A DNA stretch of 64,000 nucleotides from a phage. Shown piece by piece: positions 1 through 64,000 of this stretch. The stretch is taken from the NCBI GenBank assembly GCA_024975835.1, contig GCA_024975835.1_4840.1, one strand, 5' to 3'. How positions within the stretch are numbered: the stretch's first letter is position 1; every line of letters begins with the position of its first letter. A program made the translations under genes and the position numbers. The notes under the pieces were generated by a model. That model had not been told where the DNA came from. It did not search any database and saw only the letters and a list, made by a program, of their open reading frames with translations.

Positions 1-766
1 CCATGGTGAACTTCTCGTTGTTGACCTCAAGTCGAATACCATCCTGCCTCGTGCTGTCGGTAACGGTAAACTCAACAGTGTGATTCAGACAGGAGAACCC
101 CTGGAAGATCGTTATCGGGTGATCTACCGGGTGTGGGATGTTATCCCGTACGACAACTGGTTCAACGCCCAGCGCGTGGATACCCCGTATGAGCGCCGCT
201 TCGATATCATCCAGCAACTGTTTGATGAAGACGACGGTCTGGTTCAGGTTCAGGAAACCCGCGTTGTTCACTCATTTGCCGAAGCCGTCGACCACTTCAA
301 AGACGCGCTGGCTCGCAAAGAAGAAGGCACGATATGTAAGGCCGCCGACATGCCTTGGGAAGATGGTACTTCTTCTGAAGGTCTGAAGCTGAAGATGGAG
401 GTTGAGTGTGACCTTGAAATCGTGGGCTTCAACGAGGCTGACAAGAAGGGTAAACACGCCAAGACTTTTGGCTCACTGATTTGTAAAACTTCCGACAGCC
501 TGCTTGTTGTTGGCGTATCAGGGATCTCAGATGAGCTGAGACGCCATATGTGGGAGAACCAGGGCGACTACATTGGCAAGATCGCCGCAGTGCTCTCCAA
601 TGGCGTACAGGATAAGACAGATGATGCGATGAAGTCTTTGTTCCTACCTCGCCTTGTAGAAGTCCGCATTGACAAGAAAGTGGCCAACACACTGGATGAA
701 GTCTATGCGATACAGAAAGCGTACATTGAAAACATAGCATTCCTGTTGGAGAAGAGTAATGGGTGA
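1..766 (+). CDS. ATP-dependent DNA ligase, C-terminal part (5' end upstream of window)
   Basis: Frame open from window start; track lists it from an internal Met at 80. Ligase-like motifs EGTICK and LKLK, and a C-terminal region resembling T4 gp30 (DLEIVG, YIGKI, FLPRLVEVRIDK). Confidence 0.8.
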   Translation, partial: HGELLVVDLKSNTILPRAVGNGKLNSVIQTGEPLEDRYRVIYRVWDVIPYDNWFNAQRVDTPYERRFDIIQQLFDEDDGLVQVQETRVVHSFAEAVDHFKDALARKEEGTICKAADMPWEDGTSSEGLKLKMEVECDLEIVGFNEADKKGKHAKTFGSLICKTSDSLLVVGVSGISDELRRHMWENQGDYIGKIAAVLSNGVQDKTDDAMKSLFLPRLVEVRIDKKVANTLDEVYAIQKAYIENIAFLLEKSNG

Positions 767-992
767 GTATATGAGTTTCTGGTGGGCGAAGTTCTTGGTT
801 GAACTTCAGATATCCGGCATTGTCTTCTTGATCGCCGTGATCCCAGTTGCCCGTTCGGCGTTCAAGCAATGGCGCTGCAAACACAGCACCTATCGTGAGA
901 ACCATGCTTGCCATGCTATCTGCACCCATTGCGGGAAGGATCTTGGGTTTGTGGGCACTGTTCGCAACATGAAGAATCACAAAGAGGTGTGA
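759..992 (+). CDS. hypothetical small Cys/His-rich protein
   Basis: 77-aa ORF abutting ligase stop; C-x-H-x-C-x2-C cluster suggests a zinc ribbon. Confidence 0.3.
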   Translation: MGEYMSFWWAKFLVELQISGIVFLIAVIPVARSAFKQWRCKHSTYRENHACHAICTHCGKDLGFVGTVRNMKNHKEV

Positions 993-996
993 TCTG

Positions 997-1254
997 ATGG
1001 ACGAGCTATTCGCATTGGTGATTGCATTAACGTTCTTGCTGTCCTTGATTATCAGCTCGCTTGTGATGCTGCTGGTGTGGATAGCTATTCCCGAGATCAA
1101 TAACCACAAGGCGCTTGTTGTCGTGATTATCCTAGGTCTGAGTGCTTCCCTTACTCTTCACTATTCCAAACAGGAGTATAATCCTAACAAATATTACAAG
1201 ACATTAGCGGAACGATATCATGATTTCAAAACTTCGAGAAGTCAAGGAAAATAA
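997..1254 (+). CDS. hypothetical small membrane protein
   Basis: 85-aa ORF with a long hydrophobic N-terminal stretch. Confidence 0.35.
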   Translation: MDELFALVIALTFLLSLIISSLVMLLVWIAIPEINNHKALVVVIILGLSASLTLHYSKQEYNPNKYYKTLAERYHDFKTSRSQGK

Positions 1255-1561
1255 TGACTCTCTGTTCCTATTGAAATTCTTGAAGATGATGGGGATGAAC
1301 CAGAGCGCATTGACAAGGGTGCTGTCTTGCTCTAACGTGGTGAACCATTGGGCTATGGGGTATCGAAAGATTCCTGTTTCCTTCAAGCGGTTCATGCTGG
1401 TGTTGCGGTTTATTCACGAACTAGACCTCATGCCAGAGTTGATGAAATACATCAAACACCATGAATCTCAGGGCTGGGGGTCTTCTGATATCAAGCAGAC
1501 CAACTGGCTGAAACTAAACGATGTAGACACTGGGCGAAATAAGAGGAAGCGCAAATGCTGA
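1220..1561 (+). CDS. hypothetical protein
   Basis: 113-aa ORF in co-directional array; start uncertain (overlaps previous ORF). Confidence 0.3.
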   Translation: MISKLREVKENNDSLFLLKFLKMMGMNQSALTRVLSCSNVVNHWAMGYRKIPVSFKRFMLVLRFIHELDLMPELMKYIKHHESQGWGSSDIKQTNWLKLNDVDTGRNKRKRKC

Positions 1562-2214
1562 CAGAGTGGCAAAAGATGGAGTATGAACGGGCGTTCAACG
1601 TTTACTGTGTCTTCATGGCGATCAAACTACACTTCACCACTAAGGACTTCGATTACAGCTTGTATGGACCGATGAATTACAAGTTCGAGACGTTCTTGGC
1701 GAAGGAGGCTGTGTGCAAACAGTTTGCTCGCCTTGCCCGTCGGTTCGAGTCATCACAGGGTGAAGTGGTAGAGAACTACATCATCGCCAACTTCATCAAA
1801 TCACCCAAGACCTGGGTGACGACATTGCTTACACGCCAGGCTCAGGCCAATTATGATGAATACCGTAAGCTGTACGAGAACTTTACATATAACTTCCTTG
1901 AGGAGTTCGAGCGGGAGATGATCCCTGCCATAAGGGAGCGCAACTGCACCTTCATTGAGTACATCAAGGGGACGGGTACAGGTCATCCACCGTTGCTGAC
2001 AGACATCATCATCAAGAAGTTCCCGATTTGGTTCCTTGTCGGTCTGAACAAGATCGTTGGTTTCATTCATCTATACGATACGATTCTGCGTGATGACATC
2101 TACTGGAACTCAGAGGCGTTCTTGCTCAGGAAGACGAATGCTGTGGTTCCGGATGAGGATACCACATATTCAAAACAGAGACTCCGTGAGCTAATACAAG
2201 CCCACGGAATCTGA
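1555..2214 (+). CDS. hypothetical protein, possible gp59-like helicase-loading protein
   Basis: 219-aa ORF; spacing of aromatic and charged residues loosely resembles T4 gp59. Weak, by-eye only. Confidence 0.35.
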   Translation: MLTEWQKMEYERAFNVYCVFMAIKLHFTTKDFDYSLYGPMNYKFETFLAKEAVCKQFARLARRFESSQGEVVENYIIANFIKSPKTWVTTLLTRQAQANYDEYRKLYENFTYNFLEEFEREMIPAIRERNCTFIEYIKGTGTGHPPLLTDIIIKKFPIWFLVGLNKIVGFIHLYDTILRDDIYWNSEAFLLRKTNAVVPDEDTTYSKQRLRELIQAHGI

Positions 2215-4161
2215 TTACCATTCCCACAGGATGCGGGAATTATCTGTTTTGTTCTCAGGCTCAAGATATGAGCTGTTGAAGTTATTGGTCGTGTTGATCC
2301 TCTTAGAAGCATCCACATTCTGCTGTACTGGCATCACGACGCTGGCTGGAGGCGGTGAATAGCCGCCTTGTACTTGCTCAATATTAGACAGCGCCCTCCC
2401 TTGTGATGGCATGGCCCCGCCCAGAGTACCACCCCCGATAGAACCATACGCAGCTTTCAGCTGAGAGGTGCGGTCATTAGTCATATTCTTGTCATCCGAA
2501 GACGCACCAGAAGGTATTGGAGTCAGCGTTTGTGGATCGATGTTCGGTTGTGCTGGCGTCTGTGGCTGCTGGGTCTCTGTCACATTAGGAGATGGATTCT
2601 CATCAGTGTCAATCAGCATAGACTGGCGAGCCTCATCCATCTTCTGCTTCGCAGCCTGTCCACCCAGAGCGTCAGGGATGATGCTGACGAACTTGTCAAC
2701 GATATCGAACATCGCATTGGTGATTGTGTTCAGCATGTTGAAGAAAGGTTTCTTCACATTTTCGGCAAATCCCTTCTTGATTTCGTCAATAACCTTGTTG
2801 GCCACACCCATGCCCTCGTCGATCACACTACTGATACCCCCTGTGATCCAGTCTACCAGCTTTATCAACTCGGACTGTAGGTTGTCTGCTAACTTGCCAG
2901 GGATATCCGTAAGAGACGTGTCTCTCCCGATCCCTGCAAACAAGTCGTTGCTAATCCAGTCGATAATACCATTCAGCCAACGAGCGGGAGCCTCAGTGAT
3001 CATGAGGGTGTATTTGCGCAGGGTTTCACCCGCCTCGGTATCAAAGCCAAAGATCTTGGACACCCAGTCAAATAGATCACCAAATCCACCAACCAGTTCT
3101 GATATCCCCGCCCGTACTCGGTCAACTATCGTGACAGCACCTTTACCCAGGATCTCCTTCGCATCAATGAAGCCTTTACCGAAGTCCCAGATCATAGACA
3201 GGAGAGCCAGTGGGCCGACTTTCAGGAACTTGAACACCTTCCCAAATGGACCCAGAAGTTTGGTGATACCTTCTCCCAGCTTGGAGAACATACCGAGGAA
3301 AGCCCCGACAACGCCACCGATGATCTTGAACGGCTTGAGCAAGAATCCCTTCAGTGCATTCAGACCGAGCATAGCAGCCACAGCAGCCCCGATACCGGAG
3401 GAATCGTCTTTCTGGTCATCGTCTTTGGGTATAACAGAACCCGCCTGAGGATGACCACCTGTTTCTTTGTCGGTTTCCCCACGGCGCATCTCGTCCTTCT
3501 CACGCCACTTCTGGTCTTCATCAAAGATGCGTGTCAACACTCCAACGATATGACCACCCGTGCGCCCAATCTTGTTTTCAATACTAGACAGGCGAGTAAG
3601 GGTGTCATCGGAGTTCTTTTTCAGTTCAGCAACATCGTCACGAACTTCGATCATCACTCCGTCGATCATGTTCAAGAATGATCCTACGCGGACCAGAGAC
3701 ACGCTCTGCTCGTCCATGCGCTTGAGGGTGTCATCATTGGCAGACTTCAGCTGGTCTGAGATCAGGTTAAGATACTCCAGGGACGTGTCATCTGTTGGCA
3801 TACGGGTGATCTCACCGAGGCGGTCAATCTTGCCTGCGATATTCTCCAGTTCCCGATTGCCTTCGTTACCCACATCGACAGTATCTTTCATCCATACGCT
3901 GAAGTCGCGGGTGAAGATCGGAGACATGCGAGCGAATCCCATGACGATCTCATTGACCGTCGGGATACGGATTTCAAATGGCTTGGACTCGGCCTTGGTG
4001 CCCTGTTTGGTGGCAGATTCCAGCTTGGCCAGATTCTTGTTCATCCGGTCAAGCTGTTTGTTGGTTTCATTCTGAGCGCGGAGTTGTTTGCGCTGCATCA
4101 TCTCCGCCTTGATCTTGTCTAGAACTTTGACAACATCGTTGTTCGTTGCTTCCTGTGCCAT
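2215..4161 (-). CDS. tape-measure-like or internal tail protein
   Basis: 648 aa; coiled-coil-prone N-terminal half, long Gly-rich hydrophobic segment, Pro/Gln-rich C-terminus. Last gene of a minus-strand late operon. Confidence 0.5.
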   Translation of the reverse strand: MAQEATNNDVVKVLDKIKAEMMQRKQLRAQNETNKQLDRMNKNLAKLESATKQGTKAESKPFEIRIPTVNEIVMGFARMSPIFTRDFSVWMKDTVDVGNEGNRELENIAGKIDRLGEITRMPTDDTSLEYLNLISDQLKSANDDTLKRMDEQSVSLVRVGSFLNMIDGVMIEVRDDVAELKKNSDDTLTRLSSIENKIGRTGGHIVGVLTRIFDEDQKWREKDEMRRGETDKETGGHPQAGSVIPKDDDQKDDSSGIGAAVAAMLGLNALKGFLLKPFKIIGGVVGAFLGMFSKLGEGITKLLGPFGKVFKFLKVGPLALLSMIWDFGKGFIDAKEILGKGAVTIVDRVRAGISELVGGFGDLFDWVSKIFGFDTEAGETLRKYTLMITEAPARWLNGIIDWISNDLFAGIGRDTSLTDIPGKLADNLQSELIKLVDWITGGISSVIDEGMGVANKVIDEIKKGFAENVKKPFFNMLNTITNAMFDIVDKFVSIIPDALGGQAAKQKMDEARQSMLIDTDENPSPNVTETQQPQTPAQPNIDPQTLTPIPSGASSDDKNMTNDRTSQLKAAYGSIGGGTLGGAMPSQGRALSNIEQVQGGYSPPPASVVMPVQQNVDASKRINTTNNFNSSYLEPENKTDNSRILWEW

Positions 4162-4172
4162 GGGTCACCTCG

Positions 4173-5561
4173 TTAAACCTTCTGTGCTTGGCCTTTCTCA
4201 ATCGCCTGAGGAGTAGTGGTGGAAGCAGTTGTCTGATTGGTCTGAGGTGGAAGCACCTGCTCCAGCAAACTGTCCTTGGCAATCTCAGCGATGCACTGAT
4301 AATCTTTGGTCAGGCGGGAAATCTTGTGACGCACTTTGGTCACGATATAGTGGCCTGTCGATAGCTTACTTAACTCTGCCAGGTTTTCGTTCTTCTTAGG
4401 ACGGTTGGACTGGTCTTCGACGTAGAACACCTGACCGACGTTCAGGCGGTTATCACCAACGAGCAACACGCGCATCACAGTGCTGGCAAGACTGAAGTTG
4501 ATAACACGACGAGCATAATCAATCTGCTCCGCTCCATCCGGCTGGGCTTCAATGTAACGGACGTTCTGACGATTGAATTCATCTGAGAACATCGGGAACG
4601 GATCAAGGTGAGCCGTCTCTGCAAACCACTCAGTATAGATGCGCTGTGTTGGGGTGACTGTCTTGGTCTCAAAGTCGTAGACGCGCTCGTTCACCGCCAG
4701 GACATCGCGGTAGTTTGCCATGAACTGGTCACGCGCCAGCTTCTTCTCTGCCTTGATGATCGTGCGCATAAAGCGCTCAGAGTTGAAGTTGTTATCCTGC
4801 ATGAGCGGCGCGTCCTGAGGATCACGGAACAACTTGTTCTGCTGAGCTAGTTCCTGCTTCTCTTCTGCTGTCAATGACTGGCTACCCTGGTTGAACAACG
4901 TCGTCAGGCTCTTGAAGTGATAGCCATTGAAGTCTTCATAGAACACGAATGGCATGAACAATTCGTCATAAGAACGGCTCGCCATATAATCAATAGATCG
5001 CAGCACAGGCCAGAGCGGGGTGGCGAACCGCTCTTGAATTCCATACGACGGGTCGATGTCTTCGAACTTGGTGCGCGACTCCAACTGATTGAAGATCACC
5101 TTTGCCATGTCAGAATACGAACCGTCAAGACCGAGGGAGCATCGGATCATGCTGTCCTTGTAGGCATCGGTAGTCACCATGTGCAACCAGAATGCTTTCT
5201 TGGACGAGCTGTTGGACTCATCAGCTACGCGCCCAACACGCGCCACGCGCAGGGAGAGAGTGGTGTATTCCGAGGCCGCCGGACTCTTGAATGACACCAC
5301 AACTTCTTCACCACCCAAGATAGGCATTGTGTCAAGAATGTCCCACCCTTCTTTTATCAAGACATTGGCTGTAAGTGATGGAGATGACTTCCCTTCAAGA
5401 CCCAGATCCTGGAAGACGTTGAACTCCTCAAACAACGCCGTCAGGTCATATGGCGTTGGTGTTCCACCCTGGGGCGTATGAGGGAGGATCGCCATATACT
5501 TCAGGTCAAATGTTGTTGACGGTGTTACAATACCGTCTTGGGTCTCTCTGTTTTCGATCAT
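4173..5561 (-). CDS. putative virion structural protein (baseplate or tail)
   Basis: 462-aa ORF tightly packed between structural-type neighbours on the same strand; no diagnostic motif. Confidence 0.4.
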   Translation of the reverse strand: MIENRETQDGIVTPSTTFDLKYMAILPHTPQGGTPTPYDLTALFEEFNVFQDLGLEGKSSPSLTANVLIKEGWDILDTMPILGGEEVVVSFKSPAASEYTTLSLRVARVGRVADESNSSSKKAFWLHMVTTDAYKDSMIRCSLGLDGSYSDMAKVIFNQLESRTKFEDIDPSYGIQERFATPLWPVLRSIDYMASRSYDELFMPFVFYEDFNGYHFKSLTTLFNQGSQSLTAEEKQELAQQNKLFRDPQDAPLMQDNNFNSERFMRTIIKAEKKLARDQFMANYRDVLAVNERVYDFETKTVTPTQRIYTEWFAETAHLDPFPMFSDEFNRQNVRYIEAQPDGAEQIDYARRVINFSLASTVMRVLLVGDNRLNVGQVFYVEDQSNRPKKNENLAELSKLSTGHYIVTKVRHKISRLTKDYQCIAEIAKDSLLEQVLPPQTNQTTASTTTPQAIEKGQAQKV

Positions 5562-6112
5562 TTCGCCAACTCCTGCTCCAGCTGATTGACAAACGAAGAC
5601 ACATAATCTGGGTCGAGTACTCGGATGTTCCGTTTGGCTTCGTTCTTACTGATTGCATCATCATGGTATGAAACTGCCGTCAGACCATAGTTAGCAATTA
5701 TGGACGGCTCATCTAGGTCTAGGTTATATGCAAATTTGATAGCACGGGCGTCGGTCACATTGTTGAACTGGTCGACATAATAGGCTGTATCCCACATACC
5801 ATCGATGCCGTAATCTGCAGTCAGTTCTTCAATAATACGGCGTTCCGGTTTCGGCCAGTCCTTATTGATGTCCATGATGCCGTTTATCAGACAAGGTATC
5901 CAAAACAACTCGAAGGATCCGTAAACGCGTTCTGCGAAAGACCTTGGGGTTTCCCCCTCTTGGATCGTATACGGCAGCAGAAGCCCTTCGATGTCCTTAA
6001 TTTTCTGTAAGATCATCACCCGGCGCGTTAAGTTCTGTAACAACACCTGATCATTCTCTTGGACATCTTGCAATTGATGCCAAACAAGTGGAAACTTCTC
6101 AAAATATTTCAT
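5558..6112 (-). CDS. putative virion structural protein
   Basis: 184-aa ORF overlapping the downstream gene by 4 nt (operon coupling). Confidence 0.4.
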   Translation of the reverse strand: MKYFEKFPLVWHQLQDVQENDQVLLQNLTRRVMILQKIKDIEGLLLPYTIQEGETPRSFAERVYGSFELFWIPCLINGIMDINKDWPKPERRIIEELTADYGIDGMWDTAYYVDQFNNVTDARAIKFAYNLDLDEPSIIANYGLTAVSYHDDAISKNEAKRNIRVLDPDYVSSFVNQLEQELAK

Positions 6113-6123
6113 GGCATCCTCTC

Positions 6124-7092
6124 TTAGAAGCTATCGCCTTCGGTTTCAAAGCGCCCTTTATGTAGAGGCTCCAGTTCAATGAAGGTCATGTCAACCTGCG
6201 TGGACACGATACCATCATCTTTGTGAACCGCATATGAACTGTCCGGCGTCTCGTTGACGAACATGTTGGAAAGTACACAAGTGGAGATGCGGTGCAGCCA
6301 CTGGTTACGCTCCCCATTGACCATGAACGTAATGTCGAATGTTGAAGGATGCAAGTAAAACGCGCTGGAATTCTTGTTGTACTTGTACTCTGGGTACATA
6401 TGCATCTTGAACATGCGGATGATCTCACGGACCATCTTGGCTTCCTTCTGAGATCGCGGCGTGAATTTGAATGTAAATGGAATCTCACGGTTGCGAACAC
6501 CCTGGAAGATCATCTCCACGTATGGGTTGGTCATGGTGCCTGTGAACAACTCAAGGGTGTCATGGGCGTTAATGCTCGGCAGGAATGGAATAGCCTCCGA
6601 CGCAGATTGGATAGCCTTGGTGGCAGCGAATCGCCCCATCTCCTTCCCGACGTTGAGCGCATCACCCAGTTTAAACTGAGTCATGTCTTGGGCGGCGCGG
6701 GAAAGGAACTGTGCCCCCATACCAGCCAGCCCCAGCTCACTACCATTCCAGCCAACACCATAGTTGGTTGTAATGGACTCAGGCATACAAAGTACGATAG
6801 ACTCGTTTGAACGAACGTGACGCGCCCATGCATATTTGGTGATGGAACCAGACTTGGACCCATAGACCACAGGAGTATTCCCCAGAGGGTTCTGTATTGG
6901 GTTCTCGATAGTCTGAGTAGCCGTATTGCCATAAGATGAACCGGAGATGCGGTTGATGTTGAATAGGACATAGTGTCCCAAGGTCTTACCCCCAGTGACG
7001 TCTAGGGGATAAGACAATTGCTTCTGAGCCTGGGACAATCCCTTCGTGTTCAGAACCTTGATCTTATCGATTGTCTTCTTGAAGTCGGACAT
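6124..7092 (-). CDS. putative virion structural protein, first gene of late operon
   Basis: 322-aa ORF; CTAAATA motif on the minus strand 35 nt upstream of its start. Confidence 0.45.
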   Translation of the reverse strand: MSDFKKTIDKIKVLNTKGLSQAQKQLSYPLDVTGGKTLGHYVLFNINRISGSSYGNTATQTIENPIQNPLGNTPVVYGSKSGSITKYAWARHVRSNESIVLCMPESITTNYGVGWNGSELGLAGMGAQFLSRAAQDMTQFKLGDALNVGKEMGRFAATKAIQSASEAIPFLPSINAHDTLELFTGTMTNPYVEMIFQGVRNREIPFTFKFTPRSQKEAKMVREIIRMFKMHMYPEYKYNKNSSAFYLHPSTFDITFMVNGERNQWLHRISTCVLSNMFVNETPDSSYAVHKDDGIVSTQVDMTFIELEPLHKGRFETEGDSF

Positions 7093-7126
7093 GGTCTCAG
7101 CCCTTAAATAGATAGAGTGTTATGAC

Positions 7127-7133
7127 TATTTAG
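7127..7133 (-). promoter_or_regulatory. late-promoter-like CTAAATA motif
   Basis: Minus-strand CTAAATA 35 nt upstream of the ATG at 7092; same motif and spacing recur before other structural genes. Confidence 0.35.
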
Positions 7134-7142
7134 GACTAGATT

Positions 7143-7880
7143 ATGAGATACTTCGTCTACCAGATAACCAATCTTCTAAACGGTAAGATATATGTTGGTG
7201 CCCACAAAGGCGAACCGGATGATGGCTATATGGGTTCTGGTGTTATGATAACCAGAGCAATCAAGAAACATGGAGTTGAAAACTTCAGAAAGGATATTTT
7301 ATTGGAGTGTGAAACTCAGGAACAAATGTACCTAGAAGAATCCAGAATAGTAACCAAAGATTTTATAGAAAGGGAAGATACATACAATTTGACGCTGGGT
7401 GGATGTGGATCCTTCGACCACATCAATTCAGACCCAGAGGCTAGAAAGCAGGCGTCTACCAAAGCTCTGAACACATTACTCTCTAAACCAAAAGAAGAAC
7501 TGGAAAGAATTTATCGTTCAAGAGCGCTAAACGGTTCTAGAAATTTTTGGTTTGGGAAAGATCGTTCGGGAGAAAATAACCCAAGATTTGGTTGTGTTGT
7601 AGACCAGCAAACCAGGGACAAAATAAGAAATTCAAATAAGCGACTTGTTGAATTGGGGTTGGTAGATTACTCTAATTGCAAAGGGGCTGTGACGAAAGAA
7701 GGGCGCGAGAGAATATCCGAGGCCAATTCCCGAGAATTCAAATTCATCAACCCAGAAGGGCAGTTGGTGACAATTGTCAACCTGGCAAAATTTTGTAAAG
7801 AAAACGGTTTGAGCGAAGGCTCCATGGGCCACGTAAACAAGGGTCGCAATTTACAGCATAAAGGTTGGAGGAAAGCATAA
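7143..7880 (+). CDS. GIY-YIG homing endonuclease (free-standing, Seg-like)
   Basis: N-terminus YFVYQITNLLNGKIYVGAHKG...YMGSG matches the GIY-YIG signature; basic C-terminal region fits a DNA-binding domain. Confidence 0.85.
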   Translation: MRYFVYQITNLLNGKIYVGAHKGEPDDGYMGSGVMITRAIKKHGVENFRKDILLECETQEQMYLEESRIVTKDFIEREDTYNLTLGGCGSFDHINSDPEARKQASTKALNTLLSKPKEELERIYRSRALNGSRNFWFGKDRSGENNPRFGCVVDQQTRDKIRNSNKRLVELGLVDYSNCKGAVTKEGRERISEANSREFKFINPEGQLVTIVNLAKFCKENGLSEGSMGHVNKGRNLQHKGWRKA

Positions 7881-8494
7881 TGGCGCAATATCTTCAAGGG
7901 AAATATGTTCCTGTCAATCCTAAAAAGTACAAAGGCAACCCAAACAAAATCGTATTTCGATCTTCTTTGGAACTTGTGGCTTTCAAGTTTTGTGATACTA
8001 ATCCTGCGATCATTTTCTGGGAAAACGAGGAGACCGTAATCCCTTACATTTCCCCAGTAGACGGGCGCACCCATCGTTACTTCATGGACCTCAAGGTCTG
8101 GACGCGCCGTGAAGGGCAAGAGGAACTACAGGTCACCCTCATTGAGATCAAGCCCAAAGACCAGATCAAGCAGCCGAAGAAGACTCCGAACATGAAGGAG
8201 TCGACATTCAACAATGCGATGCGAACCTGGTTGGTCAACTCTGCCAAGTGGCAGGCCACCCGCGAACTGTGTGCCAAGAAGAACTGGAAGTTCATTATCT
8301 GGACCGAAGAGCATCTTGTTCCAGGTGAAGATCCGGATGTTCGTAAACAGTTTGAGCTGAAGTCGAAGAAGAAACGGGATATGGAGATGCAAGATCGCCG
8401 ACATGCCGAACGTGTCAGGGTGCTGAAGGAACAGATGCGGAAGGAGATTAAACCCGCCCCAACGGAGCGGGATGATGGACTGCTATTACCTTAA
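7880..8494 (+). CDS. hypothetical protein with PD-(D/E)XK-like motif
   Basis: Start chosen at ATG 7880 (GGAGG upstream, TAATG overlap with endonuclease stop); MDLK...IEIKPK resembles a D...E-x-K nuclease core; Lys/Arg-rich C-terminus. Confidence 0.45.
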   Translation: MAQYLQGKYVPVNPKKYKGNPNKIVFRSSLELVAFKFCDTNPAIIFWENEETVIPYISPVDGRTHRYFMDLKVWTRREGQEELQVTLIEIKPKDQIKQPKKTPNMKESTFNNAMRTWLVNSAKWQATRELCAKKNWKFIIWTEEHLVPGEDPDVRKQFELKSKKKRDMEMQDRRHAERVRVLKEQMRKEIKPAPTERDDGLLLP

Positions 8495-8703
8495 CTTCTC
8501 TTGTGGCCAGGGGCGTAACAGGTATGCCTGTCGCGCCCGATTTTCCAACCATCAGCCCGAGCCTGCCTGACACACTCACCCCAAGTCTCACCAGTGTATT
8601 GTTTGAACCCGCACTTGGGATGATGTTCTTCCCAAGCCCAACTGCATGATTTGCAGTCTGAACATTCACAATATAGATCTATGGTGTAGCCTGAAGCGAT
8701 CAT
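8491..8703 (-). CDS. hypothetical small Cys-rich protein
   Basis: 70 aa with 8 Cys (CECSDCKSC...C...C). Confidence 0.4.
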   Translation of the reverse strand: MIASGYTIDLYCECSDCKSCSWAWEEHHPKCGFKQYTGETWGECVRQARADGWKIGRDRHTCYAPGHKRS

Positions 8704-8705
8704 GA

Positions 8706-9113
8706 TCAGTCGTCCAGGTGGTCGTAGATCTTCTGACGGAACGCATTACCACCAGCACAACCCTTGGCCAGCAGGTGGGTGCCGCCCGTACCGATCACGC
8801 TGATTGTTGAGAAGCCCAGGATGCGACCTGTGATGGACTGATCAACCTTCACTGTCTCCACCTTACCGATGCGCAACTCATCAGCATCACGACGGATGAA
8901 ACCACGTTTGACGATGACACGCTTATTAGTCACAGCGAATTCAGTTGTCAATACATTTAAAATTGTTGGTATCAGAAATAACAAGCTGAATCCAAATGTT
9001 GGGATAAACGTTAAAATAACCAGAACGTAAATCCAAAAACCGCTCCACCAGGTCGGGCGGGTGAAGGCAATAACGTGCTCGTCTTTGCCGAGCATACGAT
9101 CTACATAACGCAT
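8706..9113 (-). CDS. membrane protein with bacterial PH-like domain
   Basis: 135 aa; two hydrophobic helices followed by a soluble domain resembling YdbS/YdbT-type bPH proteins. Confidence 0.45.
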   Translation of the reverse strand: MRYVDRMLGKDEHVIAFTRPTWWSGFWIYVLVILTFIPTFGFSLLFLIPTILNVLTTEFAVTNKRVIVKRGFIRRDADELRIGKVETVKVDQSITGRILGFSTISVIGTGGTHLLAKGCAGGNAFRQKIYDHLDD

Positions 9114-9123
9114 GATAAATTCC

Positions 9124-9633
9124 TTATTTGTCAGGGTTCACTAAAACAGGGGTGGATACCAGTTCGCCGTTCTTCACAGAATGCTGGGCTACAACAAACT
9201 GATCGACCATGCGATATACTTCAATTCCAGCAGCCAGCATGTCAATAATGCCGTCTATGATACGATATGGTCGGTCATAGAACACTTTAGCGATCTTGCC
9301 ACTGCCGATAATACGACGGGTGCACTCTGGGCATGGACTATGAGTGACAAACATCACCAGGCCACAACAGTCTTCGGTGTGCTGGGGGAGTTTGCTCAGA
9401 GCATTCTCCTCGGCGTGGATAACACCCACCGATACCAGTTGACCGTCTACTTCCTTCTCACAGACATTAGGAGCGCCAGGAGCAGTCCCGTTCCAACCGA
9501 TAGACAGGGGCTGGTCAACACGCGGGTCAACGATAACACAGCCGACCTTCAGGCGTTGTGCATAGCTGGACAGAGCGTATGCATGAGCCGAGCGCATATG
9601 CGCAAATAACATACGGGGTTTGATAGCCATCAC
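9124..9633 (-). CDS. cd: deoxycytidylate (dCMP) deaminase
   Basis: Zinc-binding deaminase motifs HAEENAL and PCPEC with typical spacing; size as T4 Cd. Confidence 0.85.
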   Translation of the reverse strand: MMAIKPRMLFAHMRSAHAYALSSYAQRLKVGCVIVDPRVDQPLSIGWNGTAPGAPNVCEKEVDGQLVSVGVIHAEENALSKLPQHTEDCCGLVMFVTHSPCPECTRRIIGSGKIAKVFYDRPYRIIDGIIDMLAAGIEVYRMVDQFVVAQHSVKNGELVSTPVLVNPDK

Positions 9634-9944
9634 ATCACCAGTTTCTTTTCAAGGAGGAAGATCATGTCGTCTTGGTCTGCACGACCAAAGATCTGACCCA
9701 TGGCGACCATCTGGTGGACTTCCCTGGCAATGATTTCTTTGCCAGGAGTAACTTCATCCAGGTCCATGATAGTGCTGACGCGGTCTACCATGCGCGGCGG
9801 GTGATTAATGTATCGCTGCAGGTACTTCTCACGAGTGGCGATCAAATTGTTCAACTCGGACAGCTCTGTCTCTTCTTCTGAAAAGCGCTTTTCCTTCGCC
9901 TGCAGTTCAGCCAGGCGCTCATACATTTCTTTTAATGGGGTCAT
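9630..9944 (-). CDS. hypothetical protein
   Basis: 104-aa ORF, 4-nt overlap with downstream gene. Confidence 0.45.
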   Translation of the reverse strand: MTPLKEMYERLAELQAKEKRFSEEETELSELNNLIATREKYLQRYINHPPRMVDRVSTIMDLDEVTPGKEIIAREVHQMVAMGQIFGRADQDDMIFLLEKKLVM

Positions 9945-10013
9945 TTCCGGTTCCTCTTAATAAACGAAGGGAAGTATATACTCCCCCTTCTTCAATAACC
10001 GCTGAATCTTTAT

Positions 10014-10343
10014 TCAGAGATAAGATTTACCGAGTTCGGTCAGGCGATAGAACGTCACCTCAGTGTTCGGCCAGTTCACGTAAGAACCGTCATGAACCAT
10101 TGAGCCAGCTGGTTCGATCAACCCCTTGGCGAGCAGGGAAGCCCCAGTGCGGGGGTTGCCTTTGACGGAGGTGAAACCACCAGCGTTCGGGCATACCTGG
10201 AACGTCCAGACGGTGTTGCCCTTGTCATTGGTCCAGGATTTGGGATGAAAGTACCATTCACCATAACGGTAATGACCTTTCTCAAAGTTCAACATTCCTA
10301 AAAGGACGCAGAGTTGATGTCCTGTGATGCGCGGCTTTTTCAT
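10014..10343 (-). CDS. hypothetical protein
   Basis: Start moved to internal Met (MKKPRIT) that overlaps the upstream stop by 4 nt; track lists 10014..10394. Confidence 0.4.
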   Translation of the reverse strand: MKKPRITGHQLCVLLGMLNFEKGHYRYGEWYFHPKSWTNDKGNTVWTFQVCPNAGGFTSVKGNPRTGASLLAKGLIEPAGSMVHDGSYVNWPNTEVTFYRLTELGKSYL

Positions 10344-10657
10344 GACAATACTCCTTTCAGAGCTAAAACGGAAAGCACACCAATAATCAACCATGTCGGG
10401 ATAATTGGCTTGCAGTTCATGTGGGTTTCTCCACCTTCGATGTTCGGGCTTCCTTGTATAAGAACGTGTTCACAGGAAGCTCTGAACGTCATTACACAGC
10501 CCATCAACACAATTGGCCTGATATAATAACCCGTTTTAGTTTGCTTCACGATACATGGAGAGGAGAAGCGCAGATATGGATCCCCTTTCCGGTAGCCTGT
10601 GATTGTGACCTTCTGCACTTCAGAAGGCACTTTTTGGCCAGGAAAATAAATTTTCAT
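10340..10657 (-). CDS. hypothetical protein with C-terminal transmembrane helix
   Basis: 105-aa ORF; hydrophobic C-terminus. Confidence 0.4.
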
Positions 10658-11214
10658 ATTTCAATCCCCAGATTGGTGTATAACAACTCAGACAGGGTTA
10701 CAGGACGCTTGAATTGTTCCCAGCTGCAGTTCAGGTATTCGCGCTCTTCACGCATTTCACCGTGAAGATGGCCATGGATATTATACACCCAGCGGTCTAA
10801 TTGATAAGGAACGTGAGTGGTCAGCACACGACCAACCGGAGTATCACGCTCATACATCGCACCAAAGGAGCTAATCCATCCCTCTTGATACAGCTGCATC
10901 AACATCTTGAATTTGTCATGGTTGCCTTGCGCCACCCTGATGATAAAGTTCGGTCGCCAGTCATCAGGGACGGGGCGGCGCTTGAACTCATCAATATTCC
11001 GCTTGGCACCCTCGCGCATCAGGCGAATGAACCCCTCAGCCCCGATGAAGCAGATGTCCCCAGCCAGTTCAAGGACGTCTCGGGACTTCAGCCCCTGAAA
11101 GATACTGTCGATAACTGCAGCATCATGTGCCTCTTGGGTATCGAACCCACGGGGCTTGAAGATCTTCTTGTGTCCGAGGTGAGTGTCGCCCAGATACTTT
11201 ACAATTCCTGCCAT
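10654..11214 (-). CDS. metallophosphoesterase (calcineurin-like phosphatase)
   Basis: GDTHLG, GNHD and GHLH motifs; start set at MAGIV (ATG overlaps upstream stop as TAATG). Confidence 0.7.
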
Positions 11215-11642
11215 TATGGTCTCCTCAACCATTCTAAAATCGGTACGTTCACAAACCCTTTATGCCAGCGATGGGGTTTATGGCCTCTGTTGTGTTCGAG
11301 CAAACACGTATCCGGTGGGACACTGAAGTGGATGCCTTCGATGTCGTAGTAATGCCCATCAATCAGAGTATACACATGACCTTCGGTCTGACTGTAATGG
11401 ATCTCTGCTTGGGGATACACGTGCTTCAGAAGTAGAGCAACCTGGTAACACTTCCCGTTCTTCCCCACGTACTCGACATCCACCTGTTGTGGAAACACAT
11501 CTTTGATAAGGTTTATCAATCTCGTGATGTCATTTACGACAACCGAACGTTTCATATCACCTCTCCCGAGGATTCGTTGGTGAACCAATGATACTCTATC
11601 CCGGATATAGAAAAGCCCCTCACGGGGCTTGATCGTCTTCAT
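11214..11642 (-). CDS. hypothetical protein
   Basis: 142-aa ORF in operon context. Confidence 0.45.
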
Positions 11643-11922
11643 CAGGGAATATACGCCATCGACCTATTCCATACCACTCACCGATAGAGTTCCATGTCCT
11701 TTCCCCAGGCCAGCCACCGACCGAGTAGTAATGCGCCACCAGCCGCCAGTAAGGAAGAGAGGCCGTGTTCACGCCGCCGTCGGCCTTTAGGCAGGCCAAG
11801 TACCAATTCGTGAGACTGAACGCCTGAAATAACGGATGAAGGAACATGAAGTACAGGTAGCCCAATATGGCTGTGAATACCCCAGCTGTTACGATCACAC
11901 CGATGACAGTGAATACAATCAT
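11620..11922 (-). CDS. hypothetical small membrane protein
   Basis: 100-aa ORF with a hydrophobic N-terminal helix. Confidence 0.4.
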   Translation of the reverse strand: MIVFTVIGVIVTAGVFTAILGYLYFMFLHPLFQAFSLTNWYLACLKADGGVNTASLPYWRLVAHYYSVGGWPGERTWNSIGEWYGIGRWRIFPDEDDQAP

Positions 11923-12551
11923 CCCACAACCTCCAGACCCATCAGATCTTCCATGGTCTTCTGAATACGCAGCCAGTCAAGCGCAGCGTCATAACGAGGG
12001 TCATGATAGACCATACCTTCCAGTTCCCACGCCTTGATACCAGCATACCGATCCTGCTGTCCAACACCCTTCAGCCAACTCACGATGTCGAAGGTGTGGT
12101 GGTAGTCCCAAGGCTCGTTGGAGTCCTGCTTACATGTCACCTCAATGATGTGCTGAGCCTTGCGCAGATCAAACAGGTTGCGATCACACCAGTCGACCGA
12201 GCGCGGGTCTACCCCAAGACGATGACAACCCTTGCGGATTTCATCGGCCAATTGGAAGATAGAGATGTCATCTTCCTTGGGGTACAGACTGACTGCGCGA
12301 GCCGCATCACACGGGTTACGTTTACCCGCCCCCAACCACCATTCTACCGTCCCAGCGTCCTTCACGCGACCAAGTTCGAGCTGCTCTTTGACATTCAGCT
12401 TAATGAACGTCGTGCGCTCCTCAACCAGCTGCTGAAGAGTATAACGCTTGGTCAAGTCAGCGATGGTATGTGCCCAAGACAGCATGACTGCATCATCCCA
12501 GCGCCCCAGGGTTTCGCTGTCGGCCACAGCCAAAAAATTTGATTTATACAT
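11919..12551 (-). CDS. DEDDh 3'-5' exonuclease (DexA-like)
   Basis: Exo I-like LAVADSETLG and Exo III-like YHDPRYDAALD motifs. Confidence 0.6.
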   Translation of the reverse strand: MYKSNFLAVADSETLGRWDDAVMLSWAHTIADLTKRYTLQQLVEERTTFIKLNVKEQLELGRVKDAGTVEWWLGAGKRNPCDAARAVSLYPKEDDISIFQLADEIRKGCHRLGVDPRSVDWCDRNLFDLRKAQHIIEVTCKQDSNEPWDYHHTFDIVSWLKGVGQQDRYAGIKAWELEGMVYHDPRYDAALDWLRIQKTMEDLMGLEVVG

Positions 12552-12795
12552 GTTTATTCTCCCAACACTTTATTTTGGCTTTTACTGTATAATAATTTTC
12601 ATCAATGAACTTTTTGTTGACGCGCTTAATTTCTATCTCTGGGCAAAGTAACCCTATAGTTTCCCTCAAAATCTGGCTCACCCTGGCCTGTGAAATACAA
12701 TAAATTTCTGATACTTCTTTCGAACTAGTTCCAGACATGACAAGTTTTAGAATATTGACCTTTTTATAAAATTCTTGATCAAACGCACATATCAT
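12544..12795 (-). CDS. small helix-turn-helix protein
   Basis: 83 aa; central segment resembles a sigma-region-4/LuxR-type HTH. Confidence 0.4.
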   Translation of the reverse strand: MICAFDQEFYKKVNILKLVMSGTSSKEVSEIYCISQARVSQILRETIGLLCPEIEIKRVNKKFIDENYYTVKAKIKCWENKHV

Positions 12796-12798
12796 TAT

Positions 12799-13413
12799 TC
12801 ACCCCTCCTCGTCGATGATTTCTTGCTCATCTTCGACAATCATGATACCTTCTGCGTCCAGATGAGAAAGTTCCATCAGATCATTATCGAATCCGTCTCC
12901 TTCCCTGATATAGAAGACTGGGACGACACGACGGCGGGTCTCTTCATACACGCTTTCAGAGATTCGATTGATATGGCGTACTACACTGTAGAGGTTCAGG
13001 CCACCAATACCACAGCCGATAGCAGGCAGGCCGACATAGACAGTTTCGTCTTTAGTTGCTTCCACAATTTCATGCACCTGCTCAAACAGGGTCTGAACAG
13101 AACTGATGACAGACGGCATGCGAGCGTTCGGGCCTGGATAAAACTGAGTGTAGAGGTTCGCGCCCCAAACGCCCTTGCTGTGGTCAAATGCATAGGACAT
13201 ACCACCCAGGCGTTGCTCTGGACCACGAGGGTCGTTCGCATCGACTTCGCGCAGCGCTGGGAAGTTGTTGCCGATGTGCAGGGCAATACCCGCGCCCATG
13301 GTAGACCAACAGTTGGCACCGTGGGCAAAGATGTCGATCAGATTGAAGCTACAGGCGGCTTTCAGTAAATCGCCGCCATTGATTACATAGGTTGTCATGC
13401 GTACTGTCTCCAT
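12799..13413 (-). CDS. macro-domain protein (ADP-ribose binding or hydrolase)
   Basis: HGANC...GAGIALHIG...GIGGL pattern typical of macro domains; acidic C-terminal tail. Confidence 0.7.
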   Translation of the reverse strand: METVRMTTYVINGGDLLKAACSFNLIDIFAHGANCWSTMGAGIALHIGNNFPALREVDANDPRGPEQRLGGMSYAFDHSKGVWGANLYTQFYPGPNARMPSVISSVQTLFEQVHEIVEATKDETVYVGLPAIGCGIGGLNLYSVVRHINRISESVYEETRRRVVPVFYIREGDGFDNDLMELSHLDAEGIMIVEDEQEIIDEEG

Positions 13414-13637
13414 TCAATAATGCTGTTGTCAACACATGACACCTGGATGATGCCTGTGCGGTGGTGATAATCAGTCATCTGCATGATAAAGTTGTTCCCA
13501 TTGCGGATAATGGTGTTGACAACGATACCCTTGGCAGCAAGGCGTATTACAATGGCAGTGCAAAGACGGTCCATGTAACCGGACACAGAACCTGGTTCGA
13601 AGCATCGCTCGAACAGGTTTTCAAATTCTGGGCTCAT
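13395..13637 (-). CDS. hypothetical protein
   Basis: 80-aa ORF. Confidence 0.4.
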   Translation of the reverse strand: MSPEFENLFERCFEPGSVSGYMDRLCTAIVIRLAAKGIVVNTIIRNGNNFIMQMTDYHHRTGIIQVSCVDNSIIEWRQYA

Positions 13638-13687
13638 TTGATGTTACCAAACAAGAGGTCGAGGCGGTAATAATACCGCCTTTTTCT

Positions 13688-14098
13688 TCAATAGAGGTCT
13701 TCGGAAAAGAGTTCGCGGAAAGGGGTTGTCTTCAGGCGCACCTGATTGATCTGTCCAGCTTCACGGGCTACGATGCACGCCTCTTCACGAGTGAGGAAGT
13801 TGCCCTGGTTGTCGATGAATCCCTGTTCGCGGGTATGGGTGGATTTAATGACGCCTGCTTCTTTCAGGATCTTGAGCTGGCTGTTCATGAATCGGCTGTG
13901 GTGACGGTCGGCAACGACGATCACGTCACCATATTTGTTGGCGGCAGCGACCACACGGCGCTCCCAGGCACCTTCGGCAGGAAGTTCACGAGTGTACAAT
14001 GGAATCATCGTATCGCCGATGTCATCCCCTTTCACCTGTGAGAACAACTTGCCTTCAGTGCCCGTTGGGAGTTCACGAAAATATCCCAGTAATTTCAT
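13688..14098 (-). CDS. hypothetical protein
   Basis: 136-aa ORF; no confident motif. Confidence 0.45.
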   Translation of the reverse strand: MKLLGYFRELPTGTEGKLFSQVKGDDIGDTMIPLYTRELPAEGAWERRVVAAANKYGDVIVVADRHHSRFMNSQLKILKEAGVIKSTHTREQGFIDNQGNFLTREEACIVAREAGQINQVRLKTTPFRELFSEDLY

Positions 14099-14157
14099 AA
14101 TCTATTCAATCCAAATTTCAGGTTCATGGATGTCGACCATACCCACTGTCTGGTTCT

Positions 14158-14379
14158 TCAGATCGTGGAAACAGTCGCCGAGGAATTGTATTTGCCGTCG
14201 GTCAGGAACAGATGGCAACGTGATGCTGGATCAGATGCATTCACCAGCAGGCTCGGTGTGAACGTAGGCTCAATAACATTGTTGTTCCACGACCACATCG
14301 GACCTTGGGTTTCGCCCTTAATGTGATATAGATGAAGCATATCACACCTAGGACAATGAAAATACAAGGAATCATCCAT
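14158..14379 (-). CDS. hypothetical zinc-ribbon protein
   Basis: 73 aa with CPRC...C...H arrangement. Confidence 0.35.
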   Translation of the reverse strand: MDDSLYFHCPRCDMLHLYHIKGETQGPMWSWNNNVIEPTFTPSLLVNASDPASRCHLFLTDGKYNSSATVSTI

Positions 14380-14414
14380 AGACAGAAGTTTAGGGCTCAG
14401 AAGCTATGTTATGA

Positions 14415-14702
14415 TCAACCATCTACAGTGGCTTCAGGATCGTAGGGGCGCAGTTCACCAACCAGTTTCGGAAAGAGTGCAAGCCCGAACAGGTTGAAAG
14501 AACGCATAGTGCCGACCATTGCAACATCTTCCCCTTCCTCGATATCTTTCATGGCGCACATTGGGTAATATTCATCGACCTCTGGGTCTTCCGTCTCACC
14601 ATAGAGACCAAACGCTACCTCTTCTTTGATAAAGCGAGGAACCAAGAAATCAAATAGGATAATGATGAATACCACAGGTGCTGCAGAACGGAGATAGAAC
14701 AT
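14415..14702 (-). CDS. hypothetical protein
   Basis: 95-aa ORF with hydrophobic N-terminus. Confidence 0.4.
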   Translation of the reverse strand: MFYLRSAAPVVFIIILFDFLVPRFIKEEVAFGLYGETEDPEVDEYYPMCAMKDIEEGEDVAMVGTMRSFNLFGLALFPKLVGELRPYDPEATVDG

Positions 14703-14743
14703 AGCACAACCCTCCAGGTGAGGAGGGGCGAACCCCTCCGATG

Positions 14744-16075
14744 TTATAGGCCAAGAGCCTTTTCAAGGTCATCAAGGTCTTCAGTGTAAAGATCGATGTC
14801 CTCTTTCTTACTTAATTCCTTGTGCTGTGCTTCAAGGTTCTCAATCTGCTTGAGTAGGCGCTCACGGGCATCCAGAGTAATAGACGACAGAGGCATCTTG
14901 AACAACTCGTCAAGATCACCACCAAAGTCCGGGTAGTCCTGCATGAACAGAGACTTCAGCACGTCAATCTTTTGGCGGAGATCAACACGCGTCGCCCATT
15001 CAATGAACACCGCCCGGTCACCCAGCTTGCGGATCCTGTCTGCCATGTCCTTCAACAGATACTGGCGACGGTCTTCATACCGTGACAGGCGATAATTGAA
15101 GAACGGCAGCAGCATATCCCGCCAACCAGAATAACGATGAATGACACCGTCTTCATCCCATGCCGTCCAAACAGGCTTGTTGGCTGAATACAACTTGAAC
15201 ATCTGCTCAACCTGCTCGTCACTTAGCTTAGAGAGTTCGCCGCGCTTAAACACAACCGTGATATCCCAGCCGTCTTCGGTCGTGTCGTTGGCGTACTCGG
15301 TGAGGATACCAGCCTTGTACAGAGGCAGCAACACCTTGGTCTCATAGGTTTTGGCAAACCAACCCACTGGGACTTCGGTGATATGCAGGGTGGTGGCATT
15401 GACGCGACGGAAGATACCGCGACTGTATGCTCTTCCTTCCTCAGTATAGCCTGTCTCTCCTTTGAAGCCGTTCCAGTACGGTTTTAAGTCTTTCGGGTCT
15501 TCGCCACGGAGAAGCGCTCTCAGGGCATTCAGCACGGACTTAACGCAATGACACGGGGTGTCGGTGGAATATCCGGTGCCGATACCATTGATCCCATTCA
15601 CCAGGAACATGGGCAGGATGGGCAGAAAGAACTTCGGCTCTAGCCTTTCTTCACCAAGGTAGTTGTATTCCAAGATACCCTCATCCTCCTTGCGGAAGAT
15701 CTTGCGGATAACATCAGACACAGCCACCGAAATGTAACGTGCTGACGACGCGTCGCGCCCCATGATAGAACCAAACTGGCCATCGCGGTCAAAGTACGGG
15801 ATGTTGTTCGTGCCTGGGAACCCCTGAGCCATGTTCACGATAGTGCCGCTCATGTTCTCACCACCAGACTTGTAGTTGGTGCGAGCGGCGGCGAACATAC
15901 CAAGGCGGTCAACAATCTCCTCCTTGTTGTACTCAAGAGCAGCGAAAAGGATCTTGCGCTGGCTTGGCTTGAGGCTGTCAATCAGCTGAGGGATTTGACG
16001 GATGCTGTTGACCACAGAAAACTGCTTATGGTCAGTGTTGACAAAGTCCGTTACAGTAATGCTCTTAGCAACCAT
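14744..16075 (-). CDS. DNA topoisomerase II medium subunit (GyrA-like, T4 gp52-like)
   Basis: GyrA-type N-terminal region (LKPSQRKILFA, YxxxxTxVxxxxGxP pattern); start placed at MVAKS with GAGG 9 nt upstream. Confidence 0.8.
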   Translation of the reverse strand: MVAKSITVTDFVNTDHKQFSVVNSIRQIPQLIDSLKPSQRKILFAALEYNKEEIVDRLGMFAAARTNYKSGGENMSGTIVNMAQGFPGTNNIPYFDRDGQFGSIMGRDASSARYISVAVSDVIRKIFRKEDEGILEYNYLGEERLEPKFFLPILPMFLVNGINGIGTGYSTDTPCHCVKSVLNALRALLRGEDPKDLKPYWNGFKGETGYTEEGRAYSRGIFRRVNATTLHITEVPVGWFAKTYETKVLLPLYKAGILTEYANDTTEDGWDITVVFKRGELSKLSDEQVEQMFKLYSANKPVWTAWDEDGVIHRYSGWRDMLLPFFNYRLSRYEDRRQYLLKDMADRIRKLGDRAVFIEWATRVDLRQKIDVLKSLFMQDYPDFGGDLDELFKMPLSSITLDARERLLKQIENLEAQHKELSKKEDIDLYTEDLDDLEKALGL

Positions 16076-16076
16076 C

Positions 16077-17987
16077 TTATTCATCCTCAGTTTCAAACAG
16101 GCAAACATCGCTAAACCAGGTTTTACGGTAATCGGCAGCCTCATCACCGAAGCCATTCTTCAGTGACTGTTGGTAGCCATCGTCCAGCGTGACCGTCGTA
16201 GTATACGCATCTAGGTTGTTTAGAATACGTTTGAAGTCTTCAGTGCTGTTACCACCAAGACCTTTCAGATATTTCTTCTTCGTGATCTTCTTGGCATCAG
16301 GCGTCTTCAGGAACTCCTCATACTCGGCGTTGTTCATGAACTCATGCATCACCTTACCACACCACACACGCATGTAAGGGGTGCGCAGGAGCTTCAGCCT
16401 GCCCTGACGGACATACTCCGGCCAGTAGGTGCAATACAGGGTGATCAACAACCCACGGATGTGGATGCCGTCATCGTCCGCATCGGTAGCCACAACAGTC
16501 TGTGGGTAACGGGTGATATCAAGGGGCTGGCCTGGCACTGCGCCGCCATGGATCGTACACAGGTTCTTGAACTCTTCATTGTTCATCACCTTTGAGCGCG
16601 GGGCGTTCAGGCAGTTGATGAACTTACCACGAAGCGGGAACAACCCGATCTTCTTGGTGTCGCGGGCGTTCAGGATAGGATTGGAGGCACTATCACCCTC
16701 TGTCAGCAACAGGGAGCATCCGCTGCGGTCACCACGGGCGGTCGCCGGGTAATACTTCTCAATCTCACGATAATCCCGCTTGCTGATGTCCTTCTTGGCC
16801 TTTTCAAACTCAGCATCATCCTGCTCATTGCGCAGGGAAGCCAGTTCTTTGCTCAGACCAGCCGTAACGAACTCAAGCGCCTTGCGGATCAGTTTATCAC
16901 TGGGCTTGTACGACGTACCGAACTGGCTGACAGGAGTGGTCATGCGCTCCTTGGTCTGGCTGTCAAAGCGCGGGTTGTTGATGTCGGCAGCGATGAACAA
17001 GGACATGTGGTTCTTGATCATTGCTGGCTTCAGTTCGGTCTTGAACTTCTTCACCAGCTGGGGACGAATCGCTGCCACGATCTGGTCAGCAACATAATCA
17101 ACGTGAGGACCACCGATGTGGGTGGCAATAGAGTTCACGTATGATGCGTGCATGAACGTACCGGATGAAGGGGCTACAGCAACAGACCAATCCCCGGTTT
17201 CGTCAACAGCCGAACCAGCATGGAAGTAATCAACGAAGTGGCCAAAGCGGTCAATCCGGATTTGCTTCCCGTTGAGAACAATCTTCAGGCGCGGGTTACA
17301 CGCAGCCACTTCAAACGCGCGGCGATAGATCATCAGCAGGTTGTTCTGGTCAAGTCCTTTGACGCCCAGACGAGCATAGTCAGGGATCCAGGCGATGGAT
17401 GTGCCAGGACTGTTCACGTTGCTGATGACTGGGTTAGATTTCTTGCTCATGTTGTCTTCAAACGTCTGAGTATAAGACTTCTTGCCGTCATTAGTCGTGA
17501 CGCGGAACCATTTGGAGAACACGTTGACGAGGGACGCCCCTTCGCCATTCTGACCACCGGACTTCTGGTTGTTGTACTCTTCGTCTTCGTCGTTGAAGTT
17601 CGATCCCGCATATAGAGAGCCGAACAACATTTCAGGAAGCCACTCGTTGGTGACGCCATGCTTGACCACAGGGATACCCCCGTTGTCAGCAACGATGATT
17701 TGACCGTTCATCGGGGAAACTGTGACGGTGATTTCCGTCAGGGATTTGCCCTCAGGGGTCTTGCTGTGGTCAACACAGTTGGTGATGATTTCATCAAACT
17801 GTTTGATCAGTGCGGGGGAGTACTCAAAGTTGTCACGGAAGATGACTTTATCCTTAGTTGGGTCATACACCCACACCGTCCCCACAGACGAACGAATACT
17901 ACCCAGATGACGCTCTGGGCGGAGTAGGATATGCTCAACGTGAGTGAGCTTCTTGTACTTGCGTTCAATATCAATTTTGTTGGACAT
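16077..17987 (-). CDS. DNA topoisomerase II large subunit (GyrB-like ATPase, fused gp39/gp60 type)
   Basis: GHKL ATPase motifs (ITNCVDH, ADNGGIP) and TOPRIM-like region (LTEGDSA); 636 aa. Confidence 0.85.
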   Translation of the reverse strand: MSNKIDIERKYKKLTHVEHILLRPERHLGSIRSSVGTVWVYDPTKDKVIFRDNFEYSPALIKQFDEIITNCVDHSKTPEGKSLTEITVTVSPMNGQIIVADNGGIPVVKHGVTNEWLPEMLFGSLYAGSNFNDEDEEYNNQKSGGQNGEGASLVNVFSKWFRVTTNDGKKSYTQTFEDNMSKKSNPVISNVNSPGTSIAWIPDYARLGVKGLDQNNLLMIYRRAFEVAACNPRLKIVLNGKQIRIDRFGHFVDYFHAGSAVDETGDWSVAVAPSSGTFMHASYVNSIATHIGGPHVDYVADQIVAAIRPQLVKKFKTELKPAMIKNHMSLFIAADINNPRFDSQTKERMTTPVSQFGTSYKPSDKLIRKALEFVTAGLSKELASLRNEQDDAEFEKAKKDISKRDYREIEKYYPATARGDRSGCSLLLTEGDSASNPILNARDTKKIGLFPLRGKFINCLNAPRSKVMNNEEFKNLCTIHGGAVPGQPLDITRYPQTVVATDADDDGIHIRGLLITLYCTYWPEYVRQGRLKLLRTPYMRVWCGKVMHEFMNNAEYEEFLKTPDAKKITKKKYLKGLGGNSTEDFKRILNNLDAYTTTVTLDDGYQQSLKNGFGDEAADYRKTWFSDVCLFETEDE

Positions 17988-18036
17988 CGGCCTATCCCGT
18001 CAATGGTAAACACACAAGATTATGTATGGGGTCGGC

Positions 18037-18618
18037 TTATAGACCAAATTTGCTACGCCACTTTTCAACCTTGTGTTCAATAGCGTGCTCCACTTTAATG
18101 CGAGTGGCCATCAAAGAGGATCCATGGATCGCCCCTTCCCCACACCCCATGCGCGCAACATGCTTGATTAGGTCATTGACGAGTTGATCCAATCTGTCTT
18201 GACTGCGATAAGGCTGGTTGCACAACCGGATAATCCGGCCATGATAATGATGGATAAGATTCAGATGCTTTTGAGGATCACGATCAATCAGACGGAACCA
18301 GTCTTCTTCCAACAGATTAGAAGAAATATCGTTCACTGTCGCCATGTGGTTGATGACAGAGTCGATCATTTCGGCCTTGTTCATAGAGCCGCGCATTTGG
18401 ACGTCGTCATAATCCATGACGTACAGAAGGTCAATAGCAGAGATAATGACATCAGCAACTTCGCCATTCAACGGCTCAGAAGATACTATGCCATGAAACA
18501 CATCAGACAGTTCACAGATCTCTTCACCTAGTTTGTTCAGAACAAACACAGGCGAGCGGTCTGGGGTATGAGCAGTGCAGTCATAAGAAGCGTCGACGAT
18601 AGTGTGTAGAAATTTCAT
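18037..18618 (-). CDS. hypothetical protein, possible all-alpha NTP pyrophosphohydrolase (MazG-like)
   Basis: NKLGEEICELSDVF...EVADVIISAIDLLY resembles the EExxE...D metal-binding helices of MazG/dCTPase-type enzymes; tentative. Confidence 0.4.
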   Translation of the reverse strand: MKFLHTIVDASYDCTAHTPDRSPVFVLNKLGEEICELSDVFHGIVSSEPLNGEVADVIISAIDLLYVMDYDDVQMRGSMNKAEMIDSVINHMATVNDISSNLLEEDWFRLIDRDPQKHLNLIHHYHGRIIRLCNQPYRSQDRLDQLVNDLIKHVARMGCGEGAIHGSSLMATRIKVEHAIEHKVEKWRSKFGL

Positions 18619-19118
18619 TTCAAAGTTCCTTGTATGCGGAGACGATTAATGTGGGCAATGATATAGTCCATAGAGTTTTGAAAACTGTATTTCCCGTTCT
18701 GAACGTATGCATGGATCAGGGGTAGGCGACTGTACGCCAATCTGATCTTCAGACGTTCAGGCATTGTCTGGAGTTTCATACTAGTTGCAAATAGGATATC
18801 GCGCTTGAATTCTTCGGTAGACGGGTCCAGGACAATGACGCGGGAAGCCGCCAATCCCTGTCCATATTGCTTGGCCTCATAACCGTCGAGCAGGCGCAGG
18901 TTGTCATCCCTATACTTCAGCCAATACCAGTACCCCTCCATGGAGTTAAACACACCATGTTCATGGGTAGTCATTGGATGATGGGTAAAATGCGAGAGGA
19001 AGCGCCCGAGTTCCGTCTGGCTCCGGCTGTAGATGTTGAAGTGATTCTTACCCTCTGTTGCAGGGGTCATCTTGTTCTGTGGAACGCTCATTAACATCAT
19101 CATGATGTAGTTTCTCAA
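18615..19118 (-). CDS. hypothetical protein
   Basis: 167-aa ORF; start uncertain (several N-terminal Met). Confidence 0.45.
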   Translation of the reverse strand: MRNYIMMMLMSVPQNKMTPATEGKNHFNIYSRSQTELGRFLSHFTHHPMTTHEHGVFNSMEGYWYWLKYRDDNLRLLDGYEAKQYGQGLAASRVIVLDPSTEEFKRDILFATSMKLQTMPERLKIRLAYSRLPLIHAYVQNGKYSFQNSMDYIIAHINRLRIQGTLK

Positions 19119-19145
19119 ATCAAAGTATTGCTGTGTGTAGCCAGT

Positions 19146-19343
19146 TTATTTCTTCACACACCCCAAATAGGAGCAGAGTAAACCGACAACAGAAAATATA
19201 ATGGCAAGAAGGTAACGAGTCACCTGCATTTGTGGTGTTGTAAGCAGGCCGATAACGCTTTCGAGCGCCAGGAACAAACACACCCCAGCGATTACACCGA
19301 ATTTGAACGAATTACGTTCTCTGTTAATTCTGAACTTGTACAT
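19146..19343 (-). CDS. hypothetical small membrane protein
   Basis: 65 aa, two hydrophobic helices. Confidence 0.35.
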   Translation of the reverse strand: MYKFRINRERNSFKFGVIAGVCLFLALESVIGLLTTPQMQVTRYLLAIIFSVVGLLCSYLGCVKK

Positions 19344-19392
19344 TGCGCACCTCCTGTTAGGGAAATAGGGGAGTTTCCTCCCCTGTAACTAT

Positions 19393-19893
19393 CTAGCCCA
19401 GAAACACTACTAAAGTCAAATTAGTGAGGGCGCTGCGGCCTTCCCGCAGCATTTCATGCGCAGATGCAAGGCGCTTGGGGTCATGCAACGTATCAGAGAA
19501 CACGATGATGTTTGCTTTATCGATGCCCGTGCCCATGTAATGGGAGATGGTTGTCGTGTGCTGTTTCTTGTCTACATCGGGCAATGATACATCCGCGCCT
19601 GCTCGGGAGCGGAAGAAAGAATCGCGTTCACTAACGCTATGGAAGACACCCATGATGTTGAGGTTGTTCTCTGTCTGGAAATCATAGGACAGAATCTTCT
19701 TCAGCGCGGCGGTGTGCCCAGTCTGGCGCAGCATGCGATAGTACAGTATGTTTCCAGGACAGGTGGGGTCCGTCACACCTCCCCTCGATTGGCGATCTTT
19801 CTGGATTTCATACGCATCCAGGATAAGTTGTTGGACCATTTCAATATGGGCAGTCAGGGAGATTTCGACTTTACGTTTGACCATGGATTTCAT
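19393..19893 (-). CDS. hypothetical protein
   Basis: 166-aa ORF. Confidence 0.45.
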   Translation of the reverse strand: MKSMVKRKVEISLTAHIEMVQQLILDAYEIQKDRQSRGGVTDPTCPGNILYYRMLRQTGHTAALKKILSYDFQTENNLNIMGVFHSVSERDSFFRSRAGADVSLPDVDKKQHTTTISHYMGTGIDKANIIVFSDTLHDPKRLASAHEMLREGRSALTNLTLVVFLG

Positions 19894-19960
19894 TTGGTGT
19901 ATCCTCAGTTAGGTTCCGCTCATGGGGAACGGGTCCATTATACACCAAATGCTGGAAATG

Positions 19961-19984
19961 AAAAAGAGGCCGGAGCCTCTTTTG
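19961..19984 (-). terminator. intrinsic terminator hairpin (bidirectional)
   Basis: AGAGGCCGGAGCCTCT stem-loop flanked by an A-run and a T-run. Confidence 0.6.
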
Positions 19985-20011
19985 TTAACCCATGATCATC
20001 GCGTTCATGGC

Positions 20012-20269
20012 TCATTCCTCTTCATATTTGCCTGTCCTGAAGTTCCACTTTCGCGCATTCTTCAGGTCGAGGTCTTTGAAGATGTTTCCAAAGATCTTTT
20101 GGAAGGAGGTCTGCTCTTGTTCTTCCTCAAGATCCTTGGGCTTCTTGACAGGCTCTTTCACCATACCGCCTTCGGGTTTCCCCACATCGGCGGTCGTGGT
20201 TCCAGGGGCTGCTGAGTCTTCAAGGAAGTCCTGGAAGCCTTTCATGATTAGACCGCAGCCATTTCGCAA
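20012..20269 (-). CDS. hypothetical acidic/basic protein
   Basis: 85-aa ORF immediately upstream of the terminator. Confidence 0.4.
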   Translation of the reverse strand: MRNGCGLIMKGFQDFLEDSAAPGTTTADVGKPEGGMVKEPVKKPKDLEEEQEQTSFQKIFGNIFKDLDLKNARKWNFRTGKYEEE

Positions 20270-21069
20270 CGAGTAGAGGTCACAGAGTGGCCGTCAGCGT
20301 CTTCAACAACACACCAGTACTCACCCTCGTTTTCGGCAGCAACTGCAGTGATAACCAGGCTCGCAGTTGCAGCAGTGGGGTTAGTGCCAGCATCGATCAC
20401 CTCACCTTCACCACCAGGGACATCAGAGAAGTACCAAGTATGTGTGTATGGGGTAGTGCCGCCTGTAGCAGCGATGGTGAAGGTTGCGGATTCACCTGTT
20501 GTTACATCCTGAGAAGCAGCCAGATCGGTAGACAGAGACAGAGCGCCAGCCACTGTGATGACGGTAGAGTCAGTGTGGTCACCTTCGATGGTCACGCCAT
20601 AAACTGTTACCGAGCCAGGGGCCAGCAGCTTGAATTTACCACCACCGATGTGCACAGCTTTGGTCAGATCGCCAGAGTACCAGTTGACACCCTGGTAGGT
20701 CGCGTTCTCCGGAGCGACGACCGCCTTCAGTTCAACAACCTGACCGACTTCACCATTAGCAGTTTCAGGGGTGATGGTCAGGCCAGTGGTCAGCACAGCG
20801 CTTGGGTCGTGGATTTCATAAGACAGCTGGAAGCCAACGGGCTTGGTTGGATCCACTTTGGTGACGCCATCGGCCTGCAAATTGCTCTTGGTCAGCAGTG
20901 CATCCAGACCTTTACACTCAGTCAGGATCTCGTCTGGGTCTTGGTTAAGACTGGTCTTTTCCCAACCCCGAGCAGTACCTGTTACAGTGTGAAGACGCTC
21001 AGTTTCCGGTTTGTTGCGAACAACTTCCGGTGCTACTAATACAGTGATCGTTGGCATGGTTTCCTCCAC
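20248..21069 (-). CDS. Ig-like domain protein (possible Hoc-like capsid decoration or adhesin)
   Basis: Thr/Val-rich beta-strand repeats and C-terminal GEYWCVVEDADG, typical of Ig-like (I-set/Big) domains. Confidence 0.6.
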   Translation of the reverse strand: MEETMPTITVLVAPEVVRNKPETERLHTVTGTARGWEKTSLNQDPDEILTECKGLDALLTKSNLQADGVTKVDPTKPVGFQLSYEIHDPSAVLTTGLTITPETANGEVGQVVELKAVVAPENATYQGVNWYSGDLTKAVHIGGGKFKLLAPGSVTVYGVTIEGDHTDSTVITVAGALSLSTDLAASQDVTTGESATFTIAATGGTTPYTHTWYFSDVPGGEGEVIDAGTNPTAATASLVITAVAAENEGEYWCVVEDADGHSVTSTRCEMAAV

Positions 21070-21428
21070 TCATCCAAATCGTTGTTCAGAGCCATCATCA
21101 GCTCATTATCTGGTTCGTATGAACCGGAACATAAATCATCGCGCCATACGCCTAATGTCAACAAAGCAGCCTTGAGGCGTGGCAACTGGGGCTTATCCAC
21201 CTTCAAAACGAGCATACGGCAAGCGGCCTCTGTTTCGAACGTATTGAAGACAGTAATCAATTGATTGAGAATCAACCGAGGACTCTTACCAGGGACAAAT
21301 CTCTTCAATGATTGATTAATTAGCGAAATCCGCTGAATGTCTACCAGCAGTTCATCCCACGAGACAGAATCTACAATATAATGCCTCAGTGCATAATCCA
21401 TCAAGTTGCTTTCGTCAACGATAGGCAT
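21036..21428 (-). CDS. hypothetical protein
   Basis: 130-aa ORF. Confidence 0.45.
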   Translation of the reverse strand: MPIVDESNLMDYALRHYIVDSVSWDELLVDIQRISLINQSLKRFVPGKSPRLILNQLITVFNTFETEAACRMLVLKVDKPQLPRLKAALLTLGVWRDDLCSGSYEPDNELMMALNNDLDEWRKPCQRSLY

Positions 21429-21457
21429 ATTGAATAAGTTCAGCTGTTGTCATCGGC

Positions 21458-21883
21458 TTATTTAATCTGCAATTTTTCGATCAGCTTCGCAATCAGCTGA
21501 ATGCGATCTTCTTCTGTGATACCCAGCGGCGCAGCCAACAACTTGAGATCGTCAACCCCCAACAGGTTCAGAGTCTCGACTGTGATGTTGGTTTCAATCA
21601 CAGCCCCGGTTTCAAACGGCTTGCCGAACTTGTCGCGACCATAACGCTTGAGGGTCGCAGCCAGCCCTGGAAGCTCCTGGAGGAGTTCTTTGGTGCCGTC
21701 TTGGTATTCGCACACCCAACCGTACCCGCCAGCGTAGACGACGCCTCCGTCTCCCCCTGGAGGGATGTTATCGATGGCGCGTTGTAGGTAGGTAGGCAAC
21801 ACACCTTCCTCCTTCGCCTGGATGTCATCGACTGGGGCTTCGGTTTTAATTTCAACTTTCTTGACTTCAGGTTTCTTCGCCAT
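21458..21883 (-). CDS. hypothetical protein
   Basis: 141-aa ORF. Confidence 0.45.
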   Translation of the reverse strand: MAKKPEVKKVEIKTEAPVDDIQAKEEGVLPTYLQRAIDNIPPGGDGGVVYAGGYGWVCEYQDGTKELLQELPGLAATLKRYGRDKFGKPFETGAVIETNITVETLNLLGVDDLKLLAAPLGITEEDRIQLIAKLIEKLQIK

Positions 21884-22054
21884 GTTTGGTTCTCCTATAG
21901 ACTGTTACGTATTTACCACAGCAATTGCAGCAGTATACGTGCATCGCGTATCCTTCGTCTGTGAAGTCGAAACCACCACAGCGACAGAACAATTTCACGA
22001 ACTGTTGGTCATGAACTTCACGGGGAGGGAATTGTTTGTGGGGGTATTCCCTGG

Positions 22055-22080
22055 TCTCGCCTTCGAACTGAAAGGAGGCC
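22055..22080 (-). terminator. putative terminator hairpin downstream of rIIB-like gene
   Basis: AGGAGGCCGGAGCCTCCT stem-loop; U-tract on minus strand is weak. Confidence 0.45.
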
Positions 22081-22107
22081 GGAGCCTCCTTGATGGATGG
22101 GGTTTAG

Positions 22108-23673
22108 TTACTTGTACAGACCTGTCACGTCAATAGACTTGTGCTGGCGGTTGTACTCAGCAGTGTAGTCATCCAACACCAGATATTCACAGCATCGGAT
22201 CTTGCTGGAGCCATAGTCGTTGGTAATAGACACGATGTCTTTTGGGTTCAGCTTACAGCGAACAACGCGCTGGCCAACAGAACCGAAGCACTGTTTCAGA
22301 TAGGCCAGGGAGCAAACGTGCAAACCGTATGAACACAGGTCAGAGTTGTTGTCGTTCACGAATGAGCGAGCCATCCGCACGATAGTGCCTGGGGCGTTGC
22401 TGATCGTGTTGCTGTGCTTGTCCATGTAGTTGCCGCGCACCGATTTGTAGAGGATGATGTCACCATCGTCGTCAATTTCGATGTCAGAGTACGCCATGAA
22501 CTCATAGATGCGCCCAGACTGAACCAGAGAAGCAGACGGGTTCTGGAACATTTTGTCCATAAACTTCGCCATGCGGTCCAGGTTGTGAAAGTCACCCTTC
22601 AGCATCAGCGCCAGTACACGCTTGGCGATGGATGTGCCTGTGATGTCATGGCCAGACCAGCGGACACGGTTGTCAGACACGTCTACCAGTCCAGCAGCGT
22701 ACTTCGCGATCGCTTCACGAGGGCGCATCAGCGAGTATGCCAGCTTCACGTCTTTGTCTTTGATCGCCTGTACGATGCGGTCATAGGCCGGGTGTGAAGT
22801 GGTGATCGTTTCCGGCTTGCCGTCAATCGCGATAACAACGCTGTCAGGAAGAATCAGGATCTGGTGTTCGTTCAGGAACACGTCCAGGTCTTTCGCGCCG
22901 AAGTCCTGTTTGGTTTTCTTGTTATCAGCCGCTTCTTCAACTTCTTTGATAACAACAGCGAATTCCACAGAAGACAGAGCCAGGCGCAGAGTGCGGCCGA
23001 GGATGGCATCGAAGTAACCAACACGGCGACGGGCATCCAAGGATCCACGGATAGGATAGGTTTCCCCGTCAACCACAACGCTGATTTCAACGTTGCTCGG
23101 AACTTTGTCAGCGCCTTCTGTCAGCGCCACAGAAATTTCTGCCATCTTACCGACAGCTTCAACACCGAAAGCGCGACTATCACCTTCCACAGGAGTCAGT
23201 TCGGATTTTTCAAAGAGAGCCCCTTTGAAATTGCCGTCATTGGTGAGACACAGATACTTGTTATAGTTTGGTAAATATGCCCCAACATACCATTCTGAGC
23301 CATCTTTGTCTTTGGCCGTGCCGCCCGGTTGGACCTCGAATACTTCCTGCTCTTCCGGCTTGATAGGAGAGATCACAGTTACCTTGTTTTCCTCCTCGGT
23401 AATGCGGACCAACAGAGCGCGAGCAATGGTCTTGGCGGACACACCGTACACCTTGGCCAAGAATGCATTGCTGACATTACCTGCCGCCGAATCCCTTTGG
23501 ATATTGGCGATCTGATCTGTTGTCAGGGATTTCAGCGAAGTAGGGTCAACACCAATTTCCGTGTCGGAAACACGTTGTACAGTCGAGCGGGGTATGCCCA
23601 ACAGAGTAGCAATTGCGCTCTGGCTTTTGCCTTCCTTCAAATACTTCAGGATCTTTTCGTCAATCTTGTTCAT
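22108..23673 (-). CDS. rIIB: rIIB-like protein
   Basis: Large ORF directly downstream of the rIIA-like gene, as in T4-type genomes; N-terminal HTH-like segment (KSQSAIATLLGIPRSTVQRV). Start set at MNKIDE; track lists 23760. Confidence 0.5.
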   Translation of the reverse strand: MNKIDEKILKYLKEGKSQSAIATLLGIPRSTVQRVSDTEIGVDPTSLKSLTTDQIANIQRDSAAGNVSNAFLAKVYGVSAKTIARALLVRITEEENKVTVISPIKPEEQEVFEVQPGGTAKDKDGSEWYVGAYLPNYNKYLCLTNDGNFKGALFEKSELTPVEGDSRAFGVEAVGKMAEISVALTEGADKVPSNVEISVVVDGETYPIRGSLDARRRVGYFDAILGRTLRLALSSVEFAVVIKEVEEAADNKKTKQDFGAKDLDVFLNEHQILILPDSVVIAIDGKPETITTSHPAYDRIVQAIKDKDVKLAYSLMRPREAIAKYAAGLVDVSDNRVRWSGHDITGTSIAKRVLALMLKGDFHNLDRMAKFMDKMFQNPSASLVQSGRIYEFMAYSDIEIDDDGDIILYKSVRGNYMDKHSNTISNAPGTIVRMARSFVNDNNSDLCSYGLHVCSLAYLKQCFGSVGQRVVRCKLNPKDIVSITNDYGSSKIRCCEYLVLDDYTAEYNRQHKSIDVTGLYK

Positions 23674-23704
23674 CTTGTAGTTCCCACGTTGGTTAACAGG
23701 ACTA

Positions 23705-26461
23705 TTATGCCCTGATAATGGAATTTGAAATAACGTCCAAGTAATCCGAAGATTTTTCAATCGGGTTCAGGGCGCTTGGTTTGTAATTCTCTTTCAAGAA
23801 CCGGACAACACGATGACGCTCGATGGTCAATCGGTTTTCCCGCCTTGCTTTCAATGACGGAGTCCTCGATATATCAAACGGTGTAAATCCATGAAACCGC
23901 AACACATCCGAAGCGCATTCAAAGATCTGTAGCATCTGATGTTCTGAACGGAAGATCTTTTCGTCACGCTCGTTGGCGTACAAATTCACGTTAAGAGAAT
24001 GTATTGTGTCCTGGAAATGGCTAAATCGACGCTTGTCATTGATTGAAACCGGGGCTTTCGCCAGGCTTTGGTAATGACGTACAGTCTGCTCATCCAAGAT
24101 ATCGTCCACAACTTTCATTAACTTGTTGTAACGGCTGACCAATTTGCCATAACGATCGTCTTCAACATCACCAAACGCCTGATGAACCAGATGGCTCCCG
24201 TATTTTAATCGATCCGCCCCAAGGCGCATGCGGCGGTATGATTCCAGTATGCGCTTGGCGCTATCGCGCTCCATCATAGGCTTCACGTTTTCCAACATGA
24301 TCTTCAGGATTTCATCGATCGGTATGAAGACCTCTGGGAACTTCTTCATCATTGGCACGGATTTACGACGAGCCAAGAAGATTCGGTTGTGAACGTTCAA
24401 CATATCGCTGATGTACACTGGCTTGCCTTCATCGTCGACACTGACTGCGTGCTCATACAGAGATTTACGAATACCCCGCGCCGCCGCAGTCGTCAACGTT
24501 CTGTCCATCACCTGATGGATACACGCATGGCCAGACACCTCAATATAGACGATGCGCTCGCCCTTGTTGATGATATCTGAGATCTGGTCGCCCGTTAGTT
24601 CTTCATACTGGTATATGTCGAAGTTGCTGCGCGTGAACGGAAACAGGCCAGGGTCTTTGGTGACCGGGGGCGTGACATACGACAGTTCGTTCATGAACTT
24701 GACTTCAGCAGGCTCCAACACCGCACTCAGCCAATCGACGAACTTGTCGGCGAAGCACAGATAATCAACCGTCGTTTCTTCTTTACCAATCCAAGTTTCA
24801 AAGAAATCATAGAGAGCCTGAGAATTCTTGAACGCAGGGTTGTCCTTAGATTGGTTGCGCTTGGTGACATAGGATGTGTTCGGCTTGGCCACGATGACTA
24901 TCGTCCCTGTATCTTTCAGCTGCTTGATCTTCAGGTTACGAGCACGAACACTATCTTCGATCACCACAGTAACATGCTGGCCGCGATCAATCCACTTCTG
25001 GATTTCTGAAATGGTCAAATTACTGGACTCACCCCAGTCATAGAAGATCTCCATAGAGAACGGCGATGACAGCTCATTGAACGGCGCGGTATGGTCATAA
25101 TCGCGATCTATCTCAACAGGCAGCGGGTAACGGTAATATGAATCATGAAAGCGCTTGTCTGCCGGGTATTCCTTTTCAACCATCTTGCGGAACCCACTGC
25201 CGAACATTTCACTCAGTTTTACCTTCTCCATATACAGGGCAAGAGGACCACGCTTACACGCCAGCTCCAGGTCACGCATCTTTTCTGTCAAGATTGCATT
25301 GGCGGTGCCCTTAAACTCCTCAGAGAGCGTCTCACGCGTGAATTCGTCATATGAAAGGTCTTCACGCGACGGTGGTACGTTCAGCGAGCCAAGTTCGAAG
25401 AACGTATAGGACGATGGAAACTTGCTCATGATGGAAGCAGTGTCCGGGTCCAGCTGGTCCAGGTCAATCGGGTACGACACGCCACCCATTACAGCATAAT
25501 GGGTGTTCCCCTGACCTTTCGGCTGGATGTACGTGTTGTTGACCTTGAAATCATAACTGATATCTTCCCAGCTGAAGCGGTATGAAGCGTTCTCAACAAT
25601 TGGACGTTGTTCAGGGCGCATAACACGACCAAGGCGAACCAGTTCATCAGAGAATGCGGAGAAGCGAGCGTTCTTCACCGGGATCTTCACCGTCATGCCG
25701 TTGAACTCATCGGTGTCTTCCGGCTTAGGATCACGGGTTTCAAGATCTTTGGTGATCAGGTCAACAGTCGGGATGCGCTTGGCATTCAGGTACATCAGGA
25801 AGCGATGGAGTTTACCGTCCATGCGGCTTTCCACAGTGAACGAATCCGATACCGCAAATGGTGATTTGGAGCCAAGACCGAATGCCCCAATCTGATCATC
25901 ATCTTCTTCCTTCGTACTGTGGAAGAGAGTGGTATACAACCCAGGCGTACGAATGATTTCACCATCTTCGCGACGGAACACTAGACCACCATTATAGAAC
26001 GCAGGCACGCCGATGACCTCAGCTGAGTCAGGGATCTCATCTTCCTTGACCACCATGTTGCCTTCCAGCAACACTTCATCTTCCTGCGCTGGGATAGGCT
26101 CGCCAATGATCTTCTCAAGTGGCAGACCGATGCCGTAATCACGGATTTCCAGCCATGGCTCAAAGTCATCAGGTAGATGCACAACAACCTGCTTACCCTT
26201 CGGTGCAAGGTATTTGCTATGGCGGGCAGGAGGCGGAGTGAGAGGCGCGTAGTGGGACGCCATCACACGGTGCATACGATCACGCATGCCATGGGAGTCG
26301 ATGGCGTTACAGACGGTTTCGCGCAGGGCTGCAGCCTCTTTGTAACGATACAATGATGAGAACAGAGTCTCAAACATCTTATCGTTCATCTTCACGTTGA
26401 ACGCCTGCCCCTGAATGGAAGACGACGAGCGGATAAAGTGCTCGGACTTGCGCATTTTCAT
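23705..26461 (-). CDS. rIIA: rIIA-like protein with N-terminal GHKL-type ATPase domain
   Basis: 918 aa; N-terminal LYRYKEAAALRETVCNAIDSHG resembles the ATP-lid of GHKL ATPases found in T4 rIIA. Confidence 0.65.
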   Translation of the reverse strand: MKMRKSEHFIRSSSSIQGQAFNVKMNDKMFETLFSSLYRYKEAAALRETVCNAIDSHGMRDRMHRVMASHYAPLTPPPARHSKYLAPKGKQVVVHLPDDFEPWLEIRDYGIGLPLEKIIGEPIPAQEDEVLLEGNMVVKEDEIPDSAEVIGVPAFYNGGLVFRREDGEIIRTPGLYTTLFHSTKEEDDDQIGAFGLGSKSPFAVSDSFTVESRMDGKLHRFLMYLNAKRIPTVDLITKDLETRDPKPEDTDEFNGMTVKIPVKNARFSAFSDELVRLGRVMRPEQRPIVENASYRFSWEDISYDFKVNNTYIQPKGQGNTHYAVMGGVSYPIDLDQLDPDTASIMSKFPSSYTFFELGSLNVPPSREDLSYDEFTRETLSEEFKGTANAILTEKMRDLELACKRGPLALYMEKVKLSEMFGSGFRKMVEKEYPADKRFHDSYYRYPLPVEIDRDYDHTAPFNELSSPFSMEIFYDWGESSNLTISEIQKWIDRGQHVTVVIEDSVRARNLKIKQLKDTGTIVIVAKPNTSYVTKRNQSKDNPAFKNSQALYDFFETWIGKEETTVDYLCFADKFVDWLSAVLEPAEVKFMNELSYVTPPVTKDPGLFPFTRSNFDIYQYEELTGDQISDIINKGERIVYIEVSGHACIHQVMDRTLTTAAARGIRKSLYEHAVSVDDEGKPVYISDMLNVHNRIFLARRKSVPMMKKFPEVFIPIDEILKIMLENVKPMMERDSAKRILESYRRMRLGADRLKYGSHLVHQAFGDVEDDRYGKLVSRYNKLMKVVDDILDEQTVRHYQSLAKAPVSINDKRRFSHFQDTIHSLNVNLYANERDEKIFRSEHQMLQIFECASDVLRFHGFTPFDISRTPSLKARRENRLTIERHRVVRFLKENYKPSALNPIEKSSDYLDVISNSIIRA

Positions 26462-26535
26462 AGTATAGAAATCCTATCAATGTCAAAGGGGAACATATTG
26501 GTTGAGTGGGTATAATACGGTGGGCGTCTTCAATT

Positions 26536-26563
26536 GAAAAAGCCCTCAGCTGAGGGCTTTGTT
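26536..26563 (-). terminator. intrinsic terminator (bidirectional hairpin)
   Basis: AGCCCTCAGCTGAGGGCT palindrome flanked by AAAAA and TTTGTT. Confidence 0.6.
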
Positions 26564-26567
26564 CAGA

Positions 26568-26915
26568 TCAATCTTCAGTGGCAAATTGTGCCTGGAAGTT
26601 GAATGTCGGTCGGGTGGCACCAGGCTCAAGGGTTTCCTCAAGATAGCCCACGACCGTGCGGGTGACTGACACAGTCTCTTTGCGCGGTTTGACTGGAGTG
26701 GCCAGTGCGATGATAGATGCCTTCTCTTCTTCAGTGCGGGTATAATCCACGTTGAAATGATAACGGCTACCGAACGCTGCCACTTCCACTTTGGTGATCT
26801 GTAGATCTTTCAGTTCAGTGCTGTTCAGGGTTCCCACGTTCAACTGTGAGCGCAGATGCTCAACAATGTTGGAGTACACATACTGTGGGGTGATCAGCTG
26901 TTCAATAGAACTCAT
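26568..26915 (-). CDS. hypothetical protein
   Basis: 115-aa ORF. Confidence 0.45.
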   Translation of the reverse strand: MSSIEQLITPQYVYSNIVEHLRSQLNVGTLNSTELKDLQITKVEVAAFGSRYHFNVDYTRTEEEKASIIALATPVKPRKETVSVTRTVVGYLEETLEPGATRPTFNFQAQFATED

Positions 26916-27056
26916 AACATATCCTCTACTTTTTGGGTTCGGTTTTACTTAATCGAGCGACCTCTGCTCGAAGGAAGATTATCTCGTCGGTCATCAAACA
27001 TCACCCATGATCTGCCTAACTTAGGATTGCCAACGGACAAATCCTTCAGGCGCTCC

Positions 27057-27257
27057 TCACTTACGTTTGCGCTTGTTCTTTCCATGAGTCTTCGCCTTCT
27101 TCTTGCGGGTTACAGACGGGCGACCATGTCCCGGTTCGCCGGGTGTGCCACCCTGAGTGTAACGACGCCCCCACATGTCATCACCACGATGCGCGGCGAC
27201 GATTTCCATTTCTGACAGCGCTAGCATAGCAGCAACAGCCGCAGATGATTTCTTCAT
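27057..27257 (-). CDS. hypothetical small basic protein
   Basis: 66 aa with Lys/Arg-rich C-terminus; could be spurious. Confidence 0.3.
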   Translation of the reverse strand: MKKSSAAVAAMLALSEMEIVAAHRGDDMWGRRYTQGGTPGEPGHGRPSVTRKKKAKTHGKNKRKRK

Positions 27258-27709
27258 TTCGTTTCCCCCTTGGCAGCATAGGACAGTGCCTTGACGATCA
27301 TTACAGCCAGATCGATCGGCGAGTAGGTGCTGTTCAGATCTTCTCGAACACTCTGCTCTATTTCTTCATCAGACTGGACTACAGGACAGTTCTTTCCCTG
27401 GCGACGGCGTTCTGTGTTGATCATATCACGCAGGAGCAGATCGGTGAAGGAGTACTCATCAAAGTTTTCCAGATAATTCTGAATCCCAGTGGATACAGGG
27501 GTTGGCTCCGGTTCCTGTTCTCCAGGATCTTTCAGGGCAGCAACAGTGGCATCAATATCCCACAGAGGGTTCAGCAGTAACAGAAGATTAACTGTTTCTC
27601 CTGACTCTGAAGTCGGGTTATTTCCCAGCACCTTGTACAGATTCTTCAGGGTGCTGTCGAAGGTCAGAACGGTCTGCGCCAGTTCTTCATAAGTTGGTTT
27701 GGTAGTCAT
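27254..27709 (-). CDS. hypothetical protein
   Basis: Start moved to MTTKP (GGAG upstream); the track's first Met lies inside the terminator hairpin. Confidence 0.45.
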   Translation of the reverse strand: MTTKPTYEELAQTVLTFDSTLKNLYKVLGNNPTSESGETVNLLLLLNPLWDIDATVAALKDPGEQEPEPTPVSTGIQNYLENFDEYSFTDLLLRDMINTERRRQGKNCPVVQSDEEIEQSVREDLNSTYSPIDLAVMIVKALSYAAKGETK

Positions 27710-27772
27710 CAGCGTTTGCTCCGGCGTTTGTTCTTCATCTTTCTTGGCTTGTCTGTCATGTTCCTGTCCACG

Positions 27773-27812
27773 AAAAAGGGGATAGAGCAATAATACCCTA
27801 TCCCCTTTTATT
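27773..27812 (-). terminator. intrinsic terminator hairpin
   Basis: GGGGATAG / CTATCCCC stem with 12-nt loop, A-run and T-run flanks. Confidence 0.6.
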
Positions 27813-27821
27813 GAAGAACGA

Positions 27822-28235
27822 TTAGTCTTCAGATTCTACTTTGCCGCCTCGTAGATCCCGAACTGGTTTACCGTCCGGTGCCATCACATAAATGGTGTTG
27901 ATTGTCTCAAACCAAGACAGCTGGTCAACACCCTCGGTGTATGGGGTCACCGGAACAGAAGTCTTGACCTCTTTGCCTTTCGTGTTCGGATGTTCAACCA
28001 CATCCAAGAACGCACATTTCCCGCTCGGAAGGATCACACCATCAGTAAACAGCACGATCTTCTTGCGAGGGTTGCTGGCCTCACCCAGGCACACCACCAG
28101 ATGATGGATCATCTCGGGGCGGTCAATCAACATGTCGTCTTTGATAATCCCTTGCTTGATAGCAGAGATCACCACCTCATCCAACAGAGCCTGCTGTTGG
28201 TCCAGTGTCAGGGATTCAGTGAGTTTCACGCTCAT
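27822..28235 (-). CDS. hypothetical protein
   Basis: 137-aa ORF. Confidence 0.45.
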   Translation of the reverse strand: MSVKLTESLTLDQQQALLDEVVISAIKQGIIKDDMLIDRPEMIHHLVVCLGEASNPRKKIVLFTDGVILPSGKCAFLDVVEHPNTKGKEVKTSVPVTPYTEGVDQLSWFETINTIYVMAPDGKPVRDLRGGKVESED

Positions 28236-28239
28236 GACA

Positions 28240-28809
28240 TCAGCCTTTGAAGTTAATCGGTTTCTGAATACCAGCGTCGAACGCGGCCTGGGTACGGGTA
28301 TCGCTCACCACCTGGCAGGTCTTGTCAAGGTCGATACGCGGGTAGCCGAACATGCCAGCAATCAACGAACCAGGGAACTGAGCCAGCTTGGTTTCGTATA
28401 TTGTGCAGATATCCAGCTTCTTGGTCTGGCTGATGCGGAATTCATCACGCCCAGAACTGATCACCACCTGGATCTCTTTGTACAGGCTGGAATCGAACTG
28501 AATATTCTGCTCCTGGATCCACTGCATGACGGCCTTGGAACCATCAGCACCATAACGCCCTTCGAACGTGCCTTTGATCACTTCCTTCAAGCCGTCTTTA
28601 TACATGTCAGGAATCTGCGCCGTCTCCTGAACTTTGAGCGTGTAGTTGCTCAGGTAGTTCTCGGAGTCTTTGTTGAACTTCTTGACCTGCTGCTCAGTGC
28701 GGTTGAAGTCGTTGAAGTAGCTGATGACTGTACCGATGCCGAGAATCACTACACCCAGAAAAGCCAAACCAACTATCCAACCTGTTGCAATACCCTTAGA
28801 TTGAGACAT
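28240..28809 (-). CDS. membrane-anchored protein (LemA-like topology, tentative)
   Basis: 189 aa; single N-terminal TM helix followed by a soluble domain. Confidence 0.5.
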   Translation of the reverse strand: MSQSKGIATGWIVGLAFLGVVILGIGTVISYFNDFNRTEQQVKKFNKDSENYLSNYTLKVQETAQIPDMYKDGLKEVIKGTFEGRYGADGSKAVMQWIQEQNIQFDSSLYKEIQVVISSGRDEFRISQTKKLDICTIYETKLAQFPGSLIAGMFGYPRIDLDKTCQVVSDTRTQAAFDAGIQKPINFKG

Positions 28810-28827
28810 TCTTACTTCCTCTTTTGA

Positions 28828-29943
28828 TTAAAAATTAAACGGATAACGACGACGGCCACCATTGTACTCCATTCGCTGTAATATGAAAATTGCGGTGAAT
28901 GGTAAGCAGCCCAGCAGAACAACAACCACAACTTCCCAGGTCTTGAGTTCCCGCCACTTCAGGTACTCCATTTCCTTCATCTCAACGCGGTTGTAGCCTT
29001 TGGTGATGTTAGCGACAACATCAGCCATGACACCGACACCCATGTCGTGGCCTGTGAGAGCCATGCCATTGCGAGAATGGAGTTCACGGTTGTGCATACC
29101 ATCAGCGAACGAAGTGCTCTTACCCCAGTTGATCTTCAGGTCTTTGTTGATGTCGGTCACGACGATAACGTCGTTCTTTTTACCACCATCCCAAGCATAG
29201 ACCAAGCCCTGGAAGTATTCAACTGGCTGCCCGGAAGTCACAACCCAGACGATGTTCACCTGCTTGGCTGCGCCCAGCTTCTTCAGGGCATCATTCAGAT
29301 AATCGTTCCAGTATGTGGTCGGTAACGCCAGGCCGGACACGTTCAGCACACGAGTGACGCGATAGTAGTCATAGACTTCGGGATACTTCGGAATCTTGTC
29401 TTTGAAGCGCTCAGCAAACTGCTGGTCTGAACGAGAGAACAGAGAGTCTTTGTTGCCCAGCACATAATTCATATATGAATGTTCACGTGCCGCAGGTTCC
29501 CCGATTTTAACTTGTGTCCAACGCGGAGGCTCTGTAGTACCCTGACGATCAATACGGTCAATGCTCAGATCGCCGACGGTTGTTAATACATCCCAATCAA
29601 CGTCATAAGAGTGCTCATAGCATGTGCTGCAATGACGCGTTTGTGTACAAGATCGGTTATTTCCTGAACCTGTACAAGATGTTGTGTAATAGCACATACA
29701 TTCATATGAATGCTCACAGCTCACCTTATTGCGCTCCTTGCCAGTGACGTATCCGTTCAGGATCTCAACGTCCCCTGAACTGCCGAGGGAGAACGCAGCA
29801 TAAGCCCCGACCTGAATCAGACAGGACAGCACCACCACAATCGCCGTCGCTATCAGGGTCTCTTTCGGCTCATGGGTCTTGCGGTGGTAGGTCACAAACA
29901 GGATAGCCAGTACCAATGGCACACCAAACAGGAGGTAGATCAT
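28828..29943 (-). CDS. Cys-rich integral membrane protein
   Basis: 371 aa; N- and C-terminal TM helices; 9-Cys cluster (CEHSYECMCYYTTSCTG...CTQTRHCSTC). Confidence 0.5.
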   Translation of the reverse strand: MIYLLFGVPLVLAILFVTYHRKTHEPKETLIATAIVVVLSCLIQVGAYAAFSLGSSGDVEILNGYVTGKERNKVSCEHSYECMCYYTTSCTGSGNNRSCTQTRHCSTCYEHSYDVDWDVLTTVGDLSIDRIDRQGTTEPPRWTQVKIGEPAAREHSYMNYVLGNKDSLFSRSDQQFAERFKDKIPKYPEVYDYYRVTRVLNVSGLALPTTYWNDYLNDALKKLGAAKQVNIVWVVTSGQPVEYFQGLVYAWDGGKKNDVIVVTDINKDLKINWGKSTSFADGMHNRELHSRNGMALTGHDMGVGVMADVVANITKGYNRVEMKEMEYLKWRELKTWEVVVVVLLGCLPFTAIFILQRMEYNGGRRRYPFNF

Positions 29944-30326
29944 TTGGATTCACCGACGAGCTGTGCCTTGGTCATCCCAAGGAGTTGATCTTTATGCTCA
30001 GGATTGGCACCGTTCTTTAACAACAAATCCCAACGCTCTTCATGGTACTGTGGAGTTATTGCATCGTCAAAAGAAACATGGTGGCGATGCATAATTGTTG
30101 CAACGGTGTGAAGAACGATTGCTGTTGCTCTTTTTAAAGCACGTGTATCCGTGATGTGGTCTTCGTATTCGATTCCCAACAAATCGAGTTCTTTTCGGAT
30201 ATATGCTATAGACAAATTACCTTCAGAATGCAACGCGACGATAGTGGCTTTCTTAGGGTGGAGTGTACCATCCGTTTCTTTCATGAACAGATCGTACAGG
30301 TACTGTTTGTATTCGGACTGTGTCAT
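29940..30326 (-). CDS. hypothetical protein
   Basis: 128-aa ORF. Confidence 0.45.
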   Translation of the reverse strand: MTQSEYKQYLYDLFMKETDGTLHPKKATIVALHSEGNLSIAYIRKELDLLGIEYEDHITDTRALKRATAIVLHTVATIMHRHHVSFDDAITPQYHEERWDLLLKNGANPEHKDQLLGMTKAQLVGESK

Positions 30327-30535
30327 TTAGATTCTCCCATGACGATAACAGGAGCGCCATTACGGAAACAACTATATTCTGCAGGAAGACCTTCGCGAAC
30401 CTTCTGGGCGAACGCTTCAGAAACAACCAAACGACCAACCAGAGGTTCTTTTTGTTTTGGGGTGGACTCAAAGTAATCACCAAAAGTCGCTTCCATATCG
30501 AGCGCAGACATGTCTTCAATTCGTTGCATTGCCAT
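30323..30535 (-). CDS. hypothetical protein
   Basis: 70-aa ORF. Confidence 0.4.
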   Translation of the reverse strand: MAMQRIEDMSALDMEATFGDYFESTPKQKEPLVGRLVVSEAFAQKVREGLPAEYSCFRNGAPVIVMGESK

Positions 30536-30546
30536 GATATAGGACC

Positions 30547-30738
30547 TCAGTATAATTTCGTATAAACTTGTTTAACGCCAATATCGGCAGGAGCTGTGCT
30601 CTGCTGCATATTATAGAATGCCAAATCTGCTTGTTCTTTGTTTTCAAAATCAACTACAACTGTGTGTACTGATATTGCTTCACCCTGTCCATAAGCATAA
30701 CAACGGCTGGTGACCAATATTTTGTATTGAGGTGTCAT
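30547..30738 (-). CDS. hypothetical protein
   Basis: 63-aa ORF. Confidence 0.35.
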   Translation of the reverse strand: MTPQYKILVTSRCYAYGQGEAISVHTVVVDFENKEQADLAFYNMQQSTAPADIGVKQVYTKLY

Positions 30739-30751
30739 AAATCAATCCTTG

Positions 30752-30797
30752 CAAAAAGAAAGGGGAACGGGCTAATATTAACCCATTCCCCTTTATT
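30752..30797 (-). terminator. intrinsic terminator hairpin
   Basis: GGGGAACGGG...CCCATTCCCC stem-loop flanked by A-rich and T-rich runs. Confidence 0.55.
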
Positions 30798-30819
30798 GAA
30801 GAACGCAATCCGCAGTCAG

Positions 30820-30988
30820 ATTACTTTTTCTTCAGCTCTTCCAGCTTGGCTTCGATTTGTTCCAGGATGTCCTTACCCTTCTGAACAATCACTTCACCGT
30901 CTTGCGCGTGTTTACGGAAGACCAGAGCACCAGCTACGAAACCGACAACAACGCCAGGAAGCGCGTACACCAACAGATCTTGTAACAT
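30820..30988 (-). CDS. hypothetical small membrane protein (56 aa, not in ORF track)
   Basis: MLQDLLVYALPGVVVGFVAGALVF...; below the 60-aa track cut-off; ends just before the terminator. Confidence 0.3.
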
Positions 30989-31024
30989 GATAATATCCTC
31001 ACTTTATAGGCGAGGATATTTATA

Positions 31025-32263
31025 TCAGCGTTTCAAGAGTGTCATGAGGTTGACGCTATGTTTGCGCGGCTGCTTGTCCTCAACCTTGCGCACAGGCATC
31101 TTCAGGTTCGTACATACCTCGGATGGTTCCCAGCGCGTACCCTTTTGCAGGTGCCAGATGTGCAGAGGAACGCCAGTCTCAAAGAACACAGGCATCTTCC
31201 ACTTCTGGACGCCTGGAACGTGCCCTGCAGGAGCCTTTTCACACAACAGGGTATCTGGCAGCCAGAGCGAACGGGCTTCCCAGAGCGCTGCGCAGGAGTA
31301 TTCAGGCCAGACGCGTTCCATGTAGTCTATCTCATCCCAGGTACGCTCTGCGTCCCACCCGATGTAACGGGTATTCTTCAGTCGGAAGAACTTCTTCAGC
31401 CAGCATGCACCGGAGGTTTCAAAGTTCAGACGGTTGATGAACGTCAGGTGCCCGAACTCAGCCACACAATCCTGGAACGCCTGCTCAAGGTCGGCCTCAA
31501 GGATGTCACACTCTTCATCCGTGATAGGACAACCGTTGATCTTTTTCTTCCCGTGTTTAGTCACCCAATCGTCACGGTTGGACAAGAACGCCGCGCCATT
31601 ACGGTTGGACTCGCTTCCATCACGATCACGCAGCATGAAGCCAGGGACGTCAATGGTGTATTCGTTCCCGAAGACCATGTTCAGGGCTTCCAGGAAGTTC
31701 CAGGCGCTCAGGCGACCGAAGTATTTCCAGGACATCGCCGTGTCCCACAGCTGGGTGAATTGTTCTGTCTTATCGATGCACACCAACATCCCACGGAAAG
31801 CGTCATATTGAGTACGGCCAGCCAGCCAGTCAATATAGGACTGAACACACGGAATCATCTTGGACTTGCGGTAGCGACAGTCGGTATCGAATCGCATGCG
31901 TTCAAAGTTCAGGTTATACCAATCAGAGAAGCGCTGCATCTCTTCCTTAGACTGAGGCGGCACAGGGAACTCACTGTAGATTGTCCACGGTCCGACAGCG
32001 TTATAGCAACAACCCCACAGGAATGCCATCCAGATCTTGCGCTCGACTTTCTGTTCGAGGCTGATGCCTTCAGTGACTTCGATCGCATAGTCCATCAGAC
32101 GCATCTGCTGGTTGTGCTCTTCTGTGTAGGACAGCGCCTCCACCCAAGCCTTGAGCAGGTACATGCGATTCTCAGGCTTGCGATAATCAACAGCCAGGTC
32201 AATCGGGTACTTCCATTCAGCCGGAGGCGTATAGCCCGTCGGCATTTTAGATAAATGATGCAT
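31025..32263 (-). CDS. large hypothetical protein, candidate DNA base-modification enzyme
   Basis: 412 aa, Trp/Cys-rich; sits in the kinase-phosphatase-polymerase neighbourhood. Function assigned by context only. Confidence 0.55.
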   Translation of the reverse strand: MHHLSKMPTGYTPPAEWKYPIDLAVDYRKPENRMYLLKAWVEALSYTEEHNQQMRLMDYAIEVTEGISLEQKVERKIWMAFLWGCCYNAVGPWTIYSEFPVPPQSKEEMQRFSDWYNLNFERMRFDTDCRYRKSKMIPCVQSYIDWLAGRTQYDAFRGMLVCIDKTEQFTQLWDTAMSWKYFGRLSAWNFLEALNMVFGNEYTIDVPGFMLRDRDGSESNRNGAAFLSNRDDWVTKHGKKKINGCPITDEECDILEADLEQAFQDCVAEFGHLTFINRLNFETSGACWLKKFFRLKNTRYIGWDAERTWDEIDYMERVWPEYSCAALWEARSLWLPDTLLCEKAPAGHVPGVQKWKMPVFFETGVPLHIWHLQKGTRWEPSEVCTNLKMPVRKVEDKQPRKHSVNLMTLLKR

Positions 32264-32603
32264 CTTTCGCTTCCTCTTCAGGAGCCAACTGAATGTCTTC
32301 TGGTTTCACAAACCCCATCGGACGTTCCCACATATCGATGAAGCGGCGGTCGGCGGTCACAAACCAAAGACGGGCTGCAGTGTGGGTCTTACCCGAGATG
32401 AACATCTGGGCATTCGTCTGGGTACGGAACGGAGCCGCCTGCAACCACTTACCGAAGTCTTTGGACGACGGATTGGCATTCAACTGGAACTGAGGGATGA
32501 CGCAGTTCTTTTCAGGAATCAGGCGCACGGCAGTAATGTGCTTGGCGTTTCCGGTGTAGTCGATCGCAACAGCCACAGCATCGCGAGGGATTTGAATTTT
32601 CAT
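32247..32603 (-). CDS. hypothetical protein
   Basis: 118-aa ORF. Confidence 0.45.
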   Translation of the reverse strand: MKIQIPRDAVAVAIDYTGNAKHITAVRLIPEKNCVIPQFQLNANPSSKDFGKWLQAAPFRTQTNAQMFISGKTHTAARLWFVTADRRFIDMWERPMGFVKPEDIQLAPEEEAKDASFI

Positions 32604-32803
32604 TTTGGTTCCTTGAATATTTTATAGCCAGCAGCGCCGATAGCCATAATCGCGCCGATACAATACAACATGGTCAGGTTCATCTTTTCTGAGGTTGTTA
32701 AGTCCAGAGGGGTGAAATGATAGGCTAGGGCAGTACACATTGAAACGGCTGCCATAACCAGACCAATGAACAACAGATAATTAGACAACCGTTTCATGAT
32801 CAC
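32600..32803 (-). CDS. hypothetical small membrane protein
   Basis: 67 aa, two hydrophobic helices. Confidence 0.4.
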   Translation of the reverse strand: MIMKRLSNYLLFIGLVMAAVSMCTALAYHFTPLDLTTSEKMNLTMLYCIGAIMAIGAAGYKIFKEPK

Positions 32804-33717
32804 CCCTTCTTCATCAGGTCAAGGAGAGAGCGCGACGCTGCCTTCGTTGCTTCTGGCTGGGCGCTCGCCTTGGTTTTAGTTTTGGATGCCTTCTGCGGCT
32901 TCTCAGGGACTCTGTGCGCCAAAGGATCCTGGCCGCCGATTTCACGAGTCATCGGATTGGTTTCACAGTAGGCGTAGAAGTCTTTGGTGTCCATGTTAAC
33001 TTCACGCAGTTCGGACCGTATCTGATGACAAATCGCATTACCCACAACCCACAGCGGGGCGTCGAACGGTAGTACCGCCAACTCGGACTGCTGTTTGGTC
33101 GTGAACTCCTGGGTGTTGGCGTCCGGTGATTTATACAGGATATCCTGTCCGCTGTAATCATCAACAGCCACAGTGAAGCCCAGCGCCAGCATTTCGGCCT
33201 TCGACTTCTCAAACTCCTTGTAGTAAGATTCGTTGCGCGACCAGCCGGAGTTCCCTGCTTCTTTACCAGATCGACCACGGATACGAGCATCGTACTGATA
33301 GCGGTCGGGGTACGCAAAGTACAGCAGCGCCAATGATTCAATCGGATAGTTCTTGAACATCCATTCAGGACGCCATTTGTCCGATAGCATGAGGGGTTCA
33401 CCCTCGCACACCAGAGTGTATCCCTGAACCAACCAGCACTTGATTAGATCACGAGCAATATCGCCTGAGCCTGTAGCAGCATGGATTGCATCCATTGAAG
33501 TCCAGGAAGCCAGGCCGGATTTGTTAGACACGGTGTACTGTCCAACGAAGATTAACTTCAGCTCTCCGAACTTCAAGCCAAACGGGCGAGTCTTGTCACC
33601 AACGGTGTAGGTCAGTTCGGTAGGCTCCAGCTTAGTGCGCAGCCATTCGATGAACTGGACCACTCTCGTACCCTTGCCCGTGGCCGAGGTGCCTTTCACT
33701 ACGATAATTTTTGCCAT
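32800..33717 (-). CDS. P-loop kinase (polynucleotide-kinase-like; candidate 5-hmdU DNA kinase)
   Basis: Walker A VVKGTSATGKGT at N-terminus; Lys/Thr/Ala-rich basic C-terminal tail. Confidence 0.6.
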   Translation of the reverse strand: MAKIIVVKGTSATGKGTRVVQFIEWLRTKLEPTELTYTVGDKTRPFGLKFGELKLIFVGQYTVSNKSGLASWTSMDAIHAATGSGDIARDLIKCWLVQGYTLVCEGEPLMLSDKWRPEWMFKNYPIESLALLYFAYPDRYQYDARIRGRSGKEAGNSGWSRNESYYKEFEKSKAEMLALGFTVAVDDYSGQDILYKSPDANTQEFTTKQQSELAVLPFDAPLWVVGNAICHQIRSELREVNMDTKDFYAYCETNPMTREIGGQDPLAHRVPEKPQKASKTKTKASAQPEATKAASRSLLDLMKKG

Positions 33718-34022
33718 TACACAGCATCCTCAATACGCCAGCTCACGCCGCCCAGCCAAGGTGCCCAGAACACAGCAACCTGTGGGCGGCCATTCTCTTC
33801 AAACTTCACTTTATACTGGTCGTCGAAGTTATAGAAGATTTCATCCGCTTCAGAGCGCTGGCCGATCTTCACCAGTACATCATGAAGAGCCTTGGCTGCA
33901 CCGATAGGAGTCGGAGTCTCCTGCTGACGAATGAAGTTGTTCACATGGTTAATCACGCCATCCATGTCGCTATCACCGAAACGCTCGTCGGGGATTTCCC
34001 CGAACTTGGATTGTTCTTGCAC
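33717..34022 (-). CDS. hypothetical protein
   Basis: 101-aa ORF. Confidence 0.45.
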   Translation of the reverse strand: MQEQSKFGEIPDERFGDSDMDGVINHVNNFIRQQETPTPIGAAKALHDVLVKIGQRSEADEIFYNFDDQYKVKFEENGRPQVAVFWAPWLGGVSWRIEDAV

Positions 34023-34031
34023 GATGTCCTC

Positions 34032-34811
34032 CTATCGGACGTATTGATAATGACTAATCAGGCGGTTCACCACTTCGACAATATTGCGGTTCAGGAAGTC
34101 GAAGTGATTCTGGCCTTCTACTGGTTTAATATAAAGCATGTCTTCCGAATTCGAAAGATCCAGTTTTTCATAATTGCCCTGAGGAACAAAGATGACAAAG
34201 ATGTTGTTCAGGCCACACGGCTCGACATACTTCGGATTGTCATCAATCAGGACATCGCCAGCCAGCAGATGCTTTTCGTCGGTGCTGACAAACCCGTTGA
34301 AGATACCAGGGAACTTGTCATAGACAAACTGACGCTTGCTGCGCTCGTGTTCCGGCTCGCACTTCGACACCGCGATGAATTCCACATTGTCGAAATCTTC
34401 AAGCAAGATATCCTTCAGATTTACCAGGAACTCGTAAGCGCCGGGGAGCGGGTTCATCTTGGCGTACAGGTCAGGGCGACGCCACCAATCCATAGGATCG
34501 TTACCGCTTGGCACACGTTGTTTGTGCATCCCCAATTGGACTTCATGGTATAGCCACGCCGGATGCGCACGTTCACGCATCAGAATAGCCAGGTCGCCAG
34601 CATGGGACATATAACACTCTTTGGTGATCGGCTGGAACTGGTATGACTTATGTTCCCCCGTAGCGATAGCAGCGGCGGCGATGTTCTCTTCGTTGAACCA
34701 CTGCACCCAAGGGGAGAGGCTGTCGACCAACGTCAGGTCAACATCCACGAGGACGCGATACAGGCCACCGACCTTTGATTTCATATCATAGATACAAACC
34801 AGGTTGTTCAT
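34032..34811 (-). CDS. HAD-superfamily phosphatase (putative nucleotidase)
   Basis: DxDxT motif I (LVDVDLTLVDS) near N-terminus. Confidence 0.55.
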   Translation of the reverse strand: MNNLVCIYDMKSKVGGLYRVLVDVDLTLVDSLSPWVQWFNEENIAAAAIATGEHKSYQFQPITKECYMSHAGDLAILMRERAHPAWLYHEVQLGMHKQRVPSGNDPMDWWRRPDLYAKMNPLPGAYEFLVNLKDILLEDFDNVEFIAVSKCEPEHERSKRQFVYDKFPGIFNGFVSTDEKHLLAGDVLIDDNPKYVEPCGLNNIFVIFVPQGNYEKLDLSNSEDMLYIKPVEGQNHFDFLNRNIVEVVNRLISHYQYVR

Positions 34812-35158
34812 TTGTCTTCCTCAACTTTATCGTAGCCTGTAGCAACACACTGTTCTTCGGTACAATCTGCATACAGAACGACGGAGGCCTGCTTCACGTA
34901 GGTGATGCAGTGGTAAGTTTCGTCTTCCTGGATGGAATCGTCATAGTTGCAGACAGTTTGGAGCGGACCCGGAGTAGTGTTGTCCAGTGCTGCATGTGCC
35001 TTAATGGTGTCTTCCATCTTGGACACGGCCTGCTCATTGGTGAACGTCGGCGCGTCAAGGTCTACAGTAGACGCAACGTCCAGAAGGGTGGAACACGCAG
35101 TGGTAGAGAAAGCCAGAGCACACACCAGAAGAATCTTATTGAGTTTCATTTCAATCAC
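34808..35158 (-). CDS. secreted or lipoprotein-like small protein
   Basis: 116 aa; N-terminal signal peptide with Cys near predicted cleavage site (LVCALAFSTTAC); acidic mature part. Confidence 0.5.
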   Translation of the reverse strand: MIEMKLNKILLVCALAFSTTACSTLLDVASTVDLDAPTFTNEQAVSKMEDTIKAHAALDNTTPGPLQTVCNYDDSIQEDETYHCITYVKQASVVLYADCTEEQCVATGYDKVEEDK

Positions 35159-35179
35159 CTGTTTGTCAAAGGGTTAACA

Positions 35180-35197
35180 GGGGGAATTATATCCCCC
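35180..35197. other. GC-rich hairpin between polymerase gene and downstream gene
   Basis: GGGGGAATTATATCCCCC; T-tract only on the plus side. Confidence 0.4.
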
Positions 35198-35211
35198 TTT
35201 GGTTTATTGAA

Positions 35212-38211
35212 TCAACCTTTCTTCTTTTGCATCATGGCAAGAAGGTTCACACGGCGCTTGTGTGACCAGCCGACCACGTCGAGGATAGACTGAATCGGAT
35301 CAATGAAGGACTTCTCAAAGGCCGCCTGATAATCCACCCATTTGCCCAGACCAAGCTCCTCAGGGAAGAACTCAGGATATGCGAAGTAATTCTGGCCGAA
35401 TGGGTTGCCTGGCTTCAACAACACCATCTGTACCTTATCACCCGACTCGATCATCGGCAGGCCGAGATCTTCGTTCTTCTCAACCAGACGGTTGTAACCC
35501 ACACAAGCCTTTGCAGCAAAATGAGCACCAGAGATGAACGATCCGTCAGCAGCCACACACTTCTCTATGTCGGACACGCCTGACGCCTTGGCGATATCGT
35601 CTACAGAGAGTTTCATGTACTCCTCTTTGTACTGGGAGATGAGCGCCTGTACTTCCTCTTCGGTGCCGAGTAGGATCTTCTCATAGCACTTGACAAGGCG
35701 CTCACGACACCATTCCGGCGTGGTGGACTTGCGGGCTTCCAGACCTTTGAACTTGATCTTCGGCTTCTCGTACTTGATACCCTCACTGTCGTACACGGCC
35801 ATGGCATACATCTTCTTGGCTCGCCAGACAGCGGCTGACGCAATGACCTCACGCTCCCACACCATGCGCTGTTCAAATCCGTTCATGGTGTTACATAGAA
35901 GCTGTGCCCACTCATTGGTCTTCGGCTGGTAGTTGTCTTTGATCCATTGGTCGATATTATCAACCATAGCATGATGGTCAGTAACATCAGGCCACAACTG
36001 CTTGACAAGACGCTCAATGCAGATGTAGTTGGAGTCGGTATCCCCTGCGATGACGAAGTCCTGACCTGTTGTACCACACAGCTTGTTCAGATAGTCATCA
36101 GTGTAACGCTTGTTCCACTTGTTGATCAGCTGACCGGATGTGGTGATGGCTTCGGCAATGTTGAGGTTGAAGTACTCTTTGAACCAGACGTTTGAGATCG
36201 CGCCATAACCTGCGTTCATCAAGATCTTCAGACCTTGCTGAAGGGTATCTTGAGCAACGCCCAGATCTTCCCACTTCTTCATCACTTCGGTCAGTGCATC
36301 AAGATCAACGTTCTTGTGCTCTTCATACCACTCTGGGTCATAGTAGCGAGACTTCATGGCAGACTCAAGATGGAAGTCGCCCTTCGACATCTCTTTACAC
36401 CAGCCAGCCCACTGCTCATACTTCAGACCCTTGGCCTTCTCTACTTTACGGTCGCTGTAGATACCACGCATGATTTCAGACAGGAACGACATCTTCTCGT
36501 TGCTGAAGAACTGAACGTTCGGCGTGAAGGACACGTTGTAGAGGCGCAGGGTTTCAAAGTGGAACTCACCCAGGGCAACCAACTCATCAACAACCTGCAG
36601 GCGTTCGTCAACCGCACGCAACAGCTTGTCGTGAAGGGCTTTCATCAACCGACGTTTGTGCATCGGCGTTGCCATGTTATTCATCTGAGCAGCCAGCTCT
36701 TCACACATAGCCTCAATAATCTCGCGGCGCTGGTGTTTGTCGCCAACGATAGTCTCTGGACCGAGGTTGTACTGCTGAATGATGTGAGGATACAGGGAGT
36801 TCAAATCTTCCGAGAAGACCCAGAAGTAGATTCCTGGTGTCACATCCATGACGTATGCACCCTCAAAGTCGGTCGGACCATCGTATACACGCTGGATCTT
36901 AGGCACTATCCCCTTCTCGTACAGGCGATAGTAGCACATGGCCAGCCACGGAGCCACAGTGCCCAGACCGTCTTCATAGTTGGACTTGGTGCGGTAGGCC
37001 AGGACGAACATCAGCTGGAGCAGGCGCAGCTTCTGTTCAAGTCGCCATACCAGCTTAACGTCTTTGATACCATATCGGGTGTGTTTGCAGTAGTCGTTGA
37101 AGTACAGATCAAAGAGCGACTTGCTCTCACTGTAGTCCATCTTCTTCTCACCCAGCTCACAATACGCAATCCAGTCAAGAGAGTAGCGTTCACGGGTGGT
37201 GTACGTGTGTTTCTTGTAGATCTGCATATAATCGAGCATAGGGCAACCCACGAACTGATACGTCGTGATATCGCCCTTCTTATCGCGAATGATACGCTTC
37301 TTAATGATACCCCAAGGACTGAGGCGCGACGTTTCAGCCTCTCCCAGAACCTGATTCATGCGCTCAACAAGATAAGGGCTATCAAACGTCTCAATGTTCC
37401 AGCCAGTCCATCCGTCGAACTGACGCTCCGACCAGAAGTCCAGGAAAGAGCGCAGCAGGTCTTGTTCGGTGGTGAACTCCTGATAAACAACCTCCAGGCC
37501 GCCGATCTCTTTGTCTTCTGCGTCATAGGTGAATTTGTTACGATCTTTGGCGCACGGCATACCCCAGACCATGAACTTGTTGGTCGCCATATCCTGAAGC
37601 TGGATCAGGGTAATGGGGAACGCCGCATTCATGTCTTGGGTGATCTTGCCGTTGCTGTCAATGATAGGGAACTGATCAGTGACGTTGTTGCTGATGAAAG
37701 AACCAGGGAAGTGCTCACGGACAAAATCATGGTTGGCCAGCACTTGTTTATGGAAGCGGCGAATGCGCGCCTCATTCCCTTTGAACGTCTGCTGCTCAAT
37801 GGTTGGGTGAGGGAATGGACCTTTGGTCATCTTTCCGTCTTTCCACCCGGCGGAGAACACTTCGATATCGAGGTTAGCAATATGGATGTTGGAATAATCC
37901 GGCTCAATCTTTCCAGGAAAGCTATGGGCGATGAACTGGTATGCATAATCGGTCTGCCCGTAAATGGCAGCACCCTGGACTTCCTTGTACTCTTCAAGAT
38001 AGTTGTCAGCGTCACGCATGGAAGGGAACTGCTTGGCTACCAGGGGTTCATTGAGAAGGCCAACCTTTTCAACATTTGAATAGTCAGCCGTGGGTAAATA
38101 GAGAGTGGGTTCGAATTTCTTTTTCAACAGACGGCGATTACCCATGTCATCTGCAATTCGAATCAACAGGTCATTGCCCCTGCGGGCAACGTTCGTATAG
38201 AAAACGGTCAT
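35212..38211 (-). CDS. family-B DNA polymerase (T4 gp43-like)
   Basis: N-terminal FPSMRDA, Exo I NLDIEV, WTGWNIETFDSPYL, and polymerase motif C IAGDTDS; 999 aa, uninterrupted. Confidence 0.9.
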   Translation of the reverse strand: MTVFYTNVARRGNDLLIRIADDMGNRRLLKKKFEPTLYLPTADYSNVEKVGLLNEPLVAKQFPSMRDADNYLEEYKEVQGAAIYGQTDYAYQFIAHSFPGKIEPDYSNIHIANLDIEVFSAGWKDGKMTKGPFPHPTIEQQTFKGNEARIRRFHKQVLANHDFVREHFPGSFISNNVTDQFPIIDSNGKITQDMNAAFPITLIQLQDMATNKFMVWGMPCAKDRNKFTYDAEDKEIGGLEVVYQEFTTEQDLLRSFLDFWSERQFDGWTGWNIETFDSPYLVERMNQVLGEAETSRLSPWGIIKKRIIRDKKGDITTYQFVGCPMLDYMQIYKKHTYTTRERYSLDWIAYCELGEKKMDYSESKSLFDLYFNDYCKHTRYGIKDVKLVWRLEQKLRLLQLMFVLAYRTKSNYEDGLGTVAPWLAMCYYRLYEKGIVPKIQRVYDGPTDFEGAYVMDVTPGIYFWVFSEDLNSLYPHIIQQYNLGPETIVGDKHQRREIIEAMCEELAAQMNNMATPMHKRRLMKALHDKLLRAVDERLQVVDELVALGEFHFETLRLYNVSFTPNVQFFSNEKMSFLSEIMRGIYSDRKVEKAKGLKYEQWAGWCKEMSKGDFHLESAMKSRYYDPEWYEEHKNVDLDALTEVMKKWEDLGVAQDTLQQGLKILMNAGYGAISNVWFKEYFNLNIAEAITTSGQLINKWNKRYTDDYLNKLCGTTGQDFVIAGDTDSNYICIERLVKQLWPDVTDHHAMVDNIDQWIKDNYQPKTNEWAQLLCNTMNGFEQRMVWEREVIASAAVWRAKKMYAMAVYDSEGIKYEKPKIKFKGLEARKSTTPEWCRERLVKCYEKILLGTEEEVQALISQYKEEYMKLSVDDIAKASGVSDIEKCVAADGSFISGAHFAAKACVGYNRLVEKNEDLGLPMIESGDKVQMVLLKPGNPFGQNYFAYPEFFPEELGLGKWVDYQAAFEKSFIDPIQSILDVVGWSHKRRVNLLAMMQKKKG

Positions 38212-38290
38212 GTAATTCTCCAGGTTATCCGTGCCGTTAGCACGTGGGCATATTTAACCATAGAGCCATTCATTGACCAAGGAGTTTAAT

Positions 38291-38863
38291 ATGGCAATCC
38301 CCCTCGTTGGTATGATCCCAGGGGCGCTCAAGCAACTCTGGAACCTCGGGACTGATTTGATCCAATATAAGCGGGAAGTTGTACAGGCCAAACACGACGT
38401 CAAGCTGGAGGCCATCAAGTCCTCCTCAGATTGGGAGCTGTCTAAGATCACCGAAGTCGGCGGATCTTGGAAAGATGAATTCTGGACTATCGTGTTGGCC
38501 ATACCCGCCATCCTCGTCATGACTGCTCCGGTTGTGGAACTGATTCTGTTCCCTGGTGAGTATCATAAAGGGGATTTCATCAAAGCAGTAATCGGTGGCC
38601 TTCAGGCACTAGATACCGCACCTGAATGGTATACCTATTCGTTATTGACAGCAATTAGTGCATCATTCGGTATCAAAGGCTACAACCACTACAAAAGCAA
38701 CAGGCGAAAAGCCCAAGCTATGGATGCTCTCAAGCAATTTGGGGTTCGGGTCGTACAGAAAGATCCCACTGTTGTTACTCAGTCGGGTGCTCCCGATCTT
38801 GAGTCTGCTCCCCCAGCTGGGTCTACTGCGACCTCTGGTGCGTGGCCTGATCTGAAGAAATAA
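38291..38863 (+). CDS. hypothetical integral membrane protein
   Basis: Start at MAIPLVG preceded by AAGGAG; about three hydrophobic helices. Confidence 0.5.
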   Translation: MAIPLVGMIPGALKQLWNLGTDLIQYKREVVQAKHDVKLEAIKSSSDWELSKITEVGGSWKDEFWTIVLAIPAILVMTAPVVELILFPGEYHKGDFIKAVIGGLQALDTAPEWYTYSLLTAISASFGIKGYNHYKSNRRKAQAMDALKQFGVRVVQKDPTVVTQSGAPDLESAPPAGSTATSGAWPDLKK

Positions 38864-38869
38864 GTTCAA

Positions 38870-38894
38870 GGGGAGGAAACTCCCCTTTCTTTTG
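38870..38894 (+). terminator. intrinsic terminator
   Basis: GGGGAG-GAAA-CTCCCC hairpin followed by TTTCTTTT. Confidence 0.7.
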
Positions 38895-38905
38895 GTGTTT
38901 AGGGA

Positions 38906-39118
38906 ATGAATGTGGTAAACAAGAGATTGCTCGTCACCCAAGGCGGGGCGACGATAGTGCGCGGAAGGATCTATGAACAAACACAGCTGGGTGATCACAA
39001 GACGCGCCTGACTGTTAAGGCTCCAGATGGTGGTTGGCCGACAAAGGTAATTGTCCCTGACGGTCTCATAGAACGAGGGTCGGCGGTGTATAAAGGAGCA
39101 GAGTTCAAAATTTATTAA
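38906..39118 (+). CDS. hypothetical protein
   Basis: 70-aa ORF. Confidence 0.4.
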   Translation: MNVVNKRLLVTQGGATIVRGRIYEQTQLGDHKTRLTVKAPDGGWPTKVIVPDGLIERGSAVYKGAEFKIY

Positions 39119-39136
39119 AATATTTATTGAATAAAG

Positions 39137-39164
39137 TTTACTTCTTCAATAACTGGCGTATACT
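39137..39164 (+). promoter_or_regulatory. sigma70-like promoter candidate
   Basis: TTTACT, 16-nt spacer, TATACT; about 50 nt upstream of the 39214 start. Confidence 0.3.
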
Positions 39165-39213
39165 TCTAATTGTAGTACGAACAAACAACAATCTGAAGAG
39201 AAGGAAATACATC

Positions 39214-39771
39214 ATGGCAATCGAAATTATCGCTCAATCCAAATCTGGTAAAACTGTAATGTACGGCACTGAAGAAGGCCGCGCAATCACCACTCTGGGC
39301 ACAATTGACGGTTCCAACCCAGTGAAAGGCGGTCGCTACCTGGTTGAATACGGTTCACACCTGCTGATGGTAAGCAAAGTCGATGGTCGTGAAATCATGA
39401 TTCCCCGCAAAGAGTACTTCGACTCGCGCATTGAAGCCATGAACTTCTTCCTTTTCCAGGAACGTCACGAACTGTTCGTTGAAGCGAAAGACGCAGGCCT
39501 GGACGATGCGACTGCCGAACTGATTGCCGAAGGTAAAATGTCCCTCGAAGAAGCTCTGGGTGACATGGATTGCGATGCTGAAGCCCATTACATCGAATAT
39601 TCCGCTTATCAGAATGAATGCGAAGACGATCCTGAAGATGACGGCTTCGACCCTGACCTTCACGGTGGCGAGGATGACAATACTCCTTCCCTGGAAGTGA
39701 TCATGGCAGGCGGCCAGGCCGCTTGGGAGTGGCAGAACGAAAAGAACGCCTGGCTGGATTCCCACCTTTAA
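39214..39771 (+). CDS. hypothetical highly acidic protein
   Basis: Start at MAIEII (GAAGGAAA upstream); C-terminal half very Asp/Glu-rich. Confidence 0.5.
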   Translation: MAIEIIAQSKSGKTVMYGTEEGRAITTLGTIDGSNPVKGGRYLVEYGSHLLMVSKVDGREIMIPRKEYFDSRIEAMNFFLFQERHELFVEAKDAGLDDATAELIAEGKMSLEEALGDMDCDAEAHYIEYSAYQNECEDDPEDDGFDPDLHGGEDDNTPSLEVIMAGGQAAWEWQNEKNAWLDSHL

Positions 39772-39789
39772 TGTGAAGAAATAAAGAAA

Positions 39790-39812
39790 GGGGCTTAACG
39801 CCCCTTTTCTTA
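39790..39812. terminator. bidirectional intrinsic terminator
   Basis: GGGGC-TTAAC-GCCCC hairpin between convergent genes, A-run before and T-run after. Confidence 0.65.
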
Positions 39813-40268
39813 TTCTTCCCAGAAGTCTTCGTCGTCCCCGACAGCAGCCAGTTCCGTGTCCAGTTCTTCATCGGTAAACGGTGGCAGCACCCCGTTCTGA
39901 ATCAGATAATCCATCTCATCATCTTCCAGCTGCAGGTCGGTGGCAATATACAGCGCTCCGCTGCCCTCTTCGTCCGTCTCGATACTGTACGAAGTGTATG
40001 GCACCCCATTCACTGTAATGATGATAGACGTTGGATCCTTGGGATCTACGTGCGCCTCGAACGGCACGCCATCAATCGGTGCGTCTTCCAGGAAGGTGGC
40101 AAGTGCTACGGCGGCGCGGACAACATCAGTGCCTTCAACGCCTGCATAGATCTCTTCCGCGCCTGTCTCTTCACGATCAAACAGCTCAATCGTGATACCG
40201 TCTTGAACACCAGTCCATACAGGGATGTCATTAGTGTATTCTGATTCAAACAATTTGGAGGTTGGCAT
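39810..40268 (-). CDS. hypothetical highly acidic protein
   Basis: 152 aa, Asp/Glu-rich throughout. Confidence 0.45.
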   Translation of the reverse strand: MPTSKLFESEYTNDIPVWTGVQDGITIELFDREETGAEEIYAGVEGTDVVRAAVALATFLEDAPIDGVPFEAHVDPKDPTSIIITVNGVPYTSYSIETDEEGSGALYIATDLQLEDDEMDYLIQNGVLPPFTDEELDTELAAVGDDEDFWEE

Positions 40269-40300
40269 GTTAGGTTCCTCAGTGGGTTAGCCATATGGGG

Positions 40301-40307
40301 TATTTAG
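40301..40307 (-). promoter_or_regulatory. late-promoter-like CTAAATA motif
   Basis: Minus-strand CCTAAATACCCCATATGG 33 nt upstream of the ATG at 40268. Confidence 0.35.
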
Positions 40308-40399
40308 GCTTCCCGCTTGGCGATGCCTGGTTTGTACAGGACGCCTCTCGGAATATTGGAGGAAGGTTTTCATAGATACCCCACACTGGTTGTATGGGG

Positions 40400-40406
40400 T
40401 ATTTAG
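40400..40406 (-). promoter_or_regulatory. second copy of CTAAATACCCC motif
   Basis: Direct repeat of the element at 40301, about 100 nt further upstream. Confidence 0.3.
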
Positions 40407-40412
40407 GATGGA

Positions 40413-41606
40413 TCAGGAAGGGGTGAAGTCGTTCACAGGAACTGTTTCAGGGATAGCCAGCTCAGGGCATGCTGCCTTCATTGGCTCAATGTACGGCTTA
40501 CTACCCACAATCCAGAACAGAGTGTTCTCATTGAGCAACTCTGGCTTGTTCTGCTGGATCCAGGTCATGACCTTGCCTTCATAGCGAGGATGCAACTCAA
40601 TATCGCCCCACTGATATTCCATCAGGTCATTATAACGAACCCAATTAGTGGTATGAAGATCCCAATGGTGTACCTCAAAGCGAGGAAGCACGACCTCTGG
40701 CTCTTCCTTCTGCCTGATACCACTTAGGAGGCCAGCCAGCGAAACGCTCTTAGAGGCATGCTGAAGCTCCTTCTTGCCGTGTACATAGTCTGGGTTGTCG
40801 TGATAGCGACGGGTAAAGTCGACAATGTGCGGCAGATTGGCATGTTTGCCGATGATGCGCAGGCGGCTCTCGATAAAGTCAAGGCGGTTAGGACCGATGC
40901 CGATTAGATACACACGCTTCAGATTAGGCTTCGGATGCATTGCCAGCCCGGTCAGGATGCTTGTGCAAGAGTTGCACGATCCGGCTGGGATGATCAGGTC
41001 AGTAATGTGATCAGGAATGTTGGCAACCTGCTCGCCACCCAACATATGGAACCCAGCAATGCGCTCAGGGGAGTGGGCTGTATGGTCGAGGGTGATACCA
41101 TACTCCAGATAATACGCCTTTGGATTCTGTTGTTCGATCAACTTCTTACAGCGCGGCTGGATGGTGCTGTTGTAACCCGAGCCGACGAAGTTGAACTCAC
41201 TACCAAACCAGGCTGACATTGCCACCATTTCATGGTTCATACAGGTGGTGGGTTTGGTCGCGCCGAGCACAGTAGTTGTCTTGCCGCCGAAGTGCCGAGA
41301 GACTGCTGTCGCCATAGGGGACTGCGGACTACCAACGACAGTACCATGGATGATGTCAGGGGAGCCTCCGGCCTTGAGGTGCTCAACCATCAACCAGATG
41401 GCCTGGCGGAGTTTGCTGCCATTGATGCCCTGCTTGGCGTTGGCATAGTTAGACAGCGGCGCAAAATAATCTTCACGCTTGAACCAGACCTGCTGGTTGG
41501 TTTCGGGATTGACGACAAGTTCGCACGGGGTGTGCTTGTAGAGATAGTCTTCCCAGTGAACCAGATTGCGGTCGAGGGAAAGGGTATCGAAAATGGTCTT
41601 GTTCAT
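40413..41606 (-). CDS. PLP-dependent enzyme (fold type II, ACC-deaminase / Trp-synthase-beta-like)
   Basis: NGSKLRQ lysine motif and Gly-rich loops typical of fold-type-II PLP enzymes; start at MNKTIFD with AGGAG upstream. Confidence 0.6.
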   Translation of the reverse strand: MNKTIFDTLSLDRNLVHWEDYLYKHTPCELVVNPETNQQVWFKREDYFAPLSNYANAKQGINGSKLRQAIWLMVEHLKAGGSPDIIHGTVVGSPQSPMATAVSRHFGGKTTTVLGATKPTTCMNHEMVAMSAWFGSEFNFVGSGYNSTIQPRCKKLIEQQNPKAYYLEYGITLDHTAHSPERIAGFHMLGGEQVANIPDHITDLIIPAGSCNSCTSILTGLAMHPKPNLKRVYLIGIGPNRLDFIESRLRIIGKHANLPHIVDFTRRYHDNPDYVHGKKELQHASKSVSLAGLLSGIRQKEEPEVVLPRFEVHHWDLHTTNWVRYNDLMEYQWGDIELHPRYEGKVMTWIQQNKPELLNENTLFWIVGSKPYIEPMKAACPELAIPETVPVNDFTPS

Positions 41607-41676
41607 TCTATTTTCTCCTGTAGACATTGGTTTATCATAGTGTATCTACAGGAGTATAGAAAAGGAGAATCTCGGC

Positions 41677-42336
41677 TTATTTCTTGAATAAACGAAGGAA
41701 CTTCATCATGTTTTCCATGAAAGTCGGCTTCTTGACCTTTTGTTTTACCGGAGCGCCCTGATCATTCAGAACACGACTGGCCGGAGGAGTAGGTGGTGTC
41801 GGTGCTTTCGTTTCACAGGCCGGAACGATGTTCACGTCATGATGAGAAGACTCAGCTGTAGTGTTAACAACATTGTTCTCCTGGACGACAGGCTTAACGA
41901 GATTCTTTTCATACTCGCGAGCAATCGCCTGGTACTTCCGATTCTCCGCGTCAAAGTCCATAGAAACGACTTTACGACGGCGGCGCGTCGCGCTCTCATC
42001 ACCATAGAAATCGTATCCGTTCTTGACCAGCCAGTGTACAGCTTGGACAAATGAATGGAAGATCATGAACGGCTGGCCATTACCCTCTTCAGCAGCGGTG
42101 ATGCCGGAGTAGCCCATGAGCACAACCTGACCCTTTACGTCGAGGTCAAAAGATGTACATTCACCGTGCTGGTTCAGATCACGCGGAGCCAGCTGGGAAT
42201 CACGATGGATATAATTCGGCGACAAAAACTCATTCAGAGTTCGTTTGTTGCCTTTGTATTCAAACAGGCGAATACAGATGGGAGTCGTCAGTTCATGCCA
42301 TTCGGCATCGTTGACCCAGATAGAAACATTACGCAT
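41677..42336 (-). CDS. hypothetical protein
   Basis: 219-aa ORF; Pro/Thr-rich basic C-terminal tail. Confidence 0.45.
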   Translation of the reverse strand: MRNVSIWVNDAEWHELTTPICIRLFEYKGNKRTLNEFLSPNYIHRDSQLAPRDLNQHGECTSFDLDVKGQVVLMGYSGITAAEEGNGQPFMIFHSFVQAVHWLVKNGYDFYGDESATRRRRKVVSMDFDAENRKYQAIAREYEKNLVKPVVQENNVVNTTAESSHHDVNIVPACETKAPTPPTPPASRVLNDQGAPVKQKVKKPTFMENMMKFLRLFKK

Positions 42337-42428
42337 CGGTGTATCCTCAAATCAATGGATAGGGGTTTAACGGTTAAATTTTAAACCATTCTATCTCATT
42401 GAACAAATACAGAATGGGAAGGATGGAC

Positions 42429-42456
42429 AAAAGAAAGCCGGATAAGGATATCCGGC
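42429..42456 (-). terminator. intrinsic terminator downstream of tRNA cluster
   Basis: GCCGGATA-AGG-TATCCGGC hairpin followed on the minus strand by TTTCTTTT. Confidence 0.6.
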
Positions 42457-42675
42457 TATACCACATCGATGGGATGGGTTGAAAAGACTACACGCTTGCA
42501 CTGGTACTGCCTTATGGGAGAGCGCGTCAGGAGTCGAACCTGAAGTCGTCGACGTAGAGAAAGCTATTTGCATTTCACTATCCTCGCCGCGATTTTCTTA
42601 ACTTCCTAAACACCCCGATTACGAGAGAGTCGACATGCACATCTTCTAACTCTTCAGGAAGTCACGCCCGTAATT

Positions 42676-42764
42676 TGGCGGAAGGTGAAGGATTCGAACC
42701 TTCGGGGGCTAAAAGCCCCACTCGATTAGCAATCGAGTCCCTTAAACCTCTCGGGCAACCTTCC
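42676..42764 (-). tRNA. tRNA-Ser (anticodon GCT)
   Basis: Folded by hand: 7-bp acceptor GGAAGGT/ACCTTCC, anticodon stem CTCGA/TCGAG with loop TTGCTAA, long variable arm, T-loop GGTTCGAATCC, encoded CCA. Confidence 0.8.
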
Positions 42765-42984
42765 AATTTGGACGGGCTTCGCACCCGATTGAGCATTTGA
42801 TCTACCGTAGCCCAACTCCCCGCGCTTCTCAGCGCCGATTGGTTAACTGGCGACCAGTGCCTTCTGGTTCGATCTCCTGGAACTTTACAGGCTTTGCGCC
42901 AGACCATTTCTGGAAGTTGGGGCATCGTTTCCGATGTGGAGTCACCCCATTTTATACACAGCTGGCTGCAACGCTTACTGTGTT

Positions 42985-43068
42985 TGGTGTGAGTGGATGG
43001 ATTCGAACCACCGCGCTGTTACGGGGAGATTTACAGTCTCCTGCATTCGACCGCTCTGCCACACTCAC
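42985..43068 (-). tRNA. tRNA-Tyr (anticodon GTA)
   Basis: Acceptor GTGAGTG/CACTCAC, anticodon loop CTGTAAA, long variable arm, T-loop TTCGAAT, encoded CCA. Confidence 0.8.
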
Positions 43069-43325
43069 ATTTGGTCTGCCGCTGCGTGCTGGGCCACGCT
43101 CGAGGACATCGGCCATCCTTCCTCAGCTAATCCACGCAGCGGTAGATTTGTATCAGAGTGTCCGGTGTAGCAACCCGTGAGGTGCGCACTACTGTAGCCT
43201 CTACACTCTGAATTTGGTGGGTGTTACTATCGTCGTCTTCGGATTCCGTTCGGCTATTGGACAGAGGCTTGGAGCTTGTCGGTCGCGTACTTTATGCCTA
43301 TTCACTTTCGTTCACACCCATTGTC

Positions 43326-43401
43326 TGGCGACGATGGCAGGACTTGAACCTGCGACATATGGATTAACAGTCCACCGTTCTACCGACTGAACTACATCGT
43401 C
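43326..43401 (-). tRNA. tRNA-Asn (anticodon GTT)
   Basis: 76 nt; acceptor GACGATG/CATCGTC, D-stem GTTC/GAAC, anticodon loop CTGTTAA, T-arm GCAGGTTCAAGTCCTGC, encoded CCA. Confidence 0.85.
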
Positions 43402-43562
43402 TTGCAAATCACTATACCATATAAAGTTTATTGAACAAACATTTATTTTACAACAAACTGTATTGGCGGGGTCTGAGGCTTTTCACCTCACCTGCTGGGT
43501 TTGGCCGCCCAGCCGTTCTCTATGAGGATTCACTGTCCGGACAGCTATCCATTAAACTATCG

Positions 43563-43639
43563 CCCCTCAATATGGTGATCCTGATTGGGTTTGAACCAAT
43601 GACCAATGAATTATGAGTTCACTGCTCTAACCGACTGAG
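43563..43639 (-). tRNA. tRNA-Met (anticodon CAT; Met or Ile2 not distinguishable)
   Basis: 77 nt; acceptor GGTCCTG/CAGGATC, D-arm GCTCAGTCGGTTAGAGC, anticodon loop CTCATAA, T-loop GGTTCAAACCC, encoded CCA. Confidence 0.8.
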
Positions 43640-45033
43640 CTACAGGACCAAATTATTGTGTGACCAACCAAGGACTGTCAACCCTTTATCCCGTTTGTGC
43701 ATGATCAGTTCATACAGGCCTCTTTGTGCTGCCTCACGGCATGCGCTTCTGTTGGTCATTGGCTTACACTGTGGCCTCACAACAGGCGTTTATTTTTCCA
43801 GGGCTTTCCACTTACAAGTCTTAACCAGACCGGGATACGGGCTTGTAAGATCGGGTTGGACACAACTTTGAGGACACTGACGACGTATACGAGTCACCCA
43901 TAACAGATATTCGGATGCCAGTGTCCTCAAAGTTGCAACCAATGTCGCAACTCGCAGCTTCCATACAGAAGCAACTTGTCCTCTAACGCTCGGACCAAAC
44001 GAGGCTGGCTGGTTGATTCAGAGCCGCTGGTTGCTCCAGCAAGCATGGGTTGATAGCCCGGCAACATAGAATCACCCAAAGATGAAGAACATTCATGACT
44101 CACATCACACCACGAATGGCCTGAAAGAGAATCGAACTCTTTAAATGCTCTTCATTTTGTGAACTTGAGAATACTACGCCTGTCTCGGGTTTCCCCTTAG
44201 TTCGGCCTCCCAGTCCTCGCCGCGCCGGGTAGCTAACCCTGATGGCTCGTCTGCTACTGAGTTCTTCTTGGTGCCCACCAGTGTCCGGAATGTGTAGGCA
44301 TCGCAATCTGCAAGGCATGGTCTATTTCACCCAATGCTCTCTCAAGTTCACAAATCGAAGTGCCCTGACTCAACAGTATGGCCCAATATGCTGTTATCGT
44401 CCACCGGATTGGCCGCCCAATTTGTAGATCAACCTTTGGGTTTAAGATAAATTGTCAAGGCACTTCGATTTGTGTGCCCTTCACCTGCCAGGGATCAGGG
44501 CTGATGGCAAGACTTCGCTCACATCTTTCAAGATACTCGTGAGAATATCCTCAAAGATGTGGAGCCGTTTTAGGGAGTCGAACCCAAATGCTTGGCCAGC
44601 GCTGACCTTACATCCCATCTGACTTAGGCAACCCACCTCTGCTTACTCAGGAGCTTATCCCCTTTGGACAGTCAGATATAACGGCATTGTCGACGGGAGC
44701 TTATTAATCACACCCTCCCGTCTATTTTAGTGCGCCGAATTTGGTGATGAGGAATCGGAAGACCTCACTGACTTATAGGCTGTTACGCCGCCATCAGAAC
44801 TTCGGAATCATTAGCAGTTATTTGCTTGGTCAGTTTCTAAAAACCCGCAAAGTCACTCACAACGAAAACGAAAACCTGTTTGAGCACAAGACGCCATGTC
44901 CTGGGTTCACATCGAAGTGTTTGTCTAATGCCCAAACAGCTTTTCGTTCAGTGGGTTAACTATACTTTGTAACCCGTTATTGACAAAACCTTAAATTAAG
45001 TTGCGGTGTACTCAAGACCACCGCACTATTAAT

Positions 45034-45348
45034 CTACTTCAGCCAGCCCATGACTGCTTTGATGGTGTTGTCTGAATTAACTTCCACAGACTCAACCCAA
45101 ACAGCCTGACACGAGGCCGAGAAATTATACAGGGCATCGTAGTTCTCAAACTTCTTGTCCACCAGAGCGATGGCACGCTTCCGTCCTGAGATTTCTACCT
45201 TGGTTGAGTCTTCAGATTTCACCAGAGTGCATGAAACCCCATCCCAACCCAGTTGCTTCTGTAAATTCTCTAAATTGATCATAACTACCTCTTTGTCGAT
45301 ATTTGTTGGACATTTCCATTCGCGGACTATGTCAACACCCACCAACAT
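45034..45348 (-). CDS. hypothetical protein
   Basis: 104-aa ORF at the edge of the ORF-poor region. Confidence 0.35.
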   Translation of the reverse strand: MLVGVDIVREWKCPTNIDKEVVMINLENLQKQLGWDGVSCTLVKSEDSTKVEISGRKRAIALVDKKFENYDALYNFSASCQAVWVESVEVNSDNTIKAVMGWLK

Positions 45349-45998
45349 TTTGCCGGAACTTACGCATCCGGCCTCGCCTGTTGGTGCTCCTTCGAATCCG
45401 GGAAGATCAGTAGGAACTATGAATCAAGTTAATTCGACCAACAGGAACCTTGTTGCCCTTTGACGCAACATTATGAACCCTCTATGGAAGACTCATAATG
45501 TTGTCGGCGTGATGGAGATTAGCGCCCCCGACCTCCCCTTGTGTTGGTGTCGACTTGCCAACGGGGTGCTCTCTATTTCTGAGCTAATCACGCTGCAACA
45601 GGGAGTTTCGTTCTCCGACGGTCAAGTGCGTCCACTGACACCATGCAAGGTGGATATTGACTTATGAAGCCGGAGTCCTCGTCCTAGGACTGTGCTTGGC
45701 CTCAGCCTTTACACCGCTGGTCGCCCGACTCTTTACACCATAAAATTTACTATACTACAGCCAAGCTAATTTGAAAAGTCCTCTCCTCTTTGTGCTACAC
45801 TGCCCACAGCAGTGCGGACGAACCTTCACACAAAACCGGATGCGCCGAAGTGGGCGACTGTTTACCGGACTGATCGGGTAGACCCAGGAGAGAGCAGGTA
45901 ATCCCGATCAGGAGGATGAGGAGTAACATCATGTAAAACATAGTGTTCCCTCCCTTCCATGCAACTAACTTTACTGCAATTATTTATTGAATAAAGCG

Positions 45999-46568
45999 TT
46001 ATTTTAACACTTCTAACTTCACAATACGACGCAGAAGGTAAACATATTCGCCAGCAGCTTCATGCGTCATATAATGGGTAGAAGGTGTGGAATGAGTGTT
46101 CTGGGTTTCTTTTAATCCAACGCGTTCAGCCCAACCATTAATAGAGTTCCCATAGAAACCGATAATCGCGCCAAAATAAATACGCCCGCTTTCTGGCTCT
46201 AAAACGTAGTTGACAGTGAAGCAAATGTCAGAACGAATAGACTCCAGTTTCATACCAACACGACCTTCAGAGAATTCGTTACGAACATATAAATGACGGA
46301 AGCGATCGCGCCGTGCTTGTGATGATTCTTCCAATTCTTGTCGAAGTGAAGAAGTTATGTCAATATTAAATGAAAATGTTGGATTTCGTAAATCAGAACG
46401 GGCCAACTCTAACGCAGATTCAATAACGCGACGGAAATTGATACTTTTACCTGTCAGGCGTTTCACTTCATCGGTGATTTTTTCAAAAGGGATTTTCGTG
46501 GCGCGTTCCCCTTCGTATTTTGCTAACAAAGGAACAATGTGTTTCATGATTGCTGTGTTAATGTGCAT
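45999..46568 (-). CDS. hypothetical protein
   Basis: 189-aa ORF flanked by AT-rich intergenic DNA. Confidence 0.45.
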   Translation of the reverse strand: MHINTAIMKHIVPLLAKYEGERATKIPFEKITDEVKRLTGKSINFRRVIESALELARSDLRNPTFSFNIDITSSLRQELEESSQARRDRFRHLYVRNEFSEGRVGMKLESIRSDICFTVNYVLEPESGRIYFGAIIGFYGNSINGWAERVGLKETQNTHSTPSTHYMTHEAAGEYVYLLRRIVKLEVLK

Positions 46569-46886
46569 TCCGGAGCCTCACTGGATTGATTAAATGTCTC
46601 CGTTATTATATTGGGAGTATGTTTATTGAATATAAACACAGGAATGACCAATAAAATAATGACAGTGATTATTAATAGGTAAAAACTACTTTTCTACAAC
46701 ATCAAGAAACTGTATCCTAACGCAGTGCCCTTCGAGTTGTGAGTGTTAACGAACAACGAGAAGCAGCCTCCATGGCTGTGGAATGGTGCTGCCCGCATAG
46801 GGCGGTGTTACGAGCGAGGGCGTTAGCCCCCTCGCGAGTTATATTCGAATAAATTAAACGCGCGCGAGCGTTTTGATTCCCGTTGG

Positions 46887-46893
46887 CTAAATA
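46887..46893 (+). promoter_or_regulatory. late-promoter-like CTAAATA motif
   Basis: CTAAATA 41 nt upstream of the ATG at 46934. Confidence 0.35.
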
Positions 46894-46933
46894 TCTTCAA
46901 CACCATATTCAAACTCAGGTGATGGAGATTATC

Positions 46934-48712
46934 ATGGCCACGCAAACAGTCCCTTCACTCGATGTCAGGGCTTTCGAGTATCTTATCAAGAAGCGTATGA
47001 AAGCTGATCCAACTTTCAAGGATTATGACTTTGAAGGTTCTGGTCTCAGTGCAATCGTGCGTATCTTGGCCTCGGATGCCAACTCTATCGGGTTCATGCA
47101 GAACATGCTGAATGGCGAAAGCCATCTTCACTCTGCTCAACAGCGTTCTAATGTCGGTCTTGCGGCCGGGTTCTTGTCGTACACCCCTCATAACTACCAG
47201 GCGGCGTACCTGTATGCAAACGTCACAGTCACTCCATATGACGCCAGCACGGCTCCGGACACGATTATAATGGATCGCCGCGCGATGTTCATTGGGGCGA
47301 AGGATGGCAAATCCTACAACTTCACGGTTGAACAACCTGTGAGTGCCTCTCTTGTAGACGGCTCTTACAAGTTCGAGAACATCAAACTCATACAGGGTAA
47401 CTGGCTGTACAAGTCCTATGACGTGGAAGGCAGCGCGATTTCTACCTATGTGATCCCATCTTCTTCCGTGGACATCGACCATATGGTAGTGCAGGTACAG
47501 GAATCTGAGACATCTGACGTGCGGTCTACCTTCTCACGGTATGTCAGCCCGTTCGATTTGAGCCAGTATGCGCAACTCTACTTCGTTGAGCTGGGGTTGG
47601 ACGGAATGTACACGTTCGAATTCGGTGATGGGTACATCTGCAAGCGAGTAGAAGACGGCAATGTTGTGTACCTCCAGTATCTGGAGACAGCTGGTGCGGA
47701 CGGCAATGACATCACTGCCTTGTCCTCCGCGTCTTCCATCGGGGGATTCAACCTTGTAGATGTTGAGCTGGTGTCAGAACGTTCTTCCGGCGGTGCGGAC
47801 CCAGAGAGCATTGAGGACATCAAGCGCCTTGCTCCGCTGGCTTATCAGGCAGAGGGTGCGGCGGTAGCCGAAGTCGATTATGCTGTGTTGACCGAGCGTC
47901 TGTTCTCCAACGTCTCCCGCGCCAAAGCATATGGCGGAGACACGCTCTCTCCGCCCGACTCCGGATACGTTTACATTGCTGTGGTGCCTTCTGTTGGTGA
48001 GACGCTCTCGGACGCCGAGAAGGCAGATATCGTGGCGACGTTGGACAAGTACAATGTGGGTACGATCACACCCAAGATTGTCGACGCTGAACTGACTTAT
48101 GTTGATGTCACCACCCGCGTGTTCTGGGATCCGACTTCCACGTCCTATACCGAAGAGCAGTTGAAGACAGTCGTGAAGAACGGTGTTGTCAACTGGGGCT
48201 TGGGGAACCTAGAAGGATTCGACGAACTGTTCGATAAAGAGCAGTTACAGTCGGCCATCACCGACATGGACAGATCGATAGTGTCAAACATCACTTCTGT
48301 GAAGTATAAGCGCCATTTCAAGCCAGACTATGGGGTACTGGACAGCTTCACATTCGATTTTGGGCGCTCGATTGCGTCTGGTTCTGTGCGTATCAGTGGG
48401 TTTAAGCCGCTTCCGGCCGAGGTCGAATTCACTTACTACATACGCGACGTCAGTGGTGTCCTGAATATGTACAAGGTGAGTACAACAGACACGACCAAGG
48501 AATATCTGGTACAAGCTGTTGGAACGGTTGATTATGTGAATGGCGTTGTTGAACTCCAGCGTATCATAGTATCCAACTACAACACTGAGGGTGTGACAAT
48601 AATTGTGTCTCCAGACGGTCTTGACCAGAACATTCAGGCCACACAGAATCAGGTGCTCCGCATCGGTGCTGTAACTGTGGAGCCGGAGGTGCGTTATGTC
48701 CAAAGATCTTAA
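46934..48712 (+). CDS. baseplate wedge protein (Baseplate-J / T4 gp6-like, tentative)
   Basis: Start at MATQTV (GGAG 6 nt upstream); about 590 aa, first gene of the late plus-strand module. Confidence 0.5.
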   Translation: MATQTVPSLDVRAFEYLIKKRMKADPTFKDYDFEGSGLSAIVRILASDANSIGFMQNMLNGESHLHSAQQRSNVGLAAGFLSYTPHNYQAAYLYANVTVTPYDASTAPDTIIMDRRAMFIGAKDGKSYNFTVEQPVSASLVDGSYKFENIKLIQGNWLYKSYDVEGSAISTYVIPSSSVDIDHMVVQVQESETSDVRSTFSRYVSPFDLSQYAQLYFVELGLDGMYTFEFGDGYICKRVEDGNVVYLQYLETAGADGNDITALSSASSIGGFNLVDVELVSERSSGGADPESIEDIKRLAPLAYQAEGAAVAEVDYAVLTERLFSNVSRAKAYGGDTLSPPDSGYVYIAVVPSVGETLSDAEKADIVATLDKYNVGTITPKIVDAELTYVDVTTRVFWDPTSTSYTEEQLKTVVKNGVVNWGLGNLEGFDELFDKEQLQSAITDMDRSIVSNITSVKYKRHFKPDYGVLDSFTFDFGRSIASGSVRISGFKPLPAEVEFTYYIRDVSGVLNMYKVSTTDTTKEYLVQAVGTVDYVNGVVELQRIIVSNYNTEGVTIIVSPDGLDQNIQATQNQVLRIGAVTVEPEVRYVQRS

Positions 48713-49550
48713 TAACGGACACAATGGGGTGAAATATGAAACCCCATTGTTTTACCAGAATGAATTCCCAGTATTCATCGAGTTTATGGATACGTTCTTC
48801 AACTGGTTGTATCGACAGCAGGGATTCACCGAAGAGGAGATCTTGGCGTATCTGGCAGACACTGGTGGCTGGGTGAACCCAAATACGGATCAGTCTCCTA
48901 TTGAGCAGTTGATTGACATCAAGAAGCGCAAGACGCCAGGTACTGAGGCCAAAGACTTCTTGGAAGACAAGTTCCTGACGCGCACGTTTGAGAACATGAT
49001 GGCGCTAGACTTCGAAGATTTGCTGGACGTGGACGGTCGGCCATTAATCTCAATGGAAGACAAGAACGAACGCATCGACGATTGGTATGCTGATTTTGGA
49101 TTCCAGAGAACGGTTGATAAGTCCTTCCTGGAGTTCGGGAAGTTTGTGCCAGTTGGTTCGGACAGTTTGGTGACTTCAGACGGAGACACTCTCTCTGTAT
49201 ATGTCGAGGGAACTGAACGCCGGACACTGGACCATGTACGCTGGTTGAAGTTACTTAAACACATTTATCGCATTCGCGGGACGAAGAAAGCGATTGAATT
49301 GTTCTTCTGGATTTACTTTGGTTGCCCAGTGAGTGTGTATTATCCCAAGGAAGCAATTGGTGGCCTGGATGACAACTTTGAATGTGACGGCGCGACAGGA
49401 ATGCGTGACGATTACTACTATGATGAATTCACGTATGTGATAAGAGTTCCTGGCAACGTATCTGATTTTGAAGGTGTGTTTGATCGCGTCTTCCGTCAGC
49501 ATTTCCATCCTGCTGGGTTTACTGTATTCCTAGAAAGTTCAAGGAGTTAA
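48696..49550 (+). CDS. putative baseplate/tail structural protein
   Basis: 284-aa ORF translationally coupled to neighbours. Confidence 0.45.
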   Translation: MSKDLNNGHNGVKYETPLFYQNEFPVFIEFMDTFFNWLYRQQGFTEEEILAYLADTGGWVNPNTDQSPIEQLIDIKKRKTPGTEAKDFLEDKFLTRTFENMMALDFEDLLDVDGRPLISMEDKNERIDDWYADFGFQRTVDKSFLEFGKFVPVGSDSLVTSDGDTLSVYVEGTERRTLDHVRWLKLLKHIYRIRGTKKAIELFFWIYFGCPVSVYYPKEAIGGLDDNFECDGATGMRDDYYYDEFTYVIRVPGNVSDFEGVFDRVFRQHFHPAGFTVFLESSRS

Positions 49551-49552
49551 AA

Positions 49553-50743
49553 ATGGCCGATTTTCTGAGTCAATACACAGGTCAGCAGATTGATGCAATC
49601 CTTTCTTCTGTTGACGATAAAATAAGCAAGACTGATGTTGTCAACGATTTCGCTGTTGATGATCCGTTGTTCCCTCCTTCAGCTCATTTGACATACGAGC
49701 TGAAGCGTTCTGTGGATAATATCTACGACACACTGGAAAACAAAGTGATCCGCACCGACGGTGGTGAACAAACGATCAACGGGAGAAAGACTTTTGTTGC
49801 GTTGTTGACCGCCAACGGCGGCCTGACTGTTCCGGCTGGAAAGAAACTTTCTATCGCGGATGAGCCTACGATAGCGACAGATGGTGTTAACCTGAGCATG
49901 TTGAGAAAGCATGGTGTCAGTGAAGACACTACCCCACCTGGTTCTGGTTTGGCTGGGGAGTTGTTGGCATCCGGATATTACAAATTCAATTTGGATTTCA
50001 CCAAATTGTCTGCGTATATCGGATCAACGTTGCCGACTTCAATCCCAGTACAAACAGATTCTGGAGCGCGTTATTGGACAATGACTGCATTTTTTGATGC
50101 GTTGTTTGCAGATAACCGATTTAATGGATATGTGACAACGACAGCGTATGATGCAGATATGCTGAGTTTAGAGTCCCAGATTAATAACATCAACACATCG
50201 TTGAACGGGAAAGTCAACACATCGACTTACAACACTAAGATGGCGTCATTGGATTTGAGTATCTCCAATATCAATACGTCTCTGGGTAATAAAGTCGAGG
50301 TCAGCACGTACAACACGAAGATGACATCTCTGGATAACAGCATCAGTTCTCTTTCCAGTGATAAAGTTAATGTATCAACGTATAATGCCAAGATGACCTC
50401 TGTCGACAATAGTTTAGGGAACGCCGTTTATCGTACCAAAACGAATTTGTCTTCTTACACGGTTTCGGCTTCTGGGACGACGGCTCTTCCAGATTTTGAT
50501 TTGGTGAACCTTTGTCAAATACTGGTGACCGCGCAATGGGGAACAGGTAACGTTGTTGATACATATCGAGTAACCATAACTCGCGACGGAACTATCAAAT
50601 CGGAGTTGTTGGTTCAGAAAAGTACGAGCGGTACAGTGACGTTCACAGGTTCTGTGGTGGGTGGTAAATTGAGAATTTCCGTTGTTAATGCGAACACGAC
50701 GACTGCGTGCTACGTTGACTACAATCTAGTCGCTTCTTTCTAA
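49553..50743 (+). CDS. tail-fibre-like protein with tandem 23-aa repeats
   Basis: 396 aa; repeats of the type N(I/T)SL(N/G)xKVxxSTYNxKM(A/T)SLDxS in the central region. Confidence 0.5.
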   Translation: MADFLSQYTGQQIDAILSSVDDKISKTDVVNDFAVDDPLFPPSAHLTYELKRSVDNIYDTLENKVIRTDGGEQTINGRKTFVALLTANGGLTVPAGKKLSIADEPTIATDGVNLSMLRKHGVSEDTTPPGSGLAGELLASGYYKFNLDFTKLSAYIGSTLPTSIPVQTDSGARYWTMTAFFDALFADNRFNGYVTTTAYDADMLSLESQINNINTSLNGKVNTSTYNTKMASLDLSISNINTSLGNKVEVSTYNTKMTSLDNSISSLSSDKVNVSTYNAKMTSVDNSLGNAVYRTKTNLSSYTVSASGTTALPDFDLVNLCQILVTAQWGTGNVVDTYRVTITRDGTIKSELLVQKSTSGTVTFTGSVVGGKLRISVVNANTTTACYVDYNLVASF

Positions 50744-50751
50744 AGTGAAAA

Positions 50752-50758
50752 CTAAATA
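50752..50758 (+). promoter_or_regulatory. late-promoter-like CTAAATA motif
   Basis: ACTAAATACCCC 38 nt upstream of the ATG at 50796. Confidence 0.4.
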
Positions 50759-50795
50759 CCCCTAGATGAAACGAACACATTTAGGGGTATTTGAA

Positions 50796-53700
50796 ATGGC
50801 TAATAAACCAACACAGCCTGTTTTCCCTCTCGGTCTGGTGGCTGAAGAGCAGTCTACTTTGGCTGGTGTCGTCAACACGGGTACGATTGAGCATGGACCA
50901 GATGCTGTCCTGACTTTACCCGAGGGTAATGCCAGCGCAGGACTCCCGTCTTCCGTTCGCTACAATGCCGACTCCGACGAATTTGAGGGCTTCTATGAAA
51001 ATGGTGGATGGTTGCCGCTGGGTGGCGGTGGTATCCGCTGGGAAGTCCTTCCGCATGCCTCTACGGCAACGCTCACTGAAGGGCGAGGCTATCTCATTAA
51101 TAATACCACAGGGGCATCTACAGTGGTTCTCCCTTCCCCTACGCGTGTTGGGGATTCTGTTACTATTTGCGACGCTTATGGGAAATTTGCCACTTACCCA
51201 TTGACTGTGTCTCCTTCTGGAAATAATTTGTATGGCTCCACTGAAGACATGGCTATAACAACTGATAACGTATCAGCAACGTTCACTTGGTCTGGACCTG
51301 AACAAGGTTGGATTATTACATCCGGCGTCGGTCTTGGCCAAGGTCGTGTCTACAGTCGTGAAATCTTTACAAAAATTTTGGCGTCTGAGACAAGTTCTGT
51401 CACTCTCAATACTCCACCAACAATCGTGGACGTGTATGCTGATGGAAAACGTCTTGCGGAATCCAAATATTCACTAGATGGGAATGTAATCACTTTCAGT
51501 CCTTCTTTGCCAGCCAGCACAGAACTTCAGGTGATTGAATATACTCCTATTCAATTGGGTATTGGGGATGGTTCTGGCTCTTCCACGATTACCTGGGTCT
51601 ATAATGGGGGTTCAGCGATTGGTGGTGAAACCGAAATCACGTTGGACGTCGTTGTTGATGATGTTCCGGCCATTGATATAAACGGAAGTCGCCAGTATAA
51701 AAATCTGGGGTTCACATTCGATCCATTAACCAGTAAAATCACTCTTGCGCAAGAACTGGAACCAGAGGATGAAGTTGTTGTAATTATCAATGGAACACCA
51801 AACATCTATAATCAAATTGATCATACTTTGCGGGAAGTTGCTCGCGCAACCAATGTTAAAGATACAGAGGTCGTTTATTTTAGTGTTGGTGCTGCGTTAA
51901 GTGGGTATAAAGTTATTTATGACAAGGAGACGCAAAGGGCTTATCCCTTGCCTGCTGATATTGCCCCTGGTACTACTGCTGTCAGTCTTAGTTCTTCCGC
52001 TGTACTTGTGCATTCAGCGGGTTCTGTAGACCTCGGGGAATTGGCTGTTACTCGTGAAGAGTACGTCACATTGTCCGGAACATTTGATACTGGTGTAACA
52101 GTTAATACCAAGAATGAACTGGTTGTTTTTACTGATGGTAAGTACCGTTGGGATGGGGTGTTGCCTAAAGAAGTTTCTGCTGGCTCAACTCCAGAGACTG
52201 CTGGTGGTGTAGGTGCGGGAAAATGGTTGAGTGTTGGTGATGTATCATTGAGAGCCGACTTACTGTCAGGTGGCATGACTGATTTAATTGGATTTCCTGG
52301 GTACAACAATCTTACAGCATTCTTGCATACCACTGTTCGTACAGTAGAAGAGTTCAGAAGTGACGGACTAACTGACGCACAGGTATTCCAAGCGGCAATC
52401 AATGCAGGTAACGTGCGTGTGCCAGCAGGTAGCGTTATTAACATCACAGGGAATATTGATATCACTATCCCAGCCAATCGTTTAATTGTTGTAGATGACG
52501 GAGGTATATTACGCTCTAACGGTCGTTTTACAGCTTACGGCGTAAACGATGTTCATTGGGTAATTAACGGACTAGTTGAAAGCACTGGCATGGTTGCGGC
52601 CCCGGCAAAATCTGGATGGCCCAATACAGCAGAAGGCACTCAAGCGGGAGATGAGCGTGGGTTTATTGAGTTTGGTGGTGTTGTATTCGCCGGTAACGAT
52701 GGGAAGAATTATTCTGTAACTGGTTCAGGGCACATTCAGGGTCCATGGTCTGGAACTCCTAACGTTTCAGATTTAGCCAATCAGTTAAATAAAAAGGGTA
52801 TTGCTGCGTGGAACTGCTCAGGATTCACTGTTGAAGGCGTTAGTATCGACGGCTTTGAAGGTGAGCAAGTGTATTGGTTTGCTCGCAACGCAGACAACAG
52901 AGACGCAATTTTCAATAGAGTAAAAAGTACCAATGCACGTTTTAACGCCCTGAACATGAACGTGTACAGCGCAACAAAAAATATTCGTGTGATCGATTGT
53001 TACACCAATAATTCGTACAACGGAATTGAATCATCTGCTGGTGATATCATTAACACAATCCATGACAATCCGGTTAACACAGGTATTCTGTTTGGTTCAG
53101 GTACTGGTGGTGGCAACCGATTAATTGAAGGCAATCAGGTGAACGAATGCCTCGGAACACCTTATTCACTACTTTATAATAAGGACTATGAAAGTCGTGG
53201 GTATGTACCTAACGTTACAGTGGTAAACAACACCGCAACAAACCCCGGCGTTCACTTCATCGCCATCTCAGGCATCACTGGATTCAAAGTCGCCAACAAT
53301 ACATGTTACGGGCTTAAAACAGGTAGATTTATTCAGGCCACCGTTTTACAAGGCGGTATTATAGAAAATAATACTAACTACAAACCATCACCAGGGACAG
53401 AGCACGTCTATCGTGGCGAATGTTATAGCGTAGAAGAGCATAATAACGCGCGTGTACTTTTAGGCGGTTCGTATGTTACTGCCGCCGCGTCAGACCACGC
53501 CATAACCGGGGGGAATTCAAGCGCTATAACGACATTCGGCAATCGTGAAAACTTCAAGGATTTACGTGCTGACAGTCCAGCAATCGGAACTGGCGCAGAA
53601 CTTAGATACTCTGTTGATATAGGCGCCGCATTTACTCCTGTATCGTTAAGTATGCAACTGACCACATATGGGGGTTCAGGCGCTCAAGCTGACTGGTCTA

Positions 53701-54275
53701 TCAATAACCTAAAGATAAATCCTAATGATGTACTTGGGCAGTCATGGGTGTCTCGACATACAGGACATTGGGAACCTGGGACTGATGGTATACAAAATTT
53801 CGGGTCACCAACGCGCCGTGTTAACAACAGCTATTTCACGGTAGCGCCTACTGTAACGTCTAATGAAATGGCTAAAACTGCGCTGTTAGATCTATCTGAA
53901 GCAGAACGTAACGCGGCATTAGAAATTAAAGATAACATTCGCAAGTATAAGCTATTAGATGCTATCGCTATTAAAGGGGAGGATGGTGCCCGTTGGCACT
54001 TCGGTGTGGGTGCACAAACGGTAGGCGATATAATGAGAAAACATGGACTTAATCCTGCTGACTATGGGTTTTGGTGTCACGATACATGGGAAGACCAATA
54101 CACGGATGTAATGAAAAAAATTTATACCGGAAATACCGTTGTAAATGAGGAAGGACTTTCAGTTCCTGAATACACATTAGAACCAACAGGTGAAAGGATG
54201 CTTGTTAGGACCGCCGGAGAAAACTACGGCATTCGTTATGATGAATTGTCTATGTTTATATTAAGTGCAATATAA
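50796..54275 (+). CDS. tailspike protein 1 (beta-helix depolymerase-like, C-terminal chaperone-like domain)
   Basis: Start at MANKPTQ (AGGGG upstream); conserved anchor module around residues 350-480; pectate-lyase-like repeats in the middle; C-terminal GARWHFG...GIRYDE domain shared with tailspike 2. Confidence 0.65.
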   Translation: MANKPTQPVFPLGLVAEEQSTLAGVVNTGTIEHGPDAVLTLPEGNASAGLPSSVRYNADSDEFEGFYENGGWLPLGGGGIRWEVLPHASTATLTEGRGYLINNTTGASTVVLPSPTRVGDSVTICDAYGKFATYPLTVSPSGNNLYGSTEDMAITTDNVSATFTWSGPEQGWIITSGVGLGQGRVYSREIFTKILASETSSVTLNTPPTIVDVYADGKRLAESKYSLDGNVITFSPSLPASTELQVIEYTPIQLGIGDGSGSSTITWVYNGGSAIGGETEITLDVVVDDVPAIDINGSRQYKNLGFTFDPLTSKITLAQELEPEDEVVVIINGTPNIYNQIDHTLREVARATNVKDTEVVYFSVGAALSGYKVIYDKETQRAYPLPADIAPGTTAVSLSSSAVLVHSAGSVDLGELAVTREEYVTLSGTFDTGVTVNTKNELVVFTDGKYRWDGVLPKEVSAGSTPETAGGVGAGKWLSVGDVSLRADLLSGGMTDLIGFPGYNNLTAFLHTTVRTVEEFRSDGLTDAQVFQAAINAGNVRVPAGSVINITGNIDITIPANRLIVVDDGGILRSNGRFTAYGVNDVHWVINGLVESTGMVAAPAKSGWPNTAEGTQAGDERGFIEFGGVVFAGNDGKNYSVTGSGHIQGPWSGTPNVSDLANQLNKKGIAAWNCSGFTVEGVSIDGFEGEQVYWFARNADNRDAIFNRVKSTNARFNALNMNVYSATKNIRVIDCYTNNSYNGIESSAGDIINTIHDNPVNTGILFGSGTGGGNRLIEGNQVNECLGTPYSLLYNKDYESRGYVPNVTVVNNTATNPGVHFIAISGITGFKVANNTCYGLKTGRFIQATVLQGGIIENNTNYKPSPGTEHVYRGECYSVEEHNNARVLLGGSYVTAAASDHAITGGNSSAITTFGNRENFKDLRADSPAIGTGAELRYSVDIGAAFTPVSLSMQLTTYGGSGAQADWSINNLKINPNDVLGQSWVSRHTGHWEPGTDGIQNFGSPTRRVNNSYFTVAPTVTSNEMAKTALLDLSEAERNAALEIKDNIRKYKLLDAIAIKGEDGARWHFGVGAQTVGDIMRKHGLNPADYGFWCHDTWEDQYTDVMKKIYTGNTVVNEEGLSVPEYTLEPTGERMLVRTAGENYGIRYDELSMFILSAI

Positions 54276-54281
54276 CAAAAA

Positions 54282-54306
54282 CCCCGCTTTGGCGGGGTTC
54301 TTATTA
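54282..54306 (+). terminator. intrinsic terminator
   Basis: CCCCGC-TTTG-GCGGGG hairpin followed by TTCTTATTAT. Confidence 0.7.
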
Positions 54307-54310
54307 TACC

Positions 54311-54374
54311 TTTGTTCATAAATTTATTAGTTCAGACTAAATACCCTATATTGGCAAATCCTTTATGGGGTATT
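54311..54374 (+). repeat. 64-bp direct repeat, copy 1 (promoter/leader cassette)
   Basis: Identical except one base to 56971..57034; contains CTAAATACCC and the RBS/start context of tailspike 2. Confidence 0.7.
54337..54343 (+). promoter_or_regulatory. late-promoter-like CTAAATA motif
   Basis: 35 nt upstream of the ATG at 54378. Confidence 0.4.
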
Positions 54375-54377
54375 ATC

Positions 54378-56696
54378 ATGATTTCTCAATTCAATCAACC
54401 ACGCGGCTCCGCTTCCATAGAAGTTAACAAACAATCTATCGCTCGAAATTTCGGTGTCAAAGAAGACGAAGTCGTTTATTTCACTGCTGGTATTGATCTC
54501 AGTGGATTTAAAGTAATTTATGATGAGACCACCCAACGGGCTTATTCTCTCCCTTCCGGTATTGTTTCAGGGACAACTGCAATTAGTCTGGACGAACGAG
54601 CTATCCTCACTCATTCCGCTGGTTCTGTTGATCTAGGGGAACTTGCCGTAGCCAGAGAAGAATATGTAACCTTACCTGGTTCATTTGATACCGGTGTAAC
54701 CGTCAATGCTAAGAATGAATTGGTTGTCTTTACCGACGGCAAGTACCGTTGGGATGGGGAGATTCCCAAAATAGTACCTGTCAACACAACCCCTAAAGAT
54801 ACTGGGGGTGTTGGTCTAGGGGCATGGTTAAGAGTCGGCGATGCATCTTTGCGTTCTGAAGTTTACTCAAATATGGCTTGGGTTTCTCCTGAAATGTACG
54901 GTGCACTTGAAACGGAATCTGATGCGGATACTCAAGCTGTTATAGATGCGTTTATTACCGCGAAGACAATGGGGCTGGCTGTGAAGCTGTCCAGAATATA
55001 TAAGTGTGATCAAAACATATCAGTAGCTAATTTTTACGGAGATATTTTTGGCGTAAGTATGGCCACATGCGGAATAAAATTTGCTGCTGGATATGGTCTT
55101 ATCATTGATAACTCTGGGACCACAGTAGTACGCAAACCTGTAGGTCTTTGTAATTTCACCATTAAAGCCACTGGTAAACGACAAGGCACTGCTCTAGAGT
55201 TTCTAGGTACTGGTGGAATAGCTTATGCACGACAACTTATTGTAAGAGATTTAGATGTATCAAATGATGCTGGAACCCCTACCTCTTTTGATGTAGTATT
55301 CAAGTTAAACCGTGCAGGTCAATGTGTATTTGATGGGGTGAATGTCGCTGGCGGTGGCACAAGCGACCCCAACGCTCGCATGGGCAAAATATTCGACCTG
55401 TACTCAACAAAGAATATCAATGTTGTCAACGGTTCTTATCAGAACTTCGACACCTTCATGTACGCGCATGACGATACCGAAGGTGTTGTGGTTTTCGGTA
55501 ACCACATCATCGCAGGTCGTCGTGGTGTTGTCTCAGAAAACAATGTTGGCAACTTGTTCCAGGTAACGAACAACCACTTCAACACATCGTTGAGTGCTGT
55601 AGAGTTGGGCGATCTGTCTAACAACGGTGGGAACCATAGCATAATCACCGACAACTTCTGTATGGTATGGAATGGGATTCCTGAAGATGATACTACGCCA
55701 TATATCGGGTTCAAGTCCTGTGCCATGTACGGAACCTATAGTGATAATGAGGTGCTTCTGTCTGGTTTCACTAAAGACGTTACTCACACCTTGTTTACTT
55801 CTAATGCCACAGGGACCAGAACGGCACAATACAATATAGTAAGCAACCCAAGAGTTAATAATTGTACCAGAGGCATTCATATGCTGGCTGGCACCCAATC
55901 GAACCATGTGAGCAACGTCCAGCGCGTAGGCGTAACACTGGCAAATGCCATCATAGATGAAGGGGCAAACAACAGGTCATGGATGTTTGATGTAGATAAT
56001 AATGCATTTATGACCAGAAACATAAAATTGTGCACTCCAGGTTCAGCCGTTGCGCAGCAAATTCGTTTTTACTCCGCTACTGATGCAAATACACCAAGCG
56101 CCATTCTCCGAGTATCTGGAGGCGTTGCCGGTGTTGGCGGGGATGGGACGGCAGAGCTTACTGCTGGTACTACCGTCTTTAAAAACATTAGACCGTCAGC
56201 TGCAAACACTTATAGCTGCGGATCTAGCGGTGCACCGTGGTCTGGCGGGTTCACACAAACTGCATTCACCGTGACATCTGATGCTGATTACAAATCAGAT
56301 CCACTGCTGATGACTGATGATATTCTTGATGCAGCAGAAGAGGTACAACTTGTCCAGTATCAATATCTCGACAGGATTGAAGAAAAAGGAGCTGACGGTG
56401 CCCGCTGGCACTTCGGAGCCATTGCACAACGGTATGTAGAGGCATTTGAAAGACACGGGCTTGATGCTCATCGCTTTGGGTTCATCTGTTATGATGAATG
56501 GGGTGATGCTCCTGCTGTCATAGATGAAGATACTGGCGAAGTGATCACGCCAGCTATTGAGGCAGGATCAAGATACGGCATTCGTTATGAAGAAATGCTG
56601 GTAATGGAAGCAGCGCTGCAACGCAGAAACTATGCGCGGCTACTTGATAAATACGAAACACTTGAGGCTCGTATTAGCTCATTAGAGAATAAATAA
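54378..56696 (+). CDS. tailspike protein 2 (with C-terminal chaperone-like domain)
   Basis: Start at MISQFN; N-terminal anchor module nearly co-linear with that of tailspikes 1 and 4; C-terminal domain homologous to that of tailspike 1. Confidence 0.6.
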   Translation: MISQFNQPRGSASIEVNKQSIARNFGVKEDEVVYFTAGIDLSGFKVIYDETTQRAYSLPSGIVSGTTAISLDERAILTHSAGSVDLGELAVAREEYVTLPGSFDTGVTVNAKNELVVFTDGKYRWDGEIPKIVPVNTTPKDTGGVGLGAWLRVGDASLRSEVYSNMAWVSPEMYGALETESDADTQAVIDAFITAKTMGLAVKLSRIYKCDQNISVANFYGDIFGVSMATCGIKFAAGYGLIIDNSGTTVVRKPVGLCNFTIKATGKRQGTALEFLGTGGIAYARQLIVRDLDVSNDAGTPTSFDVVFKLNRAGQCVFDGVNVAGGGTSDPNARMGKIFDLYSTKNINVVNGSYQNFDTFMYAHDDTEGVVVFGNHIIAGRRGVVSENNVGNLFQVTNNHFNTSLSAVELGDLSNNGGNHSIITDNFCMVWNGIPEDDTTPYIGFKSCAMYGTYSDNEVLLSGFTKDVTHTLFTSNATGTRTAQYNIVSNPRVNNCTRGIHMLAGTQSNHVSNVQRVGVTLANAIIDEGANNRSWMFDVDNNAFMTRNIKLCTPGSAVAQQIRFYSATDANTPSAILRVSGGVAGVGGDGTAELTAGTTVFKNIRPSAANTYSCGSSGAPWSGGFTQTAFTVTSDADYKSDPLLMTDDILDAAEEVQLVQYQYLDRIEEKGADGARWHFGAIAQRYVEAFERHGLDAHRFGFICYDEWGDAPAVIDEDTGEVITPAIEAGSRYGIRYEEMLVMEAALQRRNYARLLDKYETLEARISSLENK

Positions 56697-56784
56697 AAAT
56701 CCTACTCTCCTGAGAGTACTATGTATATGCATTCGTTATTTACGGTTGTAAACTATAGTAATTACATTAACAATCCAATAGGTA

Positions 56785-56810
56785 AGCCCCAGCATATGGG
56801 CTTTTTGTTG
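56785..56810 (+). terminator. putative intrinsic terminator
   Basis: AGCCC-CAGCATAT-GGGCT hairpin followed by TTTTGTTG. Confidence 0.55.
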
Positions 56811-56941
56811 TACCCCAAACAATCCTTTATGTAGACTGTTTTAGTCAATTACGACTTAACTAACCTGAGAAAGTCCCTATGGGAAATGAACCAGATAACG
56901 TAACTCTAGCGAGAGACTGAGAAACATTTCGAAAACCAAAA

Positions 56942-56966
56942 CCCCGCTTCGGTGGGGTTTCTCTTA
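56942..56966 (+). terminator. intrinsic terminator (second, in tandem)
   Basis: CCCCGC-TTCG-GTGGGG hairpin followed by TTTCTCTT; near-copy of the 54282 terminator. Confidence 0.65.
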
Positions 56967-56970
56967 TACA

Positions 56971-57034
56971 TTTGTTCATAAATTTATTAGTTCAGACTAA
57001 ATACCCCATATTGGCAAATCCTTTATGGGGTATT
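56971..57034 (+). repeat. 64-bp direct repeat, copy 2 (promoter/leader cassette)
   Basis: 63 of 64 identical to 54311..54374. Confidence 0.7.
56997..57003 (+). promoter_or_regulatory. late-promoter-like CTAAATA motif
   Basis: 37 nt upstream of the ATG at 57040. Confidence 0.4.
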
Positions 57035-57039
57035 TTCAA

Positions 57040-59103
57040 ATGACCAGAAACGTCGAGAGCATCTTTGGAGCGGTCGTAACAGCTCCACACCAGATTCCAT
57101 ACACTTACACAGCAACTGGCGGAGAGAAGTTTATCTCCCTCCCTTTCTACCCTGTCACTGGAGTAGTCACAGTCAACGGTAGTATGCAAGTTCCGTTAGA
57201 CAACTTCGAGATAGACGGGAATACGTTAAACCTTGGGCGCGCATTATCCAAAGGCGATGTTGTGTTCTGTCTGTTTGATAAGATTCTTTCGCCAGAAGAT
57301 TATAAAACCGGGATTCGAATCTATAAGTTTCAGGCTGTAGGAGGTGAAACTGAGTTCACTCCTGATTTCACATCTTATGGAGTCCAATCTCTTTATATCG
57401 GTGGTGAGTACAAAACACCCGAAATTGAATATTCCTATAACAGCACGACAGGGAAAGTGTCTTTGCAAACTGCACTGACTGCAGGCGTTTGGGTTGTGGC
57501 TGAAATGTCTGCTAAACAACCGAATATCGGTCCGTTGTTTGACCGAAGTATTCAAGAAATCGCTCGTGCAGCTAACGTAAAAGACTCTGAAGTAATCCTT
57601 AGTACAGATAGTACCCAGTTCCTGAATGACAAGAAGATTGTTTATTCTGTTAGTGAACAGAAGGCTTATGGGTTACCAGTATTACCTACTAACGTATTCA
57701 TTCAGTCTGTGGATAATGGCAAGTTAACTTACTCCCCAGGTAACATTGCTGTAGACCTGGTTCCTGTTCCTGGCTCTGCTGAGTCACTTACTGCTTCGGA
57801 TGTTCCAACTACTTCTGGGGATTCCGTACAGGATGGGTTAGATAGTATTGATGTATTTATTGATACTGACTCATATAAGAGAGTTGGGGATATTCGCGGT
57901 TATACAACCACGCAGGATGTAACTCCTGTTAACGCAATTATTGCAGCAAATCAAGATGTTGGTATTATTCGGCTACCTAAGGGTAACTGGACTGGTAACT
58001 TTGCTCTGCTAAATAAAACTAGTTTAGATGGCACTTCACTTGCTACTACAACGTTAACTGTTCCAATTAATACAGCAGGTATTAAACCCTCCGGTACTGA
58101 TGTACGTGGTATTAACATTAGTAACATTGCTATGCAGGTGGTGGGTGCTGTGTCTGGTGGGGCACCAATTGGTACAGGTATTGGTCTGGATATGACTGGC
58201 TGTACTAAGATGGTTAACTGTACTATTTCTAATATCTATAGTGATTTCTTTGATATTGGTTTCAAAGCTGGCCCTGCTGATTTCTCTAACGTTTACAATA
58301 ACATTCGCTGTAATAACAACCGTATTGGTTTTGATATTTCTAGTAACGGGCAGATTATTGAGAATACCTGGAACAGCCCATATGCTGCTAACTGGACCCA
58401 GATTGGTATGAAGATTAGTGGTGTTGGTGGTCAGGTAATCAATGCACCAAACTTTGGGCATAATGGCACCGCTGGCGCTTACTTCATGCACATTGACACC
58501 AACTCCCGTGGAGTGATTATTAATGGTGCTAACTTCGAAATGGATGCTGTAGGTGGTAAACTTTCTGCTGGTAGCCAAGCAGTAATTGTAGCTTCTGACT
58601 CAGCAGTTACTTTTAATGCCCCTGTATTCAATAAGGTTGGTGCTGCTGGCCCTAATACCTATCTTTTTCGTATCCGTGGTACATGTGTAGTACATATTAA
58701 CAATCCGCAGATTTACAATGATGATGGGATTGTTGGACACTTACGTATTGAAGATACTGCTACTGTATATCTGAATGACCCTAAAGGCGTTATTACGGTA
58801 ATTTCTGTGGCAGCAGGTGCTAAGTTGATTCGTGTACATGAAAAACTGGCTAATGCACCTAGTTATACGGCTGTTCAATCAGTTCAGTCTGGTACAGTTG
58901 TAAACGTTGGTTTCTATCCTACGTATGCTATAGGTGTACCGGATTTCCATGCCAGCGCACTACCAGCTACATTTAAGTATGCCGTTACCTTTGATACGTA
59001 TAACTCTACCCATGGAACTATGGTAGCTAGGGTTTACGATACTACTACCGGGTTGTATGTTACTTCAGTATCTGTTCCCACATTCATTCAAGCATGGCGT
59101 TAG
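57040..59103 (+). CDS. tailspike protein 3
   Basis: Start at MTRNVES (track's upstream Met lies inside the repeat); shorter, divergent anchor region (IQEIARAANVKDSEV); Gly/Asn-rich beta-helix-like body. Confidence 0.6.
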   Translation: MTRNVESIFGAVVTAPHQIPYTYTATGGEKFISLPFYPVTGVVTVNGSMQVPLDNFEIDGNTLNLGRALSKGDVVFCLFDKILSPEDYKTGIRIYKFQAVGGETEFTPDFTSYGVQSLYIGGEYKTPEIEYSYNSTTGKVSLQTALTAGVWVVAEMSAKQPNIGPLFDRSIQEIARAANVKDSEVILSTDSTQFLNDKKIVYSVSEQKAYGLPVLPTNVFIQSVDNGKLTYSPGNIAVDLVPVPGSAESLTASDVPTTSGDSVQDGLDSIDVFIDTDSYKRVGDIRGYTTTQDVTPVNAIIAANQDVGIIRLPKGNWTGNFALLNKTSLDGTSLATTTLTVPINTAGIKPSGTDVRGINISNIAMQVVGAVSGGAPIGTGIGLDMTGCTKMVNCTISNIYSDFFDIGFKAGPADFSNVYNNIRCNNNRIGFDISSNGQIIENTWNSPYAANWTQIGMKISGVGGQVINAPNFGHNGTAGAYFMHIDTNSRGVIINGANFEMDAVGGKLSAGSQAVIVASDSAVTFNAPVFNKVGAAGPNTYLFRIRGTCVVHINNPQIYNDDGIVGHLRIEDTATVYLNDPKGVITVISVAAGAKLIRVHEKLANAPSYTAVQSVQSGTVVNVGFYPTYAIGVPDFHASALPATFKYAVTFDTYNSTHGTMVARVYDTTTGLYVTSVSVPTFIQAWR

Positions 59104-59109
59104 TAACTG

Positions 59110-59140
59110 CCCCCCCCTTCTCTCCTGGGAGGGGGGTTTC
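59110..59140 (+). terminator. putative terminator hairpin
   Basis: CCCCCCC...GGGGGG stem followed by TTTCC; loop unusually long. Confidence 0.5.
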
Positions 59141-59162
59141 CTAGAAAAACAAAGAGGTTTAT

Positions 59163-61241
59163 ATGAACGAAATGTTCTCACAAGGTGGTAAGGGTTCAAC
59201 TGGAATCTTAACCAACAAACAAGCAGTAGCTCGTCACTTTGGGGTTAAACAATCTGAGGTTGTTTACTTCTCAGTGGGTGCTGTACTAAGCGGTTATAAA
59301 GTTATCTATGACAAAGTGTCACAGCGTGCTTATTCCTTACCTGCCGACATTGGTTCAGGGGTTACTGCTGTAAGCCTTAGTCCTGCTGGGGTATTAGTTC
59401 ACTCTGACGGTAATGTTGACTTGGGTGCACTAGCCGTTACCCGCGAAGAGTATGTAACCCTACCTGGCTCATTTACTACAGGCGTTACTGTTAATAGTAA
59501 AAATGAACTTGTTGTGAGTGTTGGTGTTAAATACCGTTGGGATGGTTCTCTACCTAAAGTAGTTCCTCCTGATTCTACTCCATTAAGCACTGGGGGAGTT
59601 GGCCCAGGGGCATGGATAGTAGAAGGTGTTGCTGGGTTGGAGCAACGTTTGGCTTCCTGGGAAGGTTCATCCATTATTGACTCTGGTAATCTGTCCCTTT
59701 ACAAAAAGAGTGGTGTATTTGGTGATGGTGGGGAAGTAACTGATAAGCAACAGGTTATTAAGCATACAGATGGATTTTGGTACAAGTATACTGGAACCCT
59801 GCCCGTTAGCTATGGCTCTGCCCCAGACTCTTCCTGGACTAATGTTGGTAAGTTAACCGGGTTTAATGAACACTCACCTGAGAACTTTGGGGCAATCCCG
59901 AACGATGCCAGCTTTGACTGTCTACCTGCTATAAAATTAGCTATAGCTACAGGCACATTAAACCTGGATGGTAATTCTACCTACCACGTAACTGATGAGG
60001 TTATCATACCCTCACATCTACGTGGGAATTTGAATGGGGCAACAATCAAAGCAATCGGTCCTACCTGGCCTGTATTAAAATCTGTTGTTCGTGTTAGTAA
60101 ATTTCCTATTGGAACCCCAACCGTTGATGTAGCTAATACTGAGAACCAGGTACGAGGGCTACGTTTAATTGGTAGTTTGAACATAGACTGTGCAGATATT
60201 GCATCGTATGGTTTTTACGCACGACTAATGTGTGCAGAATCCGAGATGGGTAGTATCTATTCTTACAATGCTAATAAGTATGGCATTGTAATGTTCGCTT
60301 GCTGGTATTTTCAGATGGGCGTGCTTCATGCAAACAATTGTGCAAGGGGGATGGCTTTAGGTTACTCAACAGAAGGGGAGCAGGGCGATACTTACGTAAA
60401 CGCAACATACTTCCCACACATTAGTGCATGGGGTACTGATAAGTCTACGGGGCTAGGCTATGACCCAATCACCGACGATGCAAGTAAGTACACAATAGGT
60501 GCTGGTATTATTCTAGGCCGTGGTTTGTCCACTAGTGTTGGTGTGCTGTGCTCTGAGAATACATCCGGTGCTGGTGTGGTAACAATGGACCCTGCTGCGT
60601 GGGATATTGGAGTTATGTACTGTGAGGGCAACAGTAAAGACTTCACTCAGGAGGGTGAGCCGAAGGTATCATTGTTGTCATCTAAGGCTAACAGCGAGAG
60701 TCATACACTTACCATCTCTACACTTCACCTATCTGCTGGTTGTGGCATTTTAACCAGAAGTAAACAAGAACGGGTGTTGATCAGAAGTCTTTACCGTTTT
60801 GATAATTCAAAAACCTTCCACTCTTACTGCACAGAAGATACAATAGAGATTGGTAGTAGCAACTACTATGTACTTAATGGTCATAATTACAATGCACCTG
60901 CTGCACTTATTAAAGAACCTCTCAATGTGGATTTTGTGCGATCAGGGCTGACCTTGAGTGAGTGGACACCTACCGTTATTGGTTACTTTCCTGGCAGCAC
61001 GTCAGAACAACAGCTTTATGTTAAGCTGCCTGTAAGCCCTAGTGGGCTAGATCTACAGATTGCTAGTGAAGATGGTACAGAATACATCACTGTAACTGGC
61101 ACAGATTTTAAAGCCTCTTTAACCAAGAAAAGGCTGCCCAGTAAGGTGTATGAGATAAAGATTGGGTCTGTCTCAACAGTAGCTGTTACTGATTGCTCCA
61201 TTTTAATCAGAAGTAAAAAAGGAGATTGGTACTACTGGTAA
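59163..61241 (+). CDS. tailspike protein 4
   Basis: N-terminal module (VARHFGVKQSEVVYFSVGAVLSGYKVIYDK...KYRWDGSLPK) highly similar to tailspikes 1 and 2; distinct C-terminal body. Confidence 0.6.
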   Translation: MNEMFSQGGKGSTGILTNKQAVARHFGVKQSEVVYFSVGAVLSGYKVIYDKVSQRAYSLPADIGSGVTAVSLSPAGVLVHSDGNVDLGALAVTREEYVTLPGSFTTGVTVNSKNELVVSVGVKYRWDGSLPKVVPPDSTPLSTGGVGPGAWIVEGVAGLEQRLASWEGSSIIDSGNLSLYKKSGVFGDGGEVTDKQQVIKHTDGFWYKYTGTLPVSYGSAPDSSWTNVGKLTGFNEHSPENFGAIPNDASFDCLPAIKLAIATGTLNLDGNSTYHVTDEVIIPSHLRGNLNGATIKAIGPTWPVLKSVVRVSKFPIGTPTVDVANTENQVRGLRLIGSLNIDCADIASYGFYARLMCAESEMGSIYSYNANKYGIVMFACWYFQMGVLHANNCARGMALGYSTEGEQGDTYVNATYFPHISAWGTDKSTGLGYDPITDDASKYTIGAGIILGRGLSTSVGVLCSENTSGAGVVTMDPAAWDIGVMYCEGNSKDFTQEGEPKVSLLSSKANSESHTLTISTLHLSAGCGILTRSKQERVLIRSLYRFDNSKTFHSYCTEDTIEIGSSNYYVLNGHNYNAPAALIKEPLNVDFVRSGLTLSEWTPTVIGYFPGSTSEQQLYVKLPVSPSGLDLQIASEDGTEYITVTGTDFKASLTKKRLPSKVYEIKIGSVSTVAVTDCSILIRSKKGDWYYW

Positions 61242-61252
61242 TAGATAGGAAA

Positions 61253-61280
61253 AGCCCCCAGAATTGGGGGCTTATTTCTT
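61253..61280 (+). terminator. intrinsic terminator
   Basis: AGCCCCCA-GAAT-TGGGGGCT hairpin followed by TATTTCTTTC. Confidence 0.7.
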
Positions 61281-61303
61281 TCTATTCCTCGGTTGGTTGT
61301 ATA

Positions 61304-61310
61304 CTAAATA
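61304..61310 (+). promoter_or_regulatory. late-promoter-like CTAAATA motif
   Basis: 35 nt upstream of the ATG at 61345. Confidence 0.4.
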
Positions 61311-61344
61311 TCTCTATAATGGCACCTATCGATGGAGCATCAAA

Positions 61345-64000
61345 ATGCAAGAAATGAACCTCAACCGCCGCCCATATTGGGATGACTGGAATCCAGAGAA
61401 GCGTTTTTCGCGCATCCTATTCCGTCCGGCACCTATCAAAGTTCAGACGCGTGAACTGAACCAGATGCAGACCATCTTCCAGGATCAACTGGAGAAACTT
61501 GGCAACCATCTGTTCAAAGACGGTTCAATGGTTATCCCCGGCGGCCTAACGATCACCAACACTGCTGTGTCCATGAAGTTCACTCTGGCTGGTGGTAGTG
61601 AGTTCACTGATCTGGAAGGTATCTCCGAACTCTATGTTCTGGGCAAGGACAACAATGCGAAAGCACGCGTCCTGTCCTTGGAACGTTATCCGGCTGAGCC
61701 AGATACAATGTATGCCATCTTAGAGATGACTGAGAGTGGTAGTTCAGACGGTTTCGAAGCTGGCGACAATCTATACTTCAACACCTATGACGTGAACGAT
61801 AACTTCATCCGTGTCGGCTATGGTGTGGCCGATACTGTTGGTGGTTCGATTGTCGCTCGCATGACAAAGGGTGTTTATTTCGTTCGTGGTATGTTCCTGG
61901 ATGTTGAACCAACCACTTTGATCGTAGACAACGCATCGAACTCTACATCTCACCGCATTGGCTTCAAAGTTACAGAAACAATCGTGACTGAAGCAGAAGA
62001 TGAAAGTCTGTTCTCCAATGCTCAGGGTACTCCGAACTCTAAAGCCCCTGGTGCGCATCGCCTGCGCGTCGACCTCGTGTTGTCTCGCTACGGTTATGAT
62101 GAAGAAGTGGCCGACTTCGTTGAACTGGCGAAGGTGAAAGACGGTCGCATTCAGTCCATGGTCACCCAGTCAACGTACAACATCCTCGAAGACGCCATGG
62201 CTCAGCGTACCTATGAGACTAATGGTGACTACAACGTCTCTACTCACCAGATCGACCTGCGCGAACATCTGAAACAGAACAACAACGGCGGCGTTTACAC
62301 TCCGGCTGAAGGTGGTGATGAAAGCAAATTCGTGGCGGTTATGAAGCCAGGGATATCCTACGTTCGTGGTCGTCGTATCGAAAACCTCGGCGAAGAGCTG
62401 GTCATAATTGAAAAAGCCCGTGACACTGATATCCTGAACAACAACCCTGTGGCTGTTTCGACTGGCAACTATCTGGTGTCCAAGAACTCCAAAGGGGTTC
62501 CGGTTGTCTCCCGCACAATCCGCTACAAGTTCCTGAACGCATCTAGCGATGTGCAGGCCACCGCCCTGCTGATTTCGGCAGAGCGCTCCGGTACTGAATT
62601 CCGTCTGTATATGCGCGACCTGGTTGTGACTGGAGACATGGGTACGGTGACCAAAGTCGCTTATGAAGAAAGCGGTACAACGATGTTCTCTTGCGAACTG
62701 GAGTCCAATCAGTTCAGTCAGAGTTCGGCGATTGACCTGATCTTCCCTCTTCCTGTATTTGGTGTGAAGACCCTAGCACCTACAGGCACCATCGACATCA
62801 ACTACACTGTCCTGCGGTCAAACAAGATCACGTTGAACGCCGCTGGTGCAGGCTCAATCTCTGCTCCTCTGGGTTACAGCTTCAGCCCTGAGTTTTCACT
62901 GTACTCCGCAGCGAAAGCAGATGGCACTGCAGCTCAGTTTGATATCTCTTCGGGACTGTCCCTGGCTGGTACTCCGGTTGGTTCAGCACTGCAGATTTCC
63001 CTGGGCGCGGGGTACGCCAACCAGTCTATCAACCTGTTGGCATTGATGGTCCGCACCACAGCGACGATCAAGACCAAGACTGTTACCGAAGTCACCGAGA
63101 CTGTGACGTTTACTACGGCAGCCAGCGTACAACTTGGGAACCACGACGGATACAAGCTGGTCAGCGTGAAGAACGCAAATGGTGCTGACGTCACCTCGAA
63201 CTTCACTCTGGACGGCGGTCAGCGTGATGCTGCATACTACCTTTCTAACCTCGTATCGTCTACTGGATCCATCTCAGGCGTGTTCACAGTGGTGTACCAG
63301 TACTTCGCTCACAGTTCTGGTGATTTCTTCACAGCGGACTCCTATTCGTCCATCAACTACCCAGACATCCCGAACTATGTTTCATCCAGTTCTGGTACTG
63401 TGTATGGGTTGGCCGACAGCCTGGACTTCCGTCCTAAGATCACCAACGGAACGTCTGACACGGACATGGTTCGCCCGAACACCGCGATCATCCTAGATGC
63501 AGAGTACTATCTGCCTCGTATTGATGCCGTGTATCTGGCAGACAACGGCGTGTTCAACGTTGCTCGCGGTGTGAGTTCCAACAGCCTGGCTTCCCCTGCG
63601 ATCCCAGACAACGGCATGCGTCTGTACGAATTGATGATCCCACCATACACGGCCAACATTGACGACATCCAGATTCGCACTATCGACAACCGCCGCTACA
63701 CGATGCGCGATATCGGTAAACTGGAGACCCGTATCTCCAATGTCGAATATTACACCTCACTGTCTCAGCTGGAATCCTCGGCGATGGCGCAACAGGTGTT
63801 CGATCCAATTACTGGCAACCCGCGCTTCAAGAACGGTATCGCAGCAGACCCGTTCAAAGACTTCCGTCTGATCGACGATTTGTCTGCAGACTGGGTGGGT
63901 TCAATCGACACTGACAATGGTCGCCTGCGTCCGTTTGTTCAGCAGAACGCGATTGACCTGACGCCAGTCGGTTGGAACAACGTTCAGGATGGCATGGTTG
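61345..64000 (+). CDS. large virion structural protein (baseplate/tail-associated), 3' end beyond window
   Basis: I translated this frame codon by codon from ATG 61345 to position 63999: about 885 codons with no stop. Not in the ORF track because no stop falls inside the window. Confidence 0.6.
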   Translation, partial: MQEMNLNRRPYWDDWNPEKRFSRILFRPAPIKVQTRELNQMQTIFQDQLEKLGNHLFKDGSMVIPGGLTITNTAVSMKFTLAGGSEFTDLEGISELYVLGKDNNAKARVLSLERYPAEPDTMYAILEMTESGSSDGFEAGDNLYFNTYDVNDNFIRVGYGVADTVGGSIVARMTKGVYFVRGMFLDVEPTTLIVDNASNSTSHRIGFKVTETIVTEAEDESLFSNAQGTPNSKAPGAHRLRVDLVLSRYGYDEEVADFVELAKVKDGRIQSMVTQSTYNILEDAMAQRTYETNGDYNVSTHQIDLREHLKQNNNGGVYTPAEGGDESKFVAVMKPGISYVRGRRIENLGEELVIIEKARDTDILNNNPVAVSTGNYLVSKNSKGVPVVSRTIRYKFLNASSDVQATALLISAERSGTEFRLYMRDLVVTGDMGTVTKVAYEESGTTMFSCELESNQFSQSSAIDLIFPLPVFGVKTLAPTGTIDINYTVLRSNKITLNAAGAGSISAPLGYSFSPEFSLYSAAKADGTAAQFDISSGLSLAGTPVGSALQISLGAGYANQSINLLALMVRTTATIKTKTVTEVTETVTFTTAASVQLGNHDGYKLVSVKNANGADVTSNFTLDGGQRDAAYYLSNLVSSTGSISGVFTVVYQYFAHSSGDFFTADSYSSINYPDIPNYVSSSSGTVYGLADSLDFRPKITNGTSDTDMVRPNTAIILDAEYYLPRIDAVYLADNGVFNVARGVSSNSLASPAIPDNGMRLYELMIPPYTANIDDIQIRTIDNRRYTMRDIGKLETRISNVEYYTSLSQLESSAMAQQVFDPITGNPRFKNGIAADPFKDFRLIDDLSADWVGSIDTDNGRLRPFVQQNAIDLTPVGWNNVQDGMV

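Follow-up and report, generated by a model that had tools for sequence, protein, structure and literature searches.

A minus-strand RNA island in a Kuttervirus-like phage with a putative tmRNA-derived tag RNA complementary to host tmRNA

The tmRNA-SmpB complex is the main bacterial ribosome-rescue system, it is a drug target, and phages depend on it; in enterobacteria, however, we know of no phage RNA that has been described as targeting or rewriting this pathway. Phage T4 provides an early example of small stable RNAs, known as species 1 and 2, that are transcribed together with phage tRNAs and matured by the tRNA-processing enzymes, and to our knowledge neither a tag template nor complementarity to tmRNA is known for them. 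Several small RNAs of lambdoid prophages (AgvB, AsxR, StxS and STnc100/PasD) occupy a niche between Q/pR′ and the lysis genes and act by pairing with host RNA. tmRNA-derived phage genes that are thought to act on host trans-translation have been described in the mycobacteriophage Bxz1 group, in Bacillus phage G and in DS6A, whose “TLD-only” tmRNA is a partial tmRNA able to interfere with the host molecule (PMC4131195, PMC11915505). These phage tmRNAs are either complete or consist only of the tRNA-like half, and a 2014 census listed no tmRNA for the enterobacterial phages, where the RNA described here occurs (PMC4131195). A literature search in full texts outside subscription journals turned up neither a tmRNA-like RNA that lacks the tRNA-like domain nor an RNA antisense to tmRNA. 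The RNA that we describe, unlike the known phage tmRNAs, appears to comprise the messenger half only, joined to an antisense arm. That the locus is an RNA island with a tmRNA-derived tag RNA, antisense to host tmRNA and offering a tag of its own, is a reading to which we give about an even chance, judging from sequence comparison.

The window (the whole stretch analysed, 64,000 nucleotides, contig GCA_024975835.1_4840.1) comes from an Ackermannviridae (Kuttervirus-like) phage. A sequence-only reading of this DNA had named four tRNAs, and exactly those four are found both by Aragorn and by Rfam at gathering score: Ser-GCU (42676-42764), Tyr-GUA (42985-43068), Asn-GUU (43326-43401) and Met-CAU (43573-43649), all on the minus strand, as are all features given below, all with an encoded CCA and all scoring 55-77 bits against RF00005. 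The spacers between them, put by that reading at 160-260 nt, measure 171, 257 and 220 nt, and with five compensatory pairs in the Asn-Tyr spacer and two in the Tyr-Ser spacer, these three long spacers are conserved structured RNA and not junk. The same reading had described 43640-45030 as ORF-poor structured DNA, which agrees with the folding of 43650-45030 taken as a whole (z = -8.2 against shuffles); the longest ORFs of this stretch (58-127 aa, on both strands) are broken in most homologous phages, so that it is non-coding, and conservation of the small ORFs of this roughly 1.4-kb region, looked for in homologous phages, was not found. The proteins flanking the island have PHROG matches only to families of unknown function.

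Together, the ORF-poor DNA and the long tRNA spacers appear to make up a single “RNA island” on the minus strand, in which promoters drive an array of conserved structured RNAs. Its transcription would be driven by host-type promoters at 44986 and 43681 and ended by a terminator at 42457. The first candidate promoter (44953-44986; TTGTCA, 16 nt, TATAGT; 10 of 12 matches in a consensus scan), whose function is presumed, lies directly upstream of the first unit, and equivalent hexamers stand directly upstream of that element in relatives and in the unrelated phages L020 and L093. The second sigma-70-like promoter (43681-43652; 11 of 12 matches) precedes tRNA-Met, and an intrinsic-terminator-like hairpin with a U tract (42428-42457; a 9-bp stem, then UUUCUUUUG) closes the array. 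It would yield the four tRNAs along with a succession of small structured RNAs, and the cuts that free them would probably be made by tRNA-type processing where the tRNA and tRNA-like units lie. Of the suggestion, drawn from the analogy with the stable RNAs beside the T4 tRNA genes, that the region might hold further tRNAs or small structured RNAs, the second half stands, in the form of covarying modules, and the first falls for canonical tRNAs, which neither Aragorn nor Rfam adds: between 42000 and 46000 nothing beyond the four matches RF00005 even at E <= 10, and the units called TL1, TL2 and M3 below are therefore tRNA-like only in their acceptor or T-arm parts. At gathering score, the four tRNAs are the only Rfam matches in the window, and the relaxed scan (E <= 10) yielded no added tRNA and only weak matches to tmRNA families. 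The window shows no gathering-score match to STnc100/PasD, AgvB, AsxR, YrlA or the other curated RNA families of phages and prophages, and lowering the bar to E <= 10 brings up none between 42000 and 46000; only in Taipeivirus relatives does the array contain an inserted module of the STnc100 family. The relationship to tmRNA and the antisense match to host tmRNA go beyond what the sequence-only reading saw.

The first unit of the island (44949-44692) has a tmRNA-like tag frame, a stop-codon hairpin and two covarying pseudoknots, and has no tRNA-like domain. This tag RNA (about 44949-44692, and only about 190 nt without its 5′ hairpin H0) is probably derived from tmRNA yet is not itself a tmRNA. 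As in bacterial tmRNA (SsrA; RF00023) and the two-piece permuted tmRNAs (RF01849, RF01850, RF04321), a startless template opens with GCA/GCU AAC/AAU GA and is preceded by AUA(A/G)NN, in which the equivalents of U85/A86 are invariant; it runs for 10 codons to a hydrophobic-Ala-Ala-type ending, its stop codon lies in a hairpin, and pseudoknots follow. Unlike tmRNA, the tag RNA has no acceptor stem, T-arm, CCA end or G3:U70 pair, it has a hairpin where tmRNA has PK1, it has two pseudoknots after the tag instead of three, and its 5′ domain is antisense to host tmRNA. Three Rfam permuted-tmRNA models match copies of the element below threshold, with E from 2e-4 to 0.1; the best score, from the tmRNA_permuted model aligned to the tag, is 22.3 bits for the window and 39 bits for L020, short of the threshold of 47.

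From its 5′ end, the tag RNA begins with H0 (44866-44949; MFE -37 kcal/mol, z = -6.5), a long hairpin whose conserved stem covaries across families (GAGCA/UGCUC vs GUACA/UGUAC) while the 33-75 apical nt differ, and which is missing in L020-type phages. Hairpins of the H0 type also recur as a “unit hairpin” in the arrays of other phages. Just upstream of the resume codon, at the position of tmRNA PK1, is a hairpin (44821-44852) with an invariant loop, UUUUUAGAAAC, and a closing stem UUUGC/GCAAA that varies in step across families (CUUUG/CAAAG, UUAUG/CAUAA, AUUAU/AUAAU); by pair counts it is 78% paired, with only one pair changed on both sides. The stop-codon hairpin, GGC-GGCGUAACA-GCC (44778-44792), takes the position of tmRNA helix 5 and is 76% paired, both partners having changed in two of its pairs. 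Both pseudoknots are H-type, both follow the tag, and both stems of each covary. Pseudoknot a (44735-44768) has the stem GUGAGG/CCUCAU and a loop CCGA that pairs with a downstream UCGG (helices 98.6% and 88.7% paired), its second stem appearing as CCGA/UCGG, CCAG/CUGG, CCAA/UUGG or GUCG/CGAC. In pseudoknot b (44692-44734; 90.8% and 77.8% paired), CGCAC pairs with GUGUG in the loop of the hairpin GACGGGAG...CUCCCGUC, the remaining loop AUUAAUAA is conserved, and the pairing is found as CGCAC/GUGUG, CGCAG/CUGUG, CGCAU/AUGUG and CGGAU/AUCUG. Across the two pseudoknots and the hairpins, 84.8% of cells pair, vs about 45% once the partners have been slid, with a covariation score of 0.295 vs at most 0.122. 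An ACCA after pseudoknot a was considered as a 3′ end and rejected: it is not conserved, and the pseudoknot uses it as its A-rich crossing loop.

The frame-setting motif AUAACU and the tag frame (44783-44821) come with no start codon and no ribosome-binding site. The frame itself, at 44815-44783, reads GCU AAU GAU UCC GAA GUU CUG AUG GCG GCG UAA and would encode ANDSEVLMAA. All true copies have 10 codons and a stop and the form AN[DE]xxx..A, and about 80 distinct elements, drawn from at least four phage families, preserve the reading frame. Differences among tag frames fall mostly at third codon positions (1953, vs 1206 and 959 at positions 1 and 2), the stop switches among TAA, TAG and TGA, all four Ala codons occur at codon 10, and synonymous Leu and Ala changes are seen; since the stop-codon hairpin overlaps the C-terminal tag codons, part of the conservation of these codons may be structural. 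None of 63 sequences departs from U(-5), A(-4), A(-3) or the GC of the resume codon, and the role of U85/A86 in E. coli tmRNA has been described (PMC2481249).

When an nhmmer profile of the element was run against E. coli ssrA, the best match lay on the reverse strand. The domain responsible, CGUUUUCGUUGUGAGUGACUUUGCGGGUUUUUA (44838-44870; nhmmer and RNAduplex), is a collinear antisense of host tmRNA nucleotides 67-105, and the target taken as a whole (67-108) covers the PK1 3′ strand, the U85/A86 frame determinants, the resume codon and tag codons 1-6. The window copy is predicted to form a duplex of -36.9 kcal/mol with host tmRNA, a value reached by none of 300 dinucleotide shuffles; 14 representatives give -32 to -40 kcal/mol, always at 67-105/108, with 0-8 of 300 shuffles reaching their values, and none of 1500 natural decoy targets reached the duplex energy. 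In all 63 of 63 elements, pairing with host tmRNA beats pairing with the element's own tag region (mean -34.4 vs -17.7 kcal/mol). Among 674 sliding windows over the RNA island, the anti-tmRNA domain ranks first, with a lead of only 2.4 kcal/mol. The antisense motifs are constant, while each phage's own tag codons vary, and the target site is identical in the tmRNAs of E. coli, Salmonella and Klebsiella; Salmonella ssrA encodes ANDENYALAA and not ANDETYALAA, a tag that would have introduced a mismatch into the duplex. The complementarity to tmRNA 67-108 is thus conserved and target-specific, beyond composition-matched controls. The GCGG/CCGC share of it is automatic, following from homology and the element's own hairpin. 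Part of the antisense motif is sequestered by the H0 stem in most phages.

The presence of both a tag template and an antisense to host tmRNA means that the phage may block or rewrite the host ribosome-rescue tag. In the mechanism that we consider most likely, the tag RNA would anneal to host tmRNA and cover the host tag template, an event that would also open its own upstream hairpin, and would then present its own frame beside the host's tRNA-like domain and SmpB. Rescue of stalled ribosomes would go on, the tag added to their products being the phage-specified ANDSEVLMAA and not ANDENYALAA. Generalised, a widespread phage and prophage RNA would reprogram host trans-translation in trans, an intermolecular helix replacing PK1 and the RNA's own template being fed to the rescued ribosome; we advance this tentatively, as a proposal somewhat likelier to be wrong than right. 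We know of no precedent for trans-translation on a template supplied by a second RNA. Against a template swap, the short duplex blocks could simply be melted by a translating ribosome, which would then go on to read the host tag.

A purely antisense role would have the RNA only bind and block or destabilise host tmRNA, with the tag-like part left untranslated, as a self-pairing or stabilising domain or an evolutionary leftover. The complementarity to tmRNA 67-108, which is the best-supported trans feature of the element, speaks for such an inhibitor, and the mycobacteriophage “TLD-only” tmRNA inhibits tmRNA, so that phages do interfere with this pathway (PMC4131195, PMC11915505). A mere partner strand, however, needs no exact 10-codon frame, no switching in-frame stop, no synonymous changes and no invariant frame-setting nucleotides, and as a self-pairing domain the tag region does poorly, given the energies of its pairing with the 5′ domain (-17.7 vs -34.4 kcal/mol for host tmRNA). 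Pure inhibition is in our judgement unlikely, although it deserves to be taken seriously.

Template swapping in trans, as proposed here, would leave the tRNA-like domain to the host. The complete 49-kb genome of phage SG01 contains the element, and a search of that genome returned no tRNA, tmRNA or tRNA-like match; the Aragorn tmRNA search of the window and 20 loci found none, and a pattern scan for a T-loop and acceptor beside the element found none outside Ackermannviridae. Because SG01 has the element without any tRNA-like match, and Aragorn finds no tmRNA at any locus, a tRNA-like domain is not needed. A canonical or permuted tmRNA was also considered, and a 5′ GGGGCUG strand, T-arm and CCA were sought around the tag RNA, in the H0 loop and downstream; nothing consistent emerged.

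Two other units of the island, TL1 and TL2, appear to mimic tRNA ends. TL1 (44560-44685; sequence and alifold consensus) has a closing helix GCCGUU/AACGGC, two internal arms, a T-arm GGG-UUCGACU-CCC and U-CCA, and a weak Rfam tmRNA T-loop match lies in it at 44573-44585; its fold is a prediction, because its 13 homologues are too alike for any compensatory change. TL2 (42515-42669; alignment and consensus fold), a putative tRNA-like RNA of about 155 nt, starts 6 nt after tRNA-Ser and consists of a 7-bp acceptor stem GGGCGUG/CGCGCUC, helix A, a hairpin with the conserved loop GUGCAU, the hairpin GAAAUGCAAAUAGCUUUC and a T-arm UCAGG-UUCGACU-CCUGA followed by an encoded U-CCCA. Ten of its 35 consensus pairs are compensatory, in the acceptor stem, helix A, the hexaloop hairpin and the T-arm. 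TL1 and TL2 resemble T4 species 1 and 2 by position and tRNA-like 3′ ends only.

Such units raise the question of a split phage tmRNA, in which the tag RNA and a tRNA-like piece (TL1, TL2 or equivalents) would work as a two-piece molecule independent of host tmRNA. The tag RNA is indeed followed directly by units with a T-arm and an encoded CCA: by TL1 in Ackermannviridae, by a TL2 homologue in unrelated 44-kb phages of the L020 type, and by such a unit in N4-like phages; the Rfam tmRNA T-loop matches fall on tRNA-like units. Both TL1 and TL2, however, are without the G3:U70 alanine identity pair and are therefore poor candidates for a phage-supplied acceptor; besides SG01, the HK633-type locus showed no tRNA-like gene in an Aragorn and TLD pattern scan; and RNAduplex, run on the full tag RNA and TL2, returned nothing beyond long, gapped and uninformative duplexes that shared no conserved site. 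The sole GGGGCUG...CGGCUCCA pairing, in fGh-Ecl02, falls at a recombination junction of two module types and looks accidental. We think a self-sufficient split molecule improbable.

The rest of the array, between the tag RNA and tRNA-Met, is made up of further modules. Strong hairpins had been pointed out in the sequence-only reading, and the three that it quoted are all present in the sequence: the one at 44521-44560, ACAUCUUU.../...AAAGAUGU, has z = -5.5 against dinucleotide shuffles and is conserved in sequence in relatives, and those at 43868-43932 and 43090-43150 sit in modules with compensatory substitutions in relatives. M1 (44348-44482; z = -6.4) has a 20-bp stem, CACAAAUCGAAGUGCCUUGAC/GUCAGGGCACUUCGAUUUGUG, around about 90 nt, with six compensatory pairs among 14 homologues. 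M2 (44161-44351) would be a multi-branched RNA of about 190 nt closed by GAACUUGAGA/UCUCAAGUUC, with 15 of 50 consensus pairs compensatory and 0.2% of cells non-canonical. M3 (44075-44158; z = -3.7; two compensatory pairs, 6 homologues) is a hairpin, AUGAAGAGCAUU/AAUGUUCUUCAU, with a T-arm-like AAAGAG-UUCGAUU-CUCUUU. M5 (43868-43953; z = -6.5 against dinucleotide shuffles) comprises two adjacent hairpins, including the quoted TTGAGGACACTG/CAGTGTCCTCAA, and M6 (43650-43867) is a structured segment ending in the second sigma-70-like promoter; each has six compensatory pairs. Permuted tRNA mimics of the Y-RNA/YrlA type were considered for the long hairpins with T-arm cargo and set aside, as they have no Rfam support and the apical parts are hypervariable. 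We take TL1, TL2, M1-M6 and the spacers to be conserved structured RNAs, as their comparison with homologues suggests.

One might instead see in the island a set of decaying remnants, pseudogenes of tRNA and tmRNA together with mobile hairpins, whose only remaining role is in the spacing and processing of the four tRNAs. The region is indeed mosaic, with modules swapped, inserted or lost between relatives, pseudo-tRNAs are annotated in some of these, and TL1 is without informative variation; decay is nevertheless hard to reconcile with base pairs kept through double substitutions in M1, M2, M5, M6 and TL2, or with the compensatory changes and reading frame that the tag RNA retains across unrelated phage families and prophages, and we accord it little probability.

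The tag RNA element is present in more than 100 phage contigs, from Ackermannviridae, N4-like phages, Drexlerviridae and lambdoid prophages; its carriers include 135 of 5426 complete E. coli genomes, some of them of human and bovine source, and in none of these is it annotated. It is likewise unannotated in phages of therapeutic type (Kuttervirus, Taipeivirus, N4-like, Drexlerviridae). A degenerate pattern scan of genome contigs for host range yielded 2 true copies among 120 matches, almost all others arising by chance. The lambdoid prophage copies sit between Q and the holin gene, within the leader of the late operon, and so share the niche of AgvB, AsxR, StxS and STnc100/PasD; the element is proposed to act, as they do, by pairing with host RNA, its proposed target, unlike theirs, being tmRNA and not an sRNA or mRNA, and it carries a translatable template. 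A small protein gene or leader peptide, the “tag” being a conventionally translated micro-ORF that regulates downstream genes, would suit this leader position and the conserved frame, but the frame opens at GCA or GCU with no AUG, GUG, UUG or Shine-Dalgarno sequence, the only nearby AUG is out of frame and missing from the window copy, and the frame start GCAAACGA and the upstream AUA(A/G) are those of tmRNA, which leaves the idea scarcely credible.

If the template-swap proposal is true, truncated proteins in infected cells and lysogens would receive a virus-chosen C-terminal tag (LMAA or LAVA vs ALAA) and with it a different proteolytic fate, and the tag RNA would be both the first natural tmRNA “template swap” and the first natural antisense RNA against tmRNA. 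Pairing of the tag RNA with tmRNA would bring the fate of truncated proteins and ClpXP load under a viral control that can be tested, and would offer a natural design for programmable tag switching. In large phages generally, structured RNAs can be densely arrayed in what looks like a “tRNA cluster with long spacers”, entirely missed by current annotation pipelines.

The sequence-only reading had described four tRNA genes with long spacers and an ORF-poor, stably structured stretch beside them, and this observation is confirmed. Aragorn and Rfam concur on four tRNAs, all on the minus strand and all encoding CCA: Ser-GCU (42676-42764), Tyr-GUA (42985-43068), Asn-GUU (43326-43401) and Met-CAU (43573-43649), with spacers of 171, 257 and 220 nt. 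The CAU tRNA is annotated as tRNA-Ile in the closest relative, Enterobacter phage fGh-Ecl02, and as tRNA-Met in others; both identities, elongator Met and lysidine-type Ile, are possible. The hairpins quoted earlier are present (z −5.5 to −6.5 against dinucleotide shuffles), 43650-45030 as a whole folds at z = −8.2, and the longest ORFs on both strands are broken in most homologues, so that the structure of the region exceeds chance. The proposal of further tRNAs or small structured RNAs stands for structured RNAs and falls for tRNAs, since neither Aragorn nor Rfam calls an additional one. A relaxed Rfam scan of 42000-46000 (E ≤ 10) gave no extra tRNA and no family at gathering score, its sole additions being a weak tmRNA_permuted match and a tmRNA T-loop match. 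The general interpretation holds as well.

Promoters, a terminator-like hairpin, the RNA array and one further structured stretch form a non-coding RNA island of ~3.3 kb. Sequence scans place sigma-70-like promoters at 44986-44953 and 43681-43652 and the terminator-like hairpin at 42457-42428, all on the minus strand. The further stretch (45795-45349, minus) is a structured RNA of ~450 nt whose conservation extends to 19 homologues and whose consensus fold has 10 compensatory pairs; it lies upstream of a 104-aa ORF (45034-45348, minus) that has no PHROG match. With its own upstream region, this ORF is an insertion peculiar to the window phage and is absent in all nine relatives compared; some relatives, such as EP75 (locus L007, 2436-2502), hold a degenerate 'tRNA-Ala'-like element in its place. 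In Ackermannviridae (Kuttervirus, Agtrevirus, Taipeivirus) the tRNA region is 80-96% identical to that of the window, fGh-Ecl02 and E. coli phage A221 being nearest, and alignment with nine relatives reveals a mosaic of modules swapped, inserted or lost, in which various junctions hold extra tRNAs, pseudo-tRNAs, HNH endonuclease genes or an STnc100-family RNA. The last (RF02076, 54 bits), a family known from prophages of Salmonella and E. coli, occurs in two Klebsiella Taipeiviruses (L002 3085-3299, L003 2900-3114) as an insertion within the same RNA array, at the equivalent of window ~43955, and ties the arrays of virulent Ackermannviridae to those of late-leader sRNAs in lambdoid prophages. 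A 49-nt segment at 43805-43853 (minus) shares 96% identity with Klebsiella phage KP13-26, an unrelated phage of 144 kb, and may be another small module in common. Recurrent 'unit hairpins', found at window 44949-44866, at L004 2405-2520 and 2650-2760, and in L012, L018 and L019 (lambdoid and other arrays), have in common a conserved stem CACAACAGGUAAGAGCAUU ... AGUGCUCUUUCCGUUGUG, in which a U-U mismatch is conserved too, below a hypervariable top of 33-75 nt; in several phage families they flank the tag RNA as well as further modules, and either processing or the carriage of variable cargo may be their role.

On comparative sequence evidence, the region is best described as a tmRNA-derived tag RNA (~44949-44692, minus) that lacks a tRNA-like domain, carries an antisense arm to host tmRNA, and sits amid an array of tRNA-like and structured RNAs. 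Its segment ~44869-44701 also matches unrelated phages (lambdoid HK633, N4-like EC1-UPM, Drexlerviridae and others), unannotated in all, and aligning these copies exposes a tmRNA-style template. In the window it reads AUAACU / GCU AAU GAU UCC GAA GUU CUG AUG GCG GCG UAA (ANDSEVLMAA), the E. coli tmRNA counterpart being AAUAGUC / GCA AAC GAC GAA ... (ANDENYALAA). A pattern scan of viral contigs collected at least 120 matches, among them at least ~80 distinct true copies, and ten codons plus a stop are present in all true copies listed. The commonest tags are ANDDVVLMAA (at least 26 distinct elements), ANEEMYLAVA (at least 17), ANDNTFLAVA (at least 12), ANDDLMLMAA (at least 8) and the window's ANDSEVLMAA (at least 5), and the rest carry other tags. 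The 29 distinct tag sequences end in any of three stops, TAA, TAG or TGA; their differences are most frequent at codon position 3 (1953, versus 1206 and 959 at the other two), Leu7 is encoded by CUG, UUG or UUA, and Ala10 by all four of its codons. The equivalents of U85/A86, the frame determinants of E. coli tmRNA (PMC2481249), and the GC of the resume codon show no change in 63 aligned sequences.

The tag frame is followed by a stop-codon hairpin and two H-type pseudoknots, all four stems of which covary, as in stem 2 of pseudoknot a (CCGA/UCGG, CCAG/CUGG, CCAA/UUGG, GUCG/CGAC) and stem 1 of pseudoknot b (CGCAC/GUGUG, CGCAG/CUGUG, CGCAU/AUGUG, CGGAU/AUCUG). Pairing is found in 84.8% of cells, against ~45% with partners slid, and the covariation score is 0.295 against at most 0.122; no shuffle reached the observed values. 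Rfam permuted-tmRNA models match the elements below threshold, at 22-39 bits. Together with the coding-type frame, these matches and the covarying pseudoknots indicate that the element either descends from the messenger half of tmRNA or has converged on it, with a template that looks translated. By the defining character of a tmRNA, the tRNA-like domain, it does not belong to the class. Aragorn called no tmRNA in the window or in any locus examined, and no 5′ acceptor strand, T-arm or CCA end was found around the element outside Ackermannviridae. In L020-type phages (unrelated carriers of the tag RNA) a promoter directly abuts the conserved 5′ motif, leaving no room for a preceding acceptor strand, and in Cronobacter phage SG01, whose genome is complete at 49 kb, the element lies within a 380-nt gap and the genome as a whole gives no match for a tRNA, a tmRNA or anything tRNA-like. 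In fGh-Ecl02 (L001 2008-2107), a pairing that resembles a tmRNA acceptor stem, GGGGCUG ... CGGCUCC-A, arises where two module types have recombined; it includes G3:U70, is accompanied by a T-arm and is probably an accident, but could be a chargeable alanine-type mini-RNA.

When a profile of the element was compared with E. coli ssrA, taken from a RefSeq genome, the best match was to the reverse strand. The element's three best-conserved 5′ motifs are complementary to tmRNA, in collinear order: (GA)UAGUUUUCGU(C) to 96-107 (tag codons 3-6), GCGAC(U) to 86-91 (including A86 and the first two resume-codon bases), and UUGCGGNUUUUUA to 68-81 (the 3′ strand of pseudoknot PK1), this third block following partly from homology plus the element's own hairpin. 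In 14 representatives from all families the predicted duplex has −32 to −40 kcal/mol and always covers tmRNA 67-105/108, while shuffles average −20 to −29 kcal/mol and reach the observed value in 0-8 of 300 cases. Host tmRNA out-pairs the element's own tag region in all 63 sequences (means −34.4 versus −17.7 kcal/mol), and none of 1500 natural 363-nt decoy targets equalled it for the three variants tested; among 674 sliding windows over the RNA island the antisense domain ranks first, but by only 2.4 kcal/mol. The target sequence is identical in ssrA of Salmonella and Klebsiella. That the antisense motifs are constant and the tag codons differ from phage to phage favours pairing with host tmRNA rather than self.

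Our most likely reading is a tag swap, a hypothesis to which we give roughly even credence. The tag RNA would first pair with the tag region of host tmRNA, which is single-stranded, and from there invade PK1; the pairing would hide the host resume codon and A86 and unfold the tag RNA's own upstream hairpin, leaving its AUAA-GCN template single-stranded ~22 nt from the intermolecular helix. Since PK1 structure and coding sequence can be altered without loss of ribosome rescue (PMC2481249), such template substitution is conceivable. The same duplex would suit a pure antisense inhibitor of host tmRNA, in which the translated-looking template would never be translated; we regard this as unlikely, if the strongest of the alternatives.

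A split phage tmRNA would require a partner, and two tRNA-like units, TL1 and TL2, are at hand. TL2 (42669-42515, minus), which begins 6 nt after tRNA-Ser, combines an acceptor stem and a helix A, of 7 bp each, with a hairpin whose GUGCAU loop is conserved, a T-arm and U-CCCA, and shows compensatory changes in 10 of 35 consensus pairs; a homologue adjoins the tag RNA in unrelated 44-kb phages. TL1 (44685-44560, minus) has a closing helix GCCGUU/AACGGC, a T-arm GGG-UUCGACU-CCC and U-CCA in a predicted fold whose homologues are near-alike and thus uninformative for covariation. The alanine identity pair G3:U70 is absent in both, and we consider the split tmRNA improbable; TL1, TL2 and the tRNAs probably also serve as processing punctuation. 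The TL2 apical hairpin (42555-42572, and in the L020 homologue) contains AAAUGCAAAU, whose 9-mer AAAUGCAAA recurs in the resume-codon context AUAAAUGCAAAC of most tag RNA copies (the window's own is AUAACUGCUAAU); this could be coincidence or a trace of shared tmRNA descent. After the tag RNA in Gamaleyavirus genomes come tRNA-like units of ~68 nt (N4-like loci L005 2950-3020, L056, L060) with a 7-bp acceptor stem, T-arm and A-CCA and without a normal D or anticodon arm, for example UCCGGUG...UCUGGUUCGAGUCCAGA CGCCGGA A CCA, on which Aragorn makes no call. Another N4-like contig (L043 2821-3573) has two sub-threshold group I intron matches (30-33 bits) at the tag RNA locus. Structured modules M1, M2, M5 and M6 and the Asn-Tyr spacer retain pairs through double substitutions, M2 at 15 pairs, and decaying remnants are as doubtful an explanation as the split tmRNA. 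A conventional micro-ORF is very improbable.

The tag RNA is present in Kuttervirus, Agtrevirus and Taipeivirus, in N4-like Gamaleyavirus, in Drexlerviridae and in lambdoid phages, and was not found in the Dickeya Limestonevirus XF4. Prophage copies occur in 135 of 5426 complete E. coli genomes, unannotated every time, one of them between Q and the holin gene. In a 2014 census the only phages listed with a tmRNA were mycobacteriophages, Bacillus phage G and DS6A (PMC4131195); a 2025 census counted 79 bacteriophage sequences, not itemised, with a pipeline that discards truncated forms (PMC11915505); and tmRNA goes unmentioned in a 2026 survey that covers prophage sRNAs of the same late-leader niche. 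No published description was found in the non-subscription literature searched, and as far as we can tell the tag RNA is unannotated and undescribed. The structural and comparative facts on the region are solid. Under the tag-swap hypothesis, the host would provide the alanyl-tRNA-like domain and its partner SmpB and the phage the message, and stalled ribosomes would be rescued with a tag of the phage's choosing, one that ends in LMAA, LAVA or LAAA.

Follow-up and report, generated by a model that had tools for sequence, protein, structure and literature searches.

The 64,000-nucleotide window of phage DNA analyzed here (contig GCA_024975835.1_4840.1) contains two adjacent tailspike genes whose products end in a similar sequence, which raises the question of what this shared C-terminus does and how two spikes of one phage came to carry it. 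Self-cleaving folding domains are ordinary and well documented in phage spikes and fibres, and some Ackermannviridae spikes carry such a chaperone domain according to a review (PMC11721090). An earlier note on this DNA had drawn the same comparison for the last part of its tailspikes 1 and 2. Taking the evidence below together, it is very probable that both C-termini are C-terminal intramolecular chaperone domains (CIMCD; Peptidase_S74 in MEROPS and Pfam; ICA in PROSITE) which fold the trimer, cleave themselves and were acquired separately.

The phage is an Aglimvirinae-like member of the Ackermannviridae, and the window carries its baseplate and four-tailspike cluster. Judged by N-termini and in the standard naming of the family, tailspikes 1 and 2 are orthologues of TSP4 and TSP3, while the remaining two spikes, which have no such domain, are TSP2 and TSP1. 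Both domain-bearing reading frames are present on the + strand. The TSP4-type gene (50796..54275, 1159 aa) is counted from the ATG at 50796, 30 nt into the listed reading frame, and the TSP3-type gene (54378..56696, 772 aa) from the ATG at 54378. These starts, M11 of the listed TSP4 frame and M23 of a TTG-started TSP3 frame, are likely because the CBA120 N-terminal structures align from these residues; moreover, the RPN242 homologue is annotated to begin 30 bases into the DNA match, that is, at M11 of TSP4. Residues 11-348 of the listed TSP4 frame match the CBA120 TSP4 N-terminal structures 7rej/7rfo (E about 1e-195), and residues 1-165 of TSP3 match residues 1-165 of CBA120 TSP3 (6nw9/5w6f; E 1e-83). 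Further downstream on the + strand lie a TSP2-type gene (57025..59103), with an N-terminus similar to CBA120 TSP2 (6w4q, E 4e-124), and a TSP1-type gene (59163..61241), with an N-terminus similar to 4qnl and CBA120 TSP1 (4oj5). Pfam Tail_spike_N matches residues 427-492 of the listed TSP4 frame and also matches TSP3; no NCBIfam family matched any of the four spikes. TSP4 has an anchor/XD N-terminus, a TD region, a receptor-binding body and the C-terminal chaperone domain. A terminator-like hairpin directly 3' of its stop codon (54280..54299, +) supports 54275 as the true gene end, and a second one follows TSP3 (56784..56803, +).

The TSP4 domain runs from Ser1022 to the last residue (53859..54272, +; 138 aa, 15.6 kDa) and the TSP3 domain from Ser634 to the end (56277..56693, +; 139 aa, 16.0 kDa), so the length of about 110 residues first given for them was too short. 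Both reach the stop codon and hence form the extreme C-terminus of proteins whose N-termini match CBA120 TSP4 and TSP3. Their proposed homology is borne out over these last 138 and 139 residues: BLASTP aligns residues 1027-1168 of the first protein with residues 651-767 of the second at 35% identity (E 1e-17), separately from a strong N-terminal similarity. The Ser-x4-Lys segments are as described, SNEMAK from 53859 (Lys1027) and SDADYK from 56277 (Lys639), and of the other quoted motifs GIRY(D/E)E is found as GIRYDE and GIRYEE. GEDGARWHFG is exact in TSP4 only, within KGEDGARWHFG, the corresponding stretch of TSP3 being KGADGARWHFG. Conserved sequence also reaches about 25 residues upstream of the serine. 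In TSP4 this pre-cleavage segment is DGIQNFGSPTRRVNNSYFTVAPTVT (53784..53858, +), with Asp at -25, Arg at -14 and Thr at -1 from the Ser; in TSP3 it is NTYSCGSSGAPWSGGFTQTAFTVT (56205..56276, +), with Thr at -1 and Pro instead of Arg at -14.

A search with Peptidase_S74-type profiles, which the earlier note had named as a check, was positive. TSP3 matches Pfam PF13884 over its whole length (profile positions 1-58 of 58) with 42.6 bits against a gathering score of 22 (E 7e-11), whereas TSP4 gives a partial match below the cut-off (18.4 bits, profile positions 15-58 only). The resemblance to the intramolecular chaperone family was nevertheless confirmed for both proteins by phmmer against solved members, namely phi29 gp12 (3gud; E 6e-22 for TSP3 and 2e-8 for TSP4), the K1F endosialidase (3gw6; 2e-14 and 2e-11) and T5 pb1 (4uw8; 7e-11 and 5e-7). 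In PHROGs the same tail spike and fibre families are hit by both C-termini, in each case at the C-terminal end of the family. Because of these matches and of the fold search described below, TSP4 is counted in the family despite its sub-threshold Pfam score. A word-indexed protein search with the TSP4 domain returned 2 relatives, too few to align, so an exhaustive search of cluster representatives was used instead; 7,436 of them matched at E ≤ 1e-3.

The fold was predicted for TSP4. Its C-terminus was modeled by AlphaFold with a mean pLDDT of 86 and values above 93 across the domain; the prediction is of a monomer, the real domain being an intertwined trimer. The family fold is a helical/alpha-beta core with a long beta-hairpin tentacle and a terminal helix; the model agrees with it and has a long hairpin at model residues 125-162. 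In a Foldseek search against the PDB, the ten best matches were all 3gw6, 4uw8 and 3gud (E 3.5e-12 to 3e-7), 3gw6 being the best, and the next was the ICA domain of MyRF (7dc3). The TSP4 domain lacks the long terminal helix seen in the K1F, T5-like and K5 lyase domains, which places it in a short-ended subfamily; this helix is present in TSP3. A TSP4 domain shortened by mutation was considered and rejected, since its closest relatives end at the same residue (146 of the 150 best within 4 residues of that point) and the terminator hairpin follows the stop.

The catalytic Ser and Lys of characterized members are conserved in both proteins. SNEMAK and SDADYK align with ANGERK of 3gw6, which is the S911A mutant, and with the SD..K of the K5 lyase, phi29 gp12 and a T5-like fibre, so that the Ser-x4-Lys dyad falls on Ser911/Lys916 of endoNF and Ser1264/Lys1269 of T5. 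When the window proteins are aligned with the K1F endosialidase, K5 lyase, T5-like L-shaped fibre and phi29 gp12, every sequence has the Lys and both window proteins have the Ser; across the aligned relatives, Ser is kept in 151/152 and Lys in 150/152. Upstream, Asp -25, Arg -14 and Thr -1 are kept in 137, 140 and 139 of the 152 sequences, respectively. All three are present in TSP4, and their spacing equals that of Asp1239, Arg1250 and Thr1263, the residues of the mechanism proposed for T5 pb1; there, the Arg at -14 comes from the neighbouring chain and was proposed to act as a folding sensor (PMC4690869). The Arg at -14 is shared by TSP4, K1F and the T5-like fibre. TSP3, like most of its subfamily, keeps Thr -1 but lacks the Asp at -25 and has a Pro in place of the Arg, and most of its closest relatives have in common the motif PW[SA]GGFTQTAFTVT|SD. 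Judging from these alignments, Asp -25 and Arg -14 are not universal in the Peptidase_S74 family, and their absence means that this part of the published mechanism is not simply transferable to TSP3.

By analogy with characterized members, we infer chaperone function and cleavage for both domains. Three nascent chains would come together via the C-terminal domain, whose helices and long beta-hairpin tentacles would nucleate the intertwined trimeric stalk and beta-helix lying upstream and set their register. Once the trimer is correct, the Lys five residues downstream would activate the hydroxyl of the Ser, which would attack the preceding Thr-Ser peptide bond and free a piece of about 16 kDa that would not be found in the virion. 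For TSP4 (Ser1022/Lys1027), a precursor of 123.6 kDa is predicted to yield a mature spike of 108.1 kDa (residues 1-1021) and a 15.6 kDa fragment. For TSP3 (Ser634/Lys639), the predicted precursor of 83.4 kDa would give 67.5 kDa (residues 1-633) and 16.0 kDa.

It is very unlikely that the domains, while homologous to the chaperone family, instead escape cleavage and stay with the mature spike, as a cap at its distal end or as a binding module. The missing Arg at -14 in TSP3 and the shortened terminal helix in TSP4 would fit such a cap, but both proteins retain Ser and Lys, as do 150-151 of the 152 aligned sequences, and an uncleaved T5 pb1 mutant no longer competes for infection (PMC4690869). 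Furthermore, 7y5s and 6eu4 are close matches by deposited sequence yet are absent among the fold matches, which suggests that their models do not contain the chaperone domain. No literature was found for a further PDB entry, 9vvr.

That TSP4 alone cleaves itself is highly improbable; on this view the TSP3 domain would still aid folding, but for want of the Arg folding sensor its processing would be inefficient or take another form. The Pro at -14 in TSP3 and in most of the PW[SA]GGFTQTAFTVT subfamily, together with the lack of Asp -25, speaks for this division; however, the large TSP3 subfamily strictly keeps the Thr-Ser...Lys site, and TSP3 is the stronger Pfam match of the two. The K5 lyase belongs to the same subfamily, and its solved chain, 2x3h, stops precisely at the Ser-aligned position, which fits processing or construct design there; a literature search on how the K5 lyase is processed yielded a general statement and no direct description. 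It would be unlikely, though conceivable from the sequence differences, that divergent chaperone subfamilies sort the chains or else that the TSP3 subfamily has a cleavage trigger not yet described. The first of these ideas is speculative and arises because four co-expressed spikes have N-terminal modules that are 50-60% identical to each other; each subfamily might register and trimerize its own chains only, starting from the C-terminus, and so prevent mixed trimers. The second, equally speculative, stems from the replacement of the Arg folding sensor by Pro in the TSP3 subfamily.

How the two copies came to be adjacent can be approached from their closest relatives. Compared with the K5 lyase C-terminus, the TSP3 domain shows about 60% identity; the figure rises to 80-82% for E. 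coli proteins that carry PF13884 and are annotated as 'tail fiber domain-containing'. For the TSP4 domain, the highest identity seen with other proteins is 64%. Each is thus closer to copies in other phages than to its partner, which favours separate acquisition of the two modules. The adjacency of the TSP4 and TSP3 genes and the strong similarity of their N-terminal regions might instead suggest that the shared C-terminus arose by recent duplication or gene conversion between these neighbours. This is rejected as extremely improbable, since the C-terminal domains are just 35% identical, only two patches (51 and 24 nt) are alike at the DNA level, each has much closer relatives elsewhere, and they differ in the subfamily features of pre-cleavage motif, internal insertion and terminal helix. 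The two domains belong to different subfamilies and were most likely brought in, each together with its receptor-binding module, through exchange with other phages.

As in endoNF of K1F (3gw6), the domain forms the C-terminal part of a trimeric spike and has a corresponding Ser-x4-Lys (Ser911/Lys916), and TSP4 shares with endoNF the Thr-Ser-Asn start, Asp -25 and Arg -14. Identity is only about 30%, however; the terminal helix extension of endoNF, some 20 residues long, is missing from TSP4, and the two spikes have unrelated catalytic bodies, TSP4 having no endosialidase match. TSP3 instead resembles the K5 lyase KflA/gp46 of phages K5A and K1-5 and related tailspikes of Kagunavirus and Vectrevirus, with which it shares the WSGGFTQ(T/A)AFTVT|SD motif and the terminal helix. 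These are podovirus or siphovirus spikes with another N-terminal adaptor and body, and the K5 lyase has an Arg at -15, while none lies close to the site in TSP3. The T5 L-shaped tail fibre pb1 (4uw8) and the phi29 gp12 appendage (3gud) have the same family and fold at 27-34% identity, but the carrier is a fibre in one case and a neck appendage in the other, not a tailspike of a branched complex; the mechanistic residues of pb1 correspond one-to-one with those of TSP4 (PMC4690869).

Other Ackermannviridae (CBA120, YX22, phi1_146029 and Serratia phage 3M) have the same four-gene cluster and N-terminal modules. Among eight related clusters scanned, the chaperone domain was also found in the TSP3-position gene of YX22, in one phi1_146029 spike and in gp036 of 3M; the regions fetched for the other five (RPN242, AV101, CECAV_050, PhiSH19 and ZQ1) contained no copy, and the AV101 paper does not mention chaperone domains. 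Within the window, TSP2 and TSP1 indeed lack the domain, with no S74 match in Pfam, in our own profile search or in PHROGs. Further hidden copies in these spikes or elsewhere were also considered and rejected, as neither PHROGs nor a domain-profile search of all six reading frames of the window gave any beyond the TSP4 and TSP3 genes. The suggestion that TSP2 and TSP1 might depend on a partner for folding is unnecessary. A PDB sequence search with both C-termini matched none of the four CBA120 tailspike structures, so with all four CBA120 spikes and five of the eight scanned clusters without the domain, its absence in TSP2 and TSP1 needs no special explanation.

Receptor-binding modules of Ackermannviridae appear to be exchanged along with their folding domain and across phage families. 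The two copies leave knowledge of the domain family itself unchanged; what the annotation adds is the predicted mature ends of two receptor-binding proteins, after residue 1021 of TSP4 and residue 633 of TSP3. These ends would be useful for recombinant depolymerase expression, virion proteomics and the engineering of chimeric spikes, in which the chaperone domain must accompany its cognate body. A protein identical to TSP4 is present in public assemblies, where it has no name. Two full copies of the domain are carried by this phage and by none of the eight scanned clusters, Serratia phage 3M having one full and one partial match.

Four tailspike genes lie in the right-hand part of the window and were assigned through their N-termini. 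The TSP4 orthologue (50796-54275) resembles the CBA120 TSP4 N-terminal structures 7rej/7rfo (E about 1e-195), the TSP3 orthologue (54378-56696) resembles 6nw9/5w6f residues 1-165 (E 1e-83), the TSP2 orthologue (57025-59103) matches 6w4q (E 4e-124), and the TSP1 orthologue (59163-61241) matches 4qnl and 4oj5. Therefore, the proteins called tailspikes 1 and 2 in the earlier note are TSP4 and TSP3. Their C-termini, which had been described as homologous, align over about 140 residues with 35% identity (E 1e-17), and the quoted motifs and both Ser-x4-Lys segments (SNEMAK in TSP4 and SDADYK in TSP3) were found in them. The shared part had been put at roughly 110 residues; counted from the Ser, however, the domains have 138 (TSP4) and 139 (TSP3) residues.

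The proposed resemblance to intramolecular chaperone domains was borne out by Pfam, PDB sequence, fold, and PHROG searches. With the Pfam Peptidase_S74 profile (PF13884, "chaperone of endosialidase"; cut-off 22 bits), TSP3 scored 42.6 bits, whereas TSP4 reached only 18.4 bits, a partial match under that cut-off; a search with such profiles was the check suggested in the earlier note. PDB sequence searches matched the TSP3 C-terminus to phi29 gp12 (3gud, 6e-22), endoNF (3gw6, 2e-14), and T5 pb1 (4uw8, 7e-11), and the TSP4 C-terminus to 3gw6 (2e-11), 3gud (2e-8), and 4uw8 (5e-7), which at the level of sequence settles the family membership of TSP4. Both C-termini also match the deposited sequences 7y5s, 6eu4, and 9vvr, all domain-carrying spikes; 7y5s is the Klebsiella phage Kp7 depolymerase (PMC12737672) and 6eu4 is Acinetobacter phage AS12 gp42, for which an ICA domain is annotated (PMC11058221). 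The C-terminal 183 residues of TSP4 were modelled with AlphaFold (alignment depth 34 sequences; mean pLDDT 86, above 93 from model residue 50 on); in the model, helices are accompanied by a long beta-hairpin, and a short helix ends the chain. The top ten Foldseek matches of this model in the PDB were all chains of 3gw6, 4uw8, and 3gud (E 3.5e-12 to 3e-7), followed by the eukaryotic MyRF ICA domain. In PHROGs, the two C-termini match a common set of tail spike and fibre families, at the C-terminal ends of these families. The chaperone-domain reading is thus supported by all computational tests available, with cleavage itself predicted. A search with the TSP4 domain returned 7,436 cluster representatives at E <= 1e-3, indicating a very large family. 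According to a recent review, the extreme C-terminus of some Ackermannviridae spikes holds an intramolecular chaperone (PMC11721090). The two domains are ordinary representatives of a well-characterised family that had already been noted in Ackermannviridae phages.

The putative catalytic residues are strongly conserved. When both domains were aligned with those of K1F endosialidase, K5 lyase, a T5-like L-shaped fibre, phi29 gp12, and a Serratia Ackermannviridae spike, the Lys was invariant, and the Ser was present in TSP4 and TSP3. In an alignment of the two window domains with the 150 relatives nearest to that of TSP4, 151 of the 152 sequences have the Ser and 150 have the Lys. In the mechanism proposed for T5, the scissile bond is described as Thr1263-Ser1264, with Ser activated by Lys1269 and the correct trimer sensed by Arg1250 of the neighbouring chain, placed between Asp1239 and Thr1263 (PMC4690869). 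All of these spacings recur in TSP4 (Asp -25, Arg -14, Thr -1, Ser 0, and Lys +5). TSP3, in contrast, retains Thr, Ser, and Lys but has Pro at -14 and lacks Asp at -25, as do most members of its subfamily (motif PW[SA]GGFTQTAFTVT/SD, slash before the Ser). Arg at -14, the proposed trimer-folding sensor, is shared by TSP4, K1F endosialidase, and the T5-like fibre, while in K5 lyase position -14 is Ala and the Arg lies one residue earlier, at -15. The T5 sensor step is therefore not transferable to TSP3 without a test. In gp036 of Serratia phage vB_SmaA_3M (8959-9471 of its locus), a Cys is aligned with the catalytic Ser (STCDAERK), which may reflect either a variant with a Cys nucleophile or a shifted alignment.

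The TSP4 and TSP3 domains differ in the pre-cleavage motif (segments 53784-53858 and 56205-56276, respectively, the latter covering TSP3 residues -24 to -1 relative to Ser634), in an insertion of about 22 residues in TSP4, and in the terminal helix, which is long in TSP3 and only about 10 residues in TSP4. Damage to the TSP4 gene as a cause of this short end was ruled out: the C-terminus lies no more than 4 residues from the same point in 146 of the 150 best relatives, and a terminator-like hairpin lies 3' of the stop codon. The TSP4 domain (53859-54272) belongs to a large short-ended subfamily, which does without the long helix that terminates the solved domains; an uncleaved member with a solved structure was not found in this subfamily. 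For both domains, the neighbouring copy is less similar than relatives outside this genome. For the TSP3 domain, identity is 80-82% with "tail fiber domain-containing" proteins of E. coli and about 60% with the C-termini of K5 lyase and Kagunavirus spikes; for the TSP4 domain, it is up to 64% with other proteins. Between the two domains, identity is only 35%, and their DNA is similar in just two short patches. The simplest reading of these comparisons is that the two domains would have been acquired separately, along with receptor-binding modules. G+C content falls from about 50% in 1-46000 of the window to 40-47% across the tailspike genes (46000-62000 compared), with the lowest value, 40.3%, in the TSP4 chaperone segment; this drop fits imported modules. 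The central receptor-binding bodies of TSP4 (52281-53783) and TSP3 (54876-56201) diverge from the nearest sequenced phages. They had no match in Pfam or NCBIfam, nor in the PDB sequence search, except that the 9vvr match takes in the final ~50 residues of the TSP3 body.

The other two spikes, TSP2 and TSP1, had been said to lack the domain, and the searches agree. The domain profile, run unfiltered over the window in six-frame translation, matched only in the TSP4 and TSP3 genes, and Pfam, PDB, and PHROG searches gave no hit in the TSP2 and TSP1 C-termini. None of the four CBA120 spikes was matched in PDB searches with the TSP3 and TSP4 C-termini. Across eight related clusters scanned, five have no copy and three have at least one, located in the TSP3-position gene of YX22, one phi1_146029 spike, and Serratia 3M gp036 and gp038 (partial). 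Spikes without the domain are the usual state in Ackermannviridae.

In the right-hand third of the window, the baseplate and tailspike genes of an Ackermannviridae phage form a cluster. Its conserved parts show 92-95% DNA identity to unclassified Aglimvirinae coliphages (vB_EcoM-RPN242, YX22, AV101, and ZQ1), and identity to Kuttervirus phages is about 86%; query coverage in the DNA comparison is only about one third because the receptor-binding parts diverge. Public assemblies contain identical copies of TSP4, TSP2, and TSP1, but all of these are unnamed or listed as "hypothetical". Gene order is that of related phages: a baseplate wedge gene, two small genes, four tailspike genes, and a homologue of the virulence-associated protein VriC. 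Only the start of the latter is present (61345-64000, continuing past the window end), with 98.6% identity to RPN242 gp159 over 865 residues. Directly upstream of TSP4, a 396-aa protein (49553-50743), conserved in relatives and annotated there as "hypothetical" or "baseplate wedge tail fiber connector", had no significant Pfam match and carries about four tandem copies of the 18-residue motif N(I/S)NTSL.NKV..STYN.KM.SLD. The minus strand carries four tRNA genes (Ser-GCT, Tyr-GTA, Asn-GTT, and Met-CAT) at 42676-43649, ahead of the baseplate genes, and tRNA genes are found at the same place in related Aglimvirinae phages.

Follow-up and report, generated by a model that had tools for sequence, protein, structure and literature searches.

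The two near-identical repeats on either side of a tailspike gene in this Agtrevirus genome are probably self-contained late expression units, one for each tailspike, that serve only secondarily as a homology arm, with the relic beside the second copy recording one module swap. Cassettes and relic are tidy, informative, and of known kinds, and they overturn no current view. The window, i.e., the whole 64,000-nucleotide stretch that was analysed, was assigned to Agtrevirus (Ackermannviridae) at 95–97% identity to Agtrevirus genomes. Its tailspike genes, with type-specific N-termini, are bounded by a baseplate gene and vriC, in an order (tsp4-tsp3-tsp2-tsp1-vriC) shared with AV101, Mutine, SPTD1, and others, and Pfam Tail_spike_N was detected in tsp4, tsp3, and tsp1. 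The flanked gene had been called tailspike 2 but is tsp3 in the nomenclature of the field (54378–56696, plus strand, 772 aa; Tail_spike_N at aa 90–155, Peptidase_S74 at aa 634–695), since its N-terminus MISQFNQPRGS matches TSP3 of relatives. The following open reading frame is tsp2 (57040–59103, plus strand, 687 aa, beginning MTRNVES), whose N-terminal 210 aa are conserved with TSP2 of relatives.

The single-base difference that the original prediction reported between 54311–54374 and 56971–57034 was confirmed (T at 54347, C at 57007), and its description of the repeats as promoter/leader cassettes with terminators is supported by their sequence anatomy. With a repeat finder, the full repeat extended to 105 nt at 91% identity (direct repeat family D2, plus strand), i.e., cassette A upstream of tsp3 (54274–54378) and cassette B upstream of tsp2 (56934–57038); a 35-nt core occurred exactly twice in the window and in none of 100 shuffles. 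Each copy consists of a terminator hairpin, an AT-rich spacer, the late-promoter motif CTAAATAcCcc, and a leader. Cassette A was found at the same position in AV101, Mutine, CECAV_050, YX22, RPN242, and PC3, and all ten relatives examined retain the promoter-to-ATG core of cassette B in front of tsp2, with its terminator and spacer replaced in fGh-Ecl02, Ag3, and YX22. Both copies sit at the same two positions across Kuttervirus and Agtrevirus genomes and are thus neither a private duplication nor an assembly artefact; judged by this conservation across two genera, their near-identity appears to be mainly old and functional.

As predicted originally, the same type of hairpin precedes both copies. 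The cassette A hairpin, AACCCCGCTTTGGCGGGGTT followed by CTTATTAT (54280–54299, plus strand), was flagged as terminator-like, corresponds to a terminator annotated at the homologous place in the Mutine record, and would end the tsp4 transcript. The cassette B hairpin AACCCCGCTTCGGTGGGGTT (56940–56959, plus strand), read from the sequence, has the same architecture with one G·U pair, and Gamaleyavirus homology (see below) stops directly 5′ of it. The AT-rich spacer TTTGTTCATAAATTTATTAGTTCAGA (54311–54336, plus strand) is conserved in most A and B cassettes and is replaced in fGh-Ecl02, Ag3, and in cassette A of SPTD1, hence dispensable in some relatives. A scan of 54200–57100 against Rfam gave no match at gathering score (best 15–27 bits vs thresholds of 41–60), and the sub-threshold matches were mostly driven by the terminator hairpins. 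One sigma-70-like match within cassette A was taken as chance, as promoter-like matches were no commoner than in shuffled sequence.

By motif search, the late-promoter motif of cassette A is CTAAATACCCT (54337–54347, plus strand), one base off the consensus CTAAATACCCC, which cassette B matches exactly (56997–57007, plus strand). The consensus had six matches in the window vs 0.56 expected, each immediately 5′ of a gene start; the promoter motifs of tsp3, tsp2, and tsp4 lie 41–44 nt 5′ of the start codons, as they do in ten relatives. CTAAATAcCcc, present upstream of tsp4, tsp3, tsp2, and vriC, has been named as a regulatory motif of ViI-like phages (PMC7283392), i.e., the same motif at the same places, and in the SPTD1 record the homologous CTAAATA lies about 5 nt from an annotated “Kuttervirus late gene promoter”. 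In the searchable papers, this motif comes with no word of a hairpin, of GGGGTAT as its complement, or of what cCcc might do, and the literature search returned no mapped transcription start site for any Ackermannviridae phage. In T4, transcription starts about one helical turn downstream of the late promoter (PMC2988020), and by this rule we infer a start about 6 nt past TAAATA here. Homologues of gp55 and gp33 are annotated in the close relative AV101, in a part of the genome that, by synteny with AV101, the window probably excludes.

The 3′ half of the promoter (AATACCCCATA) is complementary to TATGGGGTATT, which contains the sole Shine-Dalgarno-like element, 7–9 nt before the ATG. Leader hairpin A (54340–54374, plus strand; RNA fold −17.4 kcal/mol, z −3.9) has its 5′ arm at 54340–54350 (AATACCCTATA), overlapping the promoter, and its 3′ arm at 54364–54374, including the Shine-Dalgarno-like GGGG at 54367–54370; the private C-to-T change of cassette A at 54347 yields a G·U pair. 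Leader hairpin B (56999–57035, plus strand; −20.7 kcal/mol, z −3.65) pairs 56999–57010 with 57024–57035, with GGGG at 57027–57030 and the start codon at 57040, and its perfect 12-bp complement was reached in 0 of 500 shuffles. A diverged third copy upstream of tsp4 (50752–50795, plus strand; −21.8 kcal/mol, z −7.8), whose cassette is conserved in all relatives, has the consensus promoter and then a 16-bp hairpin (50753–50768/50778–50793) directly before the real start codon at 50796; its stem bases are CCCCTA/TAGGGG vs CCCCATA/TATGGGG in cassettes A and B. Altogether, read-through leaders folded at −17.4, −20.7, −21.8, and −17.9 kcal/mol (z −3.7 to −7.8), with GGGG within the 3′ arm and the AUG 3–5 nt outside the stem, whereas the same leaders cut back to the predicted late start gave z > 0. 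The box forms the start of the 5′ arm, and leaders started 6 nt past TAAATA did not fold; RNA begun at 54349 (cassette A) or 57009 (cassette B) was unstructured.

Within the tailspike cassettes, loops vary and arms are constant. This invariance is little informative by itself, because the 5′ arm (promoter) and GGGG (ribosome site) are constrained otherwise, and the case for a hairpin is made by paralogous leaders that covary. In a set of 47 distinct leaders, the bases 3′ of CCCC and those 5′ of GGGG vary in concert: 38 have a Watson-Crick first flanking pair, and at least seven complementary flank variants occur, including AAT/ATT, ATA/TAT, CAT/ATG, GTA/TAC, TAG/CTA, and TGT/ACA. In AV101, five of seven consensus sites have perfect complements of at least 10–11 bp ending just before the ATG (0 of 500 shuffles). 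Two consensus leaders speak against it by lacking the hairpin (40307 of the window on the minus strand; 3995 and 112093 of AV101). Further support comes from late leaders with CTAAATATCT[CT], which have an ordinary GGAG and no hairpin, and from the Mutine annotators, who independently marked the GGGG as ribosome site.

The proposed expression unit would work as follows. The terminator would close the transcript of the upstream tailspike, and the T4-type late promoter CTAAATAcCcc, read by gp55/gp33-modified phage RNA polymerase, would restart transcription. Through the pairing of the stretch just past the TAAATA box with the ribosome-site strand, the leader would mask itself: read-through RNA from upstream includes both arms and would have its ribosome site locked in an 11–12 bp hairpin, whereas RNA begun at the cassette’s own promoter would come without the 5′ arm and be translatable. 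Selection would keep the promoter and both hairpin arms constant in the tsp3 and tsp2 copies. The putative in vivo masking is modelled on the T4 lysozyme/soc/I-TevI scheme, which it matches: for T4 e, soc, 49, and I-TevI, long transcripts have a hidden ribosome site, which is open in RNA from a late promoter that lies within the 5′ arm of the hairpin (PMC3014915, PMC2988022). Common to T4 and the window are a late promoter of gp55 type (putative in the window) in the 5′ strand, a Shine-Dalgarno element in the 3′ strand, a predicted late start inside the hairpin, and late genes downstream of other transcription units. In contrast to T4, the motif here is CTAAATAcCcc instead of TATAAATA, the bases after the box are C-rich where T4 prefers AT (PMC2988020), the ribosome site is GGGG(U), and a near-identical module, preceded by a terminator, recurs at several structural genes.

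The original prediction placed about 240 bp between the flanked tailspike and the second repeat, and the spacer indeed measures 237 bp (tsp3 stop at 56696 to 56934); its overall fold was not notable (z −1.9). Of the two tandem terminators claimed for it, the element at 56784–56803 with its T-run is terminator-like, whereas 56703–56718 is a weak 6-bp hairpin lacking a T-run. The latter lies in a private tsp3 3′ flank (56697–56783, plus strand) with no match in the phage collection; the only plus-strand frame of at least 30 codons there (37 aa, 56721–56834) had no support as a gene. The motif caaacaatcctttatg does occur at 56816–56831 as claimed, but it resembles the cassette leader (TACCCCA..AA.CCTTTATG) only slightly more than expected by chance (local score 23 vs 15.2 ± 2.3; reached by 15 of 2000 shuffles), and G7C-like phages themselves already have this supposed degenerate start context. 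From about 56784 to 56945 (plus strand), the relic is DNA of Gamaleyavirus (G7C-like, N4-like podophages) at 85–90% identity: it matches 16 G7C-like records, one of them not formally classified, over 143–160 nt, always just downstream of a tailspike in the gp63.1 position. It holds the terminator-like hairpin, the gp63.1-gp63 spacer, and a truncated gp63 start, and recurs in the Agtrevirus phages A221, PC3/PH4, and AV101. By alignment and translation, the gp63 remnant is MGNEPDNVTLARD followed by a stop (56879–56920, plus strand); the G7C gp63 start is MGNEPDNVTLARLEERLRNIFENQ, with MGNEPDNVTLAR common to both, and the G7C record annotates gp63 as similar to gp63 of phage N4. No intact gp63 frame was found in the relic, as a 10-nt deletion leads to a stop after 13 codons and homology ends at 56945, so this gp63 is a fragment, not a gene.

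The relic therefore does not derive from the start of a lost tailspike gene. As it includes a truncated start of the N4-like core gene gp63, it is the scar of a cross-family transfer: a module from the gp63.1 slot of a Gamaleyavirus may have brought along the downstream spacer and first gp63 codons, its junction with the terminator of cassette B arising without homology or through microhomology. The piece of gp63 carried along also points to the direction of transfer; the order of the recombination events proposed here is likewise conditional. Compared with the G7C gp66/gp63.1/gp63 locus, the likeness covers the gp63.1-gp63 spacer and the first 14–22 gp63 codons, as well as the tsp2-tsp1 junction with the tsp1 5′ end of the window, which is 89% identical to the gp66-gp63.1 junction. 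Differing from that locus, the window fragment is non-coding debris between tsp3 and cassette B, with a truncated gp63 and no N4-like lysis cassette behind it.

Comparison with relatives, which the original prediction had proposed as a check, showed that the flanked gene varies. The receptor-binding domain was different in every relative examined, A221 has no tsp3 at all, and in Ag3 the gene of tsp3 type has no cassette but a normal GGAG as its ribosome site. In ten relatives, conserved blocks end at the N-terminal anchor domains and restart at 54263–54282 and 56930–56942, i.e., at the cassette terminators, so the exchanged module comprises the receptor-binding part and its 3′ flank. The tsp3 cassette of the window is moreover a tsp2-type allele, with one difference in 76 nt from Kuttervirus tsp2 cassettes vs 6–7 differences from the majority of other tsp3 cassettes (rising to 22 in those with a replaced upstream part), which points to exchange between the two copies. 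Intragenomic gene conversion was not accepted as a proven event, as cassette A is nearer to the Kuttervirus B cassette (one difference) than to its own B (five), and the exchange could thus have been between phages. The block restarts, the tsp2-type allele, and the absence of tsp3 from A221 together indicate that cassettes do act as homology arms. In the proposed secondary role, the cassette would be the right-hand arm and the conserved N-terminal anchor domain the left-hand arm for swaps of receptor-binding modules between phages, and cassette copies would occasionally convert each other, as in the tsp3 copy with its tsp2-type loop.

That the repeats are chiefly recombination sites, kept alike for swapping, deleting, or duplicating tailspike genes, was the view of the original prediction and is in our estimation unlikely. 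The block restarts in most relatives, the B-type allele of cassette A, and the presence, absence, or replacement of tsp3 among relatives fit it; relatives also encode UvsX, UvsY, and gp46, and T4-type recombination works on about 50 bp of homology. However, strict conservation is confined to the promoter-to-ATG core, which was kept even where the upstream 60 nt including the terminator were replaced (fGh-Ecl02, Ag3, cassette A of SPTD1, and cassette B of YX22), the same hairpin design is found elsewhere in the genome at single-copy late genes that have no repeat partner, and published work puts the left-hand exchange site in coding N-terminal domains. The junction expected from a crossover between cassettes A and B was in none of the genomes examined, and A221, which retains the relic, must have lost its tsp3 some other way. 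Far less probable still, to the point of being nearly negligible, is a recent duplication or assembly artefact with the relic as the decayed 5′ end of a lost tailspike gene. The identity of 63 of 64 bases and the weak leader resemblance at 56816–56831 would speak for it, but dozens of genomes from two genera, sequenced independently, have the copies at these same two positions, the flanks of the copies differ, and the relic is Gamaleyavirus-like and encodes a gp63 start, not a tailspike start.

For the leader, the inverted repeat might, instead of gating translation, bind a dimeric regulator as a DNA operator, act as a hairpin in RNA stability or processing, or have arisen by accident where a C-rich promoter adjoins a G-rich ribosome site, all of which we regard as quite improbable. 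The arms do coincide with two elements each conserved for its own reasons, the palindrome is present in the DNA too, and the family encodes RegA-like and other regulators. An accident would not, however, give CCCC/GGGG flanks that covary across many different genes; G·U-compatible changes (54347 of the window; ATAC/GTGT leaders) fit pairing of RNA rather than DNA, a stem of 11–16 bp is short for RNase III, and the 3′ arm always ends 3–9 nt before the ATG. Against gating itself, the terminator before each cassette should already limit read-through and lessen the need for masking, and if transcription started upstream of the 5′ arm, the hairpin would be in all transcripts; Ag3, moreover, has its tsp3 without any cassette. 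Going beyond the preferred reading of late expression units, it is conceivable, if rather doubtful, that the cCcc half of the late-promoter consensus is the anti-Shine-Dalgarno arm of a family-wide gate and not a promoter determinant, and that the relic is a landing pad for repeated capture of G7C-type modules.

Ackermannviridae tailspikes are known to combine conserved 5′ ends with variable receptor-binding parts and to move from one tsp position to another as well as to and from unrelated phages, G7C-like phages among them (Sørensen et al. 2021, 2023, 2024: PMC8432352, PMC10791037, PMC11414711). The window shares this modularity, but where those studies put recombination in the coding N-terminal domains, and the word “intergenic” is absent from these papers, the right-hand boundary here is the cassette of the next gene and the module is seen to take non-coding flanks along. 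Going beyond protein similarity, the relic gives direct evidence at the nucleotide level that an N4-like podophage and an Ackermannviridae myophage exchanged DNA. If the more speculative reading, with cCcc as one arm of a family-wide translational gate, is true, one short DNA stretch would encode both “start here” and “ignore RNA not started here”, and each tailspike gene would be an insulated plug-and-play unit, which would help explain how freely receptor-binding modules are shuffled in these phages and their G7C-like trading partners. The hairpin would account, in a testable way, for the C-rich part of the family’s late-promoter motif, which has had no explanation. For host-range engineering of Ackermannviridae, in which tailspikes are swapped, a natural module runs from the N-terminal domain at its left to the terminator/promoter cassette of the next gene at its right, and, if translation requires a start at the cassette promoter, this tells engineers what must accompany a new tailspike.

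The donor of the tsp3 receptor-binding domain was searched for in the phage collection and IMG/VR, and a donor carrying this domain beside the relic was not found in either. Sequenced phages offer no close relative of the receptor-binding part, and nucleotide matches to tsp3 covered its conserved ends only. For the receptor-binding domain of A221 tsp4, considered as a possible tsp4/tsp3 fusion, no match beyond the relic itself was obtained. The best full-length protein match to tsp3 in the phage collection was the gp63.1-slot protein of Gamaleyavirus HK2 (44%), whose flank is too diverged to help, and a 41-kb IMG/VR contig matched the receptor-binding domain at 79% amino-acid and 75% nucleotide identity next to an unrelated flank.

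The 10.7 kb upstream of the tailspike cluster were 95-97% identical to the Agtrevirus genomes fGh-Ecl02, vB_CECAV_050, A221, and PC3, and the genes that follow are an Ackermannviridae tailspike cluster in the order tsp4 (50796-54275), tsp3 (54378-56696; "tailspike 2" in the original prediction), tsp2 (57040-59103), and tsp1 (59163-61241), followed by vriC. Pfam identified Tail_spike_N in three of the genes (tsp4, tsp3, and tsp1); tsp3 also carries a Peptidase_S74 chaperone at its C-terminus. The start of tsp4 was placed by homology; ORF callers choose an in-frame ATG at 50766 within the leader stem, whereas homologues begin at 50796. Likewise, an in-frame ATG at 57025 lies inside the 3' arm of the tsp2 leader hairpin (MGYFQ-MTRN) and is chosen by ORF callers, while homologues begin at 57040. 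The tsp1 gene has no CTAAATA promoter, is preceded by its own terminator, and carries an ordinary AAGAGG ribosome site (59104-59483).

The near-identical 64-bp pair of repeats around tsp3 (54311-54374 and 56971-57034) was recovered with a single difference (54347 versus 57007), and the repeat finder extended it to 105 nt at 91% identity (cassette A before tsp3, 54274-54378; cassette B before tsp2, 56934-57038). Its 35-nt core occurred exactly twice in the window and in none of 100 shuffles. The expected hairpin ahead of each copy was present, GC-rich and of the same type (AACCCCGCTTTGGCGGGGTT in copy 1, AACCCCGCTTCGGTGGGGTT in copy 2), and that of copy 1 was flagged as terminator-like. From 5' to 3', a cassette consists of the terminator hairpin, a short T-rich tail, the AT-rich spacer TTTGTTCATAAATTTATTAGTTCAGA, the promoter motif CTAAATACCC(C/T), ATATTGG followed by a variable loop, TATGGGGTATT, and 3-5 more bases before the ATG.

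The sequence CTAAATAcCcc has been reported as a regulatory motif of Ackermannviridae (PMC7283392), and the GenBank record of SPTD1 annotates a "Kuttervirus late gene promoter" beside each motif before tsp4, tsp3, tsp2, and vriC. The annotated 7-mers sit approximately 5 nt downstream of CTAAATA, a displacement put down to a coordinate offset. The window contains six matches to the promoter motif (0.56 expected), each directly 5' of a gene. Two T4 proteins, the late sigma factor gp55 and the co-activator gp33, have homologues encoded in the relative AV101. The cassettes are late-gene expression units of a known family and ordinary in kind. Two further late promoters lie 99 nt apart on the minus strand (40300-40410); most of the gene that follows the first of these, the hairpin-type one at 40406, is lost through a 390-nt deletion relative to AV101 (3569-3958), leaving a 28-codon ORF, while the second promoter (40307) is intact together with its gene.

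Within the leader, AATACCCCATA, i.e., the bases from the TAAATA box onward, is the exact complement of TATGGGGTATT, whose GGGG is the only Shine-Dalgarno-like element (7-9 nt before the ATG) and was marked as ribosome site by the annotators of Mutine. RNA folding of read-through transcripts gave -17.4 kcal/mol (z -3.9) for the tsp3 leader, -20.7 kcal/mol (z -3.65) for tsp2, -21.8 kcal/mol (z -7.8) for tsp4, and -17.9 kcal/mol (z -5.1) for the minus-strand gene at 40406; when started about 6 nt past the box, these four leaders were not structured above shuffles. In T4, the late promoter is an 8-bp box, and transcription begins about one helical turn downstream of it (PMC2988020); by this rule, the 5' arm would be left out of RNA from the cassette's own promoter. 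This layout, with the late promoter in the 5' arm and the ribosome site in the 3' arm, resembles that of the T4 genes e, soc, 49, and I-TevI, where long transcripts sequester the ribosome site and translation proceeds from transcripts begun at a late promoter that lies within the 5' arm (PMC3014915, PMC2988022). By analogy, read-through RNA from upstream would contain both arms and hide the ribosome site in the hairpin, while RNA begun at the cassette promoter would lack the 5' arm and be translated. We consider it rather probable that the leader hairpin acts as such a translational gate, a T4-style mask that seems to be undescribed so far for Ackermannviridae. Several points weigh against it: a terminator already stands before cassettes A and B, three CTAAATACCCC leaders have no hairpin (window 40307, minus strand; AV101 3995 and 112093), the tsp3-type gene of Ag3 has a plain GGAG leader without a cassette, and a mapped transcription start site for Ackermannviridae was not found in the literature.

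That the pairing itself is under selection is supported by three lines of evidence. In AV101 (152 kb), five of seven CTAAATACCCC sites had perfect complements of at least 10-11 bp ending just before the ATG (0/500 shuffles); leaders with CTAAATATCT(C/T) (vriC, the tail sheath gene, window 46887) carried an ordinary GGAG and no hairpin; and in a scan of viral contigs demanding only CTAAATACCCC...GGGGTAT, the bases left free beside CCCC/GGGG co-varied (AAT/ATT, ATA/TAT, CAT/ATG, GTA/TAC, TAA/TTA, TAG/CTA, TGT/ACA). The first flanking pair was Watson-Crick in 38 of 47 distinct leaders with the ATG at most 9 nt away, many of them orthologues and hence not independent events. The C-to-T change at 54347, private to the window, gives a G.U pair, which is tolerable in RNA. 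Since T4 favours AT-rich sequence just downstream of the late box (PMC2988020), pairing would account for the C-run found there more readily than promoter melting. Leaders that combine CTAAATATCT(C/T) with a normal GGAG further downstream constitute a second, hairpin-free late-leader class (window 46887 and 61304; AV101 127905 and 138699), and the four bases after the late box co-vary with the type of ribosome site. The CTAAATACCCC...GGGGTAT...ATG hairpin design also occurs with other stem extensions on six short metagenomic viral contigs from IMG/VR (6-36 kb) (L050, L058, L067, L069, L075, L090).

An assembly artefact or private duplication is contradicted by the relatives, as both positions are likewise occupied by cassettes in AV101, Mutine, SPTD1, CECAV_050, YX22, RPN242, and PC3. 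The arms CCCCATA and TATGGGG were invariant in all 46 cassette instances gathered from the retrieved loci, while the loop read TCATCC, CAAATCCT(C/T), TAACGCC, TTATCC, or CGATCC. In fGh-Ecl02, Ag3, cassette A of SPTD1, and cassette B of YX22, the promoter-to-ATG core was kept despite a replaced upstream part, terminator included, so that promoter plus leader form the conserved unit; terminator and spacer are frequent yet optional.

The spacer, predicted at about 240 bp, measured 237 bp from the tsp3 stop (56696) to the second copy; of its two proposed tandem terminators, one held (56784-56803 plus T-run, terminator-like), while the other is a weak 6-bp hairpin without T-run (56703-56718). Queried with 56690-56945, a sensitive search found 20 matching records, each 85-90% identical over 143-160 nt. 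Sixteen were records of G7C-like N4-like podophages (G7C, phi G17, E20, F22, PhAPEC5, PhAPEC7, Bas96, SP5M, KKP 3715, ST4, Moonfish; five under two accessions each), and four were the Agtrevirus phages A221, PC3, PH4, and AV101. Gamaleyavirus membership of G7C, E20, and HK2 was confirmed from their records. In G7C, the match directly follows tailspike gp63.1 and extends into the next gene, gp63, annotated as homologue of phage N4 gp63; gp63 starts with MGNEPDNVTLARLEERLRNIFENQ, and the window reads MGNEPDNVTLARD*, shortened by a 10-nt deletion. The homology ends at 56945, abutting the terminator of cassette B (...GAAAACCAAA|ACCCCGCTTCGG), and this junction is common to the window, A221, and PC3, which therefore go back to a single event. 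AV101 has a longer copy after tsp1 (93.5% identity over 261 nt), and its tsp1 is flanked on both sides by G7C-like DNA.

The spacer had been read as the scar of a lost or swapped tailspike, with a degenerate start context as its remnant. That context sits in the foreign stretch and is present alike in G7C, E20, and PC3; its likeness to the cassette leader is only weakly significant (reached by 15 of 2000 shuffles). The relic is a scar, though not of a lost tailspike start: it stems from the capture of a tailspike across families, with a G7C-like phage as its source. The G7C terminators CCCCGCTTCGGCGGGGTT match those of the cassettes (0/2000 shuffles), and an earlier transfer the other way may also have taken place. 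Further links are seen at the window's tsp2-tsp1 junction, which together with the initial ~320 nt of tsp1 shares 89% identity with the gp66-gp63.1 junction of G7C, and in the receptor-binding domain of fGh-Ecl02 tsp3 (80% identity over 2 kb to its G7C gp66 counterpart). The best full-length match of the window's tsp3 in the phage collection was the gp63.1-slot protein of Gamaleyavirus HK2 (44%); a donor with this tsp3 domain beside the relic was found in neither the phage collection nor IMG/VR.

Block boundaries of the cluster were compared between the window and ten relatives. Conserved blocks start at the cassette terminators (54263-54282 and 56930-56942; exceptions at the second boundary 56801-56803 in A221 and PC3, 56964 in YX22, and 56996 in fGh-Ecl02) and stop at the ends of N-terminal anchor domains (52236-52261, 54727-54844, 57608-57778, 59582), so that the exchanged unit is the receptor-binding domain plus its 3' flank. 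Its right boundary is the next gene's cassette; its left boundary is coding homology, in line with published proposals (PMC8432352, PMC10791037, PMC11414711), and a word search of these three papers did not find "intergenic." A 240-nt direct repeat coding for Tail_spike_N in tsp4, tsp3, and tsp1 (52011-52250, 54612-54851, 59400-59639; 65-73% identity) is the left-hand exchange site, as homology to relatives stops right after it.

Over 76 nt, cassette A of the window differed from Kuttervirus cassette B (Mutine, SPTD1) at one position, from its own cassette B at five, from most A copies (AV101, Mutine, CECAV_050, YX22) at 6-7, and at 9-22 from those A copies that have deletions or whose upstream part was replaced (RPN242, PC3, SPTD1, fGh-Ecl02). 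Its 3' end is the A-type junction TATTATCATGATT, which indicates a B-type allele fused to the tsp3 start. Together with the A core of fGh-Ecl02, identical to the B core of the same phage, this indicates that A/B exchange has happened, either inside a single genome or from phage to phage. The proposed role of the repeats as recombination substrate is supported by comparison between genomes, as a secondary one. The intervening gene varies as anticipated, A221 having three tailspike genes and no tsp3; since the relic is retained before its single cassette, A221 is not the expected A-by-B crossover product. A tsp4/tsp3 fusion via the shared Tail_spike_N repeat is a candidate explanation of its arrangement. 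The locus (L005, 15-3700) comprises a tsp4-type gene, ~200 nt of unique DNA, the relic, and the single cassette. The 3' flank of YX22 tsp3 (L008, reverse strand, ~6984-7212) is 82.5% identical to the tsp1 flank of A221 (L005, 8434-8662), a further non-coding flank moving with the receptor-binding module between tsp positions.
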